Shown here: positions 1 to 64,000 of the stretch, piece after piece
How positions within the stretch are numbered: position 1 is the first letter of the stretch
How the letters are laid out: each line of letters opens with the position of its first letter
DNA from: a virus
Virus genome (UHGV): UHGV-0037395
Length of the DNA stretch: 64,000 nucleotides
Strand: one strand, 5' to 3'
Translations under genes and position numbers: made by a program
The notes under the pieces: model-generated
The model's database searches: none
Told to the model about the DNA's origin: nothing
The model's input: only the letters and a program-made list of their open reading frames with translations

Positions 1-754
1 GCTGCACCTTCTAGAGTATTATTACGCATTGCTAGTGCTGATACCCCGGCTAACATGGCTAGATTACGTCTAAATACTTCATGTTCTTTCATCTCAATTG
101 AGAAGTATGGAGCAATATCTCCATTCAAATATTGCTGAACCTGTATGTTTGAACAGATAATGGATTTACCAGTACCACGCCAACCACCAAGCAGTAACGT
201 TTCTGTGCGAGCTAAACCAATTTGAGCGTCGAACTCATTACAAATACCAAGAGCGATTAAGTTCAGTTTGGTATCTTCTTCTCTCTGGAAAATACGCATG
301 TTATCTGCGTTGAATACTTTTCCAGTATTCGTTACTTTCTCTTCTAATTTTAAGTGAAGGGAGGCAACTCGGTTGAGAATTTCTCCCTGATCCAGCATTG
401 TTAAATCTTGAAGCACGTCTGTTTCTAGAAGCTTCAGGAATAAATCCTGTGTATATTCAGCCTCTAGGACTTCAAGTGCCTGTTCCATGCTCACTTCTGG
501 AATTTGAGTGTTAGCTAAGACGACTAGAGCTTGAGAAAGGCGGGCGTTCCTATTAGCTTCAAGCATAAGTGCGTCAATGGACGGCATTGTGTTATATTTT
601 TTATAATAATTCTGGACGGCTTGGTAAATTGAGGAGAAAGCGTCATTAAAATGATCTTTATGCAGTTTTGAGAATGTTTCCAATGCTATTTGCTTCTGTT
701 CGGAAGCTAGAAGCATCTTCAACACTACAGCTTGCACGTTAAACAAGGTCATTC
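1..754 (-). CDS. DnaB/RecA-fold replicative helicase-like protein, N-terminal 251 aa (gene continues beyond window start)
   Basis: Minus-strand ORF starting ATG at 754 with RBS AAGGAGA. Walker A GGWRGTGKS. Runs off window. Confidence 0.45.
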
Positions 755-834
755 TCCTTTGCACGCTTTCGTGCCTTCTAAATGCAAAAAGGGGAAGGAG
801 CATAGCCCCCTCCCCTTAGGTTTAATTTACCAGA

Positions 835-1602
835 TTATTCAGCAGCCGCAGCTTTTGCATCCAGTTTAGCACGCTTAGCGGCACCATCATAGTCCTTAGC
901 AACCAGACCACGACGAGACAGCATAGATTTAACACCGCGCTCAGACTTACCAGTTTTCTCAGCGATCTCGGCAACAGTCATGTTAACCAGATCCAGACCT
1001 TCTAACAGATCTTCACGAGTTTTAGCACTTGAAGTTTCCTGTACCGGCATAGCAGCGATACGACCTTCACGAAGCAAGCTCAGAGCTTTACCACGGATCT
1101 GCTTGATATTACGACCGAAGTGAGCAGCGATAGCTTCAATAGTAGCACCAGCAACAACCTGATTAACAAAATCAGTTTCTTCATCCGGAGTGAAGGAACG
1201 AACAGCAGCAGCTTTTTCAGTTGGTTTAACAGAAGCGGTCATTTCCAGACTCAGGATCTTACCCTGTACCTGTTTAGCACCGAACTGACCACCAGCTACA
1301 GCAGCAGCGATTTCAGCATAGGTATACTGACCAGCATGAGCGTTCAGGAAATCAACCAGTTCAGCTTCCTGCTCAGGAGTCCACGGGGATTTCTGTACTT
1401 CGTTAGCTTTCTGTACTTCAAAACCTTCTTTACGCAGTTTAGAGCCAACAGAGCGAGCAGTAACATCTTTGCCAGTTTCAGCAGCCAGTTCAGCAGCAAT
1501 AGCAGCTACTTGTTCTTGAGAGATTACAGAAACACCCAGAGCGGTGGCTTTTGCTTTCAGAGACTCGGTTACACCTTCTACGTTCCAGTTCAGTTTAGAC
1601 AT
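835..1602 (-). CDS. Putative DNA-binding protein with four tandem ~35-aa HTH-like repeats
   Basis: 255-aa ORF. Motif xAEIAxxxGxxxxxVxxKxxxLxxxG repeated 4 times. ATG overlaps ligase subunit stop. Confidence 0.45.
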   Translation of the reverse strand: MSKLNWNVEGVTESLKAKATALGVSVISQEQVAAIAAELAAETGKDVTARSVGSKLRKEGFEVQKANEVQKSPWTPEQEAELVDFLNAHAGQYTYAEIAAAVAGGQFGAKQVQGKILSLEMTASVKPTEKAAAVRSFTPDEETDFVNQVVAGATIEAIAAHFGRNIKQIRGKALSLLREGRIAAMPVQETSSAKTREDLLEGLDLVNMTVAEIAEKTGKSERGVKSMLSRRGLVAKDYDGAAKRAKLDAKAAAAE

Positions 1603-2368
1603 TATTATTTTTCTCCAATAGTTCTTTAATCGACAGGATTTCTATCCCATTCGTTTCGGCTTTCTTATAAGATGAGGAAGAACGTTTTGATTCATCCTCA
1701 CAGATCAGGTATTTGACGTCTTTGGTAACGGATTTCTTAACCGTATATCCTAGACCTTCTAAATAGTTTGTTGCATCCGTTCTATTTGCAAAATCTTGCA
1801 AAGATCCGGTAATACATACCGCGATTCCATTTGGCTGGGCAACTAAATCATCAGTAACGACGGTTTTAGTTTTAGCACCAGTTGAGAATTTCCATGGTAA
1901 TTCGATAACATCCTTGCCTTGTGGTGAATTTAGCCAGGCTTTATAATTTTCTCCAGCCTTGCCGTCAGCCTTCACATCGTGGAAGCTAGTGCAATTTTGG
2001 GATAATTTCTTTGCTGCAACCTCTCCAATTAGAGGGATTCCTAAAGAACCGAGAACTGAACCAAAGTCAATGTCTCCGCGAACTTTAGTATTTAATTCGC
2101 TAATTAACTTAGCGGCAACCTTGCTACCCACGGCTCTAACCAAATCTTCTTCGGTTAGGTAAAATAGTTCTGAAATCTTCGTCAGCTCCAGCTTCTCAAT
2201 AGTTTTCGGGCCAAAGCCCTTTAACTTCATTTTTGTACAGAAGTTCTCAATTAACTTACTTGATTGCGCTGGACAGTTGGACTTATTACGACAGAATAAT
2301 TGTCCATTGACAAGATCTAGCTTAGAACCACAAGAGGGACATTGTGTTGGAATTTCGATTTTCATCAA
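1595..2368 (-). CDS. NAD-dependent DNA ligase, C-terminal subunit (Zn-finger, HhH, BRCT portion)
   Basis: CPSCGSKLDLVNGQLFCRNKSNCPAQ zinc finger; HhH-like GFGPKTIEKL; BRCT-like C-terminus. Separate ORF from the adenylation part, as in T5's split ligase. Confidence 0.7.
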   Translation of the reverse strand: MMKIEIPTQCPSCGSKLDLVNGQLFCRNKSNCPAQSSKLIENFCTKMKLKGFGPKTIEKLELTKISELFYLTEEDLVRAVGSKVAAKLISELNTKVRGDIDFGSVLGSLGIPLIGEVAAKKLSQNCTSFHDVKADGKAGENYKAWLNSPQGKDVIELPWKFSTGAKTKTVVTDDLVAQPNGIAVCITGSLQDFANRTDATNYLEGLGYTVKKSVTKDVKYLICEDESKRSSSSYKKAETNGIEILSIKELLEKNNNV

Positions 2369-2395
2369 ATTTCTTCCTTATCAATTTATATAAAT

Positions 2396-2424
2396 ATTAT
2401 AGCAAGTATTTAAGCATTTAGCAA
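2396..2424 (-). promoter_or_regulatory. T5-type early promoter (TTGCTA-17-TATAAT) between ligase subunit genes
   Basis: Minus-strand match to the repeated promoter cassette, followed by ATAAATTGATAAGGAAG leader. Confidence 0.6.
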
Positions 2425-2567
2425 CTACAATTTTAACTAACTTTGCTTACCCTCGCCATAACTTTCTATCCCTCAACTGAATGATAATAGTATATACCTA
2501 AGCGGCGAAAATGTCAATAACCACTTTATAATTCCTATATGGTAGATGGGTAGCAAAGGGTTATGTA

Positions 2568-3539
2568 TTAATCGTATACTCGCTCTACTATGCACGGGAT
2601 TACACCACCAGCACGAATCACTCGAATCTGGCAACCGATCTCTAGATCAAGAGAGTTAATATAATCAACGTTATTAAGAGTCGCTTTAACAATTGTAGCA
2701 TCATCAATAATTACCGGTTCGAAATAACCAACTGGAGTTACTTTACCAGAAGCCCCTACCTGCCATTCAACTTTAGTAAGAGTTGTAATCTCGCCTTCTT
2801 CATCCTCTTTAATAGCGAACGCTCCACGAGGGAATTTATTAGTCCAGCCTTCACGGAAGAATTTGTTGTTATCATTAATACGAACAACTTTACCGTCCGT
2901 TGGAATCCATTTAAAGAAGGAACGCACATTAACAACTGTTAAGAAGTTCTCATTCTCCAGCCAAAGCATATCTTTTAAATATGCTTCTGTAATACCTACA
3001 GATTCAGCAGAACACTGGATACCATATGCAACGAAGATTAAACCACCTTCTCCGATACGTTGTACAAAATCATCACTATCTTTGAGGTTAATAGCACCAG
3101 AGGCAAAGTTACGTTTATTTTCTACTTCTTTTGTAATTAGAACTTCACCAGTGATTTGAGTAGGTACTTTTTGGGAAATCTTTTTAGGGATATTCAGCAA
3201 TCTTACGTTGCTTGTGACATCATTCCCTAGAATACCATTACCACGAGTTAGTGCTTGAACAAATTCGCCATTAATATATAACAGAGAAATTGCACAACCA
3301 TCTAACTTATCGGTTTCCACCTGGCCTAATGGGTTAAATGGAGGTTTATCTCCACGATTATAATAAACTTTCTGTAAAGAATACATACGATACAGATGTG
3401 GAATATCACCCTTAGGCCCGATCTCTTCTTCTAATGGAAATCTTTTAATCAGACGATCATATTCTTCGTCAGAGATTAAAGACATACCTTGATAATATGC
3501 TTCTTGACAGCGTTTAATAAAGTCTTTTACATTGGTCAT
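2568..3539 (-). CDS. NAD-dependent DNA ligase, N-terminal adenylation subunit
   Basis: KxDG active-site motif (ETDKLDGCAISLLY); LigA adenylation-domain architecture; own promoter upstream. Confidence 0.75.
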   Translation of the reverse strand: MTNVKDFIKRCQEAYYQGMSLISDEEYDRLIKRFPLEEEIGPKGDIPHLYRMYSLQKVYYNRGDKPPFNPLGQVETDKLDGCAISLLYINGEFVQALTRGNGILGNDVTSNVRLLNIPKKISQKVPTQITGEVLITKEVENKRNFASGAINLKDSDDFVQRIGEGGLIFVAYGIQCSAESVGITEAYLKDMLWLENENFLTVVNVRSFFKWIPTDGKVVRINDNNKFFREGWTNKFPRGAFAIKEDEEGEITTLTKVEWQVGASGKVTPVGYFEPVIIDDATIVKATLNNVDYINSLDLEIGCQIRVIRAGGVIPCIVERVYD

Positions 3540-3570
3540 TTATTTATATCTCTCATCAATTTATATAAAT

Positions 3571-3599
3571 ATTATATAATAATACTGAGTTGAAAGCAA
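3571..3599 (-). promoter_or_regulatory. T5-type early promoter (TTGCTT-17-TATAAT) for ligase adenylation gene
   Basis: Cassette match with downstream TAAATTGATGAGAGAT. Confidence 0.6.
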
Positions 3600-3626
3600 A
3601 TACATTTATAAAGAAAAAGCCAAGAA

Positions 3627-3935
3627 CTAGGCATTCTTGGCTTTGAGTTCTTCAGCTCGTTTCTGTACTTCATGTAAAACCTCAGATTCGCTAAGAATCT
3701 GTGTAAACGCATAGAAAAGCTGTGATGTTGTTTCTAGGGTGTAAGGAAAAGAGAAGCCAGATTTCGTTGGAAACCATTCATCATTAATATCAAGAAGCCA
3801 GTAACGAATACCCATGTATAGATTCCCACGAAATTCAGATACTGTTAATCTTACTTGTTCTCCCTCCTTCTCCCAAAGTATGATGGACTGGTCATCAACG
3901 TGTCCTTCATAGTTTTGATTTACCTGTTCGCTCAT
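3627..3935 (-). CDS. Hypothetical protein (102 aa)
   Basis: ORF in minus-strand gene array; terminator of upstream gene just before it. Confidence 0.4.
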   Translation of the reverse strand: MSEQVNQNYEGHVDDQSIILWEKEGEQVRLTVSEFRGNLYMGIRYWLLDINDEWFPTKSGFSFPYTLETTSQLFYAFTQILSESEVLHEVQKRAEELKAKNA

Positions 3936-3954
3936 TTACATATCCCAAATACAC

Positions 3955-3982
3955 AAAAAGCCCCATATAGGGGCTAATTGGT
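3955..3982 (-). terminator. Rho-independent terminator
   Basis: AGCCCC-ATAT-GGGGCT plus T-run on minus strand. Confidence 0.55.
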
Positions 3983-3985
3983 TTC

Positions 3986-4282
3986 TTATCGGCCTACTGG
4001 AGAAGCACGATCTAACTCTGATTGGAGGCTAGTCACACGGCGGACTTTCTCGACAGGAATAAAACGGAAGCTATCATTAGTACGAGAGAAGACAAGGATC
4101 TCATCATCTTTCGCTTTACGAATACGTTCACGTTTAATACGCTCAGCTAGATATTTATCTTGGGCTGGATCAAATTCCATCGTACCCTGAAGGTACGTGG
4201 TTCCTTTCTGACGAAGTTTCTCGTAATGAAGATAAAACTCACCAAATTTTTCACATTGTGCGATAATTTCAGCTTTGGTCAT
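3986..4282 (-). CDS. Hypothetical protein (98 aa)
   Basis: ORF followed by rho-independent terminator (3955-3982, minus). Confidence 0.4.
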   Translation of the reverse strand: MTKAEIIAQCEKFGEFYLHYEKLRQKGTTYLQGTMEFDPAQDKYLAERIKRERIRKAKDDEILVFSRTNDSFRFIPVEKVRRVTSLQSELDRASPVGR

Positions 4283-4319
4283 AACTGTAGTTCCTTTTGT
4301 TGGTGGATTTATCTAAAAA

Positions 4320-4730
4320 TTACTTAGTGATAGCTCGGATTGCTTCTGCCAGATGAGCGGCTGCTTTACCGGTCAGTTTGTCGATAATTGCATCATCCAG
4401 AAAATCCGGTGCTAAGCCAGCATCAGAGAATGCTGAACGAAGATCGGCATGGGCTTGAGCTTTGGAGGTACGAGAACCACCGGAAGCTTTTTCTCCAGTA
4501 GATGCGCTAGATTTAGAAGCAGAGCCAGCAGCTTTCTTGATATATACGCCTGCTTTGGTCAACTTCATACGAAAACCGTTCGGGGTTACACCATTTTCCT
4601 GGGCAATTTCGCTAACAATTTCCATGCTAACACCCGGACGTTCATCCTCTGGGAATTGCTCCATACGAGCAACGTATTCGGAAGACATTTTTTCGAACAG
4701 TTCATCAGTCCACTGAGTTGGAGTAGTCAT
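4320..4730 (-). CDS. Hypothetical protein (136 aa, Ala/Ser-rich)
   Basis: ORF directly downstream of a T5-type promoter (4788-4816, minus). Confidence 0.4.
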   Translation of the reverse strand: MTTPTQWTDELFEKMSSEYVARMEQFPEDERPGVSMEIVSEIAQENGVTPNGFRMKLTKAGVYIKKAAGSASKSSASTGEKASGGSRTSKAQAHADLRSAFSDAGLAPDFLDDAIIDKLTGKAAAHLAEAIRAITK

Positions 4731-4787
4731 ATTTTATATTTCCTTAATTAAGAATTAAACAGAATAGTTCTTTCAAACTATGAGAAT

Positions 4788-4816
4788 ATTATATCAAGAA
4801 TTATAGGATTAAGCAA
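4788..4816 (-). promoter_or_regulatory. T5-type early promoter (TTGCTT-17-TATAAT)
   Basis: Cassette match upstream of 4320-4730. Confidence 0.55.
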
Positions 4817-4833
4817 CTGAAATTTTTCTGTAG

Positions 4834-5109
4834 TTACTCCACCAGGCCAACAGCGAGCATATCATCAATGCTGGCAATCTCCCAATCGTCGGCAATAGCT
4901 TCGCATACTGTTAACGTAACAACCTCACTATAGGGATAATTACCAGCTACCCAGGTATGTTGGGTAGCTACATCTGAGTCAGCGTCTAAAGTTAGTAACA
5001 CTAAGCCATTATTATCATTATTCCAGCTTCTACGATACACGGTTTTTGTTTCACCATCTTTAAGCAAATCTGTTAGCTTACTCACGGCGTTTTCCTTTTT
5101 CTTTATCAA
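4834..5109 (-). CDS. Hypothetical protein (91 aa)
   Basis: ORF overlapping stop of upstream gene; same strand as its neighbours. Confidence 0.35.
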   Translation of the reverse strand: MIKKKENAVSKLTDLLKDGETKTVYRRSWNNDNNGLVLLTLDADSDVATQHTWVAGNYPYSEVVTLTVCEAIADDWEIASIDDMLAVGLVE

Positions 5110-5782
5110 GTTTCAAAGCGGCCTTAACAGCTTCGTTAATCAATGAGATTACTTCTTCACGAGTCCACTTATACCCTAGAGATTTTACGTCTACCCCTAA
5201 CTTTTCCAGATGTTTAACAGAAGCCAGCTCGTAATTCATATAATGAACGTTCTGTTGTTTGCCTTCTGATAGAAGCCATACACGGTAACAACCAACAGGA
5301 TTATCCATTGCTTTTTTGATTTCACCGATACACTGGTATCCAGGAACCCAAACAAGCTCACCAACTGCAAATTCTTCTGCTACAGCATCATCAGGAATAA
5401 TTGGAGGATTCAATGGATCTACAATATCGTTCAAACGAAGTAGAGCACCATAGCGTTCCAAAACAGATTTAACCATTGCTACAGAACGATAATTACGATC
5501 GGCAATTTCTTCAAAAGAATCACCAGATAAATACTGCTCAATAACGTTAGCTAACTCAATGCCTTCAATGAGTGTGCCACGTTTCTTTTTCTTCATTTCG
5601 GCAACTTGAATCTGGCGGTCTTGCCATTCTTCAATCATCCTTTCCATAGTTGGATTGGATGATACGCCGAGCATTTCACATGCTGCTTTCTTAGTACCAC
5701 CGTTCTCCAGATGCTCTATAACCTTTTTAAAGACTTCATCCGGGATTTCATGGATATGTTTCTTTCTACGAGAACCAGCCAT
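5078..5782 (-). CDS. Putative HTH transcriptional regulator (234 aa)
   Basis: N-terminal HTH (GTKKAACEMLGVSSNPTMERMI); PN25-like promoter and RBS GAGAGGAG upstream. Confidence 0.45.
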   Translation of the reverse strand: MAGSRRKKHIHEIPDEVFKKVIEHLENGGTKKAACEMLGVSSNPTMERMIEEWQDRQIQVAEMKKKKRGTLIEGIELANVIEQYLSGDSFEEIADRNYRSVAMVKSVLERYGALLRLNDIVDPLNPPIIPDDAVAEEFAVGELVWVPGYQCIGEIKKAMDNPVGCYRVWLLSEGKQQNVHYMNYELASVKHLEKLGVDVKSLGYKWTREEVISLINEAVKAALKLDKEKGKRRE

Positions 5783-5813
5783 ATTTAAACTCCTCTCTCA
5801 AATTTATGAATCT

Positions 5814-5842
5814 ATTATACAGAAATTTTTTGCACTATGCAA
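5814..5842 (-). promoter_or_regulatory. PN25-like T5 promoter (TTGCAT-17-TATAAT, then AGATTCATAAATTTGAGAGAGGAG)
   Basis: Near-identical to the canonical T5 PN25 downstream region; drives 5078-5782. Confidence 0.7.
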
Positions 5843-5850
5843 ATAAATTT

Positions 5851-6093
5851 TTACGATTCCTTGAGCAAAGAAGCAAGTTCAGCATAGACTTTATCTAACT
5901 CAAAGCCGATGCGAAGAGACACGTTTGTTTTCCGTTGTTTAAGTAACCATTTGGATATATTAGGGATGCCAGCTAATCTATGTGGTACCACCCTACATAG
6001 CTTTTCCGAAGTGTCATAAACAGGAACTTTACGTTCTTTTACTGGGAACTTCCTTGTTTCCCATTTTTTATTCTTCACTGTCATTTCTAGCAC
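5851..6093 (-). CDS. Hypothetical protein (80 aa)
   Basis: ORF overlapping stop of the large ATPase gene. Confidence 0.3.
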   Translation of the reverse strand: MLEMTVKNKKWETRKFPVKERKVPVYDTSEKLCRVVPHRLAGIPNISKWLLKQRKTNVSLRIGFELDKVYAELASLLKES

Positions 6094-8857
6094 CTAGCTC
6101 TGCCATTGCTTCATCATGCATATGTTTCTCCTCATCAGTCATAAACTTATATGGGATTGGCATACACTCGATTTTACAATAAGTTCTGTACCAGTCTACA
6201 ATATTCTCCGTGTTCATATCTTTACCAATACCCATCATACCAAGATACATTCTGGCATATTTTGGGTTAGCACTCTGACCTGTTTTAAGGAAGAAATCTT
6301 TCTTCTTACCTTTCAGAGCTTCTATGAATGGTTTGATAGTGACATTTGAACACTTCTTAATATCTTCCCAGAACATCTCGTGCATTTTATGGAAGAATGC
6401 AGCCCGATCATTAGGTTTATCCTTGATATATTGTTCAACATGCTCAACTGTTACATCTTTAATAGACTCAAGATGGTAATAGCGAACAAGAAGTAGTTTA
6501 GCTTCATACGCATCTGCATGTCGTGGAGCACAATAATCAGGAGTTGAATACAAAATGGCTTTGATTCGCTCTTCTATATACTCTTTTCCTGCACCTTCGA
6601 TAGTTCCCCAGCTTTCACTGAAAATATCAATAGTTGCACCCTGATCAAGCAAGTAATAACGTAAAGTACTAGTATAGTTCCTAGACTCCAGCTCCCTACG
6701 ACGTGCGTATAATTGCTGTGCTAATTCCAGCCAACCTTCATCAATGTTATATTGTTCAGAGCCTGCGGAGAATCCACTCGTAGATTTATCAATAAAATAA
6801 TAAATGTTCTGAGCACCACGGTCGCGCCTGATTGCTTGAAAACGCATGTTTGGCGCTTGGTTACTAGTTCTAGTAATAACGAATACGTTATCAAAATAGT
6901 TGAAGTCAACACCACTTGTTACGGATGGACTACATAATAAGCAATCAATTTGTTGGTCAATTAGCTCATTAGTTGTGTAATCCAGAATACGTCTAATATC
7001 CACATCAGACGTAGAGTTTGAGTGGATTTCCTTAACTAACGCACCCGTATTACGACGTAATGCCATGCCCTTCTCATTCAGCTCATCAGGGCCACAATCA
7101 GATACCAGAATAGATTTCTCACCCATCTCTAGAGAAGTCTGAAGTGCAACCCAAATACTGGATTCATCAGGGAACTCATAAGCATGAGCTTTTGACAACA
7201 TCTTACGGTGATGGTTATAAAATGCAACCGGTTTATCAAACTCAATCAAAGAACCATATGCTTCAATTGTTTCTGCACTAATATCACCATCGGATAATAT
7301 AATGATTTTTGCAGTTGCAAGAATATCCCGAAGAACCTGAATACATTCACGACGTTGTTTAACAACCGGGGCGAATAATAGGTCGTTCATTACTGCATCA
7401 CATTCATCGATAAAGATTGCATCAATTTGACCAATAAAACTCTTGAACTTATGCAAAGAGTGAATAGTTGTGGACATACGATCAATAGCACCACGCTTAA
7501 AATTAAGCATATCTACAGACTTATCGTATTGTCCTGCACTAAATTTCTTAGCATTTGAAGATACCAGTGCTCTAGTATTGGTAATTGCTAAAAAATTACC
7601 TTTAATAACTCCTGAATCTAACCAACGCACAACCGCCGTGGTTTTACCTGTACCTAGACTTGCTTTTACAAAAGTCATATAACCTTCTGGTGGCACAGTA
7701 TTTAATTTCAAGAAGTTATCAGTTTCTAGGGAGTTAGTTTCTAGCTTTTTAAGTGGAATACCTTTTAAAACATCAGGTATATCGCGTTTAGAATTATTAA
7801 CAAACGCTTTCAGAGCCTGTTTACGACCGTTATTAAAATAATCTTGAATATTACGACTATTATCTTTAGTTGCAATATATTCTGATAAGGCTGGACGGAT
7901 TTCTTTTTCTAGCCATGCAAAATCAACACCATCCTCTAATGCTCTATGGTATAGTTTGGGGATAATACGCAAGTACACCCCATCCTCAGCTTCTTCTAGT
8001 TCGCTGATAGTTTCCTCTACTTTATCAGAGGCAGCTTTTTTACCTTTAATTTGATCAAGTAAAGAGTAAAACTCCTCCTTAAACTCACCCCTAGTTGTTT
8101 CATAGTCAACTAGATTATTGGGTAAATTTACTTTAGAACCCTTAACAAATACCAGACGTGAAGCACCCTCCGCTTTAAATGGATCTACTATACCATCAGT
8201 AAATAACGGATCTGCAAAATAGTGGAGCTGTACGGAAGAGTAATAAGCTAAGTCGGCAATATCAAAGCCATACTTTTGTCTACTACTTTCATTGATAGAT
8301 GTAAATAAGAATTTGATTTGACCCTGAGTTACTCTAACATTAGATTCTAGTATTAAGTGCATTCGGATACCTGGTTTTAGCCCAGCCGAAGACGATGCAT
8401 GAGCGATAAACCCTGCATCAAGAGGAAACATATCCTCACTAATACTATTTAACATTCTAATAATATGTCGAGCCATGCCAACAAGATCAAACTTGTTACA
8501 ACCACCTGTATCTACAATACCATCCACGTCCATTGCAATTATATGACTTGGGTTAGATACATTAAAGTTGCCCTTCTTACGTCGCACATTATTTTTAGGT
8601 GCAAGACATCGACCTCGTACCGCAACGATATGAGGGTCAGACGTTAAACGTCTCATAAGAGGAAGCATTTCTACTAGGGTTTGAGGATCAACTTCATCAA
8701 TTACATCAAACTTGAAGGGCATTGAAGCTGGTTTACCTTCAGGATGCTTTGAGGAAAATCTTTTAGCAAAAAGATAGTCTTCTGCTTTAACTTCCCGCCA
8801 AATGCCTGTGGCTAAATCGCGATGAAATCCTGCATGACCTTGTAGGATTGAGAACAC
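6068..8857 (-). CDS. Large Walker A/B ATPase, putative replication origin-binding or helicase-like protein (~929 aa)
   Basis: Walker A SLGTGKTT and Walker B IFIDECDAV. Probable GTG start at 8857 with RBS AGGAG 7 nt upstream (ORF track starts at TTG 8935). Long leader upstream. Confidence 0.45.
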   Translation of the reverse strand: MFSILQGHAGFHRDLATGIWREVKAEDYLFAKRFSSKHPEGKPASMPFKFDVIDEVDPQTLVEMLPLMRRLTSDPHIVAVRGRCLAPKNNVRRKKGNFNVSNPSHIIAMDVDGIVDTGGCNKFDLVGMARHIIRMLNSISEDMFPLDAGFIAHASSSAGLKPGIRMHLILESNVRVTQGQIKFLFTSINESSRQKYGFDIADLAYYSSVQLHYFADPLFTDGIVDPFKAEGASRLVFVKGSKVNLPNNLVDYETTRGEFKEEFYSLLDQIKGKKAASDKVEETISELEEAEDGVYLRIIPKLYHRALEDGVDFAWLEKEIRPALSEYIATKDNSRNIQDYFNNGRKQALKAFVNNSKRDIPDVLKGIPLKKLETNSLETDNFLKLNTVPPEGYMTFVKASLGTGKTTAVVRWLDSGVIKGNFLAITNTRALVSSNAKKFSAGQYDKSVDMLNFKRGAIDRMSTTIHSLHKFKSFIGQIDAIFIDECDAVMNDLLFAPVVKQRRECIQVLRDILATAKIIILSDGDISAETIEAYGSLIEFDKPVAFYNHHRKMLSKAHAYEFPDESSIWVALQTSLEMGEKSILVSDCGPDELNEKGMALRRNTGALVKEIHSNSTSDVDIRRILDYTTNELIDQQIDCLLCSPSVTSGVDFNYFDNVFVITRTSNQAPNMRFQAIRRDRGAQNIYYFIDKSTSGFSAGSEQYNIDEGWLELAQQLYARRRELESRNYTSTLRYYLLDQGATIDIFSESWGTIEGAGKEYIEERIKAILYSTPDYCAPRHADAYEAKLLLVRYYHLESIKDVTVEHVEQYIKDKPNDRAAFFHKMHEMFWEDIKKCSNVTIKPFIEALKGKKKDFFLKTGQSANPKYARMYLGMMGIGKDMNTENIVDWYRTYCKIECMPIPYKFMTDEEKHMHDEAMAELGARNDSEE

Positions 8858-9354
8858 AACAATACTCCTGTATTGGAAATGAAATAAGTTTTCTTTAGGA
8901 CTATTCAGAAAGAATAGAACAACTGTTACTGTCAATTTCTCAACAAATTAATTGCAAATACTGAAGGGGGGTGGCAACTTCCCCTTTCACGCTACACTGC
9001 CGCTTCACTATACCGCACAAATCCTTGAGGATGGCCGCTAAGCCAGATTTGCTCACCTAATGCTTCATGTACTAGCTCATACTAGATGTAGTATACCTTA
9101 CGTCATCACTTCTCAGAGTTTTTCACTCTTCCCGTCTCACTTCACAACCACCTCACACTAGGTTGCTTCGAGGCCTTACCAGGGTTCCTACGGGATGTAG
9201 ATCGCTAAGTATTCTATTAACTATTTGTTTAAAAACTAACACGTAACAGTTAAAACAACCCTTAATGGGGCAGCCTAACTGTTCCGTATCGCGGATTGTA
9301 AACAAGAAAAATTAGCAAAATCAATTTTTACTAATGTCTCTCATTTATGGGAAT

Positions 9355-9384
9355 ATTATACTATAAAATAATACTCCCTTGCAA
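9355..9384 (-). promoter_or_regulatory. T5-type promoter (TTGCAA-18-TATAAT) heading a ~480-nt leader
   Basis: Cassette-like flanks; no ORF between it and the ATPase gene start at 8857. Confidence 0.5.
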
Positions 9385-9392
9385 ATGAAATT

Positions 9393-9899
9393 TTACTGGA
9401 TTGATTCCCTACCGTATAATTGACCTCTAAACATCTTGGCCATAGAACATGCAACCTCATAGTTGTCATATGTTCCTTTAACTATCCGTTTACGGTTAAT
9501 AGTAAATACTACTTGCCAGTTCTTACTACCAGAAGGGTAAACATGCATTCCTTTCTTATATTTGATATTTCTTAGATTACCAGATACTGTCTGCTCTCTA
9601 AGATTTTCAATACGATCATCACCTTTTATAGTGTTCACATGATCTACTAAATCAGGTAAGTATCCATGATGCATTAAAAATATTGCTCTATGCCGAAGCA
9701 TAGTCCTATTCCCTAGAGATATACGATAATATCCGTTACCCGTAGAAACACAACATTCTTTCCCTGCATTTCTTCCCGTAGTTCTAAATAACTTACCATC
9801 TTCATATCGGAAGTTATCTAAAAGTTCTTGCTGTGTGAATGACATCCTCACCTCCAATACATATATTATTACATAATCCATCCAAATTGTCAACGACAA
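9393..9899 (-). CDS. HNH homing endonuclease
   Basis: YYRISLGNRTMLRHRAIFLMHHGYLPDLVDHVN...RIENLREQT matches HNH/NUMOD-type free-standing endonucleases. Confidence 0.65.
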   Translation of the reverse strand: MSLTIWMDYVIIYVLEVRMSFTQQELLDNFRYEDGKLFRTTGRNAGKECCVSTGNGYYRISLGNRTMLRHRAIFLMHHGYLPDLVDHVNTIKGDDRIENLREQTVSGNLRNIKYKKGMHVYPSGSKNWQVVFTINRKRIVKGTYDNYEVACSMAKMFRGQLYGRESIQ

Positions 9900-9987
9900 T
9901 TTATTTTGACTATCAATCGACTGGAAAGATTAGGTAATAATCCGAGCACTAATAGCCCGGATTATAAAGTTCATCTAATAAAAATCA

Positions 9988-10377
9988 TTAGTCATTTAAT
10001 CCCGGAACATAGATCCCAACACGGTTTAATTGTTCTTTAGCTTCTTTGAGAATATCTGGAGTGTACTCCCAAATATCATCTTCCACCTGTAAAAGATGGG
10101 GCGAACAACCATCATCAGGCGCACGACATATGGCCAAGCCACGTGGATGGAATATAGAGAAGTTTAGGGCAACAATTAAACCCATAGCGGACAATTCATT
10201 CCAGTCCATCTCCCATTCCCCGGCGTAGCCGGATAGAAAAACACCAATACAGGGATCATCTGTTTGCTGCTCAGGAAAAGTGAAGGAGGCTTGTCTTACC
10301 CCTAACCAACGTTGTAGCAGCTTTTCCGCACGCTTCACCAAACTAGGGTCAATCTGACGCCAATATACTTGTTCCAT
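9988..10377 (-). CDS. Hypothetical protein, paralog A of tandem pair (129 aa)
   Basis: Shares PCIG..W.E.D.MGL..ALN...F.P...and C-terminal (Y/M)(V/I)PGL with the adjacent ORF. Confidence 0.45.
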   Translation of the reverse strand: MEQVYWRQIDPSLVKRAEKLLQRWLGVRQASFTFPEQQTDDPCIGVFLSGYAGEWEMDWNELSAMGLIVALNFSIFHPRGLAICRAPDDGCSPHLLQVEDDIWEYTPDILKEAKEQLNRVGIYVPGLND

Positions 10378-10386
10378 TCTGCCTCC

Positions 10387-10815
10387 TTAAGCAGTTAAAC
10401 CTGGGATCATATACCCGAAACGTCGAAGTTTCTGAATCCCCTCATTTACTTCTTCCGGTGAGTAAGACCAACCATAACGTTCATTAACCTGAAAACCAGG
10501 AGATTCACTAGTTTTATAGTTAACAACAAGGCGATGCTTAGCAGGCATAAACAGCTTATAATTTAACGCAAAAACTAAGCCCATTTCGTCTAACTCTTTC
10601 CAGCCCACAATCTCTTCAAGACCATCCTCTACCTGCACAATTAAACCAATACAGGGCCCCTCATCAATATCATCTTTAAAAGCAAAGGAGATTTCGTTAT
10701 TCTCACACCATATTTTCAAAGAGTTAATAGCCTCATTATACAGGCTAGCTGGGAGAGTACGCCAAAAGTTAACCAAAATTGGGTTAGCTTCTTTAGAGAA
10801 TACATTATTGAACAT
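10387..10815 (-). CDS. Hypothetical protein, paralog B of tandem pair (142 aa)
   Basis: Paralogous to 9988-10377 (same conserved blocks). Confidence 0.45.
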   Translation of the reverse strand: MFNNVFSKEANPILVNFWRTLPASLYNEAINSLKIWCENNEISFAFKDDIDEGPCIGLIVQVEDGLEEIVGWKELDEMGLVFALNYKLFMPAKHRLVVNYKTSESPGFQVNERYGWSYSPEEVNEGIQKLRRFGYMIPGLTA

Positions 10816-10817
10816 AT

Positions 10818-11324
10818 TTACACCTTAAATTGTTGTAAGGATTTACACATTTCAAGATCCGGACTAAATTCTAGCATATAGCTAACAGCTTTTAAATCCT
10901 GAAGATTTATCCCAGTCCTACCGTTGACTATAACCGTTGGATACTGATACATCATAGCACCCGCATCATCAAGCACACACCAATGTTTGAGCTTATGCTT
11001 TTCAACGAAGCGAAGAACAGAATTACCCCTAGATAACCCACCCCCAGTAAAATCCGTTGTACCAAGAAAACGATCGATAAGACCTAATCCGGTCATAATC
11101 TGAACGTTCTCCATCTCATTCCTGACAGAGAACCATGAGGATACTCCAACAATCATTATCGGAGAAGGACGAATAAAGTCCTGAAAAGCCTTGAGAAGCG
11201 GTTTGAAAACCCAGTCACTTCCAAAGAAAATCTTTTCATTATCAGGTGCATGATGGTGGGAGATGCTCGAATTGAGCACCCCATCAATATCTAGAAAAAT
11301 AATTGGAGTATTACTTATTTCCAT
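10818..11324 (-). CDS. HAD-superfamily phosphatase-like protein
   Basis: N-terminal IIFLDIDGVLN (DxDGxx HAD motif I), 168 aa. Confidence 0.5.
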   Translation of the reverse strand: MEISNTPIIFLDIDGVLNSSISHHHAPDNEKIFFGSDWVFKPLLKAFQDFIRPSPIMIVGVSSWFSVRNEMENVQIMTGLGLIDRFLGTTDFTGGGLSRGNSVLRFVEKHKLKHWCVLDDAGAMMYQYPTVIVNGRTGINLQDLKAVSYMLEFSPDLEMCKSLQQFKV

Positions 11325-11520
11325 TTTTGTTCCTTTCTAAGAACGTATCATACTCAACCGTATCAACATATATAACACCATAGTCATCGGATTTATAGTC
11401 CATTTCCCACAGCTCACAGCGATAGCACCAACTACCATCTGCCCATACAAATATATCATCGGGATGTGTATAAACAGATTTAACTATGGACATATCTGTT
11501 TCCCTTGCTTCTCGACACAT
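11311..11520 (-). CDS. Hypothetical small Cys-containing protein (69 aa)
   Basis: ORF overlapping neighbours on the same strand. Confidence 0.3.
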   Translation of the reverse strand: MCREARETDMSIVKSVYTHPDDIFVWADGSWCYRCELWEMDYKSDDYGVIYVDTVEYDTFLERNKNGNK

Positions 11521-12316
11521 AAGGTCTACCCTCTAAATGAGCTTCTACACGAGCAATAAAATCATGGTCACTAAAAGCATCTACCGCACCTTTACTCCAG
11601 TAAGGGATACCGCGTTCTTCCAACTGGTACATCTCACTACGAGTCATACCTTGATAGCCCGGTTCTGCTGCGAGGGCACTATCATAGTAGTTAACAACCA
11701 TAAGTTTCGCAGCAGTCAAATTAAGAACAGGAAATAATTCCCAGTAGAAGTTAATTACTTGGTTAGAGCAACCAACCACAATGATCATATCTTGACTGGT
11801 AATACCATCAAAAACATTATACATTTCTGCGTATGCAGGAGCATGTTCTCCAAAGAAGATTACATTAGGTTTAACCCATTTATAATCATCTGGATCAATA
11901 GAATTATACCCTACATCAATAATCCGTTTGTTGCTACTATTGTAGCTATCAGCTACAACAACCTCTTTTAAATATCCGTGAATGTGCAGAATGTCACTAT
12001 GTGGAACGCCAGCACGCTCAATAAGGTCATCAACGTTGGTAGTCAAGTTTACTACTTGACCTGGATATTGTTTATACCATTCACCAATACGCAAATGTGC
12101 AAGATTGGGTTCAACAGTTTTTAGCTCTTCACGACGTTTGTTGTAAAACATATGGGTTTTATGGTAAAAATTACCACGAAAGGCATGAATATTACATACT
12201 TCTTCTAGATCATAATCATCCCACAATGCTTTACCACTAGCAGTATCAGTACGAAAAGCTCGTACACCACTTTCAACACTCAAACCCGCACCACTAATAA
12301 TAATTACCCTACGCAT
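11480..12316 (-). CDS. Sir2 (sirtuin) family NAD-dependent protein
   Basis: Sirtuin motifs GAGLSVESGVRAFR, TTNVDDLIERAG, HIHGYL and KPNVIFFGE. Confidence 0.65.
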   Translation of the reverse strand: MRRVIIISGAGLSVESGVRAFRTDTASGKALWDDYDLEEVCNIHAFRGNFYHKTHMFYNKRREELKTVEPNLAHLRIGEWYKQYPGQVVNLTTNVDDLIERAGVPHSDILHIHGYLKEVVVADSYNSSNKRIIDVGYNSIDPDDYKWVKPNVIFFGEHAPAYAEMYNVFDGITSQDMIIVVGCSNQVINFYWELFPVLNLTAAKLMVVNYYDSALAAEPGYQGMTRSEMYQLEERGIPYWSKGAVDAFSDHDFIARVEAHLEGRPYVSRSKGNRYVHS

Positions 12317-12530
12317 TTTTCACCTGTTCTCTGAAGTTTTGCCCAATACTGTCTAATAGCTCAGCTAATTCTTTATTGCCTTTCTCCATTAAGGTATTAG
12401 CAATAACTTCTAGCATAGTAGCGCAGGATTCAACACCATCCTTATAGCCAGTTTCCCAGTGCTGCATTAATGCGTTTTCCAAAGCGGAGTTTAAACCCTT
12501 ATCTGGTAGCATCGGCTTCGAGAATGCCAT
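12309..12530 (-). CDS. Hypothetical protein (73 aa)
   Basis: ORF in operon array. Confidence 0.35.
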   Translation of the reverse strand: MAFSKPMLPDKGLNSALENALMQHWETGYKDGVESCATMLEVIANTLMEKGNKELAELLDSIGQNFREQVKNA

Positions 12531-12702
12531 AAAGTTTCTCCTCTAGTTCCATAACACGATTTTCATAAGAGGCACGCAACTTTTCAATTGCTAGCGCACG
12601 CACTGTAACCTCATTAGAATTAATAGCTAATTGGGCCAGATCTTCTGTTTCCATACGTCCGTTGTAAATTAAGCGATATTTAAGATGTTTTACGTTTTTC
12701 AT
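12499..12702 (-). CDS. Hypothetical protein (67 aa)
   Basis: ORF in operon array. Confidence 0.35.
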   Translation of the reverse strand: MKNVKHLKYRLIYNGRMETEDLAQLAINSNEVTVRALAIEKLRASYENRVMELEEKLYGILEADATR

Positions 12703-12711
12703 TCTTGTTCC

Positions 12712-12993
12712 TTAGTTCTGTACTGTAAATTCATTCTTATCACAGTGAGCATAATAATACCCGTACATACGATAAATTTTCACAGCCTTAGTAGACCCCT
12801 TCGATTCTTCATAATCGATCCAGAGCCACTTGTCTTTACCTACATAGTGTACCCGAAACTTCTTAACCTTCTTATCATTCCATGTTGCAACAACACGACG
12901 ATAATCAAATCCACCCAACCAATCTAGAGCCTTACGTTCTTCACTAGGCTCTCCAAGATGGGAGACATCTACTTTGGGAAGCAACTCGCTCAT
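12712..12993 (-). CDS. Hypothetical protein (93 aa)
   Basis: ORF directly downstream of T5-type promoter (13022-13050, minus) with RBS GAGAGGAG. Confidence 0.4.
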   Translation of the reverse strand: MSELLPKVDVSHLGEPSEERKALDWLGGFDYRRVVATWNDKKVKKFRVHYVGKDKWLWIDYEESKGSTKAVKIYRMYGYYYAHCDKNEFTVQN

Positions 12994-13021
12994 AGCTTTC
13001 TCCTCTCAAATTTATAAATCT

Positions 13022-13050
13022 ATTATATATAAATTTTTGGCTGAAAGCAA
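13022..13050 (-). promoter_or_regulatory. T5-type early promoter (TTGCTT-17-TATAAT)
   Basis: Followed by TAAATTTGAGAGGAG RBS region of 12712-12993. Confidence 0.6.
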
Positions 13051-13054
13051 ATAA

Positions 13055-13088
13055 AATAAAAGCCAGGTCGACTAGCAACCCGGCTGAT
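13055..13088 (-). terminator. Probable terminator after nrdD
   Basis: GC-rich imperfect hairpin followed by T-rich run on minus strand. Confidence 0.35.
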
Positions 13089-13092
13089 TAGC

Positions 13093-14967
13093 TTATTTAG
13101 CTCGAATATCCTGATGTTTCACCCTGCCCATAACCTCATGCTGTTTGCCTGGGTTAAATGGACGAGCACCAGGATTTCCAAGATACCCACAAACTCGACG
13201 AGTTACTTCAAGAGTTTCGGGGTCATGATTACCACAGATAGGGCACTTAAATCCATCTTCGGATGCTATTGTTTCACCTAAGAATCCACATTTACCACAA
13301 GAATCCACTGGAGTATTAATACCGAAGTAATGAACCTTACTAGCAGCATAATTAATAACCCATTCCAGTGCATCTGGGAATCGTTTCATATCCGGTAATT
13401 CTACATAGGAAATGCACCCACCAGAAGCAATAGGAGTAAAGTTAGACTCATAATCAAATTTCACATTGGGAGCAACTTTACGTTCCACATCAAGGTGGTG
13501 AGAGTTAGTGTAGTATCCTTTGGACAGAATATCTTCATGCTCCGGGAAATATTCACGGTCTAGACGACAAAAACGGTCACATAGGGATTCTGATGGTGTA
13601 GCATACAGGCTATAACCTAACTTAGTTTCTTCCTTCTTCTGATCGACTCTATCCCGCATGTACTGCAATACACGCTGAACAAACTTGATGCAGGTCTCGG
13701 ACATCGTGTCTACATCTTTGCCAAACATGAACTGTAGCATTTCATGGCAACCAATATACCCTAGAGATACAGAAGCACGGTTATAGAAATGATCGAATAC
13801 ATATTCATCAGGCTCCAAGCGCAGTCCAAAGGCTCCTGACATATAGAGGATGGGCGCAGCTTTAGCTTGAATGTATTTTAAGCGATCAACTCTCCACTCC
13901 AATGCTTTTAACGCTGTATCCACACGTAGCTCAAGTAAATCAAAGAATAGGTCAATATTTCCTTCAGCTTCGATAGCAATTCTAGGCAAGTTTACAGAAA
14001 CAACACCTAAGTTATTACGACCGGCAGTTTCACCATCTTCTGTAGCAGCTAGGAATGAACGACAGCCCATAGAAACTTTATAGTCTCCAGTAACTTCCAC
14101 AACCTTATCATAGCTGATATAATCTGGGTACATACGTTCAGCAGTACATTTCATAGCTAACTTCTTGATGTCATAATTAACATCCCCTGGTTTCATATTT
14201 ACGCCATCACGAAGTACAAATACCAGTTTCGGGAAGATAGCTGTACGTTTATTGATACCTAAACCATCCATGCGTACTTTCAATATTGCTTTCTGTACTA
14301 GACGTGCTTCCCAAGAAGTTCCTAGACCAAAACCAAAGGTAATAAATGGACTCTGACCATTAGAGTTGAACATGGTATTGATTTCATATTCTAAACCCTG
14401 ACAAGCGTCATAGACTTCTTTTTCAGTCATCTCCGTAGCCATTACTGATGCTTTGGCTTCATCCTTAGTCCAACGTTTTGCAAACGCATGATTTTTGTCA
14501 TAGGATTTACGAACATAAGGAGCTAATACTTCATCAAGGCGATCCACGGAAGTGCCACCATACTGATGGGAGCTAACTTGAGTGATAATCTGAGCAGTAA
14601 TAGCCGCTGCAGTAGTGATAGAGTTTGGAGTGCTAATTTCAGCATTACCAACCTTCATACCATTCTTCAACATATCTTCCAGAGCTACCAGACAACAGTT
14701 AGTCATGCCTAATGCAGCATAATCAGCATCATGGAAATGAATATCCCCAATCATATGAGCATTTCGAATCTGAATTGGCATTTCTTCTAGAATCAGATAC
14801 TTACTCAATTCACCTGCAAGCATATCCCTCTGTGTAGGGAAACGTTCTGAGGGTTTATTGGCATTATTAAACAGCAGCTCTTCATCTGCTGACCCTTCGA
14901 TAATCTCTTTGCAGTTTCTAATTAACGCCTGCATTTCTTTATACTTTAGTTCTTCATTGCGATTCAT
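13093..14967 (-). CDS. nrdD: Anaerobic ribonucleoside-triphosphate reductase (class III)
   Basis: 624 aa; C-terminal glycyl-radical motif RVCGYLG; Zn site CGKCGF...CPICG. Sigma70-consensus promoter upstream. Confidence 0.85.
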   Translation of the reverse strand: MNRNEELKYKEMQALIRNCKEIIEGSADEELLFNNANKPSERFPTQRDMLAGELSKYLILEEMPIQIRNAHMIGDIHFHDADYAALGMTNCCLVALEDMLKNGMKVGNAEISTPNSITTAAAITAQIITQVSSHQYGGTSVDRLDEVLAPYVRKSYDKNHAFAKRWTKDEAKASVMATEMTEKEVYDACQGLEYEINTMFNSNGQSPFITFGFGLGTSWEARLVQKAILKVRMDGLGINKRTAIFPKLVFVLRDGVNMKPGDVNYDIKKLAMKCTAERMYPDYISYDKVVEVTGDYKVSMGCRSFLAATEDGETAGRNNLGVVSVNLPRIAIEAEGNIDLFFDLLELRVDTALKALEWRVDRLKYIQAKAAPILYMSGAFGLRLEPDEYVFDHFYNRASVSLGYIGCHEMLQFMFGKDVDTMSETCIKFVQRVLQYMRDRVDQKKEETKLGYSLYATPSESLCDRFCRLDREYFPEHEDILSKGYYTNSHHLDVERKVAPNVKFDYESNFTPIASGGCISYVELPDMKRFPDALEWVINYAASKVHYFGINTPVDSCGKCGFLGETIASEDGFKCPICGNHDPETLEVTRRVCGYLGNPGARPFNPGKQHEVMGRVKHQDIRAK

Positions 14968-14996
14968 TATACTCTCCTTCTCTAACTAAGACTACT

Positions 14997-15023
14997 ATTA
15001 TAACTCATTCGAGGGCGGATGTC
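14997..15023 (-). promoter_or_regulatory. Sigma70 consensus promoter (TTGACA-17-TATAAT) for nrdD
   Basis: Perfect -35/-10 hexamers on minus strand; lacks the T5 cassette flanks. Confidence 0.6.
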
Positions 15024-15160
15024 AATATAATTTTTCTCTTAGATATCGTATTTTGATCTGTGCTAAGAAAATTGATCAGAATGTCAAAATTTTATTGACA
15101 CCACCATAACTTTTGTATAAGATATACACATAACTTAAGAAATTTGACAAGGAAATAAAA

Positions 15161-15652
15161 ATGAACACTGAAATAACCCAAGACCTACTAAGGACCTACT
15201 TTGACTATAAAGATGGAGAATTGTTTTATAAACCAACTTATAAAACCCCTGCGGGAAGAATATCCAAAAAAGCAGGTAAATCCGCCAGGCTAACTCCGTG
15301 TAATGGGTACTATCGTATAAATGTACCAAGAATAGGTGTACAGAAAGAACATAGGATGATTTTCCTATATCATGAAGGATACCTACCAGAAGTAGTAGAT
15401 CATATTGATAGGGATAAAGAAAACAATAGGATAGAGAACCTTAGGGCATCTAATCTTCAGGACAACGCTATTAATCGCTCCATAAGTAAAAGTAACACCT
15501 CTGGCATTGTGGGTGTCCATTATGATGAATCGTATGGTAAGTGGGTTGTAACGTACAGGGGTAAGTACTTTGGAAGATTTGATACCAAAGAAGAAGCTGC
15601 CGAAGTTAATGCTAATGTTCGTGCCCTTGATCAAACCCGTATAAATAGTTGA
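15161..15652 (+). CDS. HNH homing endonuclease
   Basis: GYYRINVPRIGVQKEHRMIFLYHEGYLPEVVDHIDRDKENNRIENLR; similar to the 9393 and 49367 endonucleases. Confidence 0.6.
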   Translation: MNTEITQDLLRTYFDYKDGELFYKPTYKTPAGRISKKAGKSARLTPCNGYYRINVPRIGVQKEHRMIFLYHEGYLPEVVDHIDRDKENNRIENLRASNLQDNAINRSISKSNTSGIVGVHYDESYGKWVVTYRGKYFGRFDTKEEAAEVNANVRALDQTRINS

Positions 15653-15735
15653 TTATCTAGTATCACACATCTCCCGTTAAAAGCAAGCAAATTTTTTATT
15701 TAAATGCAATATCATAGGCTTATTTAAAATTGTAG

Positions 15736-15764
15736 TTGCTTTTTACTGTATATATTGGTATAAT
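15736..15764 (+). promoter_or_regulatory. T5-type early promoter for phoH (TTGCTT-17-TATAAT)
   Basis: Cassette match. Confidence 0.55.
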
Positions 15765-15837
15765 ATATTTGTAAGTTGATAAACAAGATCTTTTTGTTGA
15801 TCCTCTGTTAGCGAAGTACACTATAGGAGTGTTATTT

Positions 15838-16590
15838 ATGGGAAAAGCACGTCAAAAAAGAGAGAACCGCAATGGTTCAAGAAAGCGTGGCAACAAATAT
15901 GAGAATAACGTAATTCAGGCTGATTTTTCTAATGATTACGCTAACCCAGTTGCTAAATCCCTAGTAGGTAAAAACCGCGAGCAAAAATCATATATCAATA
16001 TGATCAAGAACAACACAGTGACTGTGGGTATCGGTGAGCCAGGTACTGGTAAAACCTTTATTCCGTCCGTTCTTGCAGCTCAGGAACTCGTAGACATTCA
16101 CTCAGATATTGAGCAAGTGATCCTCGTACGTCCTAATGAACCTCTAGGTAAGTCTCTTGGTATGCTTCCTGGTGATCTAGCGGAAAAGCTAGAGCCTTGG
16201 TTGGAGCCAATAGCTGATGGTATGAAATGGGCCATCGGCGATCATGCATATAAAGGATATGTCGAACGTCAGAAAATTAAATTTTTGGCTGTCGAACATG
16301 CTCGTGGCAGAACTTTCAACAACTCCTATGTAATTGTCGATGAAGCTCAGAATATTTCCGTTGAGGCAATGATTTGTATCCTAACTCGTGTAGGACAAGA
16401 CTGCCGCTTAATTATCTGCGGAGATATAGCTCAGAAAGACATTAAAGGTGACTCAGGTCTAGCACTCCTTATGGAAGTATATGAGAAATACGAAAATGCC
16501 CCATTCTCAATGATTGAATTGATTGATAACGTTCGTTCTGTTGAGTCTAAAGCATTCTATGATATTTTCAAAGACATGGGGAAGGTGTAA
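15838..16590 (+). CDS. phoH: PhoH-like ATPase
   Basis: Walker A GEPGTGKT and Walker B VIVDEAQN. ATG at 15838 with RBS TAGGAG (ORF track starts at upstream GTG). Confidence 0.85.
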   Translation: MGKARQKRENRNGSRKRGNKYENNVIQADFSNDYANPVAKSLVGKNREQKSYINMIKNNTVTVGIGEPGTGKTFIPSVLAAQELVDIHSDIEQVILVRPNEPLGKSLGMLPGDLAEKLEPWLEPIADGMKWAIGDHAYKGYVERQKIKFLAVEHARGRTFNNSYVIVDEAQNISVEAMICILTRVGQDCRLIICGDIAQKDIKGDSGLALLMEVYEKYENAPFSMIELIDNVRSVESKAFYDIFKDMGKV

Positions 16591-16592
16591 TA

Positions 16593-16813
16593 TGGGAAAC
16601 GTCGTTCATCTGAGCCGTAAAACTAAAATACATCGTACTTCACTGAGTGCTGCTAATATGATTACACGTAAGGAAGGGGAAGAAAGTCCTAGGACAACCC
16701 TAGCGTGGAAAATTGTAACCTCAAATCCAAATAAACCATTCAATTATAACGAGCTGAGCACCTCCATAGATATTCTATTAAAAGAAGTAGCTAGAGCTAA
16801 AGTAATTGAATAA
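16593..16813 (+). CDS. Hypothetical protein (73 aa)
   Basis: ATG 3 nt after phoH stop, preceded by GGAAGG. Confidence 0.35.
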
Positions 16814-16888
16814 GCTAAAAAGCTAGACTGGTAATATACAGGGCCTGGGTATGAAAATACTCGGGCCTTTTCTATCAGAAAATTTTAT

Positions 16889-16917
16889 TTGCCTAATGAC
16901 CAATAATAAAGTAGAAT
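16889..16917 (+). promoter_or_regulatory. Promoter for nrdA (TTGCCT-17-TAGAAT)
   Basis: Hexamers with 17-bp spacer after a weak hairpin. Confidence 0.4.
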
Positions 16918-16955
16918 ATTCCTTAAATCCTGATAACTATAAAAAGGAAAACCAA

Positions 16956-19286
16956 ATGAGCCATCGCATTGAAAAAGTAATTAAACGTGACGGTACTATA
17001 GAAGACTTTGCTCCTGAAAAAATCAATGGTTGGGCAGAGTATGGTTGCAAAACAGTTGATGTAAGTTGGTCCGCCATTACTATGGCTGCTCAAAAAACTC
17101 TACCTAAAGGGGTTGTAGATTCCGACACTCTGATGGACGCATTAATTAAAGCTGCTGAAAGTCTTATCAAAGATAACCCAGCATACGATGTGCCAGCAAA
17201 GGAATTACGTCTTGCGCAAATGCGTAAACGCCTTTATGACTCTTTCGAACCACCTTCTCTGCGCTTCTTCCATGATCATATGGTTAGCGTAGGTGCATGG
17301 GAAGACATGAGTGCATGGATTACCGATGAGCAATTTGAAGCTCTGAATCAGGTTATCGATCATGATCGTGACCGTCTTTTTACTAGTGGTGGACTGAAGC
17401 AGTTCTTTGATAAGTATTCCCGTCGTAATATAGCCACTGGTGAAATTTATGAAACCCCGCAATTCGCCTACATGGGTATGGCAATGGCGATGCTATCTCA
17501 ACCTAACTGGACAATTCTAGATGCAATCGACCTCTACAACGCAATGTCGCTCCACAAAATCAACGTTCCTACGCCGCCATTGGTTGGTCTGCGCTCTAGT
17601 GACCGTGGATTTGCTAGTTGCTGCCTCGTGGATTCCACTGACACGTTGGATTCAATCGACACCGCCGAGCACATCGTCTTCAAAATGGTCGCAGCCAGAG
17701 CGGGAATCGGGTATCATCTTGAAAGCCGATCAATTGCTGATCCGGTGCGAAATGGGGCATTCCCGCATTCCGGAAAACTGCCATATTATCGACACATTGA
17801 CCGCTCAGTAAAGGCTAATACTCAGCAAACTCGTGGTGGTTCTGCTACAGTGTCTTATCCATACTTCGACCCTGAAATCATTCAATTGATGCAGGTTAAG
17901 CAACAACGTGCTACAGATGAGAATAAAATCGATAAGATGGATTATTCTCTGAGCTTTAACAATCTTTTGTTAAAACGTTATCTTAAAAACGAAGATATTA
18001 CGCTAATGTCATACTTCTATGCTCCAGAAGTTCATGAAGCGTTTTATAGTGATGACGAGGCTAAATTTGAAGAAATCTACGTGGCAGCGGAGAAACGTGT
18101 GGCATCTCTTACAAAGATCGACCACGAAGGAAAAACAGTTCCAGCAGCTCCTAAAGTCTCTGCAAAAGAAATCCTAGATACTTGGCTACGTATCCGAATG
18201 GAAACAGGACGTATGTATGCTCATCACATCGGGGAATCTAATCGTCACGGTAACTTCCTTGATCCGATCCGTATGACAAACCTTTGTGTTGAAATTACTC
18301 AGCCTACCCGCCCGTTCCATCACATTACAGAGCTGTACAAGACAAAAGAGCAGCTTGATCAGATGAAGCCGGAGGATATTGGTGAAGTATCCCTGTGTAA
18401 CTTAGGTGGTGTTGTACTTGGACGCATGGAATCTCTGGCTGAGTGGGAAAAAACTTGCTACATCCTTCTGAAGTTTGTTGATACAATTATTGAAATTCAG
18501 GATTATCCGTTCCCAACTATGGAATATACGGCCAAGAAACGTCGTAATGTTGGTATTGGCCTGATGAACGCAGCGGGTGCAATGGCAGCAGAAGGTCTGG
18601 CTTACGAAGGTATTGAAGCGCGTAACTGGATCCACCGTGAGGCTGAAAAACTGTCTTACTTCCTGCATAAAGCCTCTGTACGCCTGGCTAAAGAACAGGG
18701 TGCATGTGAGTGGTTTGATCGTACTAAACCATCTAAAGGAATTCTGGTAATCGATACGTACAAGAAAACTGTTGATGAACTGGTATCCGTAGGTCTAGAA
18801 ATGGATTGGGAGTCTCTACGTGCAGATATTCTGAAATATGGTATGCGTAACTCTGTTCTGACGGCTCAGATGCCGGGAGAAAGTTCTTCTGTTCTGTTAG
18901 GTGTTACTAACTCTATTGAACCGCCTCGTAAGATTGTATCTATCAAGGGTAGTGCAGTAAATAAAGTAATTGCAATTGCTCCAGGTGCAATCGATTGGGA
19001 AACGTTGATGAGCTATAAGCTGGCTTATGATGTAGATCGTATCGAGTGGATCAAATGGGTAGCAACTATGCAGAAATTCTTCAGTCAGTCTATCAGTACG
19101 AATATGTACTATGACTACACCAAGTTTGAGAATGAAATTATTCCTGGCCCAGTAGTAGTTCGTGATTTCATGACTGCTGTTAAGTATGGGTGGAAAACTT
19201 GGTATTATGCTAACTTCAATACCGCAAATGGTGGAGGTGCTGGAGAAGAAGCAGCCGGTTGTGCATCAGGCGGTTGTACTATTTAA
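16956..19286 (+). CDS. nrdA: Ribonucleotide reductase large subunit (class Ia)
   Basis: 776 aa with ATP-cone N-terminus and C-terminal CASGGCTI redox tail. ATG at 16956 after RBS AAGGAAA. Confidence 0.85.
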   Translation: MSHRIEKVIKRDGTIEDFAPEKINGWAEYGCKTVDVSWSAITMAAQKTLPKGVVDSDTLMDALIKAAESLIKDNPAYDVPAKELRLAQMRKRLYDSFEPPSLRFFHDHMVSVGAWEDMSAWITDEQFEALNQVIDHDRDRLFTSGGLKQFFDKYSRRNIATGEIYETPQFAYMGMAMAMLSQPNWTILDAIDLYNAMSLHKINVPTPPLVGLRSSDRGFASCCLVDSTDTLDSIDTAEHIVFKMVAARAGIGYHLESRSIADPVRNGAFPHSGKLPYYRHIDRSVKANTQQTRGGSATVSYPYFDPEIIQLMQVKQQRATDENKIDKMDYSLSFNNLLLKRYLKNEDITLMSYFYAPEVHEAFYSDDEAKFEEIYVAAEKRVASLTKIDHEGKTVPAAPKVSAKEILDTWLRIRMETGRMYAHHIGESNRHGNFLDPIRMTNLCVEITQPTRPFHHITELYKTKEQLDQMKPEDIGEVSLCNLGGVVLGRMESLAEWEKTCYILLKFVDTIIEIQDYPFPTMEYTAKKRRNVGIGLMNAAGAMAAEGLAYEGIEARNWIHREAEKLSYFLHKASVRLAKEQGACEWFDRTKPSKGILVIDTYKKTVDELVSVGLEMDWESLRADILKYGMRNSVLTAQMPGESSSVLLGVTNSIEPPRKIVSIKGSAVNKVIAIAPGAIDWETLMSYKLAYDVDRIEWIKWVATMQKFFSQSISTNMYYDYTKFENEIIPGPVVVRDFMTAVKYGWKTWYYANFNTANGGGAGEEAAGCASGGCTI

Positions 19287-19294
19287 TAAAAACA

Positions 19295-19320
19295 AGGAGA
19301 TCTTCGGGTCTCCTTTTTCT
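19295..19320 (+). terminator. Rho-independent terminator after nrdA
   Basis: GGAGATCTTCGGGTCTCC plus TTTTTCTTT. Confidence 0.6.
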
Positions 19321-19332
19321 TTGAAATTTTAC

Positions 19333-19361
19333 TTGCTAATCGCTACCAGATTTGCTATAAT
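19333..19361 (+). promoter_or_regulatory. T5-type early promoter for nrdB (TTGCTA-17-TATAAT)
   Basis: Cassette match after the nrdA terminator. Confidence 0.55.
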
Positions 19362-19392
19362 ATTCCTGAAATAGTGAGAAAGAGGAAAATCA

Positions 19393-20538
19393 ATGACTAC
19401 TTTACTAAACCTGAATTGGGATCATACTAACGCTGACCTTTTCCTGGGAGATTCTCTCGGTATCGCAGATTATGTACGTGTAGCACATCCAGAACTAGAA
19501 CGTCTGGCACTTCTGCAACGCTCTCAATTTTGGACTGAAACTGAAATCAGTCTGGAAGCAGATAAGAAACAATGGCCTAATCTCCCGCGTGAAATTCAGG
19601 AAATTACACTCCTGAACTTAGCATGGCAGACCCAAACAGATTCCTTTATCAGTCGTGCCCCTGAAGCAGCTATTATGCCACTTGTAAGTCGCCCAGAATT
19701 GGAAGGTATGCTCAAGCAGTGGAGCTACTTCGAAGATCTGCATAGCCGTGCTTATAGTAACATTATTCGTAATGTGCTGACTGATCCAGCAGAATTTATT
19801 GATTCTGTAACCAAAAACCAGGAAGCATTCGCACGAATCGCTGATTCTGTTGAGCTATTTGATGAGCTATATCAGTTAGGTCAGTATTTCATCGCAGTAC
19901 GTGATCATCGTGGTGACAATACATATCCAGAAACTGAGTTCCCTGAAGTTAAACGTGAAACTCAGGCTAAACTATTAGACGCTTACTTTGCGATCTATGG
20001 TCTGGAAGCAATGCAGTTTTACGCATCCTTTGCATGTACCTTTGCATTAGCAGAGAACGATATTCTGCAGGGTATTGCTAAAAATCTGCAATTAATCGCT
20101 AAAGATGAAGCTCTGCACACTCAGATGTCCAAAGCAATCATCCAGATTATGTTCCAGCAGTTTGACAAAGATCTGGTGGATGAAGCAGTGGCTAAAGCAC
20201 CAGCACAGCTCCTGAAAACTCTGAAAACTGAAATTGAATGGGGTCATTTCATTTTCAAAGGTCGTAGTCTGATTGGCTTGAATGCAGAACTTCTAGAAGA
20301 ATATCTGTACTTTGTGGGGCGTAATGCATTTATGCACATCGGTGTAGAATGGCCTAGTCATTTACCAGTAATCACCAAGAACCCCATTCCGTGGATCATG
20401 AACTGGCTGGATACCACTTCTTTACAGCCTGCTCCACAAGAAATCCAGATTGGTGCAGCATATCGTGTAGGTCAAGTCACCGAAACCTCTACTGATACTC
20501 TGAAAGATCTGGGTAATGAATTTGGAGATTTCTTATGA
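19393..20538 (+). CDS. nrdB: Ribonucleotide reductase small subunit
   Basis: 381 aa di-iron protein; own promoter and RBS GAGAAAGAGG upstream. Confidence 0.85.
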   Translation: MTTLLNLNWDHTNADLFLGDSLGIADYVRVAHPELERLALLQRSQFWTETEISLEADKKQWPNLPREIQEITLLNLAWQTQTDSFISRAPEAAIMPLVSRPELEGMLKQWSYFEDLHSRAYSNIIRNVLTDPAEFIDSVTKNQEAFARIADSVELFDELYQLGQYFIAVRDHRGDNTYPETEFPEVKRETQAKLLDAYFAIYGLEAMQFYASFACTFALAENDILQGIAKNLQLIAKDEALHTQMSKAIIQIMFQQFDKDLVDEAVAKAPAQLLKTLKTEIEWGHFIFKGRSLIGLNAELLEEYLYFVGRNAFMHIGVEWPSHLPVITKNPIPWIMNWLDTTSLQPAPQEIQIGAAYRVGQVTETSTDTLKDLGNEFGDFL

Positions 20539-21068
20539 TTACAGCAATGTATGCAGTTGGGCCGAATGGGGAGTTCGGCCTCCGCGGTAAACTTCCATGG
20601 GGTTCCTTCAAAGAAGAACTAGATGCTTTCTATTCTCAACTGGACGTGTTGAATCCGGATAACATCATCATTGGTGCTGGTACTTATTTAGCTCTTCCAT
20701 ACGCCGTTAGGGAACGTATGATTGGAGCTTCTGACCTATTTATTCGTGCTGATCGTCCACTGCCAGACGATATTACGCATGATATTTACACCACAATTTC
20801 TAAGATTGGGGATACATTGCCTACATTCTTAAAAGATCAACAGACAGTGGTTTTAGGTGGCGCAACATTACTGTATGAAATGTATATTCATGGACATATT
20901 GAAAGTGCTTTTGTATCCACAATCTTTAGTAATCAAAAACTAGAGGCAGATGTACATCTGGATAATACGATTCTAGATTACAATTATGAATCTACTCGTT
21001 TAGTTTACGCAACTGGCGCAAACAGTGATAACAGCCTGCGATTTGTACAGGAATTGGTTACTTATTAA
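20535..21068 (+). CDS. frd: Dihydrofolate reductase
   Basis: 177 aa between nrdB and thyA; N-terminal GPNGEFGLRGKLPW resembles the DHFR substrate-binding region; start overlaps nrdB stop. Confidence 0.65.
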   Translation: MITAMYAVGPNGEFGLRGKLPWGSFKEELDAFYSQLDVLNPDNIIIGAGTYLALPYAVRERMIGASDLFIRADRPLPDDITHDIYTTISKIGDTLPTFLKDQQTVVLGGATLLYEMYIHGHIESAFVSTIFSNQKLEADVHLDNTILDYNYESTRLVYATGANSDNSLRFVQELVTY

Positions 21069-21907
21069 TGCAACAATATTTAAAAATTCTAACAGATGTA
21101 ATTCTACTAGGCGAACCACGTAACGATCGTACAGGAACAGGCACAGTTTCAATTTTTGATTCCTATGCTAAGTTCGATCTACGTGAGGGGTTCCCTGCCG
21201 TAACCACTAAACGTCTAGCTTGGAAATCGGTAGTTGGAGAACTCTTATGGTTTTTATCTGGATCTACAAATCTCCATGATCTGCGAGTATTCACATTTGG
21301 GCGTGACGAAGGACAGTGGACTATCTGGACTCCAAATTATGAAGACCAAGCCATAAGCATGGGTTATGACAGGGGTAATCTGGGACCAGTATATGGTAAA
21401 CAATGGCGCAACTTTGGTGGACGAGATCAGATCACAGAACTCATTGAGGGTCTCAAGAATAATCCACATGGTCGTAGACACCTAGTATCTGCATGGAACG
21501 TTGCCGAACTAGATAAGATGGCACTACCACCATGTCACTATGGTTTCCAGTGTTACGTAAGTAATGATGGATACTTAGATCTTAAATGGACACAACGTTC
21601 TGTAGACTGTTTTCTAGGCCTACCTTTCAATATTGCTAGTTATGCTTTATTAACACATATCCTGGCAAAACTGACTGGGCTAAAACCTCGTTATCTCATC
21701 TTTAGTGGTGGAGATACACACATTTACAGTGATCATATAGAGCAAGTAGAGGAGCAACTGAAACGTAAACCACGTCCTCTGCCAACTCTAGTAATGCCAG
21801 AATTTGTAGACCTTTATGATTTATTAGAGAATAATACTGCGGCTTGGTCCTTCCAGCTTGAAGGATATGATCCGCATCTAGCTCTTAAAGCTAAAATGTC
21901 TTCTTAG
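21068..21907 (+). CDS. thyA: Thymidylate synthase
   Basis: Active-site LPPCH motif (ALPPCHYGFQCYV) plus conserved DLGPVYGKQWR-like region. Confidence 0.85.
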   Translation: MQQYLKILTDVILLGEPRNDRTGTGTVSIFDSYAKFDLREGFPAVTTKRLAWKSVVGELLWFLSGSTNLHDLRVFTFGRDEGQWTIWTPNYEDQAISMGYDRGNLGPVYGKQWRNFGGRDQITELIEGLKNNPHGRRHLVSAWNVAELDKMALPPCHYGFQCYVSNDGYLDLKWTQRSVDCFLGLPFNIASYALLTHILAKLTGLKPRYLIFSGGDTHIYSDHIEQVEEQLKRKPRPLPTLVMPEFVDLYDLLENNTAAWSFQLEGYDPHLALKAKMSS

Positions 21908-21912
21908 TTTAA

Positions 21913-21938
21913 ATAGCCCTTCGGGGCTATTATATTTA
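21913..21938 (+). terminator. Rho-independent terminator after thyA
   Basis: TAGCCC-TTCG-GGGCTA plus TTATATTT. Confidence 0.6.
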
Positions 21939-21946
21939 AATTTCAT

Positions 21947-21975
21947 TTGCTTATTTAGTGAAATTTAAATATAAT
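21947..21975 (+). promoter_or_regulatory. T5-type early promoter (TTGCTT-17-TATAAT)
   Basis: Cassette match after thyA terminator. Confidence 0.55.
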
Positions 21976-22001
21976 ATATTTTATAAATTGGAGATACACA
22001 T

Positions 22002-22265
22002 ATGGGACTCTTTAGAAAGAAAATTTATTTAACAGAAAGGCAAGAACACAAACTTCTTACTCTATCAGAATACTATCATTTACCTTATGACTACTTTGTA
22101 GATAGAGCAATAGAGGAATTCTTGGATAGGGAATTAGAGGTTATAAAACCTAAGCCTCCTGAGCCGTCTTTAGCATCAAATGGTCCACAAAGAGAGTACC
22201 CAAGAGTTCCACCAATGCCTCCTACTCCGCCAAAAACTAGAGTTGTAACAGAAGGTGAAAAATAA
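22002..22265 (+). CDS. Hypothetical protein with Pro-rich C-terminus (87 aa)
   Basis: ORF after promoter 21947-21975; overlaps RNase H start. Confidence 0.4.
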   Translation: MGLFRKKIYLTERQEHKLLTLSEYYHLPYDYFVDRAIEEFLDRELEVIKPKPPEPSLASNGPQREYPRVPPMPPTPPKTRVVTEGEK

Positions 22266-22741
22266 TGTCGGTTTTCCACATTTACACAGATGGTGCTTGT
22301 AAGTCTAACCCAGGTCCAGGTGCTTGGGGTTTTATTGTCTATGATGATAACGACGATCGTTTAGGTTCTAAATCTGGTTATAATCCTAAAACTACAAATA
22401 ATGAGATGGAACTCACAGCTATTGTAGAAGCTCTACGTTGGTCTGTTAAAAAAGATAATAGACCAATTGCTATCTATACTGACTCTGCTTATTGCAAAAA
22501 TGGTATGGAAAGTTGGATGTTTTCTTGGCAAAGGAAAGGTTGGAAGAAAGCAGATGGTGAAGTTCCTCTTAATCTAGAACTTTGGCAGGAAGCATTTAAA
22601 TTAACACAGCAATATATTAACTTTCATAATACTAACCCTACCTTTATTAAGGTTAAAGGACATTCTGGTATTAGTGGTAATGAAGCTGTAGATGCATTAT
22701 GTAACACAGTTATTACTGAAGCTGAAATGGCTGAGATGTGA
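22265..22741 (+). CDS. rnh: Ribonuclease H
   Basis: HIYTDGACKSNPGPGAWGF...ELTAI...YTDS matches RNase HI catalytic DEDD motifs. Confidence 0.8.
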   Translation: MSVFHIYTDGACKSNPGPGAWGFIVYDDNDDRLGSKSGYNPKTTNNEMELTAIVEALRWSVKKDNRPIAIYTDSAYCKNGMESWMFSWQRKGWKKADGEVPLNLELWQEAFKLTQQYINFHNTNPTFIKVKGHSGISGNEAVDALCNTVITEAEMAEM

Positions 22742-22761
22742 TAAATAAATTAAAAATTTTC

Positions 22762-22790
22762 TTGCTTAAAGCCCTCTAATTTAGTATAAT
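22762..22790 (+). promoter_or_regulatory. T5-type early promoter
   Basis: TTGCTT-17-TATAAT. Confidence 0.55.
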
Positions 22791-22817
22791 ATTCGTATTG
22801 AAAGTGAGGAGGGCTTT

Positions 22818-23102
22818 ATGCGTATTTATAACTCAAATTCACTAGGATTTAAACCATTGAGAAAACGTGCACAATCACCTCGTCAAATAAGAAAGGCTAA
22901 TATTGGTGAGCCAGAAACACGTCTTCCACCCCCTCCAGAACAACGTTTAGTTTATCTGGACGAAGAATTAGCTGAACGCGAAAGAAAAGCTCAAGAAGAG
23001 ATTGAGCGTAAGAAAATGTGTACTGCTCCGGCCTACTCCAAAGGGGCTTATCAGTATATCTATACAGCCGAGGAGGCTAAAGATGTGGGGCGTAAAAAAT
23101 GA
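22818..23102 (+). CDS. Hypothetical protein (94 aa)
   Basis: ORF after promoter 22762-22790 and RBS GAGGAGG. Confidence 0.4.
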   Translation: MRIYNSNSLGFKPLRKRAQSPRQIRKANIGEPETRLPPPPEQRLVYLDEELAERERKAQEEIERKKMCTAPAYSKGAYQYIYTAEEAKDVGRKK

Positions 23103-23548
23103 AGATTACCGAATTTAAAGGTACTTATAGTTTCTTATCTAACTTTTATTTATCACCAATTACTTTCGAATATCTAAACGAGATATGGCATGCTGATACT
23201 GTAGAACATGCTTTTCAGGCTATGAAATCCGACCAAAAAGATGATGTAGCTCATGTACTGCGCTCCCTAAATGCAGGAGTTGCCAAACGTAGAGGACGTA
23301 AATTAACTCTACGCTCTGACTGGGATAAGGTAAAAGATGATGTAATGCTAGAGCTTTTACGGTTAAAGTTTGCAATCCCTGATTTGAGAGACAAACTGTT
23401 AGCAACAAAAAATGCAACTTTGATCGAAGGAAATACCTGGGGAGATACATATTGGGGTGTTTGCCGAGGCATCGGGGACAATACTTTAGGTGTTCTTTTG
23501 ATGCAGGTAAGGTCTGAAATTAAAAGAAGCTTACAGTTAATAAATTAA
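23099..23548 (+). CDS. NADAR (YbiA/DUF1768) domain protein, putative N-glycosidase or ADP-ribose-removing enzyme
   Basis: YSFLSNFYLSPITFEYLNEIWHADTVEHAFQAMKS and W/G-rich C-terminal segment typical of the NADAR family. Confidence 0.7.
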   Translation: MKITEFKGTYSFLSNFYLSPITFEYLNEIWHADTVEHAFQAMKSDQKDDVAHVLRSLNAGVAKRRGRKLTLRSDWDKVKDDVMLELLRLKFAIPDLRDKLLATKNATLIEGNTWGDTYWGVCRGIGDNTLGVLLMQVRSEIKRSLQLIN

Positions 23549-23556
23549 AAATTCAT

Positions 23557-23585
23557 TTGCTAAACGCTTCAAATTCTCGTATAAT
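23557..23585 (+). promoter_or_regulatory. T5-type early promoter
   Basis: AAAAATTCATTTGCTA...TATAAT...CATAAATTGATAAAC cassette. Confidence 0.6.
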
Positions 23586-23623
23586 ATACTTCATAAATTG
23601 ATAAACAAAAAGGAAAATAAATA

Positions 23624-24139
23624 ATGGCTAAGCAGAAAAACGCAAAAACTCAAGCAGCTCCGGCAGTTAAAACTTTCCCAAAGACTGAGGCTAATCGCAA
23701 AGCTCGTCTGGAACGTCACCTGCGTAAGCATCCTACCGATGCTCAGGCTGCACAAGCACTGAATAACCCGGCTCCGATTCGTCAGAAGCCTAAAGCTAAA
23801 AATGCCACCCGTAAATCCTACAAAATGGTTATGTATGTAGAAAATTACGGCCACAAATCTGTCCCAGTTTCCCTGAGCTTCAACGCTGGGGCTGAATTGT
23901 TCCCTCGTAATGGTATGTCTATGAAAGACTATGAGAAGGCAGTTAACCAGAAGCGTAAACCAACAGCAGATGTATTGCGCGATACTCGTGGACAGTTTGG
24001 TTCTGTTAAGCCAAATATCTTTGGCGTAGAGTATAGTAAAGATAATGTTCGTGCTCTGTGTTACGGCGTAGGCATTAAGTTCACGGGTGATTCCGCTCGT
24101 AAATCTGCTAAACCAGCTCGCAAACGTAAAGCGAAGTAA
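23624..24139 (+). CDS. Basic Lys/Arg-rich protein (171 aa), possibly nucleic-acid binding
   Basis: ORF after promoter 23557-23585; highly basic N- and C-termini. Confidence 0.45.
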   Translation: MAKQKNAKTQAAPAVKTFPKTEANRKARLERHLRKHPTDAQAAQALNNPAPIRQKPKAKNATRKSYKMVMYVENYGHKSVPVSLSFNAGAELFPRNGMSMKDYEKAVNQKRKPTADVLRDTRGQFGSVKPNIFGVEYSKDNVRALCYGVGIKFTGDSARKSAKPARKRKAK

Positions 24140-24202
24140 TAGATAAATAGGGGCAGAAGCCCCTACAATCTACTGATTCTCTAACTAATCAAGGATATTT
24201 TT

Positions 24203-24418
24203 ATGTTCTCTAAGAAACCACGTTCTGTTACTGAAATCGTTGCTTCCTTTACCACTATCACTGATGAGCTTCAAGCTCGTATTGAGGCTGATCAAAAAAT
24301 CGCTGCTGATATTCAGAAACAGCAGGAAGAACTCGCTTTAAAGTTGGCTGAAACCAACAAGAGTGAAAAATCTGCCCAAACTATTATGGAAAATATTCTT
24401 AAACTGCTGGGCAAGTAA
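24203..24418 (+). CDS. Hypothetical coiled-coil protein (71 aa)
   Basis: ORF followed by terminator at 24427-24450. Confidence 0.4.
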   Translation: MFSKKPRSVTEIVASFTTITDELQARIEADQKIAADIQKQQEELALKLAETNKSEKSAQTIMENILKLLGK

Positions 24419-24426
24419 TTTAAATC

Positions 24427-24450
24427 AGGGGGCGAAAGCCCCTCTTATTT
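24427..24450 (+). terminator. Rho-independent terminator
   Basis: GGGGGC-GAAA-GCCCCT plus CTTATTT. Confidence 0.55.
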
Positions 24451-24459
24451 GGAGAAACT

Positions 24460-24696
24460 ATGCGTAATTTTGTAGCAAAGAATGATTTTAACCGTGCTAG
24501 CACTCATAAGTCCGCTAGGGATTATACACGACTTTCTAGTCATGAGGTAATGGATACCTGTTATGAAGAGCTGGAAGGTAGCTGGAATGAATGGCCCGAC
24601 TTCTCTATGGAAGAGAACTGGGATGTCAGTGAGGATATGCTTCCTGGTTTTAAAGACCCCAAGAAGTGGGAGTCTATTAAAGAGACAGCTCTTTAA
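24460..24696 (+). CDS. Hypothetical acidic protein (78 aa)
   Basis: ORF with RBS GGAGAAA. Confidence 0.4.
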   Translation: MRNFVAKNDFNRASTHKSARDYTRLSSHEVMDTCYEELEGSWNEWPDFSMEENWDVSEDMLPGFKDPKKWESIKETAL

Positions 24697-24724
24697 TAGT
24701 TTTCTACACAATAAAGGATAAGTT

Positions 24725-25426
24725 ATGAAAGTAAAACCATTTGGTATGCTAGATATTGAATCTCTAGGAACTCCAGGAGATTGTGGTACTACTCATATCG
24801 CAATGCCTTCATTCTCTTTTGTGGCTATGCATGGAATTGATAAAGACCCTGATCTAGTATTTGTTACTTTGGATGTGCAGGATCAGCTTAATTCTGGTGC
24901 CAAAGTTACAGCATCTACTCTAGCATTCTGGATGGATCAAGCTAAAAATAGCCCGTCTGCTATCCACATTATGGAAGCTATGAAGGAACGTAATCCAAAA
25001 CTGATTGCCTTCCAAAATGGTAAACATCATTGCACTAATAAATTAGGCTCAAACTATGCTGCCTTCTCTATGGCTCAAAATATTATGGAGTTGGCTCTAG
25101 GTGAAAATGCTTTGTATTACGGTAATGGCCCAGAGTTTGATATGACTATCTACTCTGCAAACACGTTCCATGCTGGAACCAATGAAGAGGTAGTTCCGTG
25201 GAAATTCTGGAATTTGGGCAATGTTCGATCTCTTCGTAATATCTGGATGCAAGCTGGATACAGTTATAAGGCTCTAGAGACCGAAGGTATTAGCTGGGCA
25301 ATAGCTAAAATGGAGAAGATGGACACTATTCGTTATGGGATCTATCCGGTTAAGCATGATCCTGCATTTGATGCCTTAGTTGAAAGCTATTGTGTTGCAG
25401 CTATGATCGAAAAAATGAAAATTTGA
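24725..25426 (+). CDS. Putative DEDDh-type 3'-5' exonuclease
   Basis: Exo I-like MLDIESLGT, Exo III-like HDPAFDALV. Confidence 0.45.
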   Translation: MKVKPFGMLDIESLGTPGDCGTTHIAMPSFSFVAMHGIDKDPDLVFVTLDVQDQLNSGAKVTASTLAFWMDQAKNSPSAIHIMEAMKERNPKLIAFQNGKHHCTNKLGSNYAAFSMAQNIMELALGENALYYGNGPEFDMTIYSANTFHAGTNEEVVPWKFWNLGNVRSLRNIWMQAGYSYKALETEGISWAIAKMEKMDTIRYGIYPVKHDPAFDALVESYCVAAMIEKMKI

Positions 25427-25427
25427 T

Positions 25428-25456
25428 TTGCTTCCGGCCCCAAAATTCTGTATAAT
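25428..25456 (+). promoter_or_regulatory. T5-type early promoter
   Basis: TTGCTT-17-TATAAT plus CATAAATTTGAG. Confidence 0.55.
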
Positions 25457-25496
25457 ATATTCATAAATTTGAGAAAACAATAAAAGGAAAACATAT

Positions 25497-25679
25497 ATGC
25501 CAGTATCTAAAAATGTTCGTAAAAATGGTAAGAAAGCTACTCGTAATCTGGGTATCCGTCGTATGGCTGAACGTCAATCAGGTATCCAGAAAATCTTTGA
25601 TCTGCTAAATCGTGCTAATCCTAAAATTGATAACAGTAATGATACTGTTCTACGCACTCTGCTGGCAATTGGTCTGTAA
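25497..25679 (+). CDS. Hypothetical basic protein (60 aa)
   Basis: ORF after promoter 25428-25456. Confidence 0.35.
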   Translation: MPVSKNVRKNGKKATRNLGIRRMAERQSGIQKIFDLLNRANPKIDNSNDTVLRTLLAIGL

Positions 25680-25732
25680 TAGGCCAACTTTAAACAAATT
25701 CAAATCTCAAACTTCATATAAGGAAGCAAATA

Positions 25733-26371
25733 ATGACTACTCGTATTTCTAAAACTCGCGCTCTGGCAACTATCAAATCTCTGGAAGCTAAAATCCGTAA
25801 AGCTACTGAACAGCAGCTTCTGATCGCTGTTGGTGAAGGTAAGGATAAAAACCAAGTTGTAGTTGGCGCTGCAATCGAAGTAGCTGATCTGTCTACTCGT
25901 ATTAAGACTGATTTCCAGTCTCTGCTGGATATGATGTCCCAGCGTGATCGTATCAAAGCTGCTCTGATTAAAAGCAATGCGGAAACAATCGTTGAGATTG
26001 GCCCTCGTAAGATGACTGTTGCGGAAGCAATTGAAGCTAAGCGTTCTATGGAACTTAAAGCCCAACTGCTGGCTAACATGCGTAAGCAGTTCCATGCCGC
26101 TACGGTTAAGTTTAATACGCAGAAAGCACAGTTTGATGCTAAATATGAGCGTTTGCAGGATAGCATGGCTACCCGCGATAAGAAAACTTCCGAAGATGAA
26201 GTTAAAATGCAGCTCAACCTGCTGGAACTCAAGAATACTCCATTCTTGATTGATCCGCTGGAACTGGAAAAGCTGATTAAGCAGCATGACGAGGAATATC
26301 AGGACTTTGCAACAAATGTTGACTTTGTTCTGTCCGAGTCTAACGCCTCTACCTTCATTGAAGTAGAGTAA
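25733..26371 (+). CDS. Hypothetical coiled-coil protein (212 aa)
   Basis: ORF with RBS AAGGAAG; antisense ORFs on the opposite strand judged spurious. Confidence 0.45.
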   Translation: MTTRISKTRALATIKSLEAKIRKATEQQLLIAVGEGKDKNQVVVGAAIEVADLSTRIKTDFQSLLDMMSQRDRIKAALIKSNAETIVEIGPRKMTVAEAIEAKRSMELKAQLLANMRKQFHAATVKFNTQKAQFDAKYERLQDSMATRDKKTSEDEVKMQLNLLELKNTPFLIDPLELEKLIKQHDEEYQDFATNVDFVLSESNASTFIEVE

Positions 26372-26754
26372 TAATTTAAAAGCTAGTAAATCGGTAGACG
26401 AAAGCCCAAGCATCTTACCTCGCAGCAGCGGTTGAAATACGAGGTTAAATAAGACCGCTGACCATACTATAAAGTATAATCTATTGGAGATTATGTTTAT
26501 TACACCAGCCTTTTAAGCTGACACGTAAGAACAAAGCGTCGTTGATATTACCGACACAACTTCAAAGATCAACATTTAAGTATGAAAGCTGAAAAGTTTA
26601 AAGAACTCAAACTTCTAAACTTCTAAAGCTAAAAGATGCAAAGTATTCGTTGATGATTCAAATCCTAGATCAAAGGTACATGGCTCATAAGATATGGCCA
26701 GTGGCGCCTCTAGGCTGTTTATCGGTTTACTAGTTTCACAATTTAAAAATGTAT

Positions 26755-26783
26755 TTGCTAATTTACTAAGTTATCTGTATAAT
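26755..26783 (+). promoter_or_regulatory. T5-type early promoter
   Basis: TTGCTA-17-TATAAT plus TAAATTGATGAAACGAGG. Confidence 0.55.
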
Positions 26784-26813
26784 ATATTTTTAAATTGATG
26801 AAACGAGGCTATT

Positions 26814-27131
26814 ATGACTTTTCATATTTTGATTGATGATGTGCGCAATCTTCACGGAATGGACATTATCATTCGAACCCCAGAAGCCGCTGTAGAGTTT
26901 CTGAATAAAACTGATACCACAGGCCACTTCGTTTATATGGATAATGACTTGGCTGTAGATGGTATGGAAGGTTATCAAATTCTTCGTTTACTCTTAGAAT
27001 TTGGGCAGAGACCAAAGAAAGTGGTACTAGTAACCTCGAACCCAGTAGCTAAGCAAAATATGCGTAATGATTTGCTTGACTTAGGGTATAAAGAAAATCC
27101 CAATCGTGTTGAATATGATTGGCAGGAGTAA
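26814..27131 (+). CDS. Stand-alone response-regulator receiver (REC) domain protein
   Basis: CheY-like landmarks HILIDDV (acid pocket), YMDNDL (phospho-Asp), VVLVTSNP (Thr) and GYKENP (Lys), 105 aa. Confidence 0.5.
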   Translation: MTFHILIDDVRNLHGMDIIIRTPEAAVEFLNKTDTTGHFVYMDNDLAVDGMEGYQILRLLLEFGQRPKKVVLVTSNPVAKQNMRNDLLDLGYKENPNRVEYDWQE

Positions 27132-27136
27132 AAAGA

Positions 27137-27586
27137 ATGAAGGCAGCTTTGCTTTTAGTAGCTGCCCTTACCTTCAGCTTTAGTAGTCAGGCATCGCACG
27201 ATGCAAAAGAAATAGATTGCATTGCTAAAAATATCTATTTCGAAAGTCGTGGTGAGGGCATAAAGGGAATGACGGCGATTGCACATGTTACTAAAAACCG
27301 TGTAAACTCCGGTAAATTCCCAGATTCCTACTGTAAAGTAGTATATCAGTCTAACCAGTTCTCTTGGGTATCTAAGAGACCAAAAGTTGATAAAACTGAT
27401 GAGGCTTGGCAAACCGCTAAGAATTTAGCTAGAGTGATATACTACGTTGATTTACCACAAGATCCTACACATGGAGCACTATACTTCCATAGTGGTAAAG
27501 ATAAACCTTACTGGACAAAGAAATTTAAGAAAACAACTAAGATTAAGGGACATACATTCTATAAACCTGTTGTCACTAAAACTTAA
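27137..27586 (+). CDS. Secreted SleB-like cell-wall hydrolase (Hydrolase_2 family)
   Basis: Signal peptide MKAALLLVAALTFSFSSQA, then CIAKNIYFESRGEGIKGMTAIAHVTKNRVNSGKFPDSYCKVVYQSNQFSW. ATG 27137 after RBS GGCAGGAG. Confidence 0.7.
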   Translation: MKAALLLVAALTFSFSSQASHDAKEIDCIAKNIYFESRGEGIKGMTAIAHVTKNRVNSGKFPDSYCKVVYQSNQFSWVSKRPKVDKTDEAWQTAKNLARVIYYVDLPQDPTHGALYFHSGKDKPYWTKKFKKTTKIKGHTFYKPVVTKT

Positions 27587-27594
27587 AAATTTAC

Positions 27595-27623
27595 TTGCTT
27601 AAATACTTAAATTTCCGTATAAT
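27595..27623 (+). promoter_or_regulatory. T5-type early promoter
   Basis: TTGCTT-17-TATAAT plus CATAAATTAATGAGAGG. Confidence 0.55.
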
Positions 27624-27654
27624 ACTTCCATAAATTAATGAGAGGAAGCGAAAT

Positions 27655-27825
27655 ATGAAATCAGTTGTAATTATTGGTGTTAACACTCGCGGTATTCGTA
27701 CTACGAAAACTGTTAAAACTTCTAACGTTGCTGAGATCACTACGAACCCTAAAAAGTTTGATTTCGCCAAAGTCTCAGCAGTTATGACAGAACAATCTTT
27801 TAACCAGGCGTTAGGAATGAAATAA
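27655..27825 (+). CDS. Hypothetical small protein (56 aa)
   Basis: ATG after promoter 27595-27623 and RBS GAGAGGAAG; stop overlaps next ATG (TAATG). Confidence 0.3.
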   Translation: MKSVVIIGVNTRGIRTTKTVKTSNVAEITTNPKKFDFAKVSAVMTEQSFNQALGMK

Positions 27826-28268
27826 TGGAAGAGAATATTTTAGATGTTTTGCGTAGAGCTTTGCAGGATTCTAAGTTTAATGGTTCTGATAAAGAAATAG
27901 CTAAAAGCTATCAGACCATAATCGGGGATCTTCAGCGTATTGATAAAGATTTCATCACTTCTGAACAATTTGTGTCTTATCTCAAAGCTCAACTAAAAAG
28001 CATTAACCAGATGAAAGCTAAACTTCATGGTCAAGATCTTGATAGTTATAGCTTGCAGTCTGCTCAGTATGAATACATTCTAAATAAGTGGTTGCAGGAG
28101 TATCTGCCTCCCCAGTTATCTGATACTGAGATTCGTAAATACTTTGCAGAATTAGTTAAGCTAAACCCTGGAATTACAAAAGGTACGCTGATGAAAGCGA
28201 TTAAGGAAGAATTTCCTGGGCGTTATGATGGTGGTACTGCTGCTCAGATTGCTGGCGAATTTAATTAA
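27825..28268 (+). CDS. GatB/YqeY-domain-like protein (147 aa)
   Basis: Size and helical pattern resemble YqeY-family proteins; weak call. Confidence 0.35.
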   Translation: MEENILDVLRRALQDSKFNGSDKEIAKSYQTIIGDLQRIDKDFITSEQFVSYLKAQLKSINQMKAKLHGQDLDSYSLQSAQYEYILNKWLQEYLPPQLSDTEIRKYFAELVKLNPGITKGTLMKAIKEEFPGRYDGGTAAQIAGEFN

Positions 28269-28276
28269 AAATTTAT

Positions 28277-28305
28277 TTGCTAAATGCTTATAAATTCTGT
28301 ATAAT
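28277..28305 (+). promoter_or_regulatory. T5-type early promoter driving non-coding/tRNA region
   Basis: TTGCTA-17-TATAAT plus CATAAATTAGGG. Confidence 0.55.
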
Positions 28306-29102
28306 ATATTCATAAATTAGGGAACAGCGAGCCGATTACGCTGAGTGCAGAATCCCAACCGGAGCGCATTGAATAGAGTCGGTGGGTTAGTTGTAAAACT
28401 AGTACACAGGGGGCGGCAATCCCGGTTAGTGGCTAGAACGTGTAAAATGAGGCGTCTGAAACCTCTCCCCTAAATTCTTCTCTAATTTATAAATAGTGGG
28501 GTGTGGAAATCACTTATGTAGTAACACTGCCGTCCTAGTATAATTGGTATTATCAAGCCGTAACTGGTGGAAGATGTAGGTTCGAATCCTACGGTCGGTA
28601 AGAACTGGATAACTGATGCTTTTAACGTAAAAGCTTCCGAGGTTAGTTGCGCACTGCCTAAACCACGCGGTAGTTGGTTCCAGACTAACCAACCAGTCTG
28701 CTGAATAGTTTTATTACGATTTAACTATGTCCAGGCTAAAGAAGAACTTTAGAAGGTATTCTAGGATAGTGAAGTTCTTTCTCCATATCGGAGTAGTTTT
28801 TCAAGCTATCCACAAAGTGGGAAATGCTGACATGAGAGATGTCACTAATGGTGCACAATAGCACAGGTAATTCGCGATAATTCCTGTTGAGTAGCAGCAA
28901 AAGGCGGGAAGTCATGACCCCAAGCCTAACCGAGTCCTCAATATACCGCAGGACATAACCACTAAGTCACCCTGACTTAAACTGGAAAATAATAGACGTT
29001 ACTGTATTTTGTCTTGAAATACTTAATGAGTGAGACTTATGACTCTCCCGGTATCGTCTGTATTTTTAAGAGTTTTTACGAGAGTTCTTAAAAATACTTA
29101 AA
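28306..29102 (+). ncRNA. ~800-nt non-coding transcribed region with tRNA-like fragments (includes T-arm GTAGG-TTCGAAT-CCTAC at 28576-28592)
   Basis: Strong promoter at 28277-28305. No ORF over 15 codons. Hairpins at 28683-28700 (CAGACT...AGTCTG) and elsewhere. Ends at tRNA-Arg. Confidence 0.3.
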
Positions 29103-29177
29103 CGGGGTGTAGTCTAAGGGAGAGGCAGGAGTCTTCTAAATTCCTTTATGCAGGTTCGAATCCTGTCACCTCGGCCA
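29103..29177 (+). tRNA. tRNA-Arg(TCT): tRNA-Arg (anticodon TCT)
   Basis: Acceptor CGGGGTG/CACCTCG, T arm GCAGG-TTCGAAT-CCTGT, anticodon loop CTTCTAA, encoded CCA. Confidence 0.6.
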
Positions 29178-29211
29178 ATTTTATTAACTGTAACTAAAAC
29201 AAAGGAAATAT

Positions 29212-30159
29212 ATGTTTAATACTAAAAATATGAAAGAACTGACTTCTGAGCAGAAAGTAATTCGTACTATTAAACGTTGGGGGATTGGTGCTGTAGTTGG
29301 TTTAGCAGGTTTAATCCTAGCTTTTAATTCATATACTATTGTTTCTGATGGTACGGTTAAAACTCAAACATTCCTGGGTAAAGTAGACCCTAATCCAGTA
29401 TTGCCCGGTTTCCATCTTGTAAACCCATTTGCATCTTTCGATACTTTTAGTACAAAAGATATTGCTGTAAAATTAGATAAACTTCAGGTTCCTAGTCAGG
29501 ATAAGTTTAAATCCACTGTTGACCTGACCGTTATGTTGCAGTTTGATGGTTCTAAGGCACCAATTAACCGTATTAATGCAGGTACTCAGGATCAAGCGTT
29601 AGACAAATATGTAACTGAAAAATTACTGTCTACTATTCGTGAGTTTGGTAAGTCTGTACCTAAAGCACAAGATTTGTTTGATGCTAAAATTCAGGCTCAA
29701 TTGCAAACTGCAATTCAACAGGAAGTTGAAGAGTATGCACGCCCATATGGTTACACAGTTAAGCAGGTGTTCCTTCAGGATATTACTTTGCCACCAGTAA
29801 TCATGGAACAGGTACAGAATACCAAAGTTCGTGAAGAGCAAGTTAACGCTGCAAAAGCTGAATTAGCTCGTGTTGAACAGGAAGCACAGCAAAAAGTTAA
29901 ACAAGCAGAAGCAGATCGTGAAGCTCGCAACAACCAAGCTATTGCTAACGAACGTGACGCAGATGCTAAGCTGTATGCAGCTAAGAAAGAAGCTGAAGCT
30001 AACGCCGCACTGCAACGTACCATTACTCCTGAGATGATTCGCTGGAAGCAACTGGAAGTTGAAATGATTCGTGCTCAGAAGTATCAAGGTGGTGTACCGC
30101 AGACTGTGGTTGGCACTGGCTATGATGGCCAAATGATTATGGATATGCGTAACAAGTAA
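29212..30159 (+). CDS. SPFH/band-7 (prohibitin/HflC-like) membrane protein
   Basis: N-terminal TM helix, SPFH core, Ala/Glu-rich coiled coil; terminator downstream. Confidence 0.65.
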   Translation: MFNTKNMKELTSEQKVIRTIKRWGIGAVVGLAGLILAFNSYTIVSDGTVKTQTFLGKVDPNPVLPGFHLVNPFASFDTFSTKDIAVKLDKLQVPSQDKFKSTVDLTVMLQFDGSKAPINRINAGTQDQALDKYVTEKLLSTIREFGKSVPKAQDLFDAKIQAQLQTAIQQEVEEYARPYGYTVKQVFLQDITLPPVIMEQVQNTKVREEQVNAAKAELARVEQEAQQKVKQAEADREARNNQAIANERDADAKLYAAKKEAEANAALQRTITPEMIRWKQLEVEMIRAQKYQGGVPQTVVGTGYDGQMIMDMRNK

Positions 30160-30182
30160 TAGTTACACGTAATCTTCGAACC

Positions 30183-30222
30183 AAGCCCGCGTTTTCTCCG
30201 AGAGCGCGGGCTTTTCTGTATT
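30183..30222 (+). terminator. Rho-independent terminator after SPFH gene
   Basis: AAGCCCGCG...CGCGGGCTT plus TTCTGTATTT. Confidence 0.6.
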
Positions 30223-30230
30223 TAAGGAAA

Positions 30231-30272
30231 AAGAAAAAGCCCCTGCCGAAAGGTAAGGGGCTTTTGTTTTTG
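30231..30272. terminator. Bidirectional terminator between convergent units
   Basis: A-run, GCCCCT-...-AGGGGC hairpin, T-run. Confidence 0.6.
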
Positions 30273-30478
30273 GTTTAGAACCATATACTCTTGTTACAGC
30301 AACCACCCATACGGGAGGCCAATCTTGACTGAAAATCTACTCTAGGGGGCAGGATAAGAGTAGGCTTAAAGGCAAACGGATTGAACGCCGGTATTTGCGT
30401 AAACATTGCTGGAGAGCAACAACGTGCTACAGGCATTGGGCAGCACGAAACAGATTTTCTGCAACACATAATTCCTCC

Positions 30479-30895
30479 TTAGGAGTTATTACCACTATTT
30501 TGAGCTTTTGCAATTTGGCTTTGGCAGAAGCTATTAAACTTACCCATAAGTGATACGAGCTGTTTCCCATCCTCTGTCTTTGCGAAGTCTTCGAAAAGGG
30601 CTAGTACTGCCTGTCCTTCCGCAGAAACCTGCGGTTGTTGGGTTTGTTGCTGAACTTGCTGCTGCGGCATCTGTTGCTGCATTTGTTGAGGCATTTGCGA
30701 CTGCCCGCTTATTTGCTGCATCATTTGCATAGGACTCACACTTCCAGGGTTTTGCTGGAGTTGTTGCTGCATCTGTTGCGCTTCTGCTAAACGCTGTTGC
30801 AACTGTTGTAAGTAGGGGTTATCCAGACCCGGAATGGGCTGCTGGGAGCCCATACTTTGATTAAGTCCGTTATTTACAAAACCATATTTACTCAT
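30479..30895 (-). CDS. Gln-rich hypothetical protein (138 aa)
   Basis: Minus-strand ORF with RBS AAGGGGAGGAG, second gene of a convergent two-gene unit. Confidence 0.45.
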   Translation of the reverse strand: MSKYGFVNNGLNQSMGSQQPIPGLDNPYLQQLQQRLAEAQQMQQQLQQNPGSVSPMQMMQQISGQSQMPQQMQQQMPQQQVQQQTQQPQVSAEGQAVLALFEDFAKTEDGKQLVSLMGKFNSFCQSQIAKAQNSGNNS

Positions 30896-30916
30896 AATGG
30901 GCTCCTCCCCTTAATA

Positions 30917-31910
30917 TTAAGCCGGCAGTTTAGCCTGCAGACCAGCCAGAGTCTGAGTGATAGCACCAAGACTTAAAGCGATTTGATTAATTACCTGACC
31001 GTTAGCACCGCTACCCGCAGCGATTGCTTCACGTAGGCGACATGCATCTAACTCATCCTGGATACGCGCAGTAGTTACACCAGCGATCGCAGTCTGAAGT
31101 TCACAGCAACATTCAGCGATCTGACGTTCCAGAGAGTTCTGGTTAGCACACATCTGAGCCTGAACAGCGGCAAACTGGTTATTAGTTTGTAAAGTCTGCT
31201 GGAAAGCGATCTGTGCAGAATCAAACTTATCTTGTGCACGAGCTATCTGGTTAGCTGCGAAAGATTGATCAATCTGGCGAGAAAGATCGAACTGACCCTG
31301 AATAACGTTGCGGGTTTCCTGGCAGATCTGATTAGACAGATTAGCACCTGTACCATAGATCGTAGTTAGTACAGACTGAGTATCACGACTCTGGTTTTGG
31401 GATGTCTGGCTAAAACCATTGTTAACTGCGCTTAAAACAGCTCCAGTACCCTGGTTAGCTTCTGTACGGGTAGTGTTGATAGCTGCTAGAATACTAGCGG
31501 TATCTTGGTTCTGAAGTACTGCATCAACTGCGGTACCTTCACCAACTACACCACGTCCACCGAATCCACCGAAACCACCGAATCCGCCTGTTAATAGAGC
31601 ACCGATTAGGATAGCTCCGAATAGCCCCATACCTTCACCACCGAAAGCACCTACGTTTGCTGGGTAACCACCTAGTAGGCCAGGGAAGCCATTAGTAAAT
31701 ACGTTTACTGGTTCTTGCATTTTATGTTTTCCATATTTATGACAATGTTCATCATCGTCATCTTCATCGTCTTCATCATCGTGTTCACGATGTTTTTCTT
31801 CGTAGGCTCTGACCTTCTCCCACTTTTTCTTATCTGATTCCTCGTGACGGTGCAGTTCTGCCGCAACGCTAGAGACGGTCTCAGGACTCTTAGCTACTTC
31901 TTCTGTCATT
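30917..31910 (-). CDS. Membrane protein with acidic/His-rich N-terminus, TM helix, GFGG repeats and Q/N/T-rich C-terminal half (~330 aa)
   Basis: Start ATG at 31910 after RBS AGGAGG (ORF track starts earlier); sigma70-like promoter (TTGACA-17-TAAAGT) upstream on the minus strand. Confidence 0.45.
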
Positions 31911-31989
31911 TTTTGACACCTCCTAGTATATAGAAAATATGTGTCTCTTTGATCACTCATCCATAACATATACTTTACACTACCCCAGC

Positions 31990-32018
31990 GAAAATGTCAA
32001 GTGGTCTTTAAAAATTGC
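31990..32018 (-). promoter_or_regulatory. Sigma70-like promoter (TTGACA-17-TAAAGT) for minus-strand operon 31910-30479
   Basis: Approximate coordinates; host-type hexamers without cassette flanks. Confidence 0.35.
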
Positions 32019-32116
32019 CCCCGGATTTTTAGTGGGGTCACAAATTTTGGTCCTCACCACTTATCTGCTACCCTTAAGCGCCCTATGATTTTCCTCTAAA
32101 AAGTTAAAAAATTTGA

Positions 32117-32145
32117 TTGCTTGAATGCTAAATTCTCTGTATAAT
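32117..32145 (+). promoter_or_regulatory. T5-type early promoter for Toprim gene
   Basis: TTGCTT-17-TATAAT plus CTATAAATTTGAGAGAGG. Confidence 0.55.
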
Positions 32146-32175
32146 ATATCTATAAATTTGAGAGAGGAACCAAAT

Positions 32176-32694
32176 ATGAATGTTGATGAGCTAACACAGC
32201 ACCTCTTATCTAGGGGATTTGATGTAGATAAATATCATTGCTGGTTAAGTCCAGAAGGGTGGCTAACAGTCCCGTTGTATGACTTCTCTGGGATGTTGAG
32301 AGGCTATCAGACTTATAATCCTTCTGCTCCAAAAGGGCATGGTAAGTGCCCCTTTGAAGCTAAATATTTTACCTATTCTACTACACAGTGTGTATGGGGA
32401 CTAGAAACTCTCAATGGAGATGAAAAAGTAGTATTGATTGCTGAATCTGTATTTAAGGCAGTTGCGTTACATAACGCTGGTTATCCAGCCCTGGCAATGC
32501 TGGGTTCTTCTCCAGGAAAAGCCTTATTAAAGCAACTGAAATTATTACCTTTTAAATTGGTAGCTGTCGGGGACAACGATCCTGCGGGTGAAAAATTTGC
32601 TAGAAAATTAAATGGATTTGTTTCTCCTGTAGATGTGGATGAGATGTCTACCGAAAACTTGAAAAATTTTCTTGCTATGAAGCTAAATTTCTAA
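32176..32694 (+). CDS. Toprim-domain (DnaG-primase-like) protein
   Basis: Toprim Glu (VVLIAESVF) and DxD (VGDNDPAGE) motifs; ATG 32176 after RBS GAGAGAGG. Confidence 0.55.
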   Translation: MNVDELTQHLLSRGFDVDKYHCWLSPEGWLTVPLYDFSGMLRGYQTYNPSAPKGHGKCPFEAKYFTYSTTQCVWGLETLNGDEKVVLIAESVFKAVALHNAGYPALAMLGSSPGKALLKQLKLLPFKLVAVGDNDPAGEKFARKLNGFVSPVDVDEMSTENLKNFLAMKLNF

Positions 32695-32700
32695 TATAAT
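32672..32700 (+). promoter_or_regulatory. T5-type early promoter overlapping 3' end of Toprim CDS, driving tRNA-Ser/Met
   Basis: TTGCTA-17-TATAAT. Confidence 0.5.
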
Positions 32701-32715
32701 ATATCTTATAAATTC

Positions 32716-32804
32716 GGAAGAATAGCATAACGGTATTGCAGCAGATTGCTAATCTGTCGGTTTGAAATATAGCCTTGTGGGTTCGATTCCCACTTCTTCC
32801 GCCA
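32716..32804 (+). tRNA. tRNA-Ser(GCT): tRNA-Ser (anticodon GCT), long variable arm
   Basis: Acceptor GGAAGAA/TTCTTCC, T arm GTGGG-TTCGATT-CCCAC, loop TTGCTAA, 89 nt. Confidence 0.65.
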
Positions 32805-32810
32805 GATTTT

Positions 32811-32888
32811 GGTTCTCAAGCTCATATGGTATGAGCACCCGGCTCATAACCGGAAGGTACGTAGGTTCGAATCCTCGGGGAGCCACCA
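32811..32888 (+). tRNA. tRNA-Met(CAT): tRNA-Met/Ile2 (anticodon CAT)
   Basis: Acceptor GGTTCTC/GGGAGCC via G-U pairs, D stem GCTC/GAGC, loop CTCATAA; T stem imperfect. Confidence 0.5.
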
Positions 32889-32908
32889 ACTTAATTAGGG
32901 GATTACAA

Positions 32909-33097
32909 GTGGATCTATATATAGTTTATGTTGTGTTTATCCAAGATAGAGAATACCCGGATGAATATAAAAAAGGATATAGATTAGCCAGAGCTACCTC
33001 TGAAGCCCAAGCTATGGATAAAGTGGCAGATTATATGATTACGGTAGAAAACGTACACTATATCGACTACCTTGAAGCCTCAAAAGTAATTGACTAA
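32909..33097 (+). CDS. Hypothetical small protein (62 aa, GTG start)
   Basis: ORF following tRNA at 32888; AGGGGA RBS 6 nt before GTG; start uncertain. Confidence 0.25.
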   Translation: MDLYIVYVVFIQDREYPDEYKKGYRLARATSEAQAMDKVADYMITVENVHYIDYLEASKVID

Positions 33098-33106
33098 GGA
33101 GACTAT

Positions 33107-33292
33107 ATGTCTAAGTTTCAAGAACTCAAGCAAGAGCTAGAAGAATGTGCCTGCCCTGGGTGTAGGGGGATCGGTGAAAGTTCTGATGCAGAAGCAGGAG
33201 ATACTTTTTGCAATATCTGGGTTTGCCCAAATTGCAAGGGTACAGGTATTAATCCTAGCTGTGCTATTTCTCTAGATATTGAAAGAGGATAA
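33107..33292 (+). CDS. DnaJ-type zinc-finger mini-protein (61 aa)
   Basis: Two CxxCxGxG repeats (CPGCRGIG, CPNCKGTG). Confidence 0.45.
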   Translation: MSKFQELKQELEECACPGCRGIGESSDAEAGDTFCNIWVCPNCKGTGINPSCAISLDIERG

Positions 33293-33297
33293 TACCT

Positions 33298-33387
33298 GTG
33301 AAACTAAAAGATTATTATATTGGTTGGTTTGTGGGACTAGTAGTAGGATTTTCACTAGGCTATAATATGTATCAACTAATAAACTGA
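33298..33387 (+). CDS. Possible 29-aa hydrophobic peptide (GTG start)
   Basis: Short ORF between gene stop and tRNA; single TM-like stretch. Confidence 0.2.
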   Translation: MKLKDYYIGWFVGLVVGFSLGYNMYQLIN

Positions 33388-33393
33388 TTACAT

Positions 33394-33470
33394 GGGGGTG
33401 TAATCGAATTGGCATAGGTACTGGACTTAAAATTCAGGTTTTGTGGGTTCGAATCCCACCACCCCTACCA
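33394..33470 (+). tRNA. tRNA-Leu(TAA)?: tRNA with anticodon TAA (Leu-type) but short variable arm
   Basis: Acceptor GGGGGTG/CACCCCT, T arm GTGGG-TTCGAAT-CCCAC, anticodon arm CTGGA-CTTAAAA-TTCAG, discriminator A, CCA. Confidence 0.5.
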
Positions 33471-33485
33471 ACTTAAGGAAATAAG

Positions 33486-33650
33486 ATGTATAGACATCCA
33501 CCTCCGCCAACACGTCGTTCTAGGGAAGTCATCCTTATGGAATTGACTAAAAACTTCAAGGCAACTCTTGAAGATAGAGATCTAGGCACGGATGAAGACA
33601 TTGATTTTATTTGTAGACTATTAAAGATGAAACTGGAGAAACAACATGGC
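33486..33650 (+). CDS. Hypothetical small protein (54 aa)
   Basis: ATG with RBS AAGGAAATAAG just after tRNA 33394-33470; overlaps next start. Confidence 0.3.
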
Positions 33651-33852
33651 TAATCCTGAAATTACCGCACAACGTTTCATGCTTAAAGGCATGATTGCTG
33701 AGGCAGGTATGACTCAAGAGGTTGCAGACTTTCATAAGCAATTTCTTGATATTATAACTCTAGCTAAAGAGACAGGAGAAAGAGAACACGGAGCAGCAAT
33801 TATGGCTATATCTCTTATTAGCCTAGACTTAGCTGAAGAATCTGGAGTTTAG
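33646..33852 (+). CDS. Hypothetical protein (68 aa)
   Basis: ORF coupled to the upstream small ORF. Confidence 0.4.
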   Translation: MANPEITAQRFMLKGMIAEAGMTQEVADFHKQFLDIITLAKETGEREHGAAIMAISLISLDLAEESGV

Positions 33853-33882
33853 CTCCTCCAAACAGAATTTTTAAAAATGTAC

Positions 33883-33912
33883 TTGCCTTTTGCTTTAAAT
33901 TTCTGGTATAAT
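33883..33912 (+). promoter_or_regulatory. T5-type early promoter (18-bp spacer)
   Basis: TTGCCT-18-TATAAT plus TATAAATTGATGAAGGAG. Confidence 0.5.
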
Positions 33913-33942
33913 AGTTATATAAATTGATGAAGGAGTTAACGA

Positions 33943-34218
33943 ATGCAAAATCGTGTTATAGCAACTGGTATTGAAAGTGCAATCTGTAAATCCTGGGAAG
34001 GCTGGGAAGGTGAGATTGAATGGCTTTATTTCTACGATGTAGAACTTCTGCCGGAAGTTAAAGCTAAATGTGTTGAAGCTGGCATGGCTCCAGATGCAAA
34101 AGCTGATATTGATATTTCAATGTCTGAACTTAAAGGTCGTGTAATTACTGTTAGTGATGAGGGCGAAGAAGTTTTCGAACTTCCATTCTCCTTAACTGTC
34201 GCTCCTAAGTTCGACTAA
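33943..34218 (+). CDS. Hypothetical acidic protein (91 aa)
   Basis: ORF after promoter 33883-33912 and RBS GAAGGAG. Confidence 0.4.
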   Translation: MQNRVIATGIESAICKSWEGWEGEIEWLYFYDVELLPEVKAKCVEAGMAPDAKADIDISMSELKGRVITVSDEGEEVFELPFSLTVAPKFD

Positions 34219-34254
34219 CTAATACAGCACTGAGCAAGTTCTTTAAAATTTGAC

Positions 34255-34283
34255 TTGCTCAGTGCCATAAAACTTGATATAAT
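34255..34283 (+). promoter_or_regulatory. T5-type early promoter driving tRNA-Tyr/Glu cluster; -35 lies within an 8-bp hairpin stem
   Basis: TTGACTTGCTC...17...TATAAT; hairpin TGAGCAAG/CTTGCTCA spans 34231-34266. Confidence 0.5.
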
Positions 34284-34346
34284 AGTTATCTAATTTGGAA
34301 ACATATCTAAAAGTGTTTAAACTAGTATTTGAATACTTTTAAATAT

Positions 34347-34437
34347 GTTGGATTAGTATCGTAGAGGTAGCGAAGCAGACTGTAAATCTGCCGACTCGGA
34401 AGGGTCTCGGGTGGTTCGACTCCATCATCCAACACCA
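34347..34437 (+). tRNA. tRNA-Tyr(GTA): tRNA-Tyr (anticodon GTA), long variable arm
   Basis: Acceptor GTTGGAT/ATCCAAC perfect, anticodon arm GCAGA-CTGTAAA-TCTGC, T arm GGTGG-TTCGACT-CCATC, CCA. Confidence 0.7.
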
Positions 34438-34444
34438 AATTTAA

Positions 34445-34521
34445 GTCCTGTTAGACAAACTGGTAAAGTCACTACCCTTTCAAGGTAGGATTTGCGGGTT
34501 CGATCCCCGCACAGGACGCCA
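34445..34521 (+). tRNA. tRNA-Glu(TTC): tRNA-Glu (anticodon TTC)
   Basis: Acceptor GTCCTGT/ACAGGAC perfect, anticodon arm CTACC-CTTTCAA-GGTAG, T arm GCGGG-TTCGATC-CCCGC, CCA. Confidence 0.75.
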
Positions 34522-34530
34522 ATTTCTGCA

Positions 34531-34606
34531 TTCCTAGAGTGTTACTGGACAGCATGTCGGTCTCCAAAACCGTACGGTCTAGGTTCGAGTCCTAGTAGGT
34601 TTGCCA
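34531..34606 (+). tRNA. tRNA-like element with CCA (Trp) anticodon loop, poor acceptor pairing (possible pseudo-tRNA)
   Basis: T arm CTAGG-TTCGAGT-CCTAG, loop CTCCAAA, 3' GCCA; acceptor stem not reconstructible. Confidence 0.3.
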
Positions 34607-34612
34607 AAATTT

Positions 34613-34687
34613 GCACCTTTAGCTGAGATGGATTAGCGCTTGCCTGAAGAGCTTGAGAGGTTCGTTCGATACGAACAGGGTGCACCA
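34613..34687 (+). tRNA. tRNA-like element (anticodon stem unresolved)
   Basis: Acceptor GCACCTT/AGGGTGC with one G-U, T arm GTTCG-TTCGATA-CGAAC, D stem GCTG/TAGC, CCA; no canonical anticodon arm found. Confidence 0.35.
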
Positions 34688-34704
34688 AATTGAGGGAGCT
34701 GCTG

Positions 34705-34977
34705 ATGCATCCTGAAAACTTCTTTATTTACTGCGCGGATAAGTCGCTGAAACGTAGAATTAACAAAGTCTATCATTATCGTGCTAGTCAACAGCCTTAT
34801 GTATACGCTTTTGACGGTGATCACATCCCATTAGAACAACTATCTTGTGATTACATGATATTGAAGAACTTTGACGAGACAAAGATCTCAAGCGTTCATA
34901 ATCGACAGAATCCCTTAACGTGGAAATATAAGAAGAAAAAGAAAGGCATCAAATTCTTAAAAAATGTAGTTGCTTAG
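34705..34977 (+). CDS. Hypothetical protein (90 aa)
   Basis: ATG at 34705 after GAGGGAG; lies directly after a tRNA-like element. Confidence 0.35.
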   Translation: MHPENFFIYCADKSLKRRINKVYHYRASQQPYVYAFDGDHIPLEQLSCDYMILKNFDETKISSVHNRQNPLTWKYKKKKKGIKFLKNVVA

Positions 34978-34998
34978 TTTCCAAAAGTTCTGTATAAT
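34970..34998 (+). promoter_or_regulatory. T5-type early promoter overlapping 3' end of CDS 34705-34977
   Basis: TTGCTT-17-TATAAT plus CATAAATTGAACTGGAG. Confidence 0.5.
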
Positions 34999-35026
34999 AA
35001 TTACATAAATTGAACTGGAGAAGCAA

Positions 35027-35218
35027 ATGAAACGATTAGTTAGATTTAAGTGTTGTGGTTCTGAACATATTTTCACACATCTTCGTGAATTTAAAATGTG
35101 TGATTGTGGTAAATCAGGCTATGACTCAGGAGATGGGTTCTACATCCGTACTCTAGGGAACTTCAATGATCTAGAATTTGAAGATCTCGAAAAACAATAT
35201 AAACCGACCGTTGGCTGA
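35027..35218 (+). CDS. Cys-rich Zn-ribbon-like mini-protein (63 aa)
   Basis: CCGSEH...CDCGKSG; 3' end overlaps tRNA-Cys by ~14 nt. Confidence 0.35.
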   Translation: MKRLVRFKCCGSEHIFTHLREFKMCDCGKSGYDSGDGFYIRTLGNFNDLEFEDLEKQYKPTVG

Positions 35219-35279
35219 ATGGCTTAGGCGAAGGATTGCAAATCCTTTTTATGTGAGTTCAAATCTCATGCGGTCGTCC
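35205..35279 (+). tRNA. tRNA-Cys(GCA): tRNA-Cys (anticodon GCA)
   Basis: Acceptor CGACCGT/GCGGTCG, anticodon arm AAGGA-TTGCAAA-TCCTT, T arm GTGAG-TTCAAAT-CTCAT, CCA; 5' end overlaps CDS 35027-35218. Confidence 0.6.
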
Positions 35280-35282
35280 AAT

Positions 35283-35423
35283 TTGCTGAAAGAATTGTTA
35301 AATCAATTCAGGCACGCGTAGGAACACTGTCTCCGTAATTGAAAGATGAGGCACGGTTTGGAGAGGTATGCCGCTACACGCTACGGTGCTAACTCCGTCT
35401 AGGTGAAAATCCTAGTCAGCAAT
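35283..35423 (+). ncRNA. 141-nt structured element with tRNA-like acceptor (TTGCTGA/TCAGCAA) and T-arm-like hairpin CTAGG-TGAAAAT-CCTAG
   Basis: Perfect 7-bp terminal complementarity; no ORF; lies between tRNA-Cys and tRNA 35433. Confidence 0.25.
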
Positions 35424-35432
35424 ACAAATTCA

Positions 35433-35515
35433 GGGTCGTTAGCCAAGCGGTTTGGCGGTGGACTGTTAATCCATGTCGAAAGACAACGTAGGTTCGAATC
35501 CTACACGGCCCGCCA
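35433..35515 (+). tRNA. tRNA-Asn(GTT)?: tRNA with anticodon GTT (Asn-type) and 13-nt variable arm
   Basis: Acceptor GGGTCGT/ACGGCCC, D stem GCCA/TGGC, anticodon arm GTGGA-CTGTTAA-TCCAT, variable GTCGAAAGACAAC, T arm GTAGG-TTCGAAT-CCTAC, CCA. Confidence 0.5.
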
Positions 35516-35617
35516 AATTCTGTGTAGAGTTAAGTAAACCGGTAGCCAACCAGCTATCATTGCTGACATCGAATTCAGCCACAGATACCATTTTCATTAA
35601 TAACTGAGGAAACAAGC

Positions 35618-35803
35618 ATGTCCAAGAATGTAATTGCGCAGCTAGAAGTTCATCGTGATAGCACTCTCAACAATATTGAAGTTGAGAAGAAATACATCGA
35701 AGAACTTAAACATGATATACTAGTAAGTCTCAATCGTCTTAATGTACGAAAAGAGTTTCTTAAAGAACTTAATGCAGCTATTGAAAAACTCAAAGCTGAA
35801 TAA
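35618..35803 (+). CDS. Hypothetical coiled-coil protein (61 aa)
   Basis: ORF with RBS GAGGAAA between tRNAs. Confidence 0.35.
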   Translation: MSKNVIAQLEVHRDSTLNNIEVEKKYIEELKHDILVSLNRLNVRKEFLKELNAAIEKLKAE

Positions 35804-35812
35804 ATGAATTAT

Positions 35813-35889
35813 GCGACCGGGGCTGGCTTGGTAATGGTACTCCCCTGTCACGGGAGGGAATGTGGGTTCAAATCCCATCGGTCGCGCCA
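35813..35889 (+). tRNA. tRNA-Asp(GTC): tRNA-Asp (anticodon GTC)
   Basis: Acceptor GCGACCG/CGGTCGC perfect, anticodon arm CTCCC-CTGTCAC-GGGAG, T arm GTGGG-TTCAAAT-CCCAT, CCA. Confidence 0.65.
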
Positions 35890-35965
35890 ATTTTTGCAGG
35901 ACGCTGGTATAGATAACCACCGCGTGGGAAGTATCTATATTTAGAGCACTGCAAAGCATAATAAT

Positions 35966-36041
35966 ACATCCATAGCTCAATGGTTAGAGCTACCGCCTCT
36001 TAAGCGGAGGGTTCTAGGTTCAAGTCCTAGTGGGTGTACCA
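35966..36041 (+). tRNA. tRNA-Lys(CTT): tRNA-Lys (anticodon CTT)
   Basis: Acceptor ACATCCA/TGGGTGT, D stem GCTC/GAGC, loop CTCTTAA, T arm CTAGG-TTCAAGT-CCTAG, CCA. Confidence 0.65.
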
Positions 36042-36226
36042 AATTTAAAGAGTAAAGGCTACAGTAGGTGCACCCTTACGGACTGCTACACCGGACTCTT
36101 TAAACAAAATTTCAGTGCAGAACACGGAGCTAGCAATTCGGAAGTGCTGACTCATGATAAGCTGCCTATGTACTTGCAAAGCGGTCGTGTCCAAGACTCG
36201 GACTCTTGCACTGAAAACAATCAAAC

Positions 36227-43787: not shown

Positions 43788-43897
43788 AGAACTCGCGTAG
43801 GACCGAGTTGCGTCACCTGCAATTGTTACGGATAAGGGAGTCGTGCCCCTTAGTGCGGTAAGTGGTGAGGTGGCTGCTAGCCCTAACTGGAGATAAT

Positions 43898-44242
43898 ATG
43901 ACTATATTACTAATTCTTGTTACAACTTGGTTTTTAATCGGTGCTGGATATGCGATAGCTATTATTAGACATCTGGACGAATATTCTGCTGAATGGTTTG
44001 TTAAGTATCTACGTATTGATGATCAAGAACAGAAGTTTAAAGATGAAAAGCAGAAAAAAGCAGTAAATAATATGACAGCCAAAGAATGCTTGTTCTACAT
44101 GCGTATTGTAGGGTTCTTTGGACTATTAGTTGCTGGCCCAATTGGTTCTACCATTGCCCCATATAAAGAAACAGTTGCTGACATCAAATTGTGGAGAAAT
44201 GCAGGGGTACTACGCAAAGCTAGAGAAACTAATATTACATAA
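43898..44242 (+). CDS. Membrane protein (114 aa)
   Basis: ATG after GGAGATAAT; two hydrophobic helices; terminator at 44286-44322. Confidence 0.35.
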   Translation: MTILLILVTTWFLIGAGYAIAIIRHLDEYSAEWFVKYLRIDDQEQKFKDEKQKKAVNNMTAKECLFYMRIVGFFGLLVAGPIGSTIAPYKETVADIKLWRNAGVLRKARETNIT

Positions 44243-44285
44243 GATTGATATTAAATCAACTTACTAGCAAAAGCAAATAATGACA

Positions 44286-44322
44286 AAGCCCAGCCTGCAA
44301 AGTTGCGACTGGGCTATTTTTA
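44286..44322 (+). terminator. Rho-independent terminator
   Basis: AGCCCAG...CTGGGCT plus ATTTTTAT. Confidence 0.6.
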
Positions 44323-44336
44323 TAATAAAATTTTAG

Positions 44337-44365
44337 TTGCTTAGATGCCCAAACTTTTGTATAAT
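44337..44365 (+). promoter_or_regulatory. T5-type early promoter
   Basis: TTGCTT-17-TATAAT. Confidence 0.55.
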
Positions 44366-44396
44366 ATGTTTATAGATTGAGGCAAGAGGATTAAAT

Positions 44397-45095
44397 ATGA
44401 GGATTATTTCTAAGTTCGCCGATGTGTATGATTTGCAGAACAGTTTGTTCGACCCAGATCGTGTTTGGGAACGTAAAACTGAAGAGTTGCTGGTTAAAGT
44501 AACCGATGATGCAGAAAAGAACATTGTGCATACTCGCCAGGTATTTCGTGATGGTTCGCTATCTTTCCGTGGTGATTTCGAATATTTTGTAAACCCACTA
44601 TTTGTTGCAGGTGAAGTTTACTGGTTACACGAGCTGTACTGCTGGCATCCAGAGTTTAGCTTCAAAACGTTCGACCTCGACACTATGTTCGATAAAATGG
44701 AAGAGATGGGATTGCATGCTCGCTCTTATTTAATGGATAAGAGTCGCGGAGATGTTCGTGAAACAATGCGTGATTTGCTCGCGGAAGCAAAACCTAAAGC
44801 AGAACGTATCTTATCCGAACTGCGTGTACCAATTGCATATGTGAAAGGTATTAAAAAGAACGATAACGATGATGTTCGTAACTTCGTGATTCAGACTAAC
44901 ATTCGTTTCCATCAATCAGGTATTCCGTGGCAGGAAATTGAAAGTAACTTATACCGTTTACACCAAGTTCTCGAACAGTATATCTTTGGGGTACTAGGAA
45001 CTGGTGAGCCTGATATGATTAAAGTATCAGATAAAGACAGGTTAGCAGCGCATGGATTTGATACAAAAACTTCTTTCAGGAATATGGCACGGTAA
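44397..45095 (+). CDS. Hypothetical protein (232 aa)
   Basis: After promoter 44337-44365 and RBS AAGAGGA. Confidence 0.45.
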   Translation: MRIISKFADVYDLQNSLFDPDRVWERKTEELLVKVTDDAEKNIVHTRQVFRDGSLSFRGDFEYFVNPLFVAGEVYWLHELYCWHPEFSFKTFDLDTMFDKMEEMGLHARSYLMDKSRGDVRETMRDLLAEAKPKAERILSELRVPIAYVKGIKKNDNDDVRNFVIQTNIRFHQSGIPWQEIESNLYRLHQVLEQYIFGVLGTGEPDMIKVSDKDRLAAHGFDTKTSFRNMAR

Positions 45096-45501
45096 GTGGT
45101 ATATCCTGGGAGCAGGTCTAGCGATAGGCATCGGGTTTGGTGCTTATCACTTAGTAGATAAAGTGGAGACTCTAGCAGGTGATCTTGCAGTAGCTACTAA
45201 AAAGATCTCTTCTCTAGAGACTTCGCTTAATAAGGTGAAAGCTGAAAGTGAACTTCGTGAGACTAGAATGAATCAGTATTTCACGATGAATAATATTTCT
45301 CAAGCAGATCTAGACAAAAAGATTAAGCAGTTAGATAAAGCACTTAGTCGCCAAGATATTATAGCTGCAAAGCCTGGATTGGTAACATTAATTGCTAAAA
45401 AGCAGAGTAAAGAGTTCGAGGAAAGATTAGCGTGTTTAACTGGAAACTTGGAATACTGCTCGCAGCCGCAATCACAATCACAGGCTGTGCAGAAGAAATA
45501 A
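45052..45501 (+). CDS. Putative i-spanin (Rz-like: N-terminal TM helix plus periplasmic coiled coil)
   Basis: WYILGAGLAIGIGFGAYHLV TM followed by coiled-coil sequence; downstream lipoprotein gene overlaps its 3' end. Confidence 0.45.
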   Translation: MDLIQKLLSGIWHGKWYILGAGLAIGIGFGAYHLVDKVETLAGDLAVATKKISSLETSLNKVKAESELRETRMNQYFTMNNISQADLDKKIKQLDKALSRQDIIAAKPGLVTLIAKKQSKEFEERLACLTGNLEYCSQPQSQSQAVQKK

Positions 45502-45785
45502 AACCAGAGCCATCTCATGAGTTAAAGCAAGCTCATGTAGGCTGGCCTAAAGGACTTCAACCTTGTAGCTTTGACTTTAAGTTTGAAAAGAAATTAGCTA
45601 CAAATGGAGAAGATGGCGTAGTAGTTGTTGTACCATATAAAGATTGGAATATGTTGGCAAAATGCCGTGAGGCAGAATACTCATATATTTCACGACTGAC
45701 AAGTATGGTTTGCTTCTATCGTCAAGATTTACAAGAAAAACGTTGTTTAGTATATTATCCACCAATTAACAATAGGAAAGATTAA
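45432..45785 (+). CDS. Putative o-spanin (Rz1-like outer-membrane lipoprotein)
   Basis: Lipobox LAAAITITGC; start (GTG) lies inside the preceding gene, 70-nt overlap. Confidence 0.45.
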   Translation: MFNWKLGILLAAAITITGCAEEIKPEPSHELKQAHVGWPKGLQPCSFDFKFEKKLATNGEDGVVVVVPYKDWNMLAKCREAEYSYISRLTSMVCFYRQDLQEKRCLVYYPPINNRKD

Positions 45786-46537
45786 TGTCAGTATTAGTCG
45801 GTTTACATGGTGAAGCTGGTTCGGGAAAAGATACCGTTGCAAAATTAATTATCGATTGGTGTAATGACACGTATCCAACGTGCTTATCTCGTCGTTATAG
45901 TTTTGCTAAGCCCGTTTATGAACTTGCATCCGTAATCCTCGGTGTAACTCCAGAGTTTCTAGGAGAGCGCAGGGGAAAAGAGATTGACCAATGGTTTACG
46001 GTCACACAATCTCAGTTGGAGCGAGCCAGGGATGTATGGTTTAAGTACGGTATCGATAAGTTCGAAGACTTCTCGTACGTTTGGCCTATTTTTGAGGAAA
46101 AATATCTTAATCCTCAACAACTTATATCAGAGAATAAAGAAGACGGTCTTTATAGCTTATTTATTTCTCCGAGAAAAATGTTACAGCTCGTAGGAACAGA
46201 GCTAGGAAGGCAGCTGGTGCATGAACGCATTTGGCTCATAATTCTGGAGCAATCCATCGCTAAAGACGACCCAGATGTCGCCGTAATAACAGATGTTAGA
46301 TTCCCCAATGAAGGAGAGCTACTCAGAGAAACAAACCATTTAGATATGGATTCTTTGATAGTAAATGTAGTACCAGCTGAGCAGAAGTTCACTATTAAAT
46401 CAGATCATCCATCTGAAAGTGGTATTCCTGCAAAATATATTACTCACGAATTAGTTAATAAATTCGATGGTATCAATAACCTTAAACTAGAAGTTTATAA
46501 CTTCTGTGACTTAGAGCTAGAACCACTAGTTGGATAA
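45785..46537 (+). CDS. dnk: Deoxynucleoside monophosphate kinase
   Basis: P-loop GLHGEAGSGKDT, 250 aa, consistent with the T5 dNMP kinase. Confidence 0.6.
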   Translation: MSVLVGLHGEAGSGKDTVAKLIIDWCNDTYPTCLSRRYSFAKPVYELASVILGVTPEFLGERRGKEIDQWFTVTQSQLERARDVWFKYGIDKFEDFSYVWPIFEEKYLNPQQLISENKEDGLYSLFISPRKMLQLVGTELGRQLVHERIWLIILEQSIAKDDPDVAVITDVRFPNEGELLRETNHLDMDSLIVNVVPAEQKFTIKSDHPSESGIPAKYITHELVNKFDGINNLKLEVYNFCDLELEPLVG

Positions 46538-46549
46538 TCAAGGATCGCT

Positions 46550-47149
46550 ATGACTAATAAAAAAGAAGAAAAGACTAACCTGTTTCACTCCATTCGCCAA
46601 TCTAATGAGTATACCTTTTTCTTTGATGAAGAATTAGGCCCGCCGGATGAATACCGTGATTTATCAATGGTACTTATGCAAGCAAATGAGGACGACGAAA
46701 TTAATCTGATGATTAATGGTCCAGGTGGTTATGTTGATACTGCTGCACAATTATCTAACTTAATTGCTAATTGCCGTGGAACAGTTATAGGACATCTGGT
46801 TGGTCCTAGTGCTTCTGCTTACTGCACAATTTTCCTATCCTGTCATGGATGGGTAGTACATCCACATGCTACGCTAATGGGACACACGTTCTCTGGCGGA
46901 TTCTGTGAGAAAGGTCAAGAAATCAAGAAAGCCTATGAATCTTACAACAAGTTCGTAGAAGATATGATGCTAGATGTCTACTATCCGTTCTTCTCAATAG
47001 ATGAGATCGACGAGATGGTAAAAGACAACAAAAATATCTATCTAGATAGCAAGGAAATCCATAAGCGTATTGAAATCTTGGCGAAATATCGATCTGAGCA
47101 ATATAATAAAGCCCAGTTACCTCAATCCGAGGAGCACAACGAAGAGTAA
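46550..47149 (+). CDS. ClpP-like serine peptidase family protein
   Basis: INGPGGYV and GPSASAY...HATLMGH resemble ClpP INSPGG/GxAAS/His elements. Confidence 0.5.
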   Translation: MTNKKEEKTNLFHSIRQSNEYTFFFDEELGPPDEYRDLSMVLMQANEDDEINLMINGPGGYVDTAAQLSNLIANCRGTVIGHLVGPSASAYCTIFLSCHGWVVHPHATLMGHTFSGGFCEKGQEIKKAYESYNKFVEDMMLDVYYPFFSIDEIDEMVKDNKNIYLDSKEIHKRIEILAKYRSEQYNKAQLPQSEEHNEE

Positions 47150-47156
47150 GTAATTT

Positions 47157-47190
47157 TAAGCCAGGGTTTAACGACCCTGGCTTTTCTTTT
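47157..47190 (+). terminator. Rho-independent terminator before lysis cassette
   Basis: AAGCCAGGG...CCCTGGCTT plus TTCTTTTA. Confidence 0.6.
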
Positions 47191-47255
47191 ATCTAAAATT
47201 CTTCTTGACAACGACAAAATTTTATGCTCCAGAAGTGATCTTTAAAAACACATTG

Positions 47256-47278
47256 TAATTTTCCTCCAAAATTAGTAT
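47256..47278 (+). promoter_or_regulatory. Promoter for holin-endolysin (TTGTAA-17-TATAAT)
   Basis: -10 TATAAT at 47273-47278; weaker -35; RBS GAGGAGG follows. Confidence 0.4.
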
Positions 47279-47305
47279 AATGGTAATGGTTAGAGGAGGT
47301 TACAA

Positions 47306-47962
47306 TTGGAAAAGTTCTTACAATTATTAACAGTACTGCTCCAAGAAGCGAAAGATCCAGCATCGCTTCTTAAACGTCTGCTAACTATCTTAGTTGCTGT
47401 CATTATTTTCTTATTTGTTAGTAATACTAGCGAGGTGATGTCATTCTTAAAGACTTTCTCCACGTCTGCGGTTCTACAGGATGTTCAAACTCAAAGGATA
47501 GATAACTTTCCTAATGTAGCTAGAGAAAAGAGCATGGTACTCTTTTCTCAAACGGGTGCGGATGCTGTTTTTGTCGTCAAGTATAAACCCGATGCCATTA
47601 ATGATTATTCTAACATTATTGCATGGGAAAGCAATGCGCAATTAGATAGGGCTGACTTGGCCGATAAAGCGGTAAATAAAACGTCTGAGCTATATAGACG
47701 TCACTTGGAAGGCTTTAACTACGCATCGGATTTAAGTGTAAAAGTAAATAAATACATGGGGTTAAATATACCTGCGTTTAAGAACGTTACTTTTAATTAC
47801 ATATACACTTGTCCGTATTTCAATCTAAACAATATCTATGCTGGATATATTGGTATTGCTTGGAAAGATAATCCTGTAGATGCAGCCGATTCTGAGAAAT
47901 TTAATGAGTATTTAACAAAGCTCTGTTCCCCACAACAGAGATCTTTAGGTAGATCAATATGA
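47306..47962 (+). CDS. hol: Holin (218 aa, TTG start)
   Basis: TM helix LLTILVAVIIFLFVS; immediately upstream of and overlapping the endolysin gene; RBS GAGGAGG; TTGTAA-17-TATAAT promoter upstream. Confidence 0.5.
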   Translation: MEKFLQLLTVLLQEAKDPASLLKRLLTILVAVIIFLFVSNTSEVMSFLKTFSTSAVLQDVQTQRIDNFPNVAREKSMVLFSQTGADAVFVVKYKPDAINDYSNIIAWESNAQLDRADLADKAVNKTSELYRRHLEGFNYASDLSVKVNKYMGLNIPAFKNVTFNYIYTCPYFNLNNIYAGYIGIAWKDNPVDAADSEKFNEYLTKLCSPQQRSLGRSI

Positions 47963-48372
47963 GTTTTAAATTTGGTAAAAACAGCGAAAAACAATTAGCT
48001 ACAGTTAAGCCAGAGCTACAAAAAGTAGCTCGTAGAGCTTTAGAATTATCCCCATATGATTTCACAATCGTACAGGGTATTCGTACAGTAGCACAAAGTG
48101 CCCAGAATATTGCTAATGGTACTTCATTTTTAAAAGATCCTAGTAAAAGCAAGCATATTACTGGGGATGCGCTTGATTTTGCTCCATATATTAATGGCAA
48201 AATTGATTGGAATGACTTAGAAGCATTTTGGGCGGTTAAAAAGGCTTTTGAACAAGCGGGTAAAGAACTAGGTATTAAACTTCGTTTTGGTGCTGATTGG
48301 AATAATTCTGGAGACTATCACGATGAAATAAAACGTGGTACCTATGATGGCGGTCATGTCGAACTAGTTTAA
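47959..48372 (+). CDS. lys: Endolysin, L-alanyl-D-glutamate peptidase (M15 family)
   Basis: 137 aa matching the T5 endolysin (MSFKFGKNSEKQLATVKPELQKVARRALELSPYDFTIVQGIRT...GGHVELV); terminator follows. Confidence 0.85.
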   Translation: MSFKFGKNSEKQLATVKPELQKVARRALELSPYDFTIVQGIRTVAQSAQNIANGTSFLKDPSKSKHITGDALDFAPYINGKIDWNDLEAFWAVKKAFEQAGKELGIKLRFGADWNNSGDYHDEIKRGTYDGGHVELV

Positions 48373-48382
48373 TTAATAACTG

Positions 48383-48408
48383 AGGCGGGAATATTCCCGC
48401 CTTTTTAG
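48383..48408 (+). terminator. Rho-independent terminator after endolysin
   Basis: GGCGGGA-ATAT-TCCCGCC plus TTTTT. Confidence 0.65.
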
Positions 48409-48449
48409 GCAAAGGGGGCTTTAATAATTTTTGAAGATAGGAGAAAGCC

Positions 48450-48866
48450 ATGTTTGCAGAACTATTCACTATGATGCTGCTAGGTATCTGGAAAATAAGT
48501 CTAGTAGTATTCGTTTTAATGATAGTCTTTACTATCATTGCATTAACTACCCGAAATAGCTTATTAATAAAGGTTATTCACGGACTAGAGTATATAATTA
48601 TGGGTTCATTCGGCGTTTGTAAATGCAATTGCCATAGAGATACGAAATATTGTTGGTTATGGATGGAACTAGAGAATCCTATATCCATAACTTTGGCTGT
48701 TTCATTCGGTATGATTCTTATGGCCCTTACTCTAGCATTAATACCTTTGATGTTAGCTGGGGGAGTTACAGCGTATTTCACCCTTTTCTCCCCGATACTT
48801 ATGTACTCAATATACCCAATAACTATGTATCTAGTTAGGAAAAAATTTATACATGCAGTAGATTAA
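48450..48866 (+). CDS. Multi-pass membrane protein (138 aa)
   Basis: Four hydrophobic helices. Confidence 0.4.
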   Translation: MFAELFTMMLLGIWKISLVVFVLMIVFTIIALTTRNSLLIKVIHGLEYIIMGSFGVCKCNCHRDTKYCWLWMELENPISITLAVSFGMILMALTLALIPLMLAGGVTAYFTLFSPILMYSIYPITMYLVRKKFIHAVD

Positions 48867-48879
48867 GATAAAAAAGTAG

Positions 48880-48908
48880 TTGACTTTTAGCCCTAGTTAT
48901 TATATAAT
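48880..48908 (+). promoter_or_regulatory. T5-type early promoter (TTGACT-17-TATAAT)
   Basis: Cassette match. Confidence 0.55.
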
Positions 48909-48941
48909 ATATACATAAATTAGTTAAGAGAGGTATATATT

Positions 48942-49370
48942 ATGTCTGATCGTTTCTATACTCAAATGGCGGAACATTTTCGTATACCACATTACGAGCT
49001 AAACATTGCACTCCGTGATCATGACTCTCCTGAGTACAAAAAGCTCGAAAAGAAAGCGGAAAAATCTATTGATACAAAGGTAGGTGCATCTATGTCTAAG
49101 GGCAAAAAGTTAACTCGTCTTGATCTTAATAAAATTTTAACTGAACTTTTGGGTACTGATATTGAGGGTGCTAAATTACCACTTCTTGTATTAGAGACTA
49201 TGATTAAAAAGGTCAAAAATAAAGAATATAAGAAAGTAGAAGTCCCGGAAGGCAGATTAAAGGCTCCTTATCAGGAAGCATTAACCGAGTGTTTGGGTGT
49301 AAATCTTGATCTGAGCACCGCAACCGTAAAAACTATGAAAAACTTCTTAGAGGCCATTAATAAATTGTGA
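48942..49370 (+). CDS. Hypothetical protein (142 aa)
   Basis: After promoter 48880-48908 and RBS AGAGAGG. Confidence 0.4.
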   Translation: MSDRFYTQMAEHFRIPHYELNIALRDHDSPEYKKLEKKAEKSIDTKVGASMSKGKKLTRLDLNKILTELLGTDIEGAKLPLLVLETMIKKVKNKEYKKVEVPEGRLKAPYQEALTECLGVNLDLSTATVKTMKNFLEAINKL

Positions 49371-49873
49371 TTACTAGGGAAAGATTATTAGAGGTACTAG
49401 AGTATCACGAAGATGGTACTCTAACCTGGAAACCTAGACCAGAGGGTACAAGAGGTTGGAATACTAGCCTTAACAATATGCCTGCTGGGTCTATTAATGC
49501 TGATGGCTATCTAATGCTCTCTATTGATGGAGAACGAATACTTGCGCATAGGGCAATCTTCTTTATGCACAAAGGCTATTTACCTGATATAGTAGATCAT
49601 GATGATACCAATACTCTAAACAATCGTATTGGTAACTTAAGAGAAGCTACAAAAGCTCAAAATGCTTTTAATAGGAAATCGGCTAATAAAAATAACCTAT
49701 TGGGATTAAAAAATATATCTCAAAGAGGGAAGTCTTTTAGAGTAAAAATCTCTAGGGCAGGAATCAATTATATGAAAACGTGCAGTTCTTTGGAAGAAGC
49801 AATTGCATGGAGAGATGAAAAACTAGAAGAACTCCACGGTGAGTTTGCCAGCAAAGGAAATAAAAATGTCTAA
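49367..49873 (+). CDS. HNH homing endonuclease
   Basis: GYLMLSIDGERILAHRAIFFMHKGYLPDIVDHDDTNTLNNRIGNLREAT; paralogous to 9393 and 15161 ORFs. Confidence 0.6.
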   Translation: MITRERLLEVLEYHEDGTLTWKPRPEGTRGWNTSLNNMPAGSINADGYLMLSIDGERILAHRAIFFMHKGYLPDIVDHDDTNTLNNRIGNLREATKAQNAFNRKSANKNNLLGLKNISQRGKSFRVKISRAGINYMKTCSSLEEAIAWRDEKLEELHGEFASKGNKNV

Positions 49874-50156
49874 ATTAGTCTATCTATTAAAAGGTTCCAC
49901 TTGTAACCCATGTAAACTTTTCGAGCCAGTATTTGATAAAGTAGTCAATGACTATAATTTGGAAGTCCACAAAGAGACTGATAATACAGAATTAATGCAG
50001 AAATTTGGTGTGCGCCAAGTTCCTGTAGTAGTTCTGGCAGATCGCTTACCTAATGGTCGAGTAGAAGCTAATCATATTTTGATTGGACGTCAGCTTCGTA
50101 AAGAAACTATGCACGAAGCTATTAAAAATTTCCTGGATGATAATCCAGAGGACTAA
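49866..50156 (+). CDS. Thioredoxin/glutaredoxin-like protein
   Basis: CNPC redox motif (GSTCNPCKLFEP); ATG overlaps HNH stop. Confidence 0.5.
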   Translation: MSKLVYLLKGSTCNPCKLFEPVFDKVVNDYNLEVHKETDNTELMQKFGVRQVPVVVLADRLPNGRVEANHILIGRQLRKETMHEAIKNFLDDNPED

Positions 50157-50162
50157 TAAACA

Positions 50163-50196
50163 AAGCCTGATCTTAGCTGATCAGGCTTTTATTTTA
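50163..50196 (+). terminator. Rho-independent terminator
   Basis: AAGCCTGATC...GATCAGGCTT plus TTATTTT. Confidence 0.65.
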
Positions 50197-50197
50197 C

Positions 50198-50226
50198 TTG
50201 CTTTTTGCTAAAAATTTTGGTATAAT
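50198..50226 (+). promoter_or_regulatory. T5-type early promoter
   Basis: TTGCTT-17-TATAAT. Confidence 0.55.
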
Positions 50227-50257
50227 ACTTATATAAATTGATGAAAGAGATATTAAT

Positions 50258-50341
50258 ATGACTACGCCACCTATCTTTGTATGGATTTTAGTCATATTAA
50301 TGGTTATCTTTGCCCTCCAAGAAATAGGAGTATTACGATGA
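50258..50341 (+). CDS. Possible 27-aa hydrophobic peptide
   Basis: ATG after promoter 50198-50226 and RBS GAAAGAGA; ATGA overlap with next gene. Confidence 0.2.
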   Translation: MTTPPIFVWILVILMVIFALQEIGVLR

Positions 50342-50715
50342 ACTATGCATATCTAATTATTAATAACAATGTAGTTTGTGGTACTCGTGCTGTTGAGATG
50401 GGTATTACAGAAGAAAAGTATAAGTCACTTACAGAAAAGGAACAACAATATTATGTTGAAGAAGCTGCTTGGGAATATGCTGATGTTTATCCCGAACAAC
50501 GTGAAGATCGCGTTACTATTGTTGTTTCTTTGGGGCTGGTTGGCTGTGATACCGAAGTTGATACAGACCTAGAGACTTTAGAAGAGTGGGGAGAATTAGA
50601 CATTTCAGCTAAAAACTCTTTAATCCGTGAGGCTTTTTGGGAAGCAGTTGACTGCCATGTTGTCTTTGAGCCTAACGATGAGGAAGCTGAGAAGCATACT
50701 AACCACTGGAGATAA
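50338..50715 (+). CDS. Hypothetical acidic protein (125 aa)
   Basis: ATG 50338 coupled to upstream peptide. Confidence 0.4.
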   Translation: MNYAYLIINNNVVCGTRAVEMGITEEKYKSLTEKEQQYYVEEAAWEYADVYPEQREDRVTIVVSLGLVGCDTEVDTDLETLEEWGELDISAKNSLIREAFWEAVDCHVVFEPNDEEAEKHTNHWR

Positions 50716-50719
50716 TTAA

Positions 50720-50965
50720 ATGTTAGCGGAACAAGCAAAACGTTTAGCCAGGATAAATAGAGCTGCACTCCTTAAGAGCAAGAAGAAAACGTATAAGTAT
50801 GTTAAAAAGAGAATAGTTTCTTCTGTGGAGATTGGAGGTTCTTTTGTACAGTTTAATCGTGATGAAATTAGTTATGAAGCTATAAAAGCCATCTATAAAG
50901 AGGGATATACTCTCCAACTATCTAATGAGTATGGCACAACTATTTTAACTGTTATTTGGGAATAA
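50720..50965 (+). CDS. Hypothetical protein (81 aa)
   Basis: ORF between neighbours, same strand. Confidence 0.35.
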   Translation: MLAEQAKRLARINRAALLKSKKKTYKYVKKRIVSSVEIGGSFVQFNRDEISYEAIKAIYKEGYTLQLSNEYGTTILTVIWE

Positions 50966-51831
50966 TTATGAAAAAAGAATTTAATATACATAAAACTCTA
51001 GTAGTGCCGGATGACGCCAACTTGTTTTTCGTCGGTGATATTCATGGATGCAATGATTTGCTGGAAGATGCGTTGAAATTAGCTGGGTATAATAGCAAGA
51101 AAGATTGCTTAGTATGTGTTGGTGACTTAATTGACCGAGGCACACAAAACCTACAAGTTTTAGCCAAATTCCTGTATAATCCACATTTTATCAGTGTCCG
51201 TGGTAATCACGACCAATTTATGATTGCAGGAGATTGGGCTAATTGGATGTATAACGGTGGTATATGGGCTATGGAAGAGCTGGATGCAGACACCATTAAA
51301 AATATCGCCGAAGATATGGCTGAAAAAATGCCAGTATTCCTAACTGTTAGACATCGTGGTAAGAAGTATGGTGTTGTTCACGGTGGTGTACCTTTTACAT
51401 ACAAAGAATGCGGTAATGAGGTAGAAACCCCAGTATGGGATAATCTTATTGCACAAGTAGAAGCAGCTAAGGAAGACCCACATGACCATCCTGGGTACCA
51501 TATTGAACCATATTTATGGGATCGAGATGTAATCCAAGAAATAGGCTTCTACTTGTCCAAAAATGGTGAGGAACACCCGTATTTCCAGCGTTATGCAGGA
51601 TTTAAAGAAAAATACGTGGTAGAAGTGCCAGAAGTTAAAGGGATAGATTTCGTGTTTCATGGACATACTGGAGTACCTTACCCACTTCTTTATAAAAACC
51701 GTGTTTATCTTGATACTGGCGGTGTTTTCAACGGGCAGTTGACGGTTGCGCAAGTTAATGATGAAACTGGCAAAATCACCACATTTACCACAGACAAAAA
51801 TAATAGCTGCGGTGTACAGAGGATTCTTTAA
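50956..51831 (+). CDS. Ser/Thr protein phosphatase (calcineurin-like metallophosphoesterase)
   Basis: GDIHGC, GDLIDRG and GNHD motifs. Confidence 0.75.
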   Translation: MGIIMKKEFNIHKTLVVPDDANLFFVGDIHGCNDLLEDALKLAGYNSKKDCLVCVGDLIDRGTQNLQVLAKFLYNPHFISVRGNHDQFMIAGDWANWMYNGGIWAMEELDADTIKNIAEDMAEKMPVFLTVRHRGKKYGVVHGGVPFTYKECGNEVETPVWDNLIAQVEAAKEDPHDHPGYHIEPYLWDRDVIQEIGFYLSKNGEEHPYFQRYAGFKEKYVVEVPEVKGIDFVFHGHTGVPYPLLYKNRVYLDTGGVFNGQLTVAQVNDETGKITTFTTDKNNSCGVQRIL

Positions 51832-52364
51832 TGAAAGTTTTCTTTTGGAGTGATCTCCACTTAGGACATGCAAATATTACTAAATTCAGACCAATCTTTT
51901 CTACTATGGAAGAGCATGACGAATTTATTATGGATACTGTTACATCCATGAAAGATAAGCGTACAGTATTCTATATTTTAGGAGATGCATTTGTATCCAG
52001 AAATGGTTTGGAGAAGTTTGAAAAACTCTTTGGCAATGTTAGAACTACGTTGGTTTTGGGGAACCACGACTTAGAACGAGAAGGATTATCTTTCAAAGAC
52101 TTAATAGGAGTTGTAGATAACATACAATCACTAGTTAAGTATAAAAACTTCTGGCTTTCCCATGCTCCAGTACATCCGGGAGAGCTGAGAGGTAAAAAGA
52201 ACTTACATGGGCATACTCACTTTGAGTTAATGGGAGATCCTCGTTATATCAACGTTTGTGTTGAATATGCTAAATCACCAGTACGACTGGAAGACATCAT
52301 GAGTGGTAAGTACACTTCGCATGATAAAACTAGCTGGATGTCAAATGTCGAAGTATATAGCTGA
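51831..52364 (+). CDS. Metallophosphoesterase (second, 177 aa)
   Basis: SDLHLGH, GNHD and HGHTH motifs; ATGA overlap with preceding phosphatase. Confidence 0.6.
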   Translation: MKVFFWSDLHLGHANITKFRPIFSTMEEHDEFIMDTVTSMKDKRTVFYILGDAFVSRNGLEKFEKLFGNVRTTLVLGNHDLEREGLSFKDLIGVVDNIQSLVKYKNFWLSHAPVHPGELRGKKNLHGHTHFELMGDPRYINVCVEYAKSPVRLEDIMSGKYTSHDKTSWMSNVEVYS

Positions 52365-52460
52365 GGCTATTATTAAACGAATCATACAGGCGATAGCAAT
52401 ACTTATAATCATTTGTATTGCTATTGGTACAGGATTAGGCATTTTAATTAAAAGTTTTAT

Positions 52461-52489
52461 TTGCTAAAATGCTTAAGTTTCTGTATAAT
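52461..52489 (+). promoter_or_regulatory. T5-type early promoter
   Basis: TTGCTA-17-TATAAT. Confidence 0.55.
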
Positions 52490-52519
52490 TACTTTATAAA
52501 TTGATGAGAAGGAATCAAA

Positions 52520-52951
52520 ATGAACAAAGTTGATAAAGCTCTAGTTTTCGCAGCAGCAGATAAGTTTGAACAAGTTAAGGCAACTTTCCGAACCTTGTTC
52601 CAGTCTTACGTTCAGGATAAGTCTAATCCTATTTCTGAACGTTTGATGGTCTGGGAATGCCATGCTTGCAATGCCCTATTAATTGCGGATTATCGTAGCG
52701 ATATAGATAAAGATCTGTGCGAAATTCTTATCCCTGAGGAGGCAGAACGTTATCAGTTAATCTCTTTCCAAGATTTGGCGGAACATATCATTCCTGATGA
52801 TCTTTGGGATAAATACTATGGTGATCCTGAAGATGAAGGAATGACTCCAGAAGCCTGTATTGAGTTGATCTGCAAAGATCATCCTGAAATTGCAGAGAAA
52901 TTTGAAAAAGTTTTTGCTTCTGAGTTCTCCGGCGTTGTTAACGATTGGTAA
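52520..52951 (+). CDS. Hypothetical acidic protein (143 aa)
   Basis: After promoter 52461-52489 and RBS GAGAAGGAA. Confidence 0.4.
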   Translation: MNKVDKALVFAAADKFEQVKATFRTLFQSYVQDKSNPISERLMVWECHACNALLIADYRSDIDKDLCEILIPEEAERYQLISFQDLAEHIIPDDLWDKYYGDPEDEGMTPEACIELICKDHPEIAEKFEKVFASEFSGVVNDW

Positions 52952-52968
52952 GTAATTAAAAAATTCAG

Positions 52969-52997
52969 TTGCTTTAAACCTTAAAATTCTGTATAAT
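52969..52997 (+). promoter_or_regulatory. T5-type early promoter
   Basis: TTGCTT-17-TATAAT. Confidence 0.55.
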
Positions 52998-53029
52998 AAG
53001 TTCATAAATTAATGAGAGAGGAAATTCTA

Positions 53030-53281
53030 ATGGAAAACATGACTAAAAACGAAATGGCTAACGTTCTGGCAATTCTCCTCGACATGCAGGGTTTTGAGGG
53101 TCAGCTCATGAAGATGTCTATTCCGGCAATGAAAAAGATGTATGATTCTCTGAATAAGAATGCTATGGCGTTCAACCTCGCAAAACAGGAAGCACGTTTT
53201 GCAAAAGAACATCAGGCAACTGCCGAACGTCGCGCAGCATCTTTTGAGCGTGAAGTTAAGCAACTGAAAGGTAAGAAATAA
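53030..53281 (+). CDS. Hypothetical protein (83 aa)
   Basis: ATG 53030 after promoter 52969-52997 and RBS GAGAGAGG. Confidence 0.4.
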   Translation: MENMTKNEMANVLAILLDMQGFEGQLMKMSIPAMKKMYDSLNKNAMAFNLAKQEARFAKEHQATAERRAASFEREVKQLKGKK

Positions 53282-53445
53282 TGGAAAGAGTATCAATTTC
53301 AATACTGTCATTCCTTATAGGAGTACTAATATATAATATGGTTGCTCTTAACATACACTTAACTGAGGTAGACAAGTCTCTCCATGAGCTAAATGTAGAG
53401 ATTTGCAACGTAACTCCAAATAACGAAAAATGTAAGGGTATTTAA
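53281..53445 (+). CDS. Small membrane protein (54 aa)
   Basis: ATG overlapping upstream stop; one TM helix. Confidence 0.3.
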   Translation: MERVSISILSFLIGVLIYNMVALNIHLTEVDKSLHELNVEICNVTPNNEKCKGI

Positions 53446-53726
53446 TGTTAATTGAAATTCTTATTGGACTGCTAGTGCTTATGACACTAGCAGCGATTGG
53501 TGGAATTATTGGTATTGTAAGCATACGAAAAAATATGGAAGGTATGCTCATTACTAACAGCGGGTTGCACCACCGTTTACTAGAGCAAGAACAAGATATT
53601 GAACTGGCCCAAAGACGCTCAGATATTCTTAAAGAAAAGTTAAATAATATTGAAGTAATAGTTGGAAACAATAAATTGCCTGCTAAAGTAATGCGTGCGC
53701 AGATAATTACGGAGATTAAAAAATGA
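53445..53726 (+). CDS. Small membrane protein (93 aa)
   Basis: TAATG coupling; N-terminal TM helix plus coiled coil. Confidence 0.4.
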   Translation: MLIEILIGLLVLMTLAAIGGIIGIVSIRKNMEGMLITNSGLHHRLLEQEQDIELAQRRSDILKEKLNNIEVIVGNNKLPAKVMRAQIITEIKK

Positions 53727-53968
53727 TGATGTTTATTCTCGCATTTTATTTAGTTGTGGTTGGTGTACTAGTTACTAAATACCACACATGGACGCCAAAG
53801 AATGTAGCTAAGGTGGCATTATTTGTTATTCCAGTACCTTTTATTATCTTTTCTATGTTACTGGTAATGCTAATTGGTAAAGTAACAAAAACCGATGTTA
53901 AACGTATTGCTGATGAATTGCAGCAGTCTTGTGATATGGTAGAGGATATTATTAAAGATGAAGCTTAA
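53723..53968 (+). CDS. Small membrane protein (81 aa)
   Basis: ATGA coupling; two TM helices. Confidence 0.4.
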   Translation: MMMFILAFYLVVVGVLVTKYHTWTPKNVAKVALFVIPVPFIIFSMLLVMLIGKVTKTDVKRIADELQQSCDMVEDIIKDEA

Positions 53969-54284
53969 TTTTAATGAATTAAATACCTTACATGAGATAT
54001 TACAGTTTGTAAATAATAATATTAGTATTCCGGATGATACATTAGAAGTTCTCATGATAATTGATAAAAAGGTAGGAATTGAGATTGAGGACTCCTGGAA
54101 GCCACTTTCTGTATTAACACCTCTTAATATGAAAGTGATAGTTAAAAATATTGATACTGGTGAAGAGTGTGAAATGATTCGTAAAGAACTAGCTGATAGC
54201 TATTCACCAAAGTCTGTAGTAATGTACCATGATGATACTCCTAAGATTCTACAGACAGCTAATTACGTATGGCGTCTCCCATGA
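53958..54284 (+). CDS. Hypothetical protein (108 aa)
   Basis: Overlapping start within operon. Confidence 0.4.
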   Translation: MKLNFNELNTLHEILQFVNNNISIPDDTLEVLMIIDKKVGIEIEDSWKPLSVLTPLNMKVIVKNIDTGEECEMIRKELADSYSPKSVVMYHDDTPKILQTANYVWRLP

Positions 54285-54383
54285 TTGATTTAGTACCAAT
54301 TACTGCGGGGCTAATAGCACTATTAGTGCTTGCAGTTTTTATTATTGTGGAGCAGGCCAAAGTAATAAGGAGACTTAAAAACA

Positions 54384-54584
54384 ATGATTGATTTTTATAA
54401 CCCTAACATTCCCACAGCAGCAACAGAGTATTGTGTATTGCTCCCTTTTGCCGCTCTGTTAGCAGCACTCTTTAATATAGTTTTTAAAACAATAGGTCTA
54501 GATGTTCCTCCATATTATATTTCTGACCTCATTCCTTATATGTATGAGATGCTTCCAATAGCGTTTAATGGAGTTCGTAAATGA
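54384..54584 (+). CDS. Small membrane protein (66 aa)
   Basis: RBS AGGAGA; hydrophobic. A further 35-aa TM ORF (54281-54388) lies just upstream. Confidence 0.35.
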   Translation: MIDFYNPNIPTAATEYCVLLPFAALLAALFNIVFKTIGLDVPPYYISDLIPYMYEMLPIAFNGVRK

Positions 54585-55042
54585 CAGCACTACAACAACT
54601 ACAGAATTACTGGTTTGATAATCAATTTAACGATCTCTTTATCCAGTTATTTGTCGAAACGAACGGACGCTTCAACTACCGATTCTTTAATAAGTTTCAC
54701 GAAACAAAATTCTCTCATACAGAAATTAATGCAGCGATCCAAGACCTAACTGGTTCTAAAGTAATTCAATATCGTGAAGTAGACTTTACACCAGATTGTT
54801 TTGGATTTGAATTGTTTAAAAAAGCGTATAAATTTGGTAAGTTTGAGGATGCTCGTCAATGGGTTCACGATTTCTGGTACAACACTGATATTGTTCCTAG
54901 TCGTGTACTGATTCTTAACTGGATTGCTAAACAACATCCACCTAAAATGCAATCATCCTTCTTACCAACTGACACAGGAAACCTCTACCATGACAGAAAA
55001 GAAAAATCCATTGCTGGAGCAGATGAAGGAATGGGAGAGTAA
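54581..55042 (+). CDS. Hypothetical protein (153 aa)
   Basis: ATGA coupling. Confidence 0.4.
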   Translation: MTALQQLQNYWFDNQFNDLFIQLFVETNGRFNYRFFNKFHETKFSHTEINAAIQDLTGSKVIQYREVDFTPDCFGFELFKKAYKFGKFEDARQWVHDFWYNTDIVPSRVLILNWIAKQHPPKMQSSFLPTDTGNLYHDRKEKSIAGADEGMGE

Positions 55043-55361
55043 TATTGAATCTGGTCTAGTAGACGGAGAAGATATTGTTAACTCTATGCTAGAAATAACA
55101 ATAGATAATGTTAACCCTATCTTGGCCAGTGAAACCTCAGATCTTATAGGACTTTCTAGTACTTTCGATTCTTTAGCTAAATTAGCTTTAGATAATGAAG
55201 AGATAACCAAAGAAGATCTCGCCTCGGCTATGAATATGGCTATTAACGCTTACATTGGTAAACGTACCGATGAACTCGACAAACAAATCAAAAAGCGTGA
55301 TACAACGTTAAATCTTATGGAAACGGCCACTATTTTAAGAAGTGGTAAACAACTTCATTAA
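55023..55361 (+). CDS. Hypothetical acidic protein (~112 aa; start uncertain, 54990 or 55023)
   Basis: ORF track ORF 54924-55361; internal ATGs with RBS-like GGAG; terminator at 55368-55400. Confidence 0.35.
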   Translation: MKEWESNIESGLVDGEDIVNSMLEITIDNVNPILASETSDLIGLSSTFDSLAKLALDNEEITKEDLASAMNMAINAYIGKRTDELDKQIKKRDTTLNLMETATILRSGKQLH

Positions 55362-55367
55362 TTCTAG

Positions 55368-55400
55368 AGGCCAGGACTTAATTGTTCTGGCCTTTTGTGT
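55368..55400 (+). terminator. Rho-independent terminator inside the late small-gene run
   Basis: AGGCCAG...CTGGCCT plus TTTGTGTTT. Confidence 0.5.
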
Positions 55401-55415
55401 TTCAAGGAACTTCAA

Positions 55416-55619
55416 ATGCAAGTATATGTCCTTACTAGAGATATAAATGAGTATAATCAGGATGGCGAATATTTTGTAAAGGTATTCGCTGAAAAGCCAA
55501 GTAAACAACAGTTATTAGATGCTGGAGTACCAGAAGACCAGGCTAAGTGTATACTACAAGATAAAGAGTTTACTGGAGACGCTTACGAATGTTTCCACCT
55601 TAGTTGTGAGAGTATCTAG
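55416..55619 (+). CDS. Hypothetical protein (67 aa)
   Basis: ATG after AAGGAAC. Confidence 0.35.
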   Translation: MQVYVLTRDINEYNQDGEYFVKVFAEKPSKQQLLDAGVPEDQAKCILQDKEFTGDAYECFHLSCESI

Positions 55620-55620
55620 T

Positions 55621-56067
55621 ATGAGAGAAAAAGTAAATGAATTATTAATCGAGGAAGCTAACAACTTTCCGATAAATAGATTCATCAAATCGGATGGATC
55701 TATTAATAGAACTAAGATTAAGCAGCTACATCCCGACTTTCAACAAGAAGCGCTAAACCTCATATTTATCAAGAAAGCTGTTGCAGCTCATGGAGCTTTC
55801 TTTGGGTATGAGCGTGTAAATTATAAAACAATGCAACAGCAAGTCGAGATCTATTGTCCCGACCATGGTGGTTATTACTGGCAAACTGCTAGATCTCATT
55901 TAGAAGGGCATGGTTGTCGACTGTGTGCACACAAGGTTGTGCAGCGTGTCACGGATTATGGAACTTATACCGTACCAGCATGTTATCATAAATTTGTAAT
56001 TGACGATAATCATATAGTTTGGTATAATAAGTTTTCAAAGTTAAGAATGGAGATAAATAGTGAGTAG
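55621..56067 (+). CDS. Hypothetical Cys/His-containing protein (148 aa)
   Basis: ATG directly after upstream stop; CPDHGG...HGCRLCAHK. Confidence 0.4.
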   Translation: MREKVNELLIEEANNFPINRFIKSDGSINRTKIKQLHPDFQQEALNLIFIKKAVAAHGAFFGYERVNYKTMQQQVEIYCPDHGGYYWQTARSHLEGHGCRLCAHKVVQRVTDYGTYTVPACYHKFVIDDNHIVWYNKFSKLRMEINSE

Positions 56068-56350
56068 CTATATTATATGGTCAAATCCATTAGCAGCACT
56101 TAGTAACAAACTGTTTAAATCAACATGGGGCTATAATGAAATAGAATTAAGCAGCCGCCCCATATCAAATACATGCTCTCTAGTCCCAGATCTGTATAAA
56201 GTAGTAATAAATAACGTAGAATATTTGGTTGACGAATTTGACAGAAGGTATATACTAGAGTGCATTTATGATAACAATACATCAATGAATGAACTGATAG
56301 ATCATGCCCAAATGTGTGATAAAAGCTGGATGTTAATATGGAAGTCATAG
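56060..56350 (+). CDS. Hypothetical protein (96 aa, GTG start)
   Basis: Overlapping ORF in the same operon. Confidence 0.35.
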   Translation: MSSYIIWSNPLAALSNKLFKSTWGYNEIELSSRPISNTCSLVPDLYKVVINNVEYLVDEFDRRYILECIYDNNTSMNELIDHAQMCDKSWMLIWKS

Positions 56351-56571
56351 CAATTATTTTAGTAGTTATGTTATTCATAGTAGTACTTGTATCTTTTGCT
56401 ATTATGCGTAGAGCTAGAGAATTAGCAGAAGATGTAGTAAAATTGCGTGGTGAGGTAGCGAGTCTCAAACTACAACGTGAAGCTCTCAAGCTATTCGTAA
56501 CTCAAGGTAGCGTAGCGCATACAGCGGAAGACTTCATAGTATATCTTAAACGTTACATGGGAATCAAATAA
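56338..56571 (+). CDS. Small membrane protein (77 aa)
   Basis: N-terminal TM helix. Confidence 0.4.
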   Translation: MEVIAIILVVMLFIVVLVSFAIMRRARELAEDVVKLRGEVASLKLQREALKLFVTQGSVAHTAEDFIVYLKRYMGIK

Positions 56572-56756
56572 TGGAAACTCTTTTTCTTTTAATGCTCGTA
56601 GGTTCTCTATTATTAATACTAGCACTTCTACTAATCTGCAACATTCTTAATAATAAGAATCTAGAGCTAAAGTGTGAGAACCAAATCCTTAATCGTGAAC
56701 TCAAACAATATAATCTAGCAGCCCATAAACTGTTAGACAAACTGGAGAATAAATAA
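56571..56756 (+). CDS. Small membrane protein (61 aa)
   Basis: TAATG coupling; TM helix. Confidence 0.35.
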   Translation: METLFLLMLVGSLLLILALLLICNILNNKNLELKCENQILNRELKQYNLAAHKLLDKLENK

Positions 56757-57364
56757 TGACTTTTAATGCACAACGATCTATTCAAGTAGTACCGGATCAT
56801 GAACTGAATACGTGGGATTATAGCTTTAAAGATTTAACTGCTACTGTACAATTCAAATCTATGAAACTAACATTTGCACATACCGACCTTAGAGCGTGTA
56901 AAGATTTTGAAGGTAAGCTTGAAGACGCTCGTAAGATTTTTGGTAAAGCTCGCATCCCAGCGGATAATCTTATTAACTCATTAATCGATGCAGGGTACAA
57001 ACTTGTGAAGACTGAGGTGAATCGTCCCAGTACCACTGTTAGTGATCCGTGGTCAAAAGGTGGTATTGCACTGTTAAATAATCCTAAAATAACGTCGGAA
57101 CTGCACAATGTTCCATGCGGGGGTACGCTGTCGTCTAATCAGTCCTATCGAGTTGGTGAAGATTATGGTCCTTCTGTACAGTTGAAACATACTCAAGAAG
57201 CTTTTGAATCTGATATGCGAAGCGCAGCACCTGCGGATTCTGGAGTTTCTAGGAGTTCTGTTTGTACTATTCATTTTAATAATCCTAGTAAACATGGAAG
57301 TTTAGAAGATGCTATTATGGAGGCATTGGGAGCTGCCATTAATGAAGATAAGAGAGGTAATTAA
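56756..57364 (+). CDS. Hypothetical protein (202 aa)
   Basis: ATGA coupling. Confidence 0.4.
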   Translation: MTFNAQRSIQVVPDHELNTWDYSFKDLTATVQFKSMKLTFAHTDLRACKDFEGKLEDARKIFGKARIPADNLINSLIDAGYKLVKTEVNRPSTTVSDPWSKGGIALLNNPKITSELHNVPCGGTLSSNQSYRVGEDYGPSVQLKHTQEAFESDMRSAAPADSGVSRSSVCTIHFNNPSKHGSLEDAIMEALGAAINEDKRGN

Positions 57365-57711
57365 TGATATTTGGTAAAACAAAAATAGCCCCTGCTGGGG
57401 AAAATTTAATTACTCTTAGCCTCTACTATAAGGATGAAAATGTAGAAATAGAAACATTAGAGTATGTTCTTATAAATACTAATAAGCCTAAAATAGGAGA
57501 GTTACTTGGTGTAATCTCTAATATCTCTGATAGGGAAGATATTCCAAGTATAACACCAAAGAATATAGCTCACTTAGCACAACAATTAGGAATCCTGTGG
57601 TACAAAGTAGATCTTCCAGCTAAAGAAAGAACTAAAGGAACCTTTGCAGAGGTTGCAAGAAAACCTAAGCCAGAAAAGAAAGAAACAGGGGAGCAAGCGT
57701 CTGATATATGA
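57364..57711 (+). CDS. Hypothetical protein (115 aa)
   Basis: TAATG coupling. Confidence 0.4.
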   Translation: MIFGKTKIAPAGENLITLSLYYKDENVEIETLEYVLINTNKPKIGELLGVISNISDREDIPSITPKNIAHLAQQLGILWYKVDLPAKERTKGTFAEVARKPKPEKKETGEQASDI

Positions 57712-58421
57712 TTAAAGAAGCTGAAAAATTAAAACGTCTTATCCAGTTAGCACGTGGAGCTACACAAAAGAGCCTTTCCCAGCTAACTGATGAAGAAAAA
57801 TATGCAGTAATGTTTTTAGGAGATCATTATCCTGCAAAGTGGGATAAAGGAAAGATCAAGTATGATCGGGATGCAAAACAAGTTGTTTGGTCAGGTTCAT
57901 ATGTGGAGGTAAATAAAGCGTTAAAGGCTTTAGATCCTGAAGCAAAAGGTTTCTCTTCCAATGCTATTCATATTCTAATTGATGAAGATCTCCCAAGATT
58001 TAAGGAAGCATCATTTAAAGAAGCATTAGCTAGCGAAGATCTTATTCCTTTTAAACACGGTAAGTATGCACATCTTCCTCCACTAGAAAAAGAGAAACCT
58101 ACTCTAGTTAAAGATGAAGTTTATCGTGGAATTGGCACAATGCTAGCGAGTTTGACTGTAGCTCTCCATAAAGATCTAGAGTTAACGCCCCTAGAAAACG
58201 CTGTGCATTTCATGTGCCATAAGTACGAGGACACATTTAAAGAACTATGTAAATCGCTAGGAATGCCAAGTTACACGATATTAAACTATGCTCCTGAGTA
58301 TACTAGAGCAGCACGCGGAACTATGGATTACGATGATACAGGATCCACTGCTTCCTATTTAGCAACTTATATCTACTTCGCATCTTTAGGTATCAAACTC
58401 AAATCCAAGAGGGAGGAATAA
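57708..58421 (+). CDS. Hypothetical protein (237 aa)
   Basis: Last plus-strand gene before the iteron region. Confidence 0.4.
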   Translation: MIKEAEKLKRLIQLARGATQKSLSQLTDEEKYAVMFLGDHYPAKWDKGKIKYDRDAKQVVWSGSYVEVNKALKALDPEAKGFSSNAIHILIDEDLPRFKEASFKEALASEDLIPFKHGKYAHLPPLEKEKPTLVKDEVYRGIGTMLASLTVALHKDLELTPLENAVHFMCHKYEDTFKELCKSLGMPSYTILNYAPEYTRAARGTMDYDDTGSTASYLATYIYFASLGIKLKSKREE

Positions 58422-58445
58422 AAGTTAGCAAAAAGTTCTTGCATT

Positions 58446-58476
58446 CTCATACCCAAACATGTTATAATAATCTCAT
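58446..58476 (+). promoter_or_regulatory. Sigma70-like promoter (TTGCAT-18-TATAAT) at start of iteron region
   Basis: Hexamers seen; no ORF downstream. Confidence 0.3.
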
Positions 58477-58887
58477 AGATTAACAACTACTCTAGTTGAT
58501 TAACTCTAGGGGCGATGATTATTACACGAATGTCTCGTATAGCTTGCGGCCTAGCAACAGCGGTATGACGGCATGAGTACTCACGTAATTAATCACGCGC
58601 CCCCAGGAGAGACTCTCATGAAATGGGGGTCTCTTTTTCTTTATATTATTTAAATATTTTTAATGGCAATATCTGTGTTCAAGATGATACACCTATTGCC
58701 GCTCATCTGCTAGGATGGCACAACACTTTCCTAGAAACTCCAGAGTTCTCACGAAATACTCACTCTTTCTAGGGCGGTTCTCCTAAGTTTCTAGGAACAT
58801 ATACTAGGCGGTTTAATACAGGGCGGTTATTGGGAGGGCGGTTATTTCTAGAAGACATTTTTTGAAAACACATTTCCAGAAATTACT

Positions 58888-59487
58888 GTCGGATTTGCAC
58901 ACTGACATAAGTTTAAAAACTGGTCGGATTTGCACAATCGCCTAAGTTTTTAGGAACACATAATCTCCTGAAAATGGCAGCATTATTTCGGGCCGAAGGC
59001 CCATGATTGCCTGAGTTTTTAGAGCCACAGAAATTTTCACTTGTCAAGCTATTTTGCTCCATTTAGCTAATAAAATTTTACTTTTTCTGCACTTATCTCA
59101 AATTAACCCAAATCTTCTCAACTCTTCCCCAAAATCCCCGCAAATCAGGTGCTCCGCACCAAACATGCACCCCTCCCGCAGTTCCCCCAAATTTCTCTCA
59201 CTCTCTCAACTTCTCCCCAAACTCATACAATCACACACCCTCTAATCGAAGTCACAAAAATCTTGTCGGATTCGCACAAATAAATCCATGTCGGATTTGC
59301 ACATATTCTAGTTAATTCCACAGGATTGATGCGCAGCATCAGATTGCTGGAGTTTTTAGGAAAATTCATTGTCGGATTTGCACACTATAAAAATTTTTCG
59401 GGTCGGATTTGCACATTACCAAAAATTGTCGGATTCGCACATACACGCCCGCACGTAACCCGTGGGGGCAAATGTCGGATTTGCACA
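58888..59487 (+). repeat. Array of eight direct 15-bp iterons TGTCGGATT(T/C)GCACA
   Basis: Copies at 58888, 58923, 59265, 59290, 59371, 59402, 59428, 59474; same orientation, irregular spacing, no ORF. Confidence 0.8.
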
Positions 59488-59516
59488 AAAGCGCAGGGCA
59501 ATTGCCCTGCTAGCCT

Positions 59517-59705
59517 GAATGCGAATGATAATGAGAATCATTCGCATTTAAAAAGCGGAATGAGAATGATAATGATTCGCATTTAAGAATGGAAGTGAGA
59601 ATTATTCAGGAAGTGAAACGATTCTCATTTAAAAAGTGGAATGATTATTAGTTAGATAGTGAAATGCGAATGATAATGATTCGTATTTAAGAATGGAAGT
59701 GAGAA
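59517..59705. repeat. Cluster of dimer-type palindromes (AATGCGAATGAT-N-ATCATTCGCATT family) and a ~45-bp direct repeat
   Basis: Perfect palindrome 59517-59548; related half-sites at 59557-59585 and 59661-59690; repeated GAATGGAAGTGAGAA. Confidence 0.7.
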
Positions 59706-59710
59706 ACACT

Positions 59711-59823
59711 ACTATTTAAGTTATCCACAGACTTATCAACAGCACGATTTGACTTGACAAAATCCTAGCCATTTTGAGGCGTTATCAACAGACTTATCAA
59801 CAGCTTATCCTACTGTATAAATA
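59711..59823 (+). repeat. Left arm of inverted repeat: DnaA-box cluster (TTATCCACA, TTATCAACA x4) plus CAGCTTATCCTACTGTATAAATATACAG
   Basis: 28-bp core is the exact reverse complement of 63888-63915; contains -10-like TATAAAT reading rightwards. Confidence 0.75.
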
Positions 59824-60026
59824 TACAGTATTCCTATGCAGTGAATAATTCTAATATAGCGTTAAAACGTCCTAGATCGCATTCTAACGCGTTTAATTTT
59901 GGTGGGGATACTAAAACAGGGGCAAAATTGGAGGAGGCTTGAAAATTAGTTAGCTCGCTAACGATCACACAAGGCGACACGTAACACCCTAACCATTAGC
60001 AGGCTAACCATCGCGGGCGCGGTCAA

Positions 60027-60047
60027 ATGAGAATCATTCTCATTTGA
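60027..60047. repeat. Perfect 21-bp palindrome AAATGAGAATCATTCTCATTT (operator-like)
   Basis: Same half-site family as 59.5-kb palindromes; sits at distal end of module operon. Confidence 0.6.
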
Positions 60048-60085
60048 GAATTGGGGGCACTTCCTGATAGTTGCGCCCCGTGATT
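60044..60085. terminator. GC hairpin plus T-run at distal end of minus-strand module (possibly bidirectional)
   Basis: GGGGC-ACTTCCTGATAGTTGC-GCCCC followed by GTGATTATTATT on plus strand. Confidence 0.4.
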
Positions 60086-60086
60086 A

Positions 60087-60281
60087 TTATTCTGGTAGTC
60101 GGTGCGTGATTTTTTCCTCTTCCCCGTAGGAATCCACCAAATGCTGATAATAACCATCGTGATCATAAATCACTTTATCATACTCCCCACGCTCGACCGC
60201 TTGTCGGTTTTCCAGCGTATCGGGCACGTAAAAAACATCAACCATTGTACTGATTTTGGTTACAACAATTTTATTGCTCAT
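60087..60281 (-). CDS. Hypothetical protein (64 aa), distal gene of GC-richer minus-strand module
   Basis: ORF followed on the minus strand by a hairpin terminator and a palindromic operator. Confidence 0.4.
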   Translation of the reverse strand: MSNKIVVTKISTMVDVFYVPDTLENRQAVERGEYDKVIYDHDGYYQHLVDSYGEEEKITHRLPE

Positions 60282-60296
60282 AGTAACGCCCCGTTA

Positions 60297-60521
60297 TTAG
60301 TTGACTATCTCAAAAATAGCGTTCTCAAGTGTCGCCCTTAGAATCCTCTCGCGCCCTACTACGGAATACTTGAGATCTGGTATTTTGTAACGCTCAATTG
60401 TTTTGAGTAGTTGATCTTTTTGGGCTTTATATTTTTGCCCTTCCTGCACTATCGTGTCGCCTTCGGCTTTAACGCAAATCAGTGTAACCATATAACCCCC
60501 TAGTAAATATATTTTTGCCAA
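60297..60521 (-). CDS. Hypothetical protein (74 aa)
   Basis: ORF in module operon. Confidence 0.4.
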   Translation of the reverse strand: MAKIYLLGGYMVTLICVKAEGDTIVQEGQKYKAQKDQLLKTIERYKIPDLKYSVVGRERILRATLENAIFEIVN

Positions 60522-60618
60522 TAGTGGCGAACTTTATCGCCACCAGCGGAATCATTCGCAGCCTCAACATTACCCGCGAAAATATATAATCTCATTGTAA
60601 TACATCAAAATTATATAG

Positions 60619-60834
60619 TTACTCGTATTCTAGATCGAAAATATCCTCACCATATAATTTGATTAAATCAATTAAATAAAACGCTGCACCCGTATTGTTA
60701 TTTCTCCTTATAAATCTATGATGAGAATCCTTAAATACTTTGAATATATCCCCTGTTTTACCTATGCCCCATAAATCTTGCTTTAATTTTACCCGTTTAA
60801 CGTCTAGCAACATAGTCCAAGTAATTTCACTCAT
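60619..60834 (-). CDS. Hypothetical protein (71 aa)
   Basis: ATGA overlap with upstream gene. Confidence 0.4.
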   Translation of the reverse strand: MSEITWTMLLDVKRVKLKQDLWGIGKTGDIFKVFKDSHHRFIRRNNNTGAAFYLIDLIKLYGEDIFDLEYE

Positions 60835-61175
60835 TGCGCCACCTTTCGAAACGCTGTTTCAATACTATCAGCAGTGGATTGAATATATGCGCCTTTCATT
60901 ATCAGGCGCTCGGTGCATACCTTGCGGAAAATATTAATAAAATCATCTTCATTTTCTGCAATTAACGCTTCCCCCATAACCTGAACGTCACAAGATGCAA
61001 AGGTCAAAAATTGAAACGCTAGTTCACGGGCAACGACCGCATTGATTTTATAGTGCGCCTTGCCCTCATAAATATTAATAACGCCCTTATAGGCTGGGGA
61101 AAGCTGATTTAAATAGTTTGCTAATAATGCCGGACGGCAATTAGCAACAAAACGATTGCCCTCATAAATAACCAT
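60831..61175 (-). CDS. Hypothetical protein (114 aa)
   Basis: ORF; start overlaps the small TM ORF. Confidence 0.4.
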   Translation of the reverse strand: MVIYEGNRFVANCRPALLANYLNQLSPAYKGVINIYEGKAHYKINAVVARELAFQFLTFASCDVQVMGEALIAENEDDFINIFRKVCTERLIMKGAYIQSTADSIETAFRKVAQ

Positions 61176-61302
61176 TTGACAGCCTCCCGATTAGATAGCC
61201 AGATAAAAGCATAAAAATCCCCAATGATATGGGGTCATATTTAAATAATGTGGCGGTAAAACCGCCAACCATTGCAAGGATAATAACAATAACGCTTTTC
61301 AT
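61162..61302 (-). CDS. Hydrophobic 46-aa peptide (single TM)
   Basis: ATGA start/stop overlap with upstream gene; MKSVIVIILAMVGGFTATLF...; not in ORF track (<60 aa). Confidence 0.35.
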   Translation of the reverse strand: MKSVIVIILAMVGGFTATLFKYDPISLGIFMLLSGYLIGRLSNGYL

Positions 61303-61511
61303 AGGACACCACGAAACGCAGCATAAAAGGTGGCAAAGTGTTTAACCGTTTCAGCTATCACGTTGCCGCGCTTATCGAATTTTTTCTCGGTAACACGAAA
61401 GGCATTTTTGTTACGTGCTACATATTCGATTTTACAATCTTCCCGCTCGAACGTGTTAACGTCCACCAGCTTAAAGCCTTTCGAACGTGCAAGAGAAACG
61501 TTGCGGATCAT
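61299..61511 (-). CDS. Hypothetical basic protein (70 aa)
   Basis: RBS AAAGGAGAA inside the 3' end of the upstream peptide gene. Confidence 0.4.
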   Translation of the reverse strand: MIRNVSLARSKGFKLVDVNTFEREDCKIEYVARNKNAFRVTEKKFDKRGNVIAETVKHFATFYAAFRGVL

Positions 61512-61513
61512 TT

Positions 61514-61663
61514 TTATTCTCCTTTACTAGTCATGCAGCCCAGCAGATAAGAAAATGCGGCGATACCCGCGCCGATAATAACGGCGTGAACACCGAAAGC
61601 TATTGCAAACAACGATAAAATAGCGCCCAAGATACCCGCCAGAATAGCTCGAAAAATAACCAT
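61514..61663 (-). CDS. Hydrophobic 49-aa peptide (two short TM segments)
   Basis: MVIFRAILAGILGAILSLFAIAFGVHAVIIGAGIAAFSYLLGCM...; not in ORF track. Confidence 0.35.
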   Translation of the reverse strand: MVIFRAILAGILGAILSLFAIAFGVHAVIIGAGIAAFSYLLGCMTSKGE

Positions 61664-61711
61664 TTGTAATACTCCCTAGTTAGTGGGGCGAAAGTAACGC
61701 CCCGTTATTAA

Positions 61712-61942
61712 TTACATTAAAACAATTTTTGCAGCTTGTTTTTTAGTACAGTGTTCCGCTTTCAGCGTGTCCAGCAAAAAGCCCGCCGTTTGCTGATCGA
61801 TTTTATCGGCGTTGTATAGTTCTTGGATGGTGTTATAAGTTTTAGCAATGCCGAACTCCTGCACCATTTCATGAATAATGGCGCGGTTAGATACCCAGCC
61901 TTGAGCGGTGAAAAGATGAGTAGCAGAAGAGTAAGCAACCAT
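61712..61942 (-). CDS. Hypothetical protein (76 aa)
   Basis: ORF in module operon. Confidence 0.4.
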   Translation of the reverse strand: MVAYSSATHLFTAQGWVSNRAIIHEMVQEFGIAKTYNTIQELYNADKIDQQTAGFLLDTLKAEHCTKKQAAKIVLM

Positions 61943-62046
61943 TTTAAGCCTCCAAATTTTTGGGAAATTTTCAATCCACCGTTTTGGTGTAAAGGCATTA
62001 TAACAAAAAAGGCCACCATAAAAGGCGACCTTTACAAAACTTTACA

Positions 62047-62541
62047 TTAAACTACTTGTAAGGATTCAACATTGAAACATCGTTTTAATTCATCATGTAA
62101 AACAGCGTATTCCTCCCATCGGGTATTATCAGGAATATAAACAAGCTGTTTTAATCGATTTGCGTATATTACCGCTTTATTATCAATTATTTCGACGCCA
62201 CCATATTTAATAATTAATTTCATGACGGAATTAATAGGATCGCCGCCATTTACATATGTGCCGGATTTACTTAGCTGATAATGATAAAGGCTTGCATATA
62301 CGTTTTCATTTTCATACCATTCGCCAGTTTCTTCGTCTTCATAGCCATCACTACCAAAACGAGAAGCATTATCAACAGCCATTTCATGAGCGAAAGCGTC
62401 TAGATCCGTACCAGCAGGAACAAAATATTCCTCGGTATTCCCTTCCCCGCAATAGCCAGTATGACAATCGACTAAAATGATCATATCATGTTTAGCCGTG
62501 CTCACTTCTCCTAGCGAGAAGCCGTATTTTTCCTCAGCCAT
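62047..62541 (-). CDS. Hypothetical acidic protein (164 aa)
   Basis: ORF with RBS AGGAGG. Confidence 0.45.
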   Translation of the reverse strand: MAEEKYGFSLGEVSTAKHDMIILVDCHTGYCGEGNTEEYFVPAGTDLDAFAHEMAVDNASRFGSDGYEDEETGEWYENENVYASLYHYQLSKSGTYVNGGDPINSVMKLIIKYGGVEIIDNKAVIYANRLKQLVYIPDNTRWEEYAVLHDELKRCFNVESLQVV

Positions 62542-62606
62542 TTATTAGCCTCCTATTAATTAACAAGGGAATAGTAAAGCGGGGAAATAATCCCCGCTAG
62601 ATATTA

Positions 62607-63599
62607 TTACTCGCTTTCGGTGTTAGTGGTAAAAGTAGAAATATCGATACCTTTTACCATTTCATCAATCATCTCAGCGATGTTAAAACTTTGCACCATT
62701 TCCAGCATTGCCGCTTCCATAGCCGCCCCCACTACCGCTTTCGCCTTTTGGTTACTCGGTGCGTACTGGTCAACCGCTACACTCAGCAGGTTAGCAATCA
62801 CTACTCGACCAATAGGCGTATCGATATAACCTTTGATCATGAACGGTGCTTTTTTAGCCGCTACTTTCGTAATTTGAGTCAATGCAATTTTACCCGCTTC
62901 CAGTTTTGCAGCGTTTACAACAGCGGATTTATTAGCGGCAACGATGTTAGTAATCTTGGTCATGGTATTTTTTCCTTTGTTTTCAGTAGTTTGAGTATTA
63001 ACGCTTTGAGTGTTAGAATTTACAGCATGGTTTTCTACGCTGCCAATAATCTGATTCTCATCTTTCCAGAAAGAAAAGCCCGCGCTTTCTATATCCCCAT
63101 CATATACGTAGGGGTATATTTCCGACGGTAGCAAAAAGTTACCGTTATCATCAAAGGCCATTATAGCCGCAAAACGATACCCATCAGAATCCGACCGATT
63201 CCAGCCAACTGATAAATAACGCCAAAATGAATCAAGAAAATTTTCTACATCATAAAGATCCTTATCATAAGGCTCATAATTTTCTATTGTGAAAACTTCT
63301 AAGCCCGCCCCCGCATCGTAGGCCTTTACTGTGTTGCCTTTTACGATTATGAAATCAGTATCCGGCCCCCTACTAGTAAGCAGGTGATTATCCCGATTAT
63401 ATAAGACAATGGTTGCCCCTTGCTTATATAGTTGCAAAAAACTACTCATATCATAGGCGTCGAAATCATCAAAAAAATTTTGGTGAATATCTTCGGCCTT
63501 GTTAACAAAGTGCTTAATGCTGGTTGTTCTGCTACCGTCCAGCAGGTTACGCAGCGCACCTTTTAAGACGGTTGCGTTATCCGGTTTATATAGCCTCAT
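62607..63599 (-). CDS. Hypothetical protein (330 aa), first gene of module operon
   Basis: ATG with RBS GAGGAGG; ~290-nt GC-rich leader from the IR/DnaA-box promoter region. Confidence 0.45.
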   Translation of the reverse strand: MRLYKPDNATVLKGALRNLLDGSRTTSIKHFVNKAEDIHQNFFDDFDAYDMSSFLQLYKQGATIVLYNRDNHLLTSRGPDTDFIIVKGNTVKAYDAGAGLEVFTIENYEPYDKDLYDVENFLDSFWRYLSVGWNRSDSDGYRFAAIMAFDDNGNFLLPSEIYPYVYDGDIESAGFSFWKDENQIIGSVENHAVNSNTQSVNTQTTENKGKNTMTKITNIVAANKSAVVNAAKLEAGKIALTQITKVAAKKAPFMIKGYIDTPIGRVVIANLLSVAVDQYAPSNQKAKAVVGAAMEAAMLEMVQSFNIAEMIDEMVKGIDISTFTTNTESE

Positions 63600-63887
63600 T
63601 TGTCGGCCTCCTCGTTAATCGGTGAGTGAATGATAAAGGTATTTTCTTTCTAGGGGCAAATATTATTTTACTTTTTTATTTTCCTTGCCTAACGCCTAGT
63701 TTTATGCTAACCGCGCAGCGGTGTAATAAAGAGCAAACCACGGCGAAGCCACCAGGGCGCCGCACTGAAGCCACCTGGCCAACGTGTTGGGTCTTTACTT
63801 TAATACTACCCCGCAGCGTTTAGCTCGTTAGAAAGCGATTTAGGCCGCTTAAAATTGATTGCAGTCGTTAACACTGCCTTTCTACCC

Positions 63888-63997
63888 TGTATATTTATAC
63901 AGTAGGATAAGCTGTGGATAAGTCTGTGGATAAGTCCTTATATCGCCGCCTATCGTGTCAAATTATTTTGTGCTGTGATTAATTCTGTGGATAACTT
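63888..63997 (-). repeat. Right arm of inverted repeat: CTGTATATTTATACAGTAGGATAAGCTG followed by tandem consensus DnaA boxes (TTATCCACA x3 on minus strand)
   Basis: Exact inverted copy of the left arm core; promoter-like TATAAAT reading leftwards into the module operon. Confidence 0.75.
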
Positions 63998-64000
63998 AAA

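Follow-up and report, generated by a model that had tools for sequence, protein, structure and literature searches.

ROOL, GOLLD and OLE are non-coding RNAs longer than 400 nt in which numerous helices covary and loops are conserved; ROOL and GOLLD occur in prophages. ColE1 RNA II and the transcripts of T4 oriF/oriG and of the T7 primary origin combine a strong promoter with a structured, G-rich non-coding RNA of ~0.5 kb located by replication functions. T5 is one of the classical phage models, and phages like it are much used in therapy and in research on defence systems. We analyzed a 64,000-nt stretch of DNA (hereafter, the window) from a T5-like phage, with attention to the ~0.5 kb upstream of the D2/obp gene, which the annotations of hundreds of deposited genomes either leave blank or assign to doubtful 'hypothetical proteins'.

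Comparative analysis showed that 8858–9348(-) is a member of an uncatalogued large structured RNA family lying immediately upstream of D2/obp and downstream of a conserved early-type promoter on the same strand. With more than 400 nt, a covarying multi-helix fold and no conserved ORF, it falls into the descriptive class of large ornate structured non-coding RNAs and resembles ROOL, GOLLD and OLE. Unlike these, it showed no match to their Rfam models and, in lytic phages of the T5 family, has a fixed place at the 5′ end of a replication-helicase transcript. At the least, the annotation is corrected and an RNA family new to Rfam 15 is added. The RNA may also bear on how T5 replication starts and on the purpose of large ornate phage RNAs, and it offers a tractable system, ready as a target for structure determination and genetics.

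Promoter, neighboring genes and distribution of the leader

The promoter upstream of the leader was confirmed as a sigma-70/T5-type site (TTGCAA-N18-TATAAT, 9384–9355(-)) homologous to the annotated early promoter T5P32 (P32) of T5. It also matched the AKFV33 promoter annotation and was kept in all lineages. Transcription probably starts at about 9348. No promoter was found near 8857 that could stand closer to the gene, and a weaker promoter-like site at 9324–9295 sits within hairpin H0.

The downstream gene, obp (T5 D2, "replication origin binding protein"; 929 codons), matched Pfam Herpes_ori_bp (PF02399), which identifies D2 as a UL9-like helicase. D2 has been likened to herpesvirus UL9 and proposed as an initiator (PMC3632103). 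Structural and family searches with the N-terminal domain of D2 gave no informative match. The GTG at 8857 was borne out as the start of obp, as relatives use ATG at the homologous codon. The HNH endonuclease gene beyond the promoter (9393–9899(-)) was likewise verified by its match to Pfam HNH_3. This gene was absent from T5, SE18, SSP1, TrudiGerster and DU_PP_V, all five of which retain the leader, and it was found beside both RNA types described below. Because T5 and other HNH-less relatives keep the leader, the HNH gene is an insertion upstream of the promoter that is unrelated to the RNA element.

The leader sequence was matched by 446 phage records. An ORF-free gap of about 480–770 nt was present upstream of obp in every enterobacterial T5 relative examined (T5, SE18, SSP1, TrudiGerster, DU_PP_V, My1, a Klebsiella-type phage, Providencia PR1 and Proteus Stubb), and the order of RNA and obp was constant across the family, while the upstream neighbor genes varied. 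Types A (that of the window) and B (that of T5) were only 33.5% identical in their central 314 nt, whereas their flanks were identical, and the RNA type was not tied to obp identity. The central domain appears to have been exchanged as a cassette between close relatives. That the 5′ and 3′ flanks are conserved in sequence could also stem from a role at the DNA level.

Aeromonas relatives carry a covarying RNA of ~880 nt at the same place, in which 48 of 261 pairs were compensated compared to 3–9 in slid controls. This RNA contains two UUAGCGG hairpins, a motif closely related to CUUAGCGG. The leaders of the Vibrio Pogseptimavirus phages are too similar to each other for covariation, and the statement of the family covers phages of the T5 family, Demerecviridae, from enterobacteria and Aeromonas. 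In T5-like phages the conserved fold takes up about 440 nt, more than the "small RNA" of the first-pass annotation would imply; in Aeromonas phages it reaches about 880 nt or more. A metagenome scan using the P0 motif returned the same phage types and chance matches only, E. coli genomes searched for a host counterpart of the RNA yielded none, and literature searches found no description of this RNA. Perfect 12/12 promoters were observed in Proteus phage Stubb before the RNA and again directly before obp, and in an Aeromonas phage a 9-bp stem with a U6 run after it lies between the RNA and obp.

The leader had been described as GC- and C-rich. Its GC content over the whole region was 0.381, compared to the window mean of 0.391. 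The inner core at 8989–9205 alone was GC-richer (0.484), and the GC content of the P1-enclosed core was equalled or exceeded by 17% of 333-nt windows. The RNA is G-rich rather than C-rich (G fraction of 0.31 in the core), with the same GC skew in the neighboring genes. The claim of no ORF between the promoter and the GTG held in the sense that no conserved ORF was present: the frames were at most 60 aa long and shifted or were lost among close relatives.

Predicted fold and covariation

Comparative folding showed the leader to consist of predicted hairpins H0 and P0, a long-range stem P1 (31 pairs) around a multi-branched core of ~330 nt (P2–P7), and hairpin P8 (Table 1). Covariation in types A and B and the cross-lineage fold strongly supported the earlier proposal that this region is a structured, conserved functional leader RNA rather than a spacer.

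Table 1. Features of the D2/obp locus and predicted helices of the leader RNA, in window coordinates; position i of the leader is 9355 - i.
Feature	Position	Strand	Remarks
HNH endonuclease gene, free-standing	9393..9899	-	HNH_3, 168 aa; upstream of promoter, outside RNA element
Early promoter	9355..9384	-	-35 TTGCAA 9384-9379, 18-nt spacer, -10 TATAAT 9360-9355; 10/12 consensus matches
Leader RNA of D2/obp transcript, non-coding, about 490 nt	8858..9348	-	No conserved ORF; 446 phage records match
H0, 5′ hairpin GAGAGA-c-AUUAGUAAAA / UUUUGCUAAU-u-UUUCUU	9304..9342	-	16 pairs, 100% paired
P0, irregular hairpin, motif GAUACGGAACAGUUAGGCUGCCCCAUU (GAU-ac-GG-aa-CAGU / GCUG-CC-cc-AUU)	9264..9290	-	Most sequence-conserved motif
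P1 5′ strand, long-range closing stem	9219..9252	-	31 pairs, 99.8% paired; inverted repeats I1 and I5
P2 5′ strand GCG-au-CUACAU	9195..9205	-	Same geometry in 7 lineages
P3 domain: P3 (CCCGU/ACGGG) around hairpins P3a and P3b	9131..9194	-	One compensated pair in P3
P4 hairpin AGAGU-GAAAA-ACUCU	9115..9129	-	A:U to G:C compensation within type A
P5 5′ strand and P5a hairpin	9072..9103	-	Register uncertain; one compensated pair (256:357)
P6: outer CAAAUC/GAUUUG, inner GGCU/GGCC, apical loop in CUUAGCGG (9035-9042)	9018..9051	-	Placed by comparison
P5 3′ strand	9000..9017	-	Register uncertain
P2 3′ strand GUGUAG-CGU	8989..8997	-	Pairs with 9195..9205
P7 hairpin AAGGGG / CCCCUU, conserved loop AAGUUGCCACC	8964..8986	-	G:C to U:A compensation within type A
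P1 3′ strand	8920..8953	-	Same evidence as 5′ strand
P8 hairpin CUAUUC-UUUCU-GAAUAG	8901..8917	-	Compensated in DU_PP_V (CUUUCC/GGAAAG) and L035
Shine-Dalgarno AGGAG of D2/obp	8865..8869	-	Preceded by ~30-nt linker (8870-8900), sequence variable
D2/obp gene	6068..8857	-	GTG start; Pfam Herpes_ori_bp; PMC3632103

In type A (14 sequences), 157 pairs were 99.7% paired, and in type B (18 sequences), 153 pairs were 99.8% paired. Two-sided changes were found in 6 pairs (27 cells) of type A and 12 pairs (32 cells) of type B, compared to 0–1 pairs in the slid controls of each type; the cell counts overstate independent events because the sequences within a type are closely related. None of 500 shuffles reached the observed cells or score in type A, and none of 500 reached the observed values in type B. 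Within a type, many helices do not vary and are therefore uninformative on covariation. The independently predicted folds of A and B shared 50–53 of 99 pairs within 2–3 nt. According to a cross-lineage helix table that was curated by eye, script-checked and aligned helix by helix, seven lineages share one nesting order of P1, P2 and P6, with comparable spacing from the CUUAGCGG anchor. In a contiguous-helix test, P1 was longer than chance in five of the seven lineages; taken alone, P2 exceeded chance length in none of them.

On the obp-sense strand, G-U pairs made up 17–18% of pair cells, whereas only 82–85% of the same pairs were paired when read antisense. Consensus fold energies were -130 and -125 kcal/mol for the sense strand, compared to -100 and -91 kcal/mol for the antisense strand. 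Single-sequence folding gave an unimpressive z-score for the sense strand (-1.8) and a stronger one for the antisense strand (-3.0). The G-U usage points to the obp-sense strand as the RNA.

Several helices changed in sequence while remaining paired. H0 was compensated in DU_PP_V, My1 and the Klebsiella-type phage; the annotation of phage Shivani labels this hairpin a 'terminator'. The P0 motif was invariant in types A, B and E, and the P0 hairpin was also predicted for type B. In L035, GG/CC of P0 was replaced by AG/CU and GAU/AUU by GCAU/AUGC. P1 was present in seven lineages with differing sequences; type A has 31 pairs and type B 19 + 16. P2 had compensated pairs in both types, two in A and one in B, and P3b (CAACC/GGUUG), as read from the alignment, was compensated in DU_PP_V and My1. 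Hairpins equivalent to P4 occurred in lineages C and E, and type B had an equivalent of P5 at the same place. The CUUAGCGG loop of P6 was invariant in all seven enteric lineages, and the P6 stems covaried, with four compensated pairs in type B and additional cross-lineage changes; since the automatic type A fold mis-pairs this region, P6 was positioned by comparison. Other CTTAGCGG sites occur in the window, but none is displayed in a hairpin of the P6 kind.

The GGGG/CCCC hairpin reported in the first-pass annotation exists as P7 and covaries, but it does not end the leader and lies ~95 nt upstream of the Shine-Dalgarno sequence. In type B, P7 occupied the same position with a different, A/U-rich sequence (GAUAUGA/UCAUAUU) and two compensated pairs. 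What was noted as a "weak U-rich tract" beyond the hairpin is the P1 3′ strand. The linker from P8 to the Shine-Dalgarno sequence has no structure in the model and varied among relatives.

We further compared the leader with known RNA classes. An Rfam 15 scan (cmscan, 4227 families), which the first-pass annotation had suggested, revealed nothing relevant in the window, either at the gathering threshold or up to E = 10, or in 10 related loci up to E = 1, and no covariance-model match to RNase P RNA, tmRNA, 6S, ROOL, GOLLD or OLE was obtained in the window and the 10 related loci. ARAGORN found no tRNA or tmRNA in the region. Sequestration of the ribosome-binding site was examined through the duplex energy of the conserved 5′ motif with the last 28 nt, which was no better than that of shuffles in five of seven lineages and marginal in the other two, My1 among them (0.03 and 0.06). 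Pairings of the 5′ motif with the P1 5′ strand (inverted repeat I3) and with the Shine-Dalgarno-to-start spacer were considered as switches and rejected; both occur in T5-like phages only, are invariant there and were not significant across lineages.

Proposed role of the RNA

We favor the explanation that the element acts as RNA: a self-contained module that would form the 5′ portion of the early obp transcript and be functionally coupled to D2. Taken as a whole, with the structured RNA, its coupling to D2 and the processing and loop contacts proposed here, this explanation has about an even chance of being correct. P1 would most likely serve as a double-stranded, RNase III-type processing stalk, and the predicted stem is an imperfect double strand of at least 20 bp formed from distant segments. 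Cleavage at P1 would release the core as a separate, stable RNA and define where the obp mRNA begins. The conserved loops (CUUAGCGG, GUUGCCA and the P0 internal loops) may be contacts for a protein, with D2 as the obvious candidate, or for tertiary folding. Such a module may tune or assist the production or action of D2 early in infection.

RNase III-processed leaders, such as those of T7 early mRNA, lambda N and the rRNA precursor stems, resemble P1 in that the sequences on either side of a folded domain form a long imperfect stem (31–35 pairs), and the leader shares with phage RNase III sites a place in an early transcript. The phage sites known so far consist of one hairpin of ~60 nt each, whereas P1, a putative cleavage site, encloses a 330-nt core. 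A module is preferred to a translational switch because pairing between the 5′ motif and the start region was not above chance (My1 being marginal) and because the linker between P8 and the Shine-Dalgarno sequence is variable. The second promoter in Stubb and the stem-U6 element in Aeromonas between the RNA and obp argue in the same direction.

Alternative readings

The RNA could instead be an origin transcript, in which the promoter and structured RNA form or activate a T5 origin through an RNA-DNA hybrid or primer, or recruit D2 in cis by the CUUAGCGG hairpin; we consider this rather unlikely. It would fit the invariant arrangement of RNA and obp beside differing upstream neighbors, the central location of the locus in the T5 genome (59.6 of 121.8 kb) and the G-richness of the core, which favors R-loops. 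D2 is UL9-like and a proposed initiator, and T5 origins are unmapped, multiple internal origins having been seen by electron microscopy (PMC3632103). On the other hand, neither iterons nor a strand-composition turning point was found at the leader: direct repeats in the region were only chance-size pairs, and the cumulative GC skew turns (minimum) at about 15–16 kb of the window. A recombineering study also suggests dominant unidirectional replication of T5 from one genome end (PMC10055335). Unlike in ColE1 RNA II and the other origin transcripts, the hybrid, the RNase H site, the antisense regulator and the origin itself are all conjectural here. In the specific form of an RNA-defined T5-family origin, the CUUAGCGG hairpin of the scaffold, duplicated in Aeromonas, would recruit D2 in cis, and the RNA, either tethered or after processing, would open the neighboring DNA or prime it. 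This form is speculative and has a similarly small chance of being right; if true, the origin of a classical model phage would be specified by RNA where none has been mapped (PMC3632103).

A trans-acting non-coding RNA unrelated to obp is another possibility that we hold to be doubtful. A stable early RNA would then act on the host (in take-over, as a defence decoy or as a self-assembling ornate RNA such as ROOL or GOLLD), and its position would be historical. The self-contained, P1-closed fold with a variable linker before the ribosome-binding site is consistent with this, as are the separate promoter (Proteus) or terminator (Aeromonas) between the RNA and obp, and the exchange of the A/B central domain as a cassette between identical flanks, independent of obp identity. 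Phage-borne large ornate RNAs are already known (PMC12286853). However, the RNA strictly keeps its place next to obp even in very divergent phages, which argues for functional coupling, no E. coli similarity hinted at mimicry, and T5-like phages have no terminator between the RNA and obp.

A DNA-level element appears improbable. The region would act through hairpins in obp-sense single-stranded DNA at an origin, as with oriS* and UL9, or through duplex binding sites, and RNA structure would be irrelevant. The resemblance to oriS*/UL9 lies in the UL9-like D2 and in a hairpin with an invariant loop and covarying stems adjoining the D2 gene; CUUAGCGG and the P0 motif are kept as sequence, and sense-strand single-stranded DNA would give the same strand bias as RNA. 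UL9, however, recognizes a DNA hairpin of the origin, whereas here the strand bias and G-U pairs point to RNA, and the sequence is unrelated. The share of G-U pairs, together with many one-sided transitions to G-U, is typical of RNA and costly in DNA, where the pairs would be G-T. A multi-branched fold of ~330 nt with a 31-pair closing stem and a strong promoter upstream is transcript-like, and no repeated binding sites were found.

The leader is not an attenuator, a protein-coding region or an intron remnant. A GC hairpin with a U tract that stops transcription before obp unless relieved is very improbable: the GC hairpin at 8964–8986 and the label of H0 in Shivani speak for it, but the hairpin is the internal helix P7 of a larger fold, followed by the P1 3′ strand, its GC-richness is not conserved given the A/U-rich P7 of T5-type phages, and no terminator-like site was detected in 8700–10000. 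Small protein genes, as in the two 'hypothetical proteins' annotated in phage MM-1, are more improbable still. ORFs of 50 and 38 codons exist, but their starts are TTG and GTG, their lengths and ends differ among near-identical relatives, one T5-type sequence lacks any sense ORF of at least 25 aa, other lineages have no equivalents, and substitutions track base-pairing rather than codons. A degenerate group I intron or homing-endonuclease scar, suggested by the adjoining HNH gene, has a negligible chance, as it is already refuted by the comparison with HNH-less T5-family phages, T5 and many others, in which an element of the same length lies at the same position. The HNH gene, a 168-aa HNH_3 homing endonuclease dispensable for the presence of the RNA, also stands beside both RNA types; no match to the group I core (RF00028; P3–P9, G-binding site) was obtained in the window (E to 10) or 10 related loci (E to 1), no HEARO/IscB omega RNA or other Rfam match was obtained, and the element is intergenic, with no split or interrupted host gene around it.

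A candidate pseudoknot, which is not part of the proposed fold, was noted by eye between GUUGCCACC of the P7 loop and GGUGAGCAA (leader 298–306), partly overlapping P6. In the Klebsiella-type phage, UGACC and GGUCA are candidates for the same pseudoknot.

Leader, promoter and the neighbouring HNH gene

The window was assigned to T5-like phages (Tequintavirus), and the stretch was 99% identical to Escherichia phage vB_EcoS_MM-1. The 930-aa obp gene corresponds to the T5 'replication origin binding protein' and matched Pfam Herpes_ori_bp. Its product, D2, is a biochemically studied bipolar SF2 helicase that has been proposed as a replication initiator (PMC3632103). A promoter scan recovered the promoter that the first-pass annotation had placed upstream of the leader, the RNA preceding obp; it is the counterpart of T5P32, an annotated early promoter of T5. 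The stretch from promoter to GTG held short ORFs only, and the adjacent endonuclease gene was identified as HNH_3. The leader had been described as GC-rich, but its overall GC was 0.381 vs 0.391 for the window, and 0.484 was reached only in the inner 217 nt. The GGGG/CCCC hairpin (P7) exists, but it does not end the leader: some 95 nt separate it from the Shine-Dalgarno sequence downstream, and no terminator-like run of U comes after it.

An origin of the leader linked to the HNH gene was not borne out when the homologous region was compared in T5-family phages. T5, SE18, SSP1, TrudiGerster and the distant Pectobacterium phage DU_PP_V lack the HNH gene at this locus, and all five retain an ORF-free gap of ~500-600 nt before obp, headed by the same promoter. 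HNH-bearing genomes were found with both sequence types of the leader (below). The leader is therefore old and family-wide, and the HNH gene, inserted later upstream of the promoter, is a red herring for it. A comparison of the window with loci L004, L005, L006 and L007 showed the HNH gene to be polymorphic for presence or absence at a site flanked by the T5.107 homologue (DUF7415) and the obp promoter.

Features of the leader region and of the window (leader position i = window coordinate 9355 - i)
Feature	Window coordinates	Strand	Remark
HNH gene	9393-9899	-	HNH_3
Promoter	9384-9355	-	TTGCAA-N18-TATAAT
H0	9342-9304	-	5' hairpin
Second promoter-like site	9295-9324	-	TTGATT-N18-TACAAT, 9/12 matches; inside H0
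MM-1 ORF	9153-9305	-	50 codons
MM-1 ORF	8940-9056	-	38 codons
P0	9290-9264	-	irregular hairpin with the most conserved sequence, GAUACGGAACAGUUAGGCUGCCCCAUU
P1	9252-9219 with 8953-8920	-	31 pairs; closes core
P2	9205-9195 with 8997-8989	-
P3 domain	9194-9131	-
P4	9129-9115	-	AGAGU-GAAAA-ACUCU
P5/P5a	about 9103-9072 with 9017-9000	-	uncertain register
P6	9051-9018	-	loop within CUUAGCGG, 9042-9035
P7	8986-8964	-	GGGG/CCCC hairpin; loop AAGUUGCCACC
P8	8917-8901	-
Linker	8900-8870	-	variable
Shine-Dalgarno	8869-8865	-	AGGAG
obp start codon	8857	-	GTG
obp	6068-8857	-	930 aa
tRNA gene cluster	28529-40695	+	23-25 genes

Sequence types and covariation in enteric phages

The leader was matched by 446 records in the phage collection. 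Long ORF-free leaders before obp were also present in My1, a Klebsiella-type phage, Providencia PR1 and Proteus Stubb (477-770 nt between -10 box and start codon). Across T5-like phages the first ~110 nt and the last ~75 nt were near-identical, and the central 314 nt occurred in two forms of equal length with 33.5% identity in register: type A in the window and ~15 other loci, and type B in T5 and ~19 loci. Other genera carry further forms. The exchange boundaries between types A and B coincide with the base of P1, the long-range stem closing the core, so the core behaves as a swappable cassette.

Consensus folds were computed for each type with RNAalifold on MAFFT alignments. Sequences of one type are closely related, so the compensated cells represent few independent events; on this footing, 6 of 157 pairs in type A (14 sequences) and 12 of 153 in type B (18 sequences) had changed on both sides with pairing kept, and almost no cells were broken. 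Paired cells amounted to 99.7% and 99.8%, respectively. Slid controls, in which partners were moved by 1-3 columns, gave 34-52% paired cells and 0-1 compensated pairs, and none of 500 shuffles reached the observed compensated cells or covariation score in either type. The compensated cells were spread over P1, P2, P3, P3b, P4, P5, P5a, P6 and P7. The independent A and B folds had 50-53 of 99 central pairs in common within 2-3 nt, at near-random sequence identity. Single-sequence folds of the two types overlapped in 32 pairs, compared with 4.6 +/- 6.3 in 200 shuffles (maximum 31).

An alignment and helix table of seven lineages was curated by hand and then checked by script. P1, P2 and both parts of P6 were present in all seven, in the same nesting order, with unrelated sequences and at similar spacing from the invariant CUUAGCGG loop. 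P2 is an example: the window has GCG-au-CUACAU/GUGUAG-CGU, T5 has GUG-au-CUGUGU/GCACAG-CAC, the Klebsiella type has AUUG-au-CUAGAA/UUCUAG-CAAU and Proteus has GCUAACAG/CUGUUAGC. With the position of CUUAGCGG as sole anchor, a helix-length test found P1 to exceed its shuffled controls in 5 of 7 lineages (p 0.05 to <0.001); P2 alone, being too short, failed this test, and the case for it is made by covariation and conserved geometry. The leader is thus neither unstructured nor unconserved: what stands at the 5' end of the early transcription unit of obp is a self-contained RNA fold maintained by selection.

Some features of H0 were observed separately. It contains the second promoter-like site and carries a terminator annotation in phage Shivani. 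A ~100-nt insertion within the 3' strand of H0 is common to three IMG/VR T5-like genomes, of which two have type A cores and one a type B core (L010:1905-2503, L030:1907-2503, L037:1904-2503; same contigs as L042, L070 and L061). A TTTTTCTT direct repeat flanks the insertion, which neither the window nor any other locus contains and which could represent a small mobile element or an additional RNA domain.

Counterparts in Aeromonas, Vibrio and Proteus phages

In Aeromonas Shenzhenvirus phages, obp was preceded by 1.3-1.6 kb that lacked credible ORFs. An alignment of ~880 nt from three of these phages (~70% identity between the two lineages) yielded 261 pairs, 48 of them compensated, with 95.9% of cells paired; slid controls gave ~40% paired cells and 3-9 compensated pairs, and 0 of 500 shuffles reached the observed values. 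This RNA folded better on the sense than on the antisense strand and contained two UUAGCGG-loop hairpins with covarying stems. What supports its homology to the enteric RNA is the location, the UUAGCGG hairpin that they share and the overall architecture, not a common model. A 9-bp stem (AUCCUAGCC/GGCUAGGAU) that encloses an inner hairpin and is followed by UUUUUU (L080:1481-1530) separates the large RNA from obp in Aeromonas phage TS3, ~85 nt ahead of the obp start. In form it resembles an intrinsic terminator; the scan missed it because of its long loop.

Proteus phage Stubb had two perfect 12/12 sigma-70 consensus promoters, one before the structured RNA (L067:705-733) and the other 37 nt ahead of the start codon of obp (L067:1435-1464), which suggests that RNA and obp may be transcribed separately in that lineage. 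Vibrio Pogseptimavirus phages had a promoter-headed gap of 640-730 nt before obp, in sequences too alike for covariation. These leaders (L079:1024-1665, L109:325-1050, L110:261-993) contain an internal direct repeat, GACTATCAC...TAGCCTCAATCCTCGGATTGTGTGAGTCAGTTAACTTCTGTCG, twice, and each genome has a second site matching the leader query.

Identity and possible role of the leader RNA

No Rfam 15 family matched the window or ten related loci, and the leader region yielded no tRNA or tmRNA, no conserved ORF and, by scan in the window, no terminator. No E. coli counterpart was found, nor, in a literature search of incomplete coverage, a publication describing the obp-leader RNA. Two MM-1 'hypothetical proteins' lie inside the RNA; their ORFs shift length or disappear among near-identical relatives and are probably annotation artefacts. 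The corresponding gaps in Vibrio 70E34-1b and Aeromonas AhP_Mru1 likewise carry strings of tiny annotated ORFs. Pairing between the conserved 5' motif and the translation start was no better than chance across lineages, so a switch sequestering the ribosome-binding site was not supported. P4 has the form of the lambda boxB hairpin, in which a 5-bp stem with a U:A closing pair carries a GAAAA loop; since other lineages do not conserve the P4 loop, the likeness is probably superficial.

The leader is a large structured non-coding RNA unmatched by the families catalogued in Rfam 15. It is alike in kind to the large 'ornate' phage-associated RNAs ROOL and GOLLD (PMC12286853), and alike in position to promoter-driven origin transcripts (ColE1 RNA II, T4 oriF/oriG) and RNase III-processed phage leaders; no test run placed it in any of these groups.

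We infer that the leader RNA acts as a module coupled to D2. The variable unstructured linker, the second promoter of Stubb and the TS3 stem with its U run favour a module over a simple translational leader. Synteny of the RNA with obp is strict even where the upstream neighbours differ, which speaks for a functional tie to the expression or action of D2. The P1 stalk (31-35 pairs) would be an RNase III-type double-stranded substrate. RNase III cuts such RNA in phage early transcripts and rRNA precursors, and cleavage at P1 would release the core and set the 5' end of the obp mRNA. Loops more conserved than stems (CUUAGCGG, GUUGCCA and the P0 internal loops) are candidate contacts for tertiary folding or a protein, possibly D2.

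A main rival reading, an origin or primer transcript, which the position next to a putative initiator gene would suit, is unlikely; the leader region contained no iterons, and the GC-skew turning point was not at the leader. A trans-acting RNA unrelated to obp, set against the strict synteny, seems improbable to a similar degree.

G-U pairs made up 17-18% of pair cells on the obp-sense strand, and one-sided substitutions mostly turned Watson-Crick pairs into G-U pairs or the reverse. On the antisense strand the same pairs were only 82-85% paired, and de novo antisense consensus folds were ~30 kcal/mol weaker with half the covariation term. Single-sequence folding z-scores (-1.8 sense, -3.0 antisense) did not help in choosing the strand. 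The G-U use, substitutions and fold energies fit a transcript from the conserved promoter, and a single-stranded-DNA origin structure is very unlikely.

Elsewhere in the window, the GC skew changed sign at about 14000-18000, with a cumulative minimum at ~15-16 kb. In the positive-skew part the tRNA genes, whose cluster is typical for T5-like phages, lie on the plus strand; the genes of the obp region lie on the minus strand.

Follow-up and report, generated by a model that had tools for sequence, protein, structure and literature searches.

A NADAR gene in the early region of a T5-like phage

What lies at this locus? The window (the whole stretch of 64,000 nucleotides that we analyzed, from UHGV virus genome UHGV-0037395) carries an open reading frame (ORF) for a 149-residue protein, running on the plus strand from ATG to TAA precisely where the original prediction had placed it. 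This ORF and the features around and within it are:

22762..22790, plus strand: promoter-like TTGCTT-17 nt-TATAAT; the identical stretch occurs in T5 and Bas32; below the threshold of a consensus scan
22818..23102, plus strand: ORF of 94 residues, homolog of T5.090; no Pfam match; last ~20 codons unlike T5
23099..23548, plus strand: stand-alone NADAR-domain coding sequence, ortholog of AdfN^Bas32 (bas32_0066), by ORF, Pfam match, sequence identity, and AlphaFold2 fold
23204..23227, plus strand: EHxFQAxK motif, from codon E36 (23204-23206) to codon K43 (23225-23227); equivalent to E43/K50 of PnNADAR (the Phytophthora nicotianae NADAR) and E36/K43 of T4 AdfN
23426..23455, plus strand: codons E110 (23426-23428), D116 (23444-23446), and W119 (23453-23455), all invariant; D116/W119 correspond to PnNADAR D130/W133
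23557..23585, plus strand: promoter-like TTGCTA-17 nt-TATAAT; 10/12 match to consensus; homologous to the T5 early promoter P-H207

When 3.5 kb and 24 kb of sequence around the gene were searched by megablast, T5-like phages infecting Escherichia, Salmonella, and Shigella matched in the hundreds, at 94-98% identity. The order of the genes—nrdB, DHFR, thymidylate synthase, RNase H, a small ORF, NADAR, a DUF7022 protein, and an exonuclease-like protein—is that of the T5 early region. Downstream, 23 tRNA genes are clustered on the plus strand at 29103-40695; such a cluster is typical of T5-like phages. Because of the megablast matches, the T5-like gene order, and the 23 tRNA genes, we assign the window to Tequintavirus (Demerecviridae, Markadamsvirinae). 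The phage is a different Tequintavirus isolate from Bas32 and is closest to Salmonella and Shigella phages. That the gene lies in the early region, as had been proposed from the sequence, is borne out by its position among homologs of the T5 early genes nrdB, frd, thy, and rnh.

The TGA stop of the T5.090-like ORF overlaps the ATG of the NADAR gene (ATGA), an arrangement that suggests co-transcription and translational coupling of the two. In T5, a promoter is annotated upstream of T5.090 at 46337-46411. Its counterpart in the window is the site at 22762..22790, which is likely the early promoter of the T5.090-like/NADAR pair. A second T5 promoter, P-H207 (45985-46059), is conserved in sequence at 23557..23585; this site starts 9 nt past the NADAR stop and delimits the insertion, as compared with T5, on its right side. 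From this arrangement, early expression of the NADAR gene is likely. Directly 3' of the NADAR gene lies the DUF7022 protein gene (23624-24139, plus strand), whose product matches over its full length (E = 1e-76) and is the T5.089 homolog.

Domain, fold, and active site

Does the ORF encode a NADAR protein? The product matches Pfam PF08719 (DUF1768) with 79 bits against a gathering cut-off of 35.1 (E = 6.3e-22), over protein residues 9-142 and profile positions 9-163 of 163, so the domain named in the original prediction is indeed present. The signature on which that prediction was based is there as well, as F12-L13-S14-N15-F16 and E36-H37-A38-F39-Q40-A41-M42-K43, and it stands far above chance. 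The product is a bare core NADAR that lacks an N-terminal extension. Among the PHROGs, it matches phrog_1017 (PHROG 1017, function unknown; E = 8e-45). Sequence matches in the PDB are confined to two solved NADARs, E. coli YbiA (2b3w, E = 3e-15) and PnNADAR (8bau, E = 7e-7), with which it shares 36% and 26% identity, respectively.

An AlphaFold2 model, built on the homolog alignment of 42 sequences, reached a mean pLDDT of 97.5 and a pTM of 0.91. Foldseek comparison of this model with the PDB confirmed the YbiA fold, with core helices flanked by small sheets: YbiA 2b3w is the closest fold (TM 0.81, probability 1.00), followed by the ligand-bound PnNADAR-ADPr complex 8bau (TM 0.78, probability 1.00). 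The Geobacter NADAR 8bat—a DarT1-linked antitoxin—is a poor match (TM 0.44, E = 0.46).

The homolog search returned more than 1,000 relatives, the nearest beyond the T5-like cluster being ~50-60% identical; the one homolog outside this cluster whose context was looked up lies on phage-like contigs. The 42 aligned homologs share 46-59% identity with the window protein, and 25 alignment columns do not vary; E36, K43, E110, D116, and W119 are among them. A phmmer alignment to 8bau equates these five residues with PnNADAR E43, K50, E125, D130, and W133 (the 8bau chain numbering is offset by 2); thus, all five catalytic or ADP-ribose-contacting residues of the solved NADARs are kept. In the PnNADAR co-crystal with ADP-ribose, E43, E125, D130, and W133 touch the ligand or sit at the catalytic center (PMC11543638). 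K43 of T4 AdfN is described from the PnNADAR structure as interacting with ADP-ribose, and E36 and K43 are the residues that were mutated in T4 AdfN (PMC11825919); the equivalence between PnNADAR K50 and T4 AdfN K43 is drawn from spacing. E110 is the last-strand glutamate, a mark of NADARs that are neither DarG1 nor T4-type, and it aligns with the glutamate of YbiA and PnNADAR. A glutamate on the last beta-strand is the YbiA-family marker of de Souza and Aravind (PMC11125620, PMC11543638), but it is common to YbiA and non-YbiA NADARs and is insufficient alone for a YbiA assignment.

A near-identical ortholog with a published anti-DarT1 phenotype

How does the protein relate to NADARs of known function? 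Aligned with bas32_0066 (QXV80247.1) of Escherichia phage IrisVonRoten, it is identical at 147 of 149 positions, with equal length and no gaps. The two substitutions, T9 (A in Bas32) and K104 (E in Bas32), both fall at variable alignment positions. IrisVonRoten, whose locus tags read bas32_, is the BASEL phage Bas32, and its bas32_0066 locus matches that of the window, with the same flanking genes: both NADAR genes lie between homologs of T5.090 and T5.089, and the ATGA overlap and the promoter that follows are common to both. Of the published bas32_0066 cloning primers, the reverse fits the end of the window gene exactly and the forward fits with two mismatches.

The Bas32 protein was named AdfN^Bas32 in Nat Commun 2025;16:1598 (PMC11825919) and is called NADAR^Bas32 in the preprint (PMC11257639). 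According to PMC11825919, AdfN^Bas32 neutralizes DarT1 toxicity in E. coli when no phage is present, and its expression from a plasmid brings RB69, T5, and Bas25 back to full titer on a DarTG1 host. On a host with the thymidine-modifying DarTG2, the same paper reports, T5 plating is unaffected by AdfN^Bas32. The original prediction held that the NADAR protein counters DarT by undoing the ADP-ribosylation of guanine; this stands for DarTG1, through the 99%-identical AdfN^Bas32, and does not extend to DarTG in general. An anti-DarTG1 NADAR of this kind is already in the literature, the window gene being a near-identical ortholog of a characterized anti-defense protein.

The evidence for AdfN^Bas32 in the available part of PMC11825919 consists of ectopic, induced expression, and neither a purified-protein assay nor a catalytic mutant was found there. 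Our literature search likewise found no deletion of the NADAR gene in Bas32 or another T5-like phage and no later study of a T5-like AdfN in its native phage. That AdfN^Bas32 disarms DarTG1 by removing ADP-ribose from DNA is the most likely account.

An accessory cassette in T5-like genomes

How widespread is the gene among T5-like phages? It occurs in 96 phage records at a nucleotide identity of at least 96%, and megablast finds the upstream flank in 434 records and the downstream flank (the DUF7022 gene) in 227. In T5, no NADAR gene is present at the syntenic site between T5.090 and T5.089, a gap of 83 bp. A NADAR-clade profile run against the six-frame translation of the T5 genome found nothing (best E = 1.7 versus 5e-66 in the window), although a very divergent type of NADAR could escape such a search. 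The NADAR gene is therefore an accessory insertion of ~450 bp in T5-like phages. T5 is among the DarTG1-sensitive phages rescued by AdfN^Bas32 in PMC11825919. Since T5 lacks the gene, is sensitive to DarTG1, and is rescued when AdfN^Bas32 is supplied in trans, genotype and phenotype agree.

In the T5.090 homolog, the final ~20 codons (23040-23102) set the window and Bas32, both NADAR carriers, apart from T5 and Salmonella phage vB_SenS_UTK0009, while the remainder of the ORF is nearly identical. Because only this 3' end differs, the left boundary of the cassette seems to fall within the T5.090-like ORF. UTK0009, an Epseptimavirus, has a NADAR gene of its own (2489-2938 of its locus) whose product is 60% identical to that of the window. 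Its slot is between rnh and the T5.090 homolog, whereas the window copy follows the T5.090 homolog; the T5.090-like protein beside it is 89% identical to that of the window. These observations suggest at least two independent NADAR acquisitions in one neighborhood of Markadamsvirinae genomes.

Relation to DarG1, T4-type, and YbiA NADARs

Which of the known NADAR systems does the protein resemble? With DarG1 (e.g., of E. coli C7 and of Geobacter lovleyi, 8bat) it shares the superfamily and, by inference, the hydrolysis of guanine-N2-linked ADP-ribose. DarG1 proteins, however, have an N-terminal extension, a catalytic Asp in place of Glu, and an adjacent darT1, whereas the window protein has no extension and carries E110. 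We rejected membership in the DarG1 (BC4488) family: E110 is not Asp, the protein starts at the core domain, its TM score to 8bat is 0.44, and a Pfam scan of eight neighboring ORFs found no DarT-like or other ADP-ribosyltransferase domain. The neighbors are RNase H, the T5.090-like ORF, and the DUF7022 protein, and the gene is phage-encoded and stand-alone. Membership in a defense system was also rejected: PADLOC matched the candidate PDC-M42C, though weakly (E = 6e-7), and did not match DarG, and the NCBIfam NADAR anti-phage model DS32_2 stayed below its cut-off of 240 with a score of 45 bits.

AdfN^T4 (T4 gp30.3), the founding phage anti-DarT factor, is likewise stand-alone, free of an N-terminal extension, and equipped with the E36/K43 pair, and like AdfN^Bas32 it counters DarTG1 and not DarTG2. 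The two types differ at the last-strand catalytic position, where T4-type NADARs have His and the window protein has Glu (E110); membership in the T4-type AdfN (gp30.3) family was rejected on this residue. They also differ in their requirements, in that T4-type NADARs need the context of a T-even infection for full activity. In uninfected cells, DarT1 toxicity is rescued by AdfN^Bas32 but not by T4-type NADARs. In PMC11825919, BLASTP and PSI-BLAST searches started from AdfN^T4 missed the Bas32 protein.

The likeness to YbiA (2b3w) and PnNADAR (8bau) is closer: each is a bare core with the last-strand glutamate and the ADP-ribose-contacting residues kept. Indeed, by both sequence and structure the window protein is nearer to the housekeeping-type YbiA than to the DarT1-linked antitoxin, which is a caveat to its reading as an anti-DarT1 factor. 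YbiA is encoded on the chromosome, as a housekeeping gene or in an SOS operon, and does not relieve DarT1 toxicity in vivo, unlike AdfN^Bas32. E. coli YbiA hydrolyzes G-ADPr in vitro and yet fails to rescue cells from DarT1 (PMC11125620). Because YbiA is active in vitro and fails in cells, fold and residues alone would not predict activity in vivo.

Might the protein instead be a metabolic N-glycosidase of the YbiA type (COG3236/TIGR02464), which destroys reactive intermediates of the riboflavin pathway and has no role in defense? TIGR02464 is its best NCBIfam model (E = 3e-18), YbiA is its best PDB relative, and the names that the gene bears in many GenBank records of T5-like phages ('GTP cyclohydrolase II', 'N-glycosidase', 'swarming motility protein YbiA') point the same way; other records read 'DUF1768 protein' or 'hypothetical protein'. 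The TIGR02464 score of 66.8 bits nevertheless falls below the trusted cut-off of 73.7, so that the domain search does not place the protein in the riboflavin-glycosidase subfamily, the outcome that the original prediction had named as contrary to its claim. No riboflavin-pathway domain was found in the Pfam-scanned flanking ORFs (RNase H, DUF7022, and ORFs with no match), to which the record annotations near the gene add DHFR and thymidylate synthase. The gene is accessory, missing from T5, and lies in the early region of a lytic phage rather than in a chromosomal housekeeping context, and the 99%-identical AdfN^Bas32 has a demonstrated anti-DarT1 phenotype (PMC11825919). With the sub-threshold score, the context, the accessory status, and the published phenotype all against it, we consider riboflavin N-glycosidase activity as the sole function extremely improbable. 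The original prediction had also set riboflavin glycosidase and ADP-ribose activity against each other as an either/or, which is a false dichotomy, given that E. coli YbiA itself acts on guanosine-ADPr in vitro (PMC11125620).

A proposed mechanism and its alternatives

What does the protein do during infection? We conclude that 23099..23548 very probably encodes an anti-defense enzyme of the AdfN type, a stand-alone NADAR ADP-ribosylglycohydrolase made early by a T5-like phage. In the proposed sequence of events, a DarTG1 host would release DarT1, which would ADP-ribosylate guanine in the phage DNA and thereby block replication. The NADAR protein would bind the ADP-ribose moiety through W119, D116, and K43, and E36 and E110 would hydrolyze the N-glycosidic bond between ribose C1'' and guanine N2; normal DNA would be restored, and replication of the phage could proceed. 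In effect the protein would be an orphan antitoxin that repairs the damage and does not bind the toxin. The hydrolytic chemistry is established for other NADARs (PMC11125620, PMC11543638, PMC11833690), and for the window protein we infer it from residue conservation and the published rescue in vivo. The gene would presumably benefit this phage in nature.

Alternatively, the protein may bind ADP-ribose as a noncatalytic inhibitor of an NAD+-consuming defense. Another phage NADAR (ref. 37 of PMC11825919; Carabias et al. 2024, on Retron-Eco1) is said in that paper to act without enzymatic activity, and the ADP-ribose-binding residues of the window protein are intact. The catalytic glutamates E36 and E110 are strictly conserved, however, which favors catalysis, and we consider a purely binding role very unlikely. 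The inhibitor from the Retron-Eco1 study was not found mentioned by name in the literature searched.

Is DarT1 damage the only substrate? The protein may be a broader eraser for which it is one substrate among several, acting also or mainly on cytidine-ADPr or on guanosine-ADPr in RNA left by other ADP-ribosyltransferases or defenses. Its glutamate-type active site (E110) is that of the NADAR/YbiA families and not the DarG1 Asp or the T4 AdfN His, and in vitro, C-ADPr on DNA and RNA was removed by members of the NADAR/YbiA families but not by DarG1s or the T4 NADAR (PMC12945103). G-ADPr was removed from RNA by all NADARs tested (PMC11833690). That AdfN^Bas32 acts on unrelated phages and needs no phage factors suggests a low specificity for context. 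On the other side, the literature searched contained no assay of a T5-like NADAR on cytidine or RNA substrates and documented no natural defense of E. coli or Salmonella that ADP-ribosylates cytidine. We regard a broader substrate range as possible, though on balance unlikely; it would add to the DarTG1 explanation and would not exclude a DarTG1 role.

The wider proposal that T5-like AdfN is either a broad-spectrum eraser (of cytidine-ADPr and RNA G-ADPr) or a neutralizer of NADase defenses of the Retron-Eco1 type through ADP-ribose binding appears doubtful. If it were true, the phage would be protected against more than DarTG1, and the two 60%-identical NADAR alleles, which occupy neighboring slots in different Markadamsvirinae, would be the outcome of selection exerted by several ADP-ribosylating systems of the hosts.

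Annotation and host range

Read as an AdfN-type anti-DarTG1 enzyme, the gene was correctly recognized as an enzymatic phage counter-defense, an orphan antitoxin that would repair ADP-ribosylated DNA. The biology was already covered by the 2025 paper; the residual value of the gene lies in better annotation and a possible host-range marker. The many records that now read 'GTP cyclohydrolase II', 'swarming motility protein YbiA', or 'hypothetical protein' should be relabeled 'anti-DarT factor AdfN (NADAR)'. The presence or absence of the ~450-bp cassette is a plausible marker of the ability of T5-like phages to grow on Escherichia and Salmonella with DarTG1, of use in phage therapy and host-range work. 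In the closest GenBank record, that of Salmonella phage WP85, the gene already bears the label 'antitoxin-like enzyme, NADAR superfamily'. Among the GenBank records of the gene this label is found in WP85 alone, and the labels as a whole are stale relative to the 2025 literature.

Other genes of the early region

An ORF of 87 residues at 22002-22265 (plus strand), proline-rich at its C-terminus, separates thymidylate synthase from RNase H and abuts the start of rnh. WP85 annotates it as hypothetical, it has no Pfam match, and at the corresponding place T5 has only a 133-bp gap. This ORF may represent one more small accessory gene of the early region.

The early region also holds a second NAD-linked gene, for a Sir2-family protein (PF02146, E = 8e-25) at 11480-12316 on the minus strand, which by position and length is probably the homolog of T5.102. 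T5 has this gene too, so it is not linked to the presence of NADAR. Adjoining it are the genes for a HAD_SAK_2 protein (the 'Swiss Army Knife' RNA-repair HAD domain) and for two paralogous DUF7415 proteins:

10818-11324, minus strand: HAD_SAK_2 protein
10387-10815, minus strand: DUF7415 protein
9988-10377, minus strand: DUF7415 protein

The probable T5 counterpart of the HAD_SAK_2 gene, judged by position and length, is labeled 'Sir2' in GenBank, a label with which the Pfam match in the window disagrees.

What the first reader, a model, noticed from the sequence alone, without database searches (positions are those of the whole stretch)
58888..59487. Eight direct copies of a 15-bp iteron TGTCGGATT(T/C)GCACA in an ORF-free region
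Two copies near 58.9 kb and six between 59.26 and 59.49 kb share one orientation with variable spacing (about 25-45 bp). That pattern is typical of initiator or partition-protein binding arrays and of transcription-factor titration sites. It is not CRISPR-like. In a T5-like genome the iterons could be the binding platform of a phage DNA-transfer or replication control protein. I recall that the T5 injection-stop region is described as repeat- and palindrome-rich, which would fit, but this is memory, not something checked here.
Basis: partly seen in the sequence, partly recalled or inferred. Interest (0 to 1): 0.7.

Follow-up and report, generated by a model that had tools for sequence, protein, structure and literature searches.

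The report
Known T5 "direct repeat D" array
The eight repeats are real, but they are the already catalogued "direct repeat D" of phage T5 and its relatives, an oriented set of probable protein-binding sites around the inner end of the long terminal repeat whose function is still unknown.

Summary
There are eight same-strand copies of TGTCGGATTYGCACA at 58887-59487, against 0.24 expected by chance, and almost none elsewhere in the window. The array is not new. The window is a T5-like phage read on the T5 minus strand, and the copies match "direct repeat D copy 1-8" annotated in T5 GenBank AY587007 in position and spacing. These lie in Repeat Region 3, the injection-stop region described by Wang 2005 and Davison 2015/2020. 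No function has been assigned in the literature I could read.

My additions:
- The conserved core is R-TCGGATTTGCAC-W.
- Arrays of the core, always in one orientation, sit at the homologous place in Klebsiella, Pectobacterium and Vibrio T5-like phages whose spacers have diverged.
- The mapped end of the terminal repeat, window 59021/59022, falls between two clusters of copies in five Tequintavirus/Epseptimavirus phages. The same holds in My1 and in Vibrio phage AG74.
- In whole T5 all 18 core matches are on one strand and 15 are in these arrays.

The most likely reading (about 0.35) is a binding array for a small phage protein that marks the repeat end for terminase. The close rival (about 0.3) is a landing pad for pre-early protein A2 that restarts DNA transfer. 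Novelty: already known. Interest: low to moderate.

The parts
58887..58901 (+). DRD copy, homologue of T5 direct repeat D copy 8; lies outside the terminal repeat (cluster B)
   Evidence: Exact match. Position and spacing match T5 10260-10274.
58922..58936 (+). DRD copy, homologue of T5 copy 7; cluster B
   Evidence: One mismatch, GGTCGGATTTGCACA. The same variant occurs in T5, MM-1 and K16.
58987..59090 (.). Highly conserved core that contains the inferred inner (right) end of the long terminal repeat at about 59021/59022 (cctgagttttt|agagccacag...cacTTGTCAAGc)
   Evidence: Mean column identity is 0.948 over 23 distinct T5-like sequences. Within this core, window 59015-59090 is the only stretch that blastn still matches in Klebsiella T5-like phages. 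Annotated repeat ends of T5, MM-1, phiR201, Sw2 (PhageTerm) and Elw all map here. The position is inferred by homology and was not measured for this phage.
59091..59263 (+). C-rich spacer between the repeat end and cluster A; holds T5 'direct repeat A' copies
   Evidence: GC skew is -0.5 to -0.6. D9 family repeats TCTCAACTCTTCCCCAAAATC. T5 features.
59264..59278 (+). DRD copy, homologue of T5 copy 6; cluster A, inside the terminal repeat
59289..59303 (+). DRD copy, homologue of T5 copy 5; its position shifts by 10 bp between phages
   Evidence: Spacings are 81+25 in some phages and 71+35 in others.
59370..59384 (+). DRD copy, homologue of T5 copy 4
59401..59415 (+). DRD copy, homologue of T5 copy 3
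59427..59441 (+). DRD copy, homologue of T5 copy 2
59473..59487 (+). DRD copy, homologue of T5 copy 1; the copy nearest the first-step-transfer boundary
   Evidence: T5 copy 1 starts at 9672, which is 7.94% of the genome.
59491..59498 (+). GCGCAGGG, homologue of the T5 major nick site 1 (7.9%), 3 bp from DRD copy 1
   Evidence: T5 feature 'major single-stranded nick 1' at 9661-9668. CCCTGCGC is shared by T5 nicks 1-3. The published consensus is R/GCGCRGG (PMC3517423).
59493..59510 (-). Palindrome J hairpin with a T-run that runs into DRD copy 1; terminator-like for the pre-early transcripts
   Evidence: Terminator scan. T5 'palindrome J'.
57093..57107 (+). Degenerate copy (CGTCGGAACTGCACA, 3 mismatches) inside ORF 56756..57364; positional homologue of T5 'direct repeat D copy 10'
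   Evidence: It is well preserved in T5 and MM-1 but decayed here, so it is probably dispensable.

Best explanation
Shown: these are the 'direct repeat D' (DRD) units of T5-like phages. They lie in the 1.6-kb non-coding stretch between the pre-early genes (window minus strand, inside the long terminal repeat) and the early genes (window plus strand). The conserved unit is an asymmetric 12-13 bp core, R-TCGGATTTGCAC-W. All copies point the same way. They form two clusters: six copies inside the terminal repeat and two just outside it in this phage. The physical inner end of the repeat, which is also the right end of the virion DNA, lies in the roughly 340-bp gap between the clusters. Inferred: each unit is the binding site of one small sequence-specific DNA-binding domain, and the array is a nucleoprotein landing pad that marks this boundary. 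My preferred mechanism is that the phage terminase small subunit binds the array in replicated concatemeric DNA. In T5 that subunit is the ORF annotated 'SciB', directly upstream of the large terminase. Binding would position the large terminase to cut within the conserved core and create the right genome end. This resembles pac and cos sites, where clusters of short repeats flank the cut. The array's closeness to the 7.9% nick site and to the first-step-transfer boundary would then follow from everything being built around the repeat end.
For: - Identity: the units match the T5 DRD features base for base and in spacing.
- Selection on the motif: core columns average 0.968 identity against 0.856 for other columns among 23 T5-like sequences.
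- Conservation across diverged phages: Klebsiella phage Sealy has 11-12 same-orientation copies while its spacers no longer align. Pectobacterium My1 and Vibrio AG74 (A1 protein only 31% identical) keep the same core in the same place and orientation.
- Link to the repeat end: annotated or PhageTerm-derived repeat ends of T5, MM-1, phiR201, Sw2 and Elw all map to window 59021/59022, between the clusters. In My1 there are 6 copies inside and 4 outside the annotated end. In AG74 the exact 7130-bp repeat ends between copies 32 and 40 bp away. Cluster A is always inside the repeat, 40-350 bp from its end.
- Site shape: the sites are asymmetric, direct, and can be packed 14-17 bp apart (My1, L096, L099). 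That fits monomeric domains of a ring or oligomer better than a symmetric dimer.
- A candidate binder exists: the T5 'SciB' ORF belongs to phrog_3802 'terminase small subunit' and is 43% identical to the AG74 homologue.
- Background: the mechanism that makes long exact terminal repeats is unknown, and concatemers carry one repeat copy per junction (PMC8541194).
- The motif is essentially confined to this locus.
Against: - No binding data exist for any protein.
- The left boundary of the repeat has no DRD and shares no 9-mer with the right boundary, so DRDs cannot explain both cuts.
- Vibrio phage 70E35.5a has only the inside cluster, with a diverged left half, so flanking of the cut is not universal.
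- The N-terminal helix-turn-helix-like part of the small terminase varies between T5 and AG74 although their motif is the same.
- Pre-early protein A2 is an equally good candidate binder.
- The array also starts 54 bp beyond the nominal first-step-transfer shear point (Davison), which fits the injection hypothesis equally well.
- The packaging direction of T5 is stated inconsistently in the literature.
Confidence: 0.35

Rival explanations
1. Landing pad for second-step transfer. The pre-early DNA-binding protein A2, with membrane-associated A1, binds the DRD units, which are the first sequences beyond the point where injection pauses. Binding captures or ratchets the DNA to restart transfer. 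Alternatively the DRDs are part of the stop signal itself.
For: - DRD copy 1 starts at 7.94% of T5 and the shear point is put at about 7.9% (9618).
- AY543070 annotates the stretch holding copies 1-6 as 'injection stop signal'.
- A2 is essential for second-step transfer, is a DNA-binding dimer, and has no known target.
- A2 is 39-41% identical from T5 to Vibrio phages, with an invariant VRSKL segment. That is as conserved as the motif requires.
- In my searches, DRD arrays turned up only in T5-like phage records and in contigs that look T5-like; I did not check each of these for A2.
- The Shewanella phage KASIA has long repeats but no A2 and lacks the motif.
Against: - A symmetric dimer is not expected to read an asymmetric direct repeat.
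- An injection role gives no reason for the repeat end to sit inside the array in three subfamilies, or for cluster A always to be duplicated in the right repeat.
- At the pause the DRDs would lie outside the cytoplasm if the 7.9% estimate is exact.
- There are no binding data.
Confidence: 0.3
2. Weak host DnaA boxes, or sites for another host factor. The right half of the unit (ATTTGCACA) would extend the known DnaA-box cluster of the injection-stop region. It would help tether or titrate DnaA, in line with Davison's membrane-DnaA stop model.
For: - ATTTGCACA matches the TTWTNCACA consensus at 8 of 9 positions. One 70E35.5a copy (TTTTGCACA) matches 9 of 9.
- I estimate roughly 0.007 for such a match in a random 13-mer (my own calculation).
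- The half TTYGCAC is the part that stays constant in every lineage.
- The neighbours are host-factor sites: consensus DnaA boxes, a near-perfect LexA box and Fur-box-like repeats.
Against: - The left half TCGGA is as conserved as the right half in most lineages and is not part of any DnaA box.
- Spacings of 25-81 bp do not fit DnaA oligomer arrays.
- The left half differs between two Vibrio phages (AG74 and 70E35.5a). That argues for a co-evolving phage protein rather than a conserved host one.
- A scan of 185,579 bacterial genomes for paired copies found no host arrays.
- From my own knowledge, T5 replication does not depend on host DnaA.
Confidence: 0.1
3. Replication-origin or copy-control iterons bound by a phage initiator such as the UL9-like 'origin-binding protein' encoded at window 6068-8935.
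For: - The layout (direct repeats plus nearby DnaA boxes) resembles iteron origins.
- Two of the eight units contain TTCGCAC, which resembles the herpes UL9 box GTTCGCAC (box sequence from my memory).
- The T5 annotation calls the homologue 'replication origin binding protein'.
Against: - The phage protein matches Herpes_ori_bp and solved UL9 structures only over the first helicase motifs (residues 414-559). Its length leaves no room for a UL9-type DNA-binding domain.
- No initiator gene is adjacent.
- Spacing is irregular and the region lies between convergent genes.
- T5 origins were mapped near the middle of the genome (Davison).
Confidence: 0.07
4. No sequence-specific function: repeats spread by local duplication and kept by descent.
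For: The whole region is well conserved among close relatives, not only the repeats.
Against: - The core is kept while spacers diverge beyond alignment in Klebsiella, Pectobacterium and Vibrio phages.
- Orientation is strictly uniform.
- A compensated 10-bp shift keeps the total distance constant.
Confidence: 0.03

Closest known systems
T5 'direct repeat D' (DRD) of Repeat Region 3 / injection-stop region (GenBank AY587007 features; Davison bioRxiv 10.1101/866236)
   Same: Same 15-bp unit, strand, order, spacing (46, 26, 31, 81, 25, about 343, 35) and genomic position. The window's array is the orthologue.
   Different: This phage lacks T5 copy 9, and its copy-10 homologue has decayed. Region identity to the best database records is about 93%.
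pac / cos recognition sites with clustered repeats flanking the cut: P1 pac hexamers 4+3, SPP1 pacL/pacR, lambda cosB R sites (recalled from my own knowledge)
   Same: Two clusters of short oriented repeats on either side of a conserved stretch where the genome end is made.
   Different: Binding by terminase is untested. Distances are larger (86-350 bp). The site is far from the terminase genes. The phage makes a 10-kb exact repeat, not cohesive or headful ends.
T7 short-repeat arrays SRL/SRR next to its 160-bp terminal repeat (recalled from my own knowledge)
   Same: Arrays of short direct repeats bordering an exact terminal repeat in a phage that packages from concatemers.
   Different: Different sequences and a different repeat length. 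The role of the T7 arrays is itself not settled.
Iteron arrays of plasmid and phage origins (P1 incC/incA, pSC101) and centromere repeats (R1 parC)
   Same: Oriented direct repeats in two clusters, with DnaA boxes nearby.
   Different: No adjacent initiator or partition gene. Irregular spacing. A 12-13 bp core rather than 19-22 bp. A virulent phage with origins mapped elsewhere.
DnaA-box clusters (oriC low-affinity arrays, datA)
   Same: The right half of the unit is an 8/9 DnaA box, and true DnaA boxes lie 230 bp away.
   Different: There is a conserved extra half (TCGGA). The spacing is not the 11-bp register of DnaA arrays.

Membership tests
T5 direct repeat D (DRD) | Unit sequence TGTGCAAATCCGACA on the T5 plus strand | tested here: met
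   The annotated T5 units coincide exactly with motif hits. The window copies are identical or differ by 1 base.
T5 direct repeat D (DRD) | Fixed order and spacing of copies 1-8 | tested here: met
   T5 spacings are 46, 26, 31, 81, 25, 344, 35. The window has the same series in reverse: 35, 342, 25, 81, 31, 26, 46.
T5 direct repeat D (DRD) | Location in the non-coding region between pre-early and early genes, spanning the inner end of the terminal repeat | tested here: met
   Convergent ORFs end at 58421 (+) and about 60023 (-). The region is syntenic with T5, MM-1 and K16. The repeat end maps to 59021/59022 by homology.
Terminase recognition (pac/cos-type) site | Lies at the place where the virion DNA end is cut | tested here: met
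   The repeat end lies within the array in T5-likes, My1 and AG74.
Terminase recognition (pac/cos-type) site | Bound by the small terminase subunit | not testable with these tools
   Only a candidate protein was identified (T5 'SciB' ORF, phrog_3802).
Terminase recognition (pac/cos-type) site | Necessary and sufficient in cis for cutting and packaging | not testable with these tools
   This needs a plasmid packaging or transduction assay.
T5 injection stop signal (iss) | Position at about 7.9-8.3% from the left end | tested here: met
   T5 copies 1-6 lie at 9672-9895, which is 7.94-8.13%. The AY543070 iss feature covers them.
T5 injection stop signal (iss) | Acts in cis to pause DNA transfer | not testable with these tools
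   No published deletion of the DRDs was found.
Origin or copy-control iterons | Adjacent initiator (Rep) gene | tested here: not met
   The flanking ORFs hit only unknown-function T5 families. No Rep or Par family was found.
Origin or copy-control iterons | Regular, helically phased spacing (about 11 or 22 bp) | tested here: not met
   Spacings are 25, 26, 31, 35, 46 and 81.
DnaA box | Match to TTWTNCACA | tested here: inconclusive
   Six units match 8 of 9 positions and the two TTC variants match 7 of 9. The exact-pattern scan does not pick them up. The extra conserved half TCGGA is foreign to DnaA boxes.
CRISPR array | Repeats of 24-48 bp with unique spacers of similar length | tested here: not met
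   The units are 15 bp with very unequal gaps, and the spacers are conserved among phages.

The most novel reading that the evidence does not exclude
The DRD array would be the long-sought cis element that defines the inner end of the 7-13 kb exact terminal repeat in the whole family Demerecviridae. It would be either a repeat-flanked 'pac' site read by the small terminase or the specific target of protein A2 that restarts DNA transfer. It would work inside a conserved module that also recruits host LexA, DnaA and possibly Fur. Either reading would give T5 two-step injection or long-repeat packaging its first defined protein-DNA interaction.
Probability: 0.35. Interest if true: 0.65.

Novelty: already known. 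Interest (0 to 1): 0.3.

Why it matters
Two questions about T5 have stayed open for decades. One is how injection stops at 8% and restarts. The other is how exact 10-kb terminal repeats are cut and duplicated. The DRD array sits exactly where both processes meet. It is conserved from coliphages to Vibrio phages and has no assigned function. The array itself is textbook-level annotation, so finding it again in one more T5-like genome is ordinary. The useful output here is a sharper, testable framing: a 12-nt core, strict polarity, the repeat end inside the array across three subfamilies, and two named candidate binders.

Tried and rejected
The window protein 6068-8935(-) matches Herpes_ori_bp and solved UL9 chains only over residues 414-559, which are helicase motifs. 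The resemblance is therefore probably chance.
- Non-coding RNA. Rfam returns no match at E up to 1 in 58300-60300.
- Promoter operators. The region lies between convergent genes and promoter-like hits are at background level (8 found against 5.4 expected).
- Host chromosomal arrays. A scan of 185,579 genomes for two cores 5-35 bp apart gave 8 loci. Six are unrelated tandem repeats and two look like phage contigs. The same scan in IMG/VR gave only T5-like genomes, a few likely relatives and tandem-repeat noise.
- Extra T5 copies in D13/exo2 (79019-79048). They encode VQILQVQIRQ, persist in Eps7 and are absent from the Klebsiella phage KpGranit gene, so they are probably incidental.
- Shared sequence between the left and right repeat boundaries. 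No common 9-mer was found.
- Covariation of motif variants with A2 or small terminase. Both proteins are about 40-46% identical across T5, AG74 and 70E35.5a, and there are too few motif classes to decide.
- Solved structures for A2 or small terminase. None exist.
- KASIA, which has long repeats and no A2. It has only a weak TTTCTGCACCC repeat near its repeat end, which is not convincing.
- Papers I could not obtain: Davison 2015 and Rhoades 1984.

Full report
**Observation.** The motif TGTCGGATTYGCACA occurs eight times on the + strand between 58887 and 59487. Six copies are exact and two begin GG instead of TG. The only other hit in 64 kb is a 2-mismatch match at 22266. Shuffles give 0.24 hits, and none of 100 reach nine. 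Start-to-start spacings are 35, 342, 25, 81, 31, 26 and 46. Only short mechanical ORFs overlap the region.

**What it is.** The 1.4 kb around the array matches 458 T5-like phage records at 80-95% identity, on their minus strand, at about 9-11 kb from the left end. GenBank AY587007 (T5) annotates 'direct repeat D copy 1-9' at 9672-10409. My motif scan lands exactly on those features, and the spacing series (46, 26, 31, 81, 25, 344, 35, 137) is the window's series read backwards. AY543070 labels the same stretch 'injection stop signal (iss)'. [quoted passage not shown] Papers from 2023 and 2026 still treat the stop signal and the role of A2 as unresolved. The finding is therefore the orthologue of a named, annotated element. 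This phage lacks T5 copy 9. Its homologue of 'copy 10', inside ORF 56756..57364, has decayed to 3 mismatches.

**Anatomy.** The array lies between convergent genes. Early genes on the + strand end at 58421, followed by a terminator-like hairpin at 58605-58637. Pre-early genes on the - strand end near 60023. Reading the window left to right, the elements are:
- cluster B: copies 8 and 7
- a nearly invariant core at 58987-59090
- a C-rich spacer
- cluster A: copies 6 to 1
- GCGCAGGG, the homologue of the T5 7.9% nick site, 3 bp after copy 1
- the palindrome J hairpin
- AT-rich repeats that resemble Fur boxes
- DnaA boxes and a near-perfect LexA box

Flanking ORFs hit only T5 families of unknown function, plus the pre-early Ung-dependent nickase. 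No initiator or partition protein is nearby.

**Conservation among close relatives.** In about 30 complete T5-like genomes from IMG/VR the spacing pattern is kept, always on one strand. One variation is instructive. Copy 5 sits either 81+25 or 71+35 bp from its neighbours, a 10-bp shift that keeps the total distance constant. Among 23 distinct sequences the core columns average 0.968 identity against 0.856 for the other columns (Mann-Whitney p about 2e-10). The whole region is well conserved, however, so close relatives alone are weak evidence.

**Conservation in distant relatives.** These give the stronger evidence.
- Klebsiella phage Sealy shares only 76 alignable bases with the query. Those bases are the core around the repeat end. 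It still carries 11-12 same-strand copies of RTCGGAWWTGCACAT in two clusters flanking that core, followed by a GCGCAGG element, Fur-box-like repeats, DnaA boxes and a LexA box.
- Pectobacterium phage My1 (subfamily Mccorquodalevirinae) has six copies inside and four outside its annotated repeat end.
- Vibrio phage AG74 (Ermolyevavirinae, A1 31% identical) has eight copies of the same core. The end of its exact 7130-bp repeat lies between copies 32 and 40 bp away.
- A position matrix from 74 sites in eight phages shows information confined to R-TCGGATTTGCAC-W, with uninformative flanks.
- Vibrio phage 70E35.5a keeps only the right half (TWGRWTTYGCACAT, six copies) and has no outside cluster.

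**The repeat end.** Five independently annotated phages put the inner end of the terminal repeat at the position homologous to window 59021/59022. They are T5, MM-1, phiR201, Sw2 (PhageTerm) and Elw. This position is in the gap between copies 6 and 7. The T5 right terminus reads ...TTGACAAGTGAAAATTTCTGTGGATC|TAAAAAC, and My1 ends at the homologous place. Two outliers have explanations or doubts. The Seafire 'PhageTerm' end maps onto the nick site at about 59494, probably because a nick mimics a terminus. The Kenya-K16 end maps near 59700. The left boundary of the repeat shares no 9-mer with the right boundary and has no DRD.

**Genome-wide distribution.** In complete T5 the core with up to 1 mismatch occurs 18 times against 0.43 expected, all on the minus strand. 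Fifteen are in the boundary arrays (6 + 3 + 6). One is in ORF019. A tandem pair sits in D13/exo2; it encodes VQILQVQIRQ and is absent from a Klebsiella homologue. Scans of 185,579 bacterial genomes and of IMG/VR for paired cores return only T5-like phages, a few likely relatives and unrelated tandem repeats.

**Mechanism.** The shown facts are:
- an asymmetric 12-13 bp unit
- strict polarity
- tolerance of 14-17 bp packing in some lineages
- irregular but conserved spacing
- confinement to one locus
- position around the repeat end
- position immediately beyond the 7.9% point

These are the properties of an array of sites for a small sequence-specific DNA-binding domain. Which protein binds is inferred, not shown. 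I favour the terminase small subunit (confidence 0.35). The repeat end sits inside the array in three subfamilies, and cluster A is always kept within 40-350 bp of that end and therefore duplicated at the right terminus. Direct asymmetric sites also suit a ring-forming protein. The T5 ORF annotated 'SciB', directly upstream of the large terminase, belongs to the small-terminase family and is 43% identical in AG74. Known pac and cos sites have repeat clusters flanking the cut (from my own knowledge).

**Close rival: A2 (0.3).** A2 is essential for second-step transfer, binds DNA, has no known target, and is 39-41% identical across the family with an invariant VRSKL segment. The array begins 54 bp beyond the nominal stop point. 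Against this, A2 is a dimer while the site has no dyad. An injection role also does not explain why the repeat end lies inside the array.

**Other rivals.**
- Host DnaA (0.1). The right half is an 8/9 DnaA box and the neighbours are host-factor sites. However, TCGGA is equally conserved, the spacing is wrong for DnaA arrays, and two Vibrio phages differ in the left half.
- Origin iterons (0.07). There is no adjacent initiator, and the UL9-like protein matches only in its helicase motifs.

**Verdict.** The element is already known. Its function remains an open question, and the experiments listed under next steps could settle it quickly.

Noticed in passing
window 59811-59830 and 63885-63904: TACTGTATAAATATACAGTA differs from the LexA/SOS-box consensus at one base. 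This is T5 'palindrome D'. A second box (CCCTGTATATTTATACAGTA) lies beside three TTATCCACA DnaA boxes at 63913-63994. LexA-type boxes also sit next to the DnaA boxes in Klebsiella Sealy (L070 3107-3126), Vibrio AG74 (L076 7856-7875) and 70E35.5a (L103 6598-6617). I found no mention of LexA in the T5 papers I could read.
   Followed up: partly
window 59518-59700 and 60023-60047: The T5 DRC/DRE/palE-I repeats (AATGCGAATGATAATGAGAATCATTCGCATT and similar) resemble Fur boxes. GATAATGAGAATCATT matches 15 of 16 bases of GATAATGATAATCATT. Only one copy passes 3 mismatches or fewer to the 19-mer consensus. Similar repeats occur in Sealy and My1. Vibrio phages have other AT-rich tandem repeats at that position.
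   Followed up: partly
window 59000-59300: Strong strand asymmetry (GC skew about -0.5 to -0.6). On the T5 plus strand a G-rich tract with TTTTGGGG-like units runs 5' to 3' toward the right genome end, 40-240 bp from it, in a telomere-like arrangement.
   Followed up: no
T5 (AY587007) 9661, 22250, 39660; window 59441-59498: The T5 major nick sites share CCCTGCGC and also a second element about 28-29 nt downstream (GGATTACG / GGATTACG / ATATTACA). DRD copy 1 fills that spacer at nick 1. A published remark says R/GCGCRGG alone cannot specify the nicks.
   Followed up: partly
T5 (AY587007) 108016-108498: The ORF annotated 'SciB protein' (sci = single-chain interruption) is a small-terminase family member (phrog_3802, E 6.5e-91) directly upstream of the large terminase. 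If the label is right, nicking and packaging are linked. I could not read the genetic mapping paper.
   Followed up: partly
window 58783-58850: Four direct copies of GGGCGGTT lie just outside the repeat end, beyond cluster B. The same motif recurs at the homologous place in Sealy (L070 1960-2000) and My1 (L074 about 6010-6040).
   Followed up: no
window 58727-58743, 58778-58804, 58937-58963, 59006-59032, 59343-59369: A second repeat family, CCTAAGTTTTTAGGAAC-like and partly palindromic, has four direct copies at 58778, 58937, 59006 and 59343 and one inverted copy at 58727. Two direct copies abut DRD units. The copy at 59006-59032 contains the inferred repeat end.
   Followed up: no
L079 (Salmonella phage Seafire) 1216: The 'terminal repeat predicted with PhageTerm' ends at the homologue of the 7.9% nick site, not at the true repeat end. 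Nicks in T5-like DNA can apparently mislead terminus callers.
   Followed up: no
window 6068-8935 (-): This 955-aa protein, annotated in T5 as 'replication origin binding protein', matches herpes UL9 only over helicase motifs (residues 414-559). Its N-terminal 400 residues have no family match.
   Followed up: partly
window 58575-58586: ATGAGTACTCAC matches the E. coli SlmA-binding consensus GTGAGTACTCAC (consensus recalled from memory) at 11 of 12 positions. It may be chance.
   Followed up: no

Follow-up and report, generated by a model that had tools for sequence, protein, structure and literature searches.

The window analysed here is a stretch of 64,000 nucleotides from the virus genome UHGV-0037395 and, judged by its sequence, is from a T5-like phage. 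Positions 58400–60300 share 89–93% identity with Tequintavirus (T5-like) phages of Salmonella and Escherichia, and a search of a plasmid collection with the region gives zero matches. In the records of the matched relatives, the region begins to appear where the long terminal repeat meets the interior of the genome, about 8–11 kb in from the left end. One GenBank record annotates 14 tiny "hypothetical proteins" beneath the matched region. The plus strand of the window corresponds to the minus strand of T5. The pre-early genes lie on the minus strand of the window and end at 60087, the early genes lie on the plus strand and end at 58421, and the 1.67 kb between these converging genes is non-coding. 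The last ORF of the pre-early operon (60087–60281, minus strand; 64 aa, phrog_6973) has no detected DNA-binding domain.

The homologous stretch of T5 (NC_005859, 9140–10149) is annotated as "injection stop signal (iss)"; the same record places a major single-strand nick at 9748/9749 and has the terminal repeat end at 10219. By its non-coding location after the last pre-early ORF and its homology to T5 9140–10409, the region in the window corresponds to the T5-type injection stop signal. The 1.67-kb non-coding stretch is the "Repeat Region 3" of Davison (bioRxiv 10.1101/866236), who catalogues its palindromes and direct repeats, points out DnaA boxes among them and declines to guess at a function for the remaining repeats. 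The T5 literature on this region (Heusterspreute 1987, Wang 2005, Davison 2015 and 2020) is the source of the names direct repeat C, direct repeat E and palindromes E–I. The searchable part of this literature proposes only DnaA as a host factor at the locus, and among open-access papers and preprints we found none in which Fur or LexA boxes are connected with T5 or its relatives.

The elements follow the same order in the window and in T5 (NC_005859, 9100–10450): DRD repeats, a hairpin with the nick, the box array, DnaA boxes and palindrome D. Eight direct copies of GTCGGATT(T/C)GCACA on the plus strand (58888–59487) are the 'direct repeat D' (DRD) of T5 and straddle the end of the terminal repeat, which homology places at about window 59031. 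The G+C-rich, terminator-like hairpin on the minus strand, GCAGGGCAATTGCCCTGC then GCTTTTGT (59493–59510), is T5 palindrome J. It marks the edge of the array distal to the pre-early genes, and the major 7.9% nick of T5 maps beside it, at about window 59490. The array itself sits in the terminal repeat, so there would be two arrays in each phage genome. Two DnaA-box pairs on the plus strand, GTTATCCACAGACTTATCAACAGC (59720–59743) and GTTATCAACAGACTTATCAACAGC (59781–59804), correspond to IRD'-spacer-IRC' of T5 and lie between the array and a distal, isolated palindromic site. They are followed by TACTGTATAAATATACAGTA (59811–59830), which is T5 palindrome D. It has the CTGT-N8-ACAG pattern of a LexA (SOS) box and a single mismatch to the 20-bp consensus TACTGTATATATATACAGTA. 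A second LexA-like box, with three mismatches, is found at 63885–63904; for these two boxes together the expected number is 0.01.

The clustered 19-bp motif and the Fur matrix

For comparison with the phage boxes, a Fur matrix was derived from 12 E. coli K-12 intergenic regions of Fur-regulated genes (fepA-fes, fepD-entS, fepB-entC, fhuA, fecI, cirA, fiu, tonB, exbB, ryhB, fhuE and fhuF). Expectation-maximisation for a 19-bp palindromic motif, run de novo without a supplied consensus, converged on AATGATAATCATTATCATT (16.7 bits), with best sites of 12.6–22.8 bits in the individual training promoters. Its specificity shows in 69 kb of E. coli DNA, where no site reaches 12 bits outside the training promoters except one between fecR and fecA, upstream of fecA, whose promoter is Fur-regulated.

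In the window, the matrix resolves the array into three double sites and degenerate copies over about 190 bp (59518–59687), with one isolated perfect site at 60026–60044. Unit 1 (59518–59548) is a run of AATGNN hexamers containing two overlapping 19-bp sites, 59524–59542 (16.6 bits) and 59530–59548 (22.5 bits), and a weak one at 59518–59536 (6.0 bits). Unit 2 (59559–59583) combines 59559–59577 (15.5 bits) with 59565–59583 (AATGATAATGATTCGCATT, 23.1 bits), and unit 3 (59663–59687) combines 59663–59681 (13.5 bits) with 59669–59687 (19.8 bits). The offset within each pair (59524/59530, 59559/59565 and 59663/59669) is exactly 6 bp, and the units are stepped by 35 bp from start to start. Between units 2 and 3, degenerate units and lone half-sites occupy 59594–59648: AGTGAGAAT at 59594–59602, AATGAGAAT on the minus strand at 59621–59629 and AATGATTAT at 59640–59648. 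The distal site is a perfect 12-1-12 palindrome, TCAAATGAGAAT-C-ATTCTCATTTGA (60023–60047), and its core AATGAGAATCATTCTCATT (60026–60044) gives the top score in the window (24.5 bits). The six highest scores in the 64-kb window, which in descending order begin at 60026, 59565, 59530, 59669, 59524 and 59559, all fall within the array or at the distal site, and the 59663 site is a further match. Five sites in the window reach at least 16 bits, while Markov simulations give an expectation of 0.14.

A sequence-only reading had described a family of palindromes at these positions sharing the half-site AATG(C/A)GAATGAT. The family is real, and several of its details are different from those described. 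With at most one mismatch, the half-site occurs 10 times in 64 kb compared with a shuffle mean of 1.19 and maximum of 5, and all 10 copies are confined to 59518–59683 or 60026–60044. The palindrome given as 21 bp at 60027–60047 is indeed perfect but extends over 12-1-12 at 60023–60047. It does lie just beyond the last gene of the operon, 40 bp past the stop of the minus-strand ORF 60087–60281. The supposed perfect 32-bp palindrome at 59517–59548 has perfect arms of only 12 nt (59518–59529 and 59537–59548) around a 7-nt spacer, and is better read as the two overlapping 9-1-9 sites of unit 1 set 6 bp apart. Its two "degenerate copies" (59565–59583 and 59669–59687) are strong sites instead. The direct repeat, taken as about 45 bp, measures 67 nt (59535–59601 and 59639–59705, plus strand, 84% identical) and holds units 2 and 3. 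By length and position only, this pair is likely the 66-bp DRE1/DRE2 of the T5 literature.

Compared with the E. coli consensus AATGATAATCATTATCATT, the phage sites have 0–3 deviating bases, and they match the classical consensus GATAATGATAATCATTATC at 14–16 of 19 positions. The Fur boxes of ryhB, fhuA, fecI, exbB and fhuE contain among them the half-sites AATGAGAAT and ATTCTCATT and, as the ACGCATT end of the box of fhuE, a sequence closely related to ATTCGCATT. A BLAST search of E. coli genomes with the array as query returns only short marginal matches, by a type VI secretion cluster and among mostly hypothetical small ORFs. The exact 19-mer AATGAGAATCATTCTCATT is found at no fewer than 120 bacterial genome loci, where about 4 would be expected at equal base frequencies. 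Among the matches listed, 134 ORFs start within 250 bp of it at 99 loci, and their Pfam domains include Plug/TonB-dependent receptor (15), ZnuA-type metal-binding protein (7), FUR (6), FTR1 iron permease (6), Fe-type solute-binding protein (5) and siderophore-type Peripla_BP_2 (4). In bacteria, then, this exact sequence lies beside iron-uptake genes and fur and has the behaviour of a Fur box.

Three features of Fur boxes are present in the array: the 19-bp inverted-repeat motif, the clustered register of 6-bp hexamers, and a sequence that marks genes of the Fur regulon. Overlap of sites at 6-bp offsets is also a property of natural Fur clusters (Chen et al. 2007, PMC2189734). One feature is not found, the overlap with the -35 and -10 elements of a repressed promoter. 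A promoter scan of the region gives 8 weak promoter-like matches (9/12) against 5.4 expected and no convincing sigma-70 promoter over the boxes, so the classical repressor mode is not evident. From these sequence comparisons we consider it very probable that the palindromes are sites bound by Fur, the dimeric iron-sensing repressor of the host. The motif is the canonical Fur box, and the repressor is most likely host Fur rather than a phage protein.

The array in T5-like and other phages

The T5-like segments were gathered by a DNA-pattern search of viral contigs; a search of viral contigs seeded with the neighbouring 237-aa ORF yielded only three near-identical loci. All 12 distinct segments have 3–6 sites of at least 18 bits at fixed offsets from the DnaA-box pair, at -52, at -156 and then outward in 35-bp steps. 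The -52 position, that of unit 3, is kept in 12 of 12. The distal site at +305 (window 60026) is present in 11 of 12 and absent from T5, so the perfect site of the window is an extra relative to the otherwise homologous and identically ordered Repeat Region 3. At the position of the degenerate units 59594–59648, the relatives have truncated 13-nt boxes (AATGATTCTCATT). The array is kept at about 72–75% DNA identity in Epseptimavirus, in the Klebsiella phage Boggle and in the Pantoea phage AAS21, the last having nine sites of at least 14 bits. In the more distant phages, DRD repeats flank each array, and three of four have the LexA box. This box is kept in the Klebsiella and Pantoea phages, in an Epseptimavirus and in Vibrio phage JSF10.

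In the T5 sequence AY587007, palindromes E, G and I and copies 1–4 of direct repeat C are matches to the Fur matrix (19.8, 25.2 and 20.9 bits). The estimated shear point of first-step transfer, 9618, falls within palindrome I and hence within a Fur-matrix site. The Vibrio T5-like phages are different. They keep A1 and A2 and lack the array; in JSF10, which is T5-like and has both genes, there is no Fur array, while DnaA boxes, LexA boxes and DRD-like repeats are kept. The array is thus not a universal requirement for two-step injection.

The variation among the sites indicates what has been selected. A matrix built from 21 unique strong phage sites correlates with the E. coli matrix at r = 0.94, a value that is partly circular because the sites were selected with that same matrix. 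Where the sites vary, they do so at positions 5, 6, 10, 14 and 15, at which the Fur motif is itself degenerate. The two halves of one site differ at 1.81 mismatched pairs, compared with 1.62 ± 0.12 for randomly paired half-sites, and only one of 26 unique sites is a perfect palindrome. The halves vary independently, which points to selection on each half-site, as binding by a dimeric protein would produce, rather than on the pairing of a hairpin or cruciform.

Arrays of this kind are not confined to T5-like phages. A degenerate consensus Fur box is present in at least 120 viral contigs. Among the matches listed, 27 of 117 loci have three or more sites of at least 16 bits within 400 bp; most of these 27 are not T5-like, have 21–52% G+C, and carry the array in a stretch without ORFs of 80 aa or longer. 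A distant A1-bearing phage contig, L231, repeats the arrangement, with a LexA box followed by four DnaA boxes and then three Fur boxes. In coliphage muut (Justusliebigvirus), an 800-bp non-coding region holds four Fur boxes.

Possible functions of the array

The array resembles the E. coli Fur boxes of ryhB, fhuA, fecI, fhuF and fepB-entC in having the same 19-bp 9-1-9 motif with 6-bp overlaps. Unlike them, it overlaps no convincing promoter, lies between converging genes of a virulent phage and has no evident regulated gene. It is also denser and stronger, with six sites of at least 12 bits in 220 bp, compared with no more than three in any of the 12 E. coli promoters. The array may also be likened to the IHF sites of lambda cosB and attP, where phage non-coding DNA likewise carries sites for an abundant host protein in what appears to be an architectural or accessory role. 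However, Fur is a metal-sensing repressor and no dedicated bending protein, and a role in packaging or ejection is only putative.

Taken as a whole, the explanation by an array of host Fur boxes in the injection-stop region seems to us rather probable, with a protein barrier or boundary as its proposed, and less likely, function. In an iron-replete host, Fur-Fe2+ dimers would occupy the overlapping sites from different faces of the helix until the array is coated. Joined by DnaA at the four neighbouring DnaA boxes and by LexA at the neighbouring SOS box, they could form a complex of host proteins, assembled on the last DNA to enter in first-step transfer. Such a complex would separate the converging pre-early and early transcription units as a barrier or boundary that depends on iron, and may contribute to the behaviour of the injection-stop locus. 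We tentatively favour a barrier because no convincing promoter is found at the boxes, the flanking units converge, the hairpin with its nick and the DnaA and LexA boxes flank the array, and the array overlaps the end of first-step transfer.

The barrier or injection-stop role in particular is put forward tentatively. It is not obvious how a protein sitting on DNA already inside the cell could halt the DNA behind it. Phages that depend on FhuA or FepA infect best under iron scarcity, a condition in which most Fur has left the DNA. The similar arrays in phages without known two-step injection point to a more general role. It seems doubtful that all parts of a wider proposal hold together, namely that the injection-stop locus is a composite pad for Fur, DnaA and LexA, that Fur-Fe2+ arrests or gates first-step transfer on it, and that non-promoter Fur arrays, many of them next to DnaA boxes, are a widespread and overlooked class of host-factor element in phages of very different lineages. 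Entry driven by transcription, with hairpins as the stop, was considered and dropped, as first-step transfer of T5 is reported to be independent of metabolic energy.

How T5 halts injection after 8% of its genome is a question that has stood since the 1960s. The repeats have been catalogued since 1987; here the main T5 repeats are read as Fur boxes and palindrome D as a LexA box. These names point to specific, dispensable host proteins and make the injection-stop question directly testable. Binding by Fur would suggest that T5-like phages sense the iron status of the host; many of them use iron-regulated receptors for entry and also encode iron-dependent enzymes of nucleotide synthesis. That similar arrays occur in unrelated phages may suggest a more general strategy. 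The reading also argues that the tiny "hypothetical proteins" annotated over the region in some GenBank records are spurious.

Fur could bind the array and yet serve another process, and the first candidate is replication or genome-end processing, with the boxes as an accessory array for host factors. The array adjoins four DnaA boxes and the eight DRD repeats, which span the inferred terminal-repeat boundary; these repeats are iteron-like, and the arrangement can be likened to the IHF sites of lambda cosB or to accessory sites at origins. The same 22-mer of the DnaA-box pair recurs in unrelated viral contigs, in some of them by iteron-looking tandem repeats of the GGAAC type. In non-T5 viral contigs, DnaA boxes are about sixfold denser near Fur arrays than elsewhere (0.46 versus 0.08 per kb; L189 and L208 are examples), but a few loci drive this difference. 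Several arrays lie 0.5–2 kb from a large terminase gene. The proximity is weak evidence, since among the matches listed it extends to 25 of 117 loci within 3 kb and is confounded by how contigs are recognised and selected and by assemblies broken at repeats. We know of no role of Fur at origins or packaging sites. Electron microscopy, as cited in bioRxiv 10.1101/866236, puts the T5 origins near the centre of the genome. We regard this use of the array as unlikely.

A decoy function is less likely still. As phage genomes multiply, the boxes would act as a sponge that titrates Fur and derepresses host iron uptake for the benefit of phage enzymes, such as ribonucleotide reductases. Titration of Fur by multicopy boxes is the principle of the Fur titration assay, and the array offers multiple very strong predicted sites without a promoter, in two copies per genome through the terminal repeat. 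The window encodes NrdA/B and NrdD, and non-coding Fur-box arrays recur in unrelated phages. Nevertheless, a cell holds thousands of Fur molecules, too many for one infecting genome to titrate. In T5 infection, host transcription is shut off and host DNA is degraded within minutes of first-step transfer, so later derepression of host genes would bring little.

The sequence-only reading took the palindromes for operators of a dimeric repressor, possibly encoded by one of the small genes of the module. The first part agrees with the 9-1-9 inverted half-sites, each half conserved alone without compensatory change in the other. The second part is not supported, since no cognate gene is found and the motif is that of the canonical Fur box. 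Looping or bracketing of the region by the repressor, which that reading also suggested, is unsupported speculation; the distal site at 60026 occurs in 11 of the 12 T5-like segments but not in T5. A phage dimeric DNA-binding protein, either pre-early A2 or the product of a small adjacent ORF, would leave the likeness to Fur as coincidence or mimicry, and this we consider very improbable. The inverted-repeat architecture suits an operator, and T5 A2 is annotated as DNA-binding and is required for second-step transfer. The adjacent 64-aa protein was modelled by single-sequence AlphaFold at low confidence (pLDDT 60.8), as strand-strand-helix-strand-helix. Searches with Pfam and PHROGs for HTH, RHH and Fur domains find none in T5 A2 or in nine pre-early and flanking ORFs. 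A tblastn search with E. coli Fur finds no homologue in the window and, as a positive control, recovers Fur genes in the bacterial loci. The identical sequence marks the Fur regulon in bacteria, the same arrays occur in phages of 21–52% G+C without these genes, and the Vibrio T5-like phages have A2 yet no array. The ORFs adjoining Repeat Region 3 are poorly conserved among T5-like phages (Davison, bioRxiv 10.1101/866236), unlike the Fur sites. The phage repressor gene that such operators would call for is not found in these searches. The likeness to OR and OL of lambda, the multiple operators of a phage-encoded repressor, extends to several close palindromic dimer sites that may be occupied cooperatively. 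It ends there: no cognate phage repressor is found, no promoter is controlled, and the sequence matches the consensus of a host regulator.

Least credible is a role of the palindromes as structure, be it cruciforms or hairpins that stall the passage of DNA or transcribed RNA hairpins and terminators: classical papers describe the injection-stop signal as palindromic DNA and the RNA of the region folds strongly (-50.1 kcal/mol, z = -6.25 against shuffles), but this score follows trivially from inverted repeats, the halves of the sites vary without compensatory change and are perfectly palindromic in that single site of 26, the 12-nt arms of unit 1 are not kept in T5, a 1-nt centre is too small for a hairpin loop, no T-run follows the boxes, and Rfam gives no match at E up to 1 over 58300–60400. 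The array thus lacks the marks of an intrinsic terminator or structured RNA, and the genuine terminator-like element is the separate hairpin at 59493–59510 that adjoins it.

LexA boxes and DnaA-box pairs

Two predicted LexA (SOS) boxes stand out in the window, where 0.01 near-consensus boxes are expected. The box at 59811-59830 (TACTGTATAAATATACAGTA) has one mismatch to the consensus and is 'palindrome D' of T5. The other at 63885-63904 (CCCTGTATATTTATACAGTA) has three mismatches. A DnaA-box pair adjoins each of them. About 4 kb separates the two sets of LexA box and DnaA pair, which are inverted relative to each other and correspond to Repeat Regions 3 and 2 of T5. LexA boxes are kept in a Klebsiella phage, a Pantoea phage and one Epseptimavirus, and the Vibrio phage JSF10 has two copies. 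We found no paper linking T5 with LexA boxes among open-access papers and preprints.

The DnaA-box pair also occurs outside this phage group. Its exact 22-mer in the T5 region, TTATCCACAGACTTATCAACAG, recurs in unrelated G+C-rich viral contigs (loci L024, L025, L028, L032, L041, L043, L044, L047 and others). In several of these the 22-mer directly follows an ORF and sits beside short tandem GGAAC-type repeats, which look like replication-origin iterons.

Direct repeats, hairpin and the end of the terminal repeat

The window contains eight copies of the direct repeat GTCGGATT(T/C)GCACA at 58888-59487, compared with 0.02 expected, and this repeat is the 'direct repeat D' of T5. The copies flank both sides of the terminal-repeat end, which homology to T5 and phage MM-1 places at about 59031, and the repeats may be sites bound by terminase or another end-processing factor. 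The repeat core, ATTTGCACA, is one base off the DnaA-box consensus TTWTNCACA. Similar repeats, TCGGTTTTGCAC, are observed in Vibrio phage JSF10.

The annotated position of the terminal-repeat end itself differs between records. For T5 it is given as 9749 (AY692264), 10139 (AY587007) or 10219 (NC_005859). In phage Kenya-K16 it falls between the array of predicted Fur boxes and the DnaA boxes, equivalent to about window 59714, while that of phage MM-1 is equivalent to about window 59023. Depending on which annotation is right, the distance between the Fur array and the genome's physical right end is either about 30 bp or about 500 bp.

The minus strand carries a hairpin at 59493-59510 (GCAGGGCAATTGCCCTGC), with GCTTTTGT after it. 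This hairpin is unchanged in all Tequintavirus-type segments compared, and an exact-match search did not find it in the Epseptimavirus, Klebsiella and Pantoea loci. It adjoins the position at which T5 has its 7.9% nick. The hairpin resembles an intrinsic terminator that would act on transcripts exiting the pre-early operon.

In some GenBank records, at least 12 tiny 'hypothetical protein' CDSs of 25–50 aa are annotated across the repeat region, as in phage MM-1 and Pantoea phage AAS21 in regions homologous to window 58450-60050. These CDSs are probably over-predictions, because the binding-site architecture is conserved there.

Predicted Fur boxes in T5-like and other phages

Weaker matches to the Fur matrix (12–14 bits) are located within pre-early and early ORFs of the window at 62280-62298, 62358-62376, 61285-61303 and 52075-52093. 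The counterpart of the 62358 site in three relatives, AACGAGAAGCATTATCAAT, scores 18.2 bits. In T5, one match of 16 bits falls in Repeat Region 2 and another of 14 bits within dmp. In the equivalent non-coding region of Proteus phage 2 (L020:6117-6270), each of three copies of a 46-bp repeat carries a Fur-like element, TATGCAAGTGATTATCATT, of 17.2 bits; these repeats look like a weaker counterpart of the Fur array in a distant genus.

Arrays of three to nine strong predicted Fur boxes are also present in many non-T5-like viral contigs (loci L173-L289, 21–52% G+C), in stretches without ORFs of 80 aa or more. Examples are L189:2358-2752, L173:5708-5946, L220:5780-5907 and L241:983-1128. Coliphage muut (Justusliebigvirus) carries an array of this kind too, at L296:2508-2602. 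A large terminase gene is 0.5–2 kb away from several viral-contig arrays, and DnaA-box density near the arrays is about six times that elsewhere in the same loci. The IMG/VR contig L231 has the T5 order of elements at 2141-2780, just upstream of dmp and A1: a LexA box is followed by four DnaA boxes and these by three Fur boxes with 37-bp spacing. Its A1 homologue is about 30% identical to T5 A1, and the contig represents a very distant T5-like phage.
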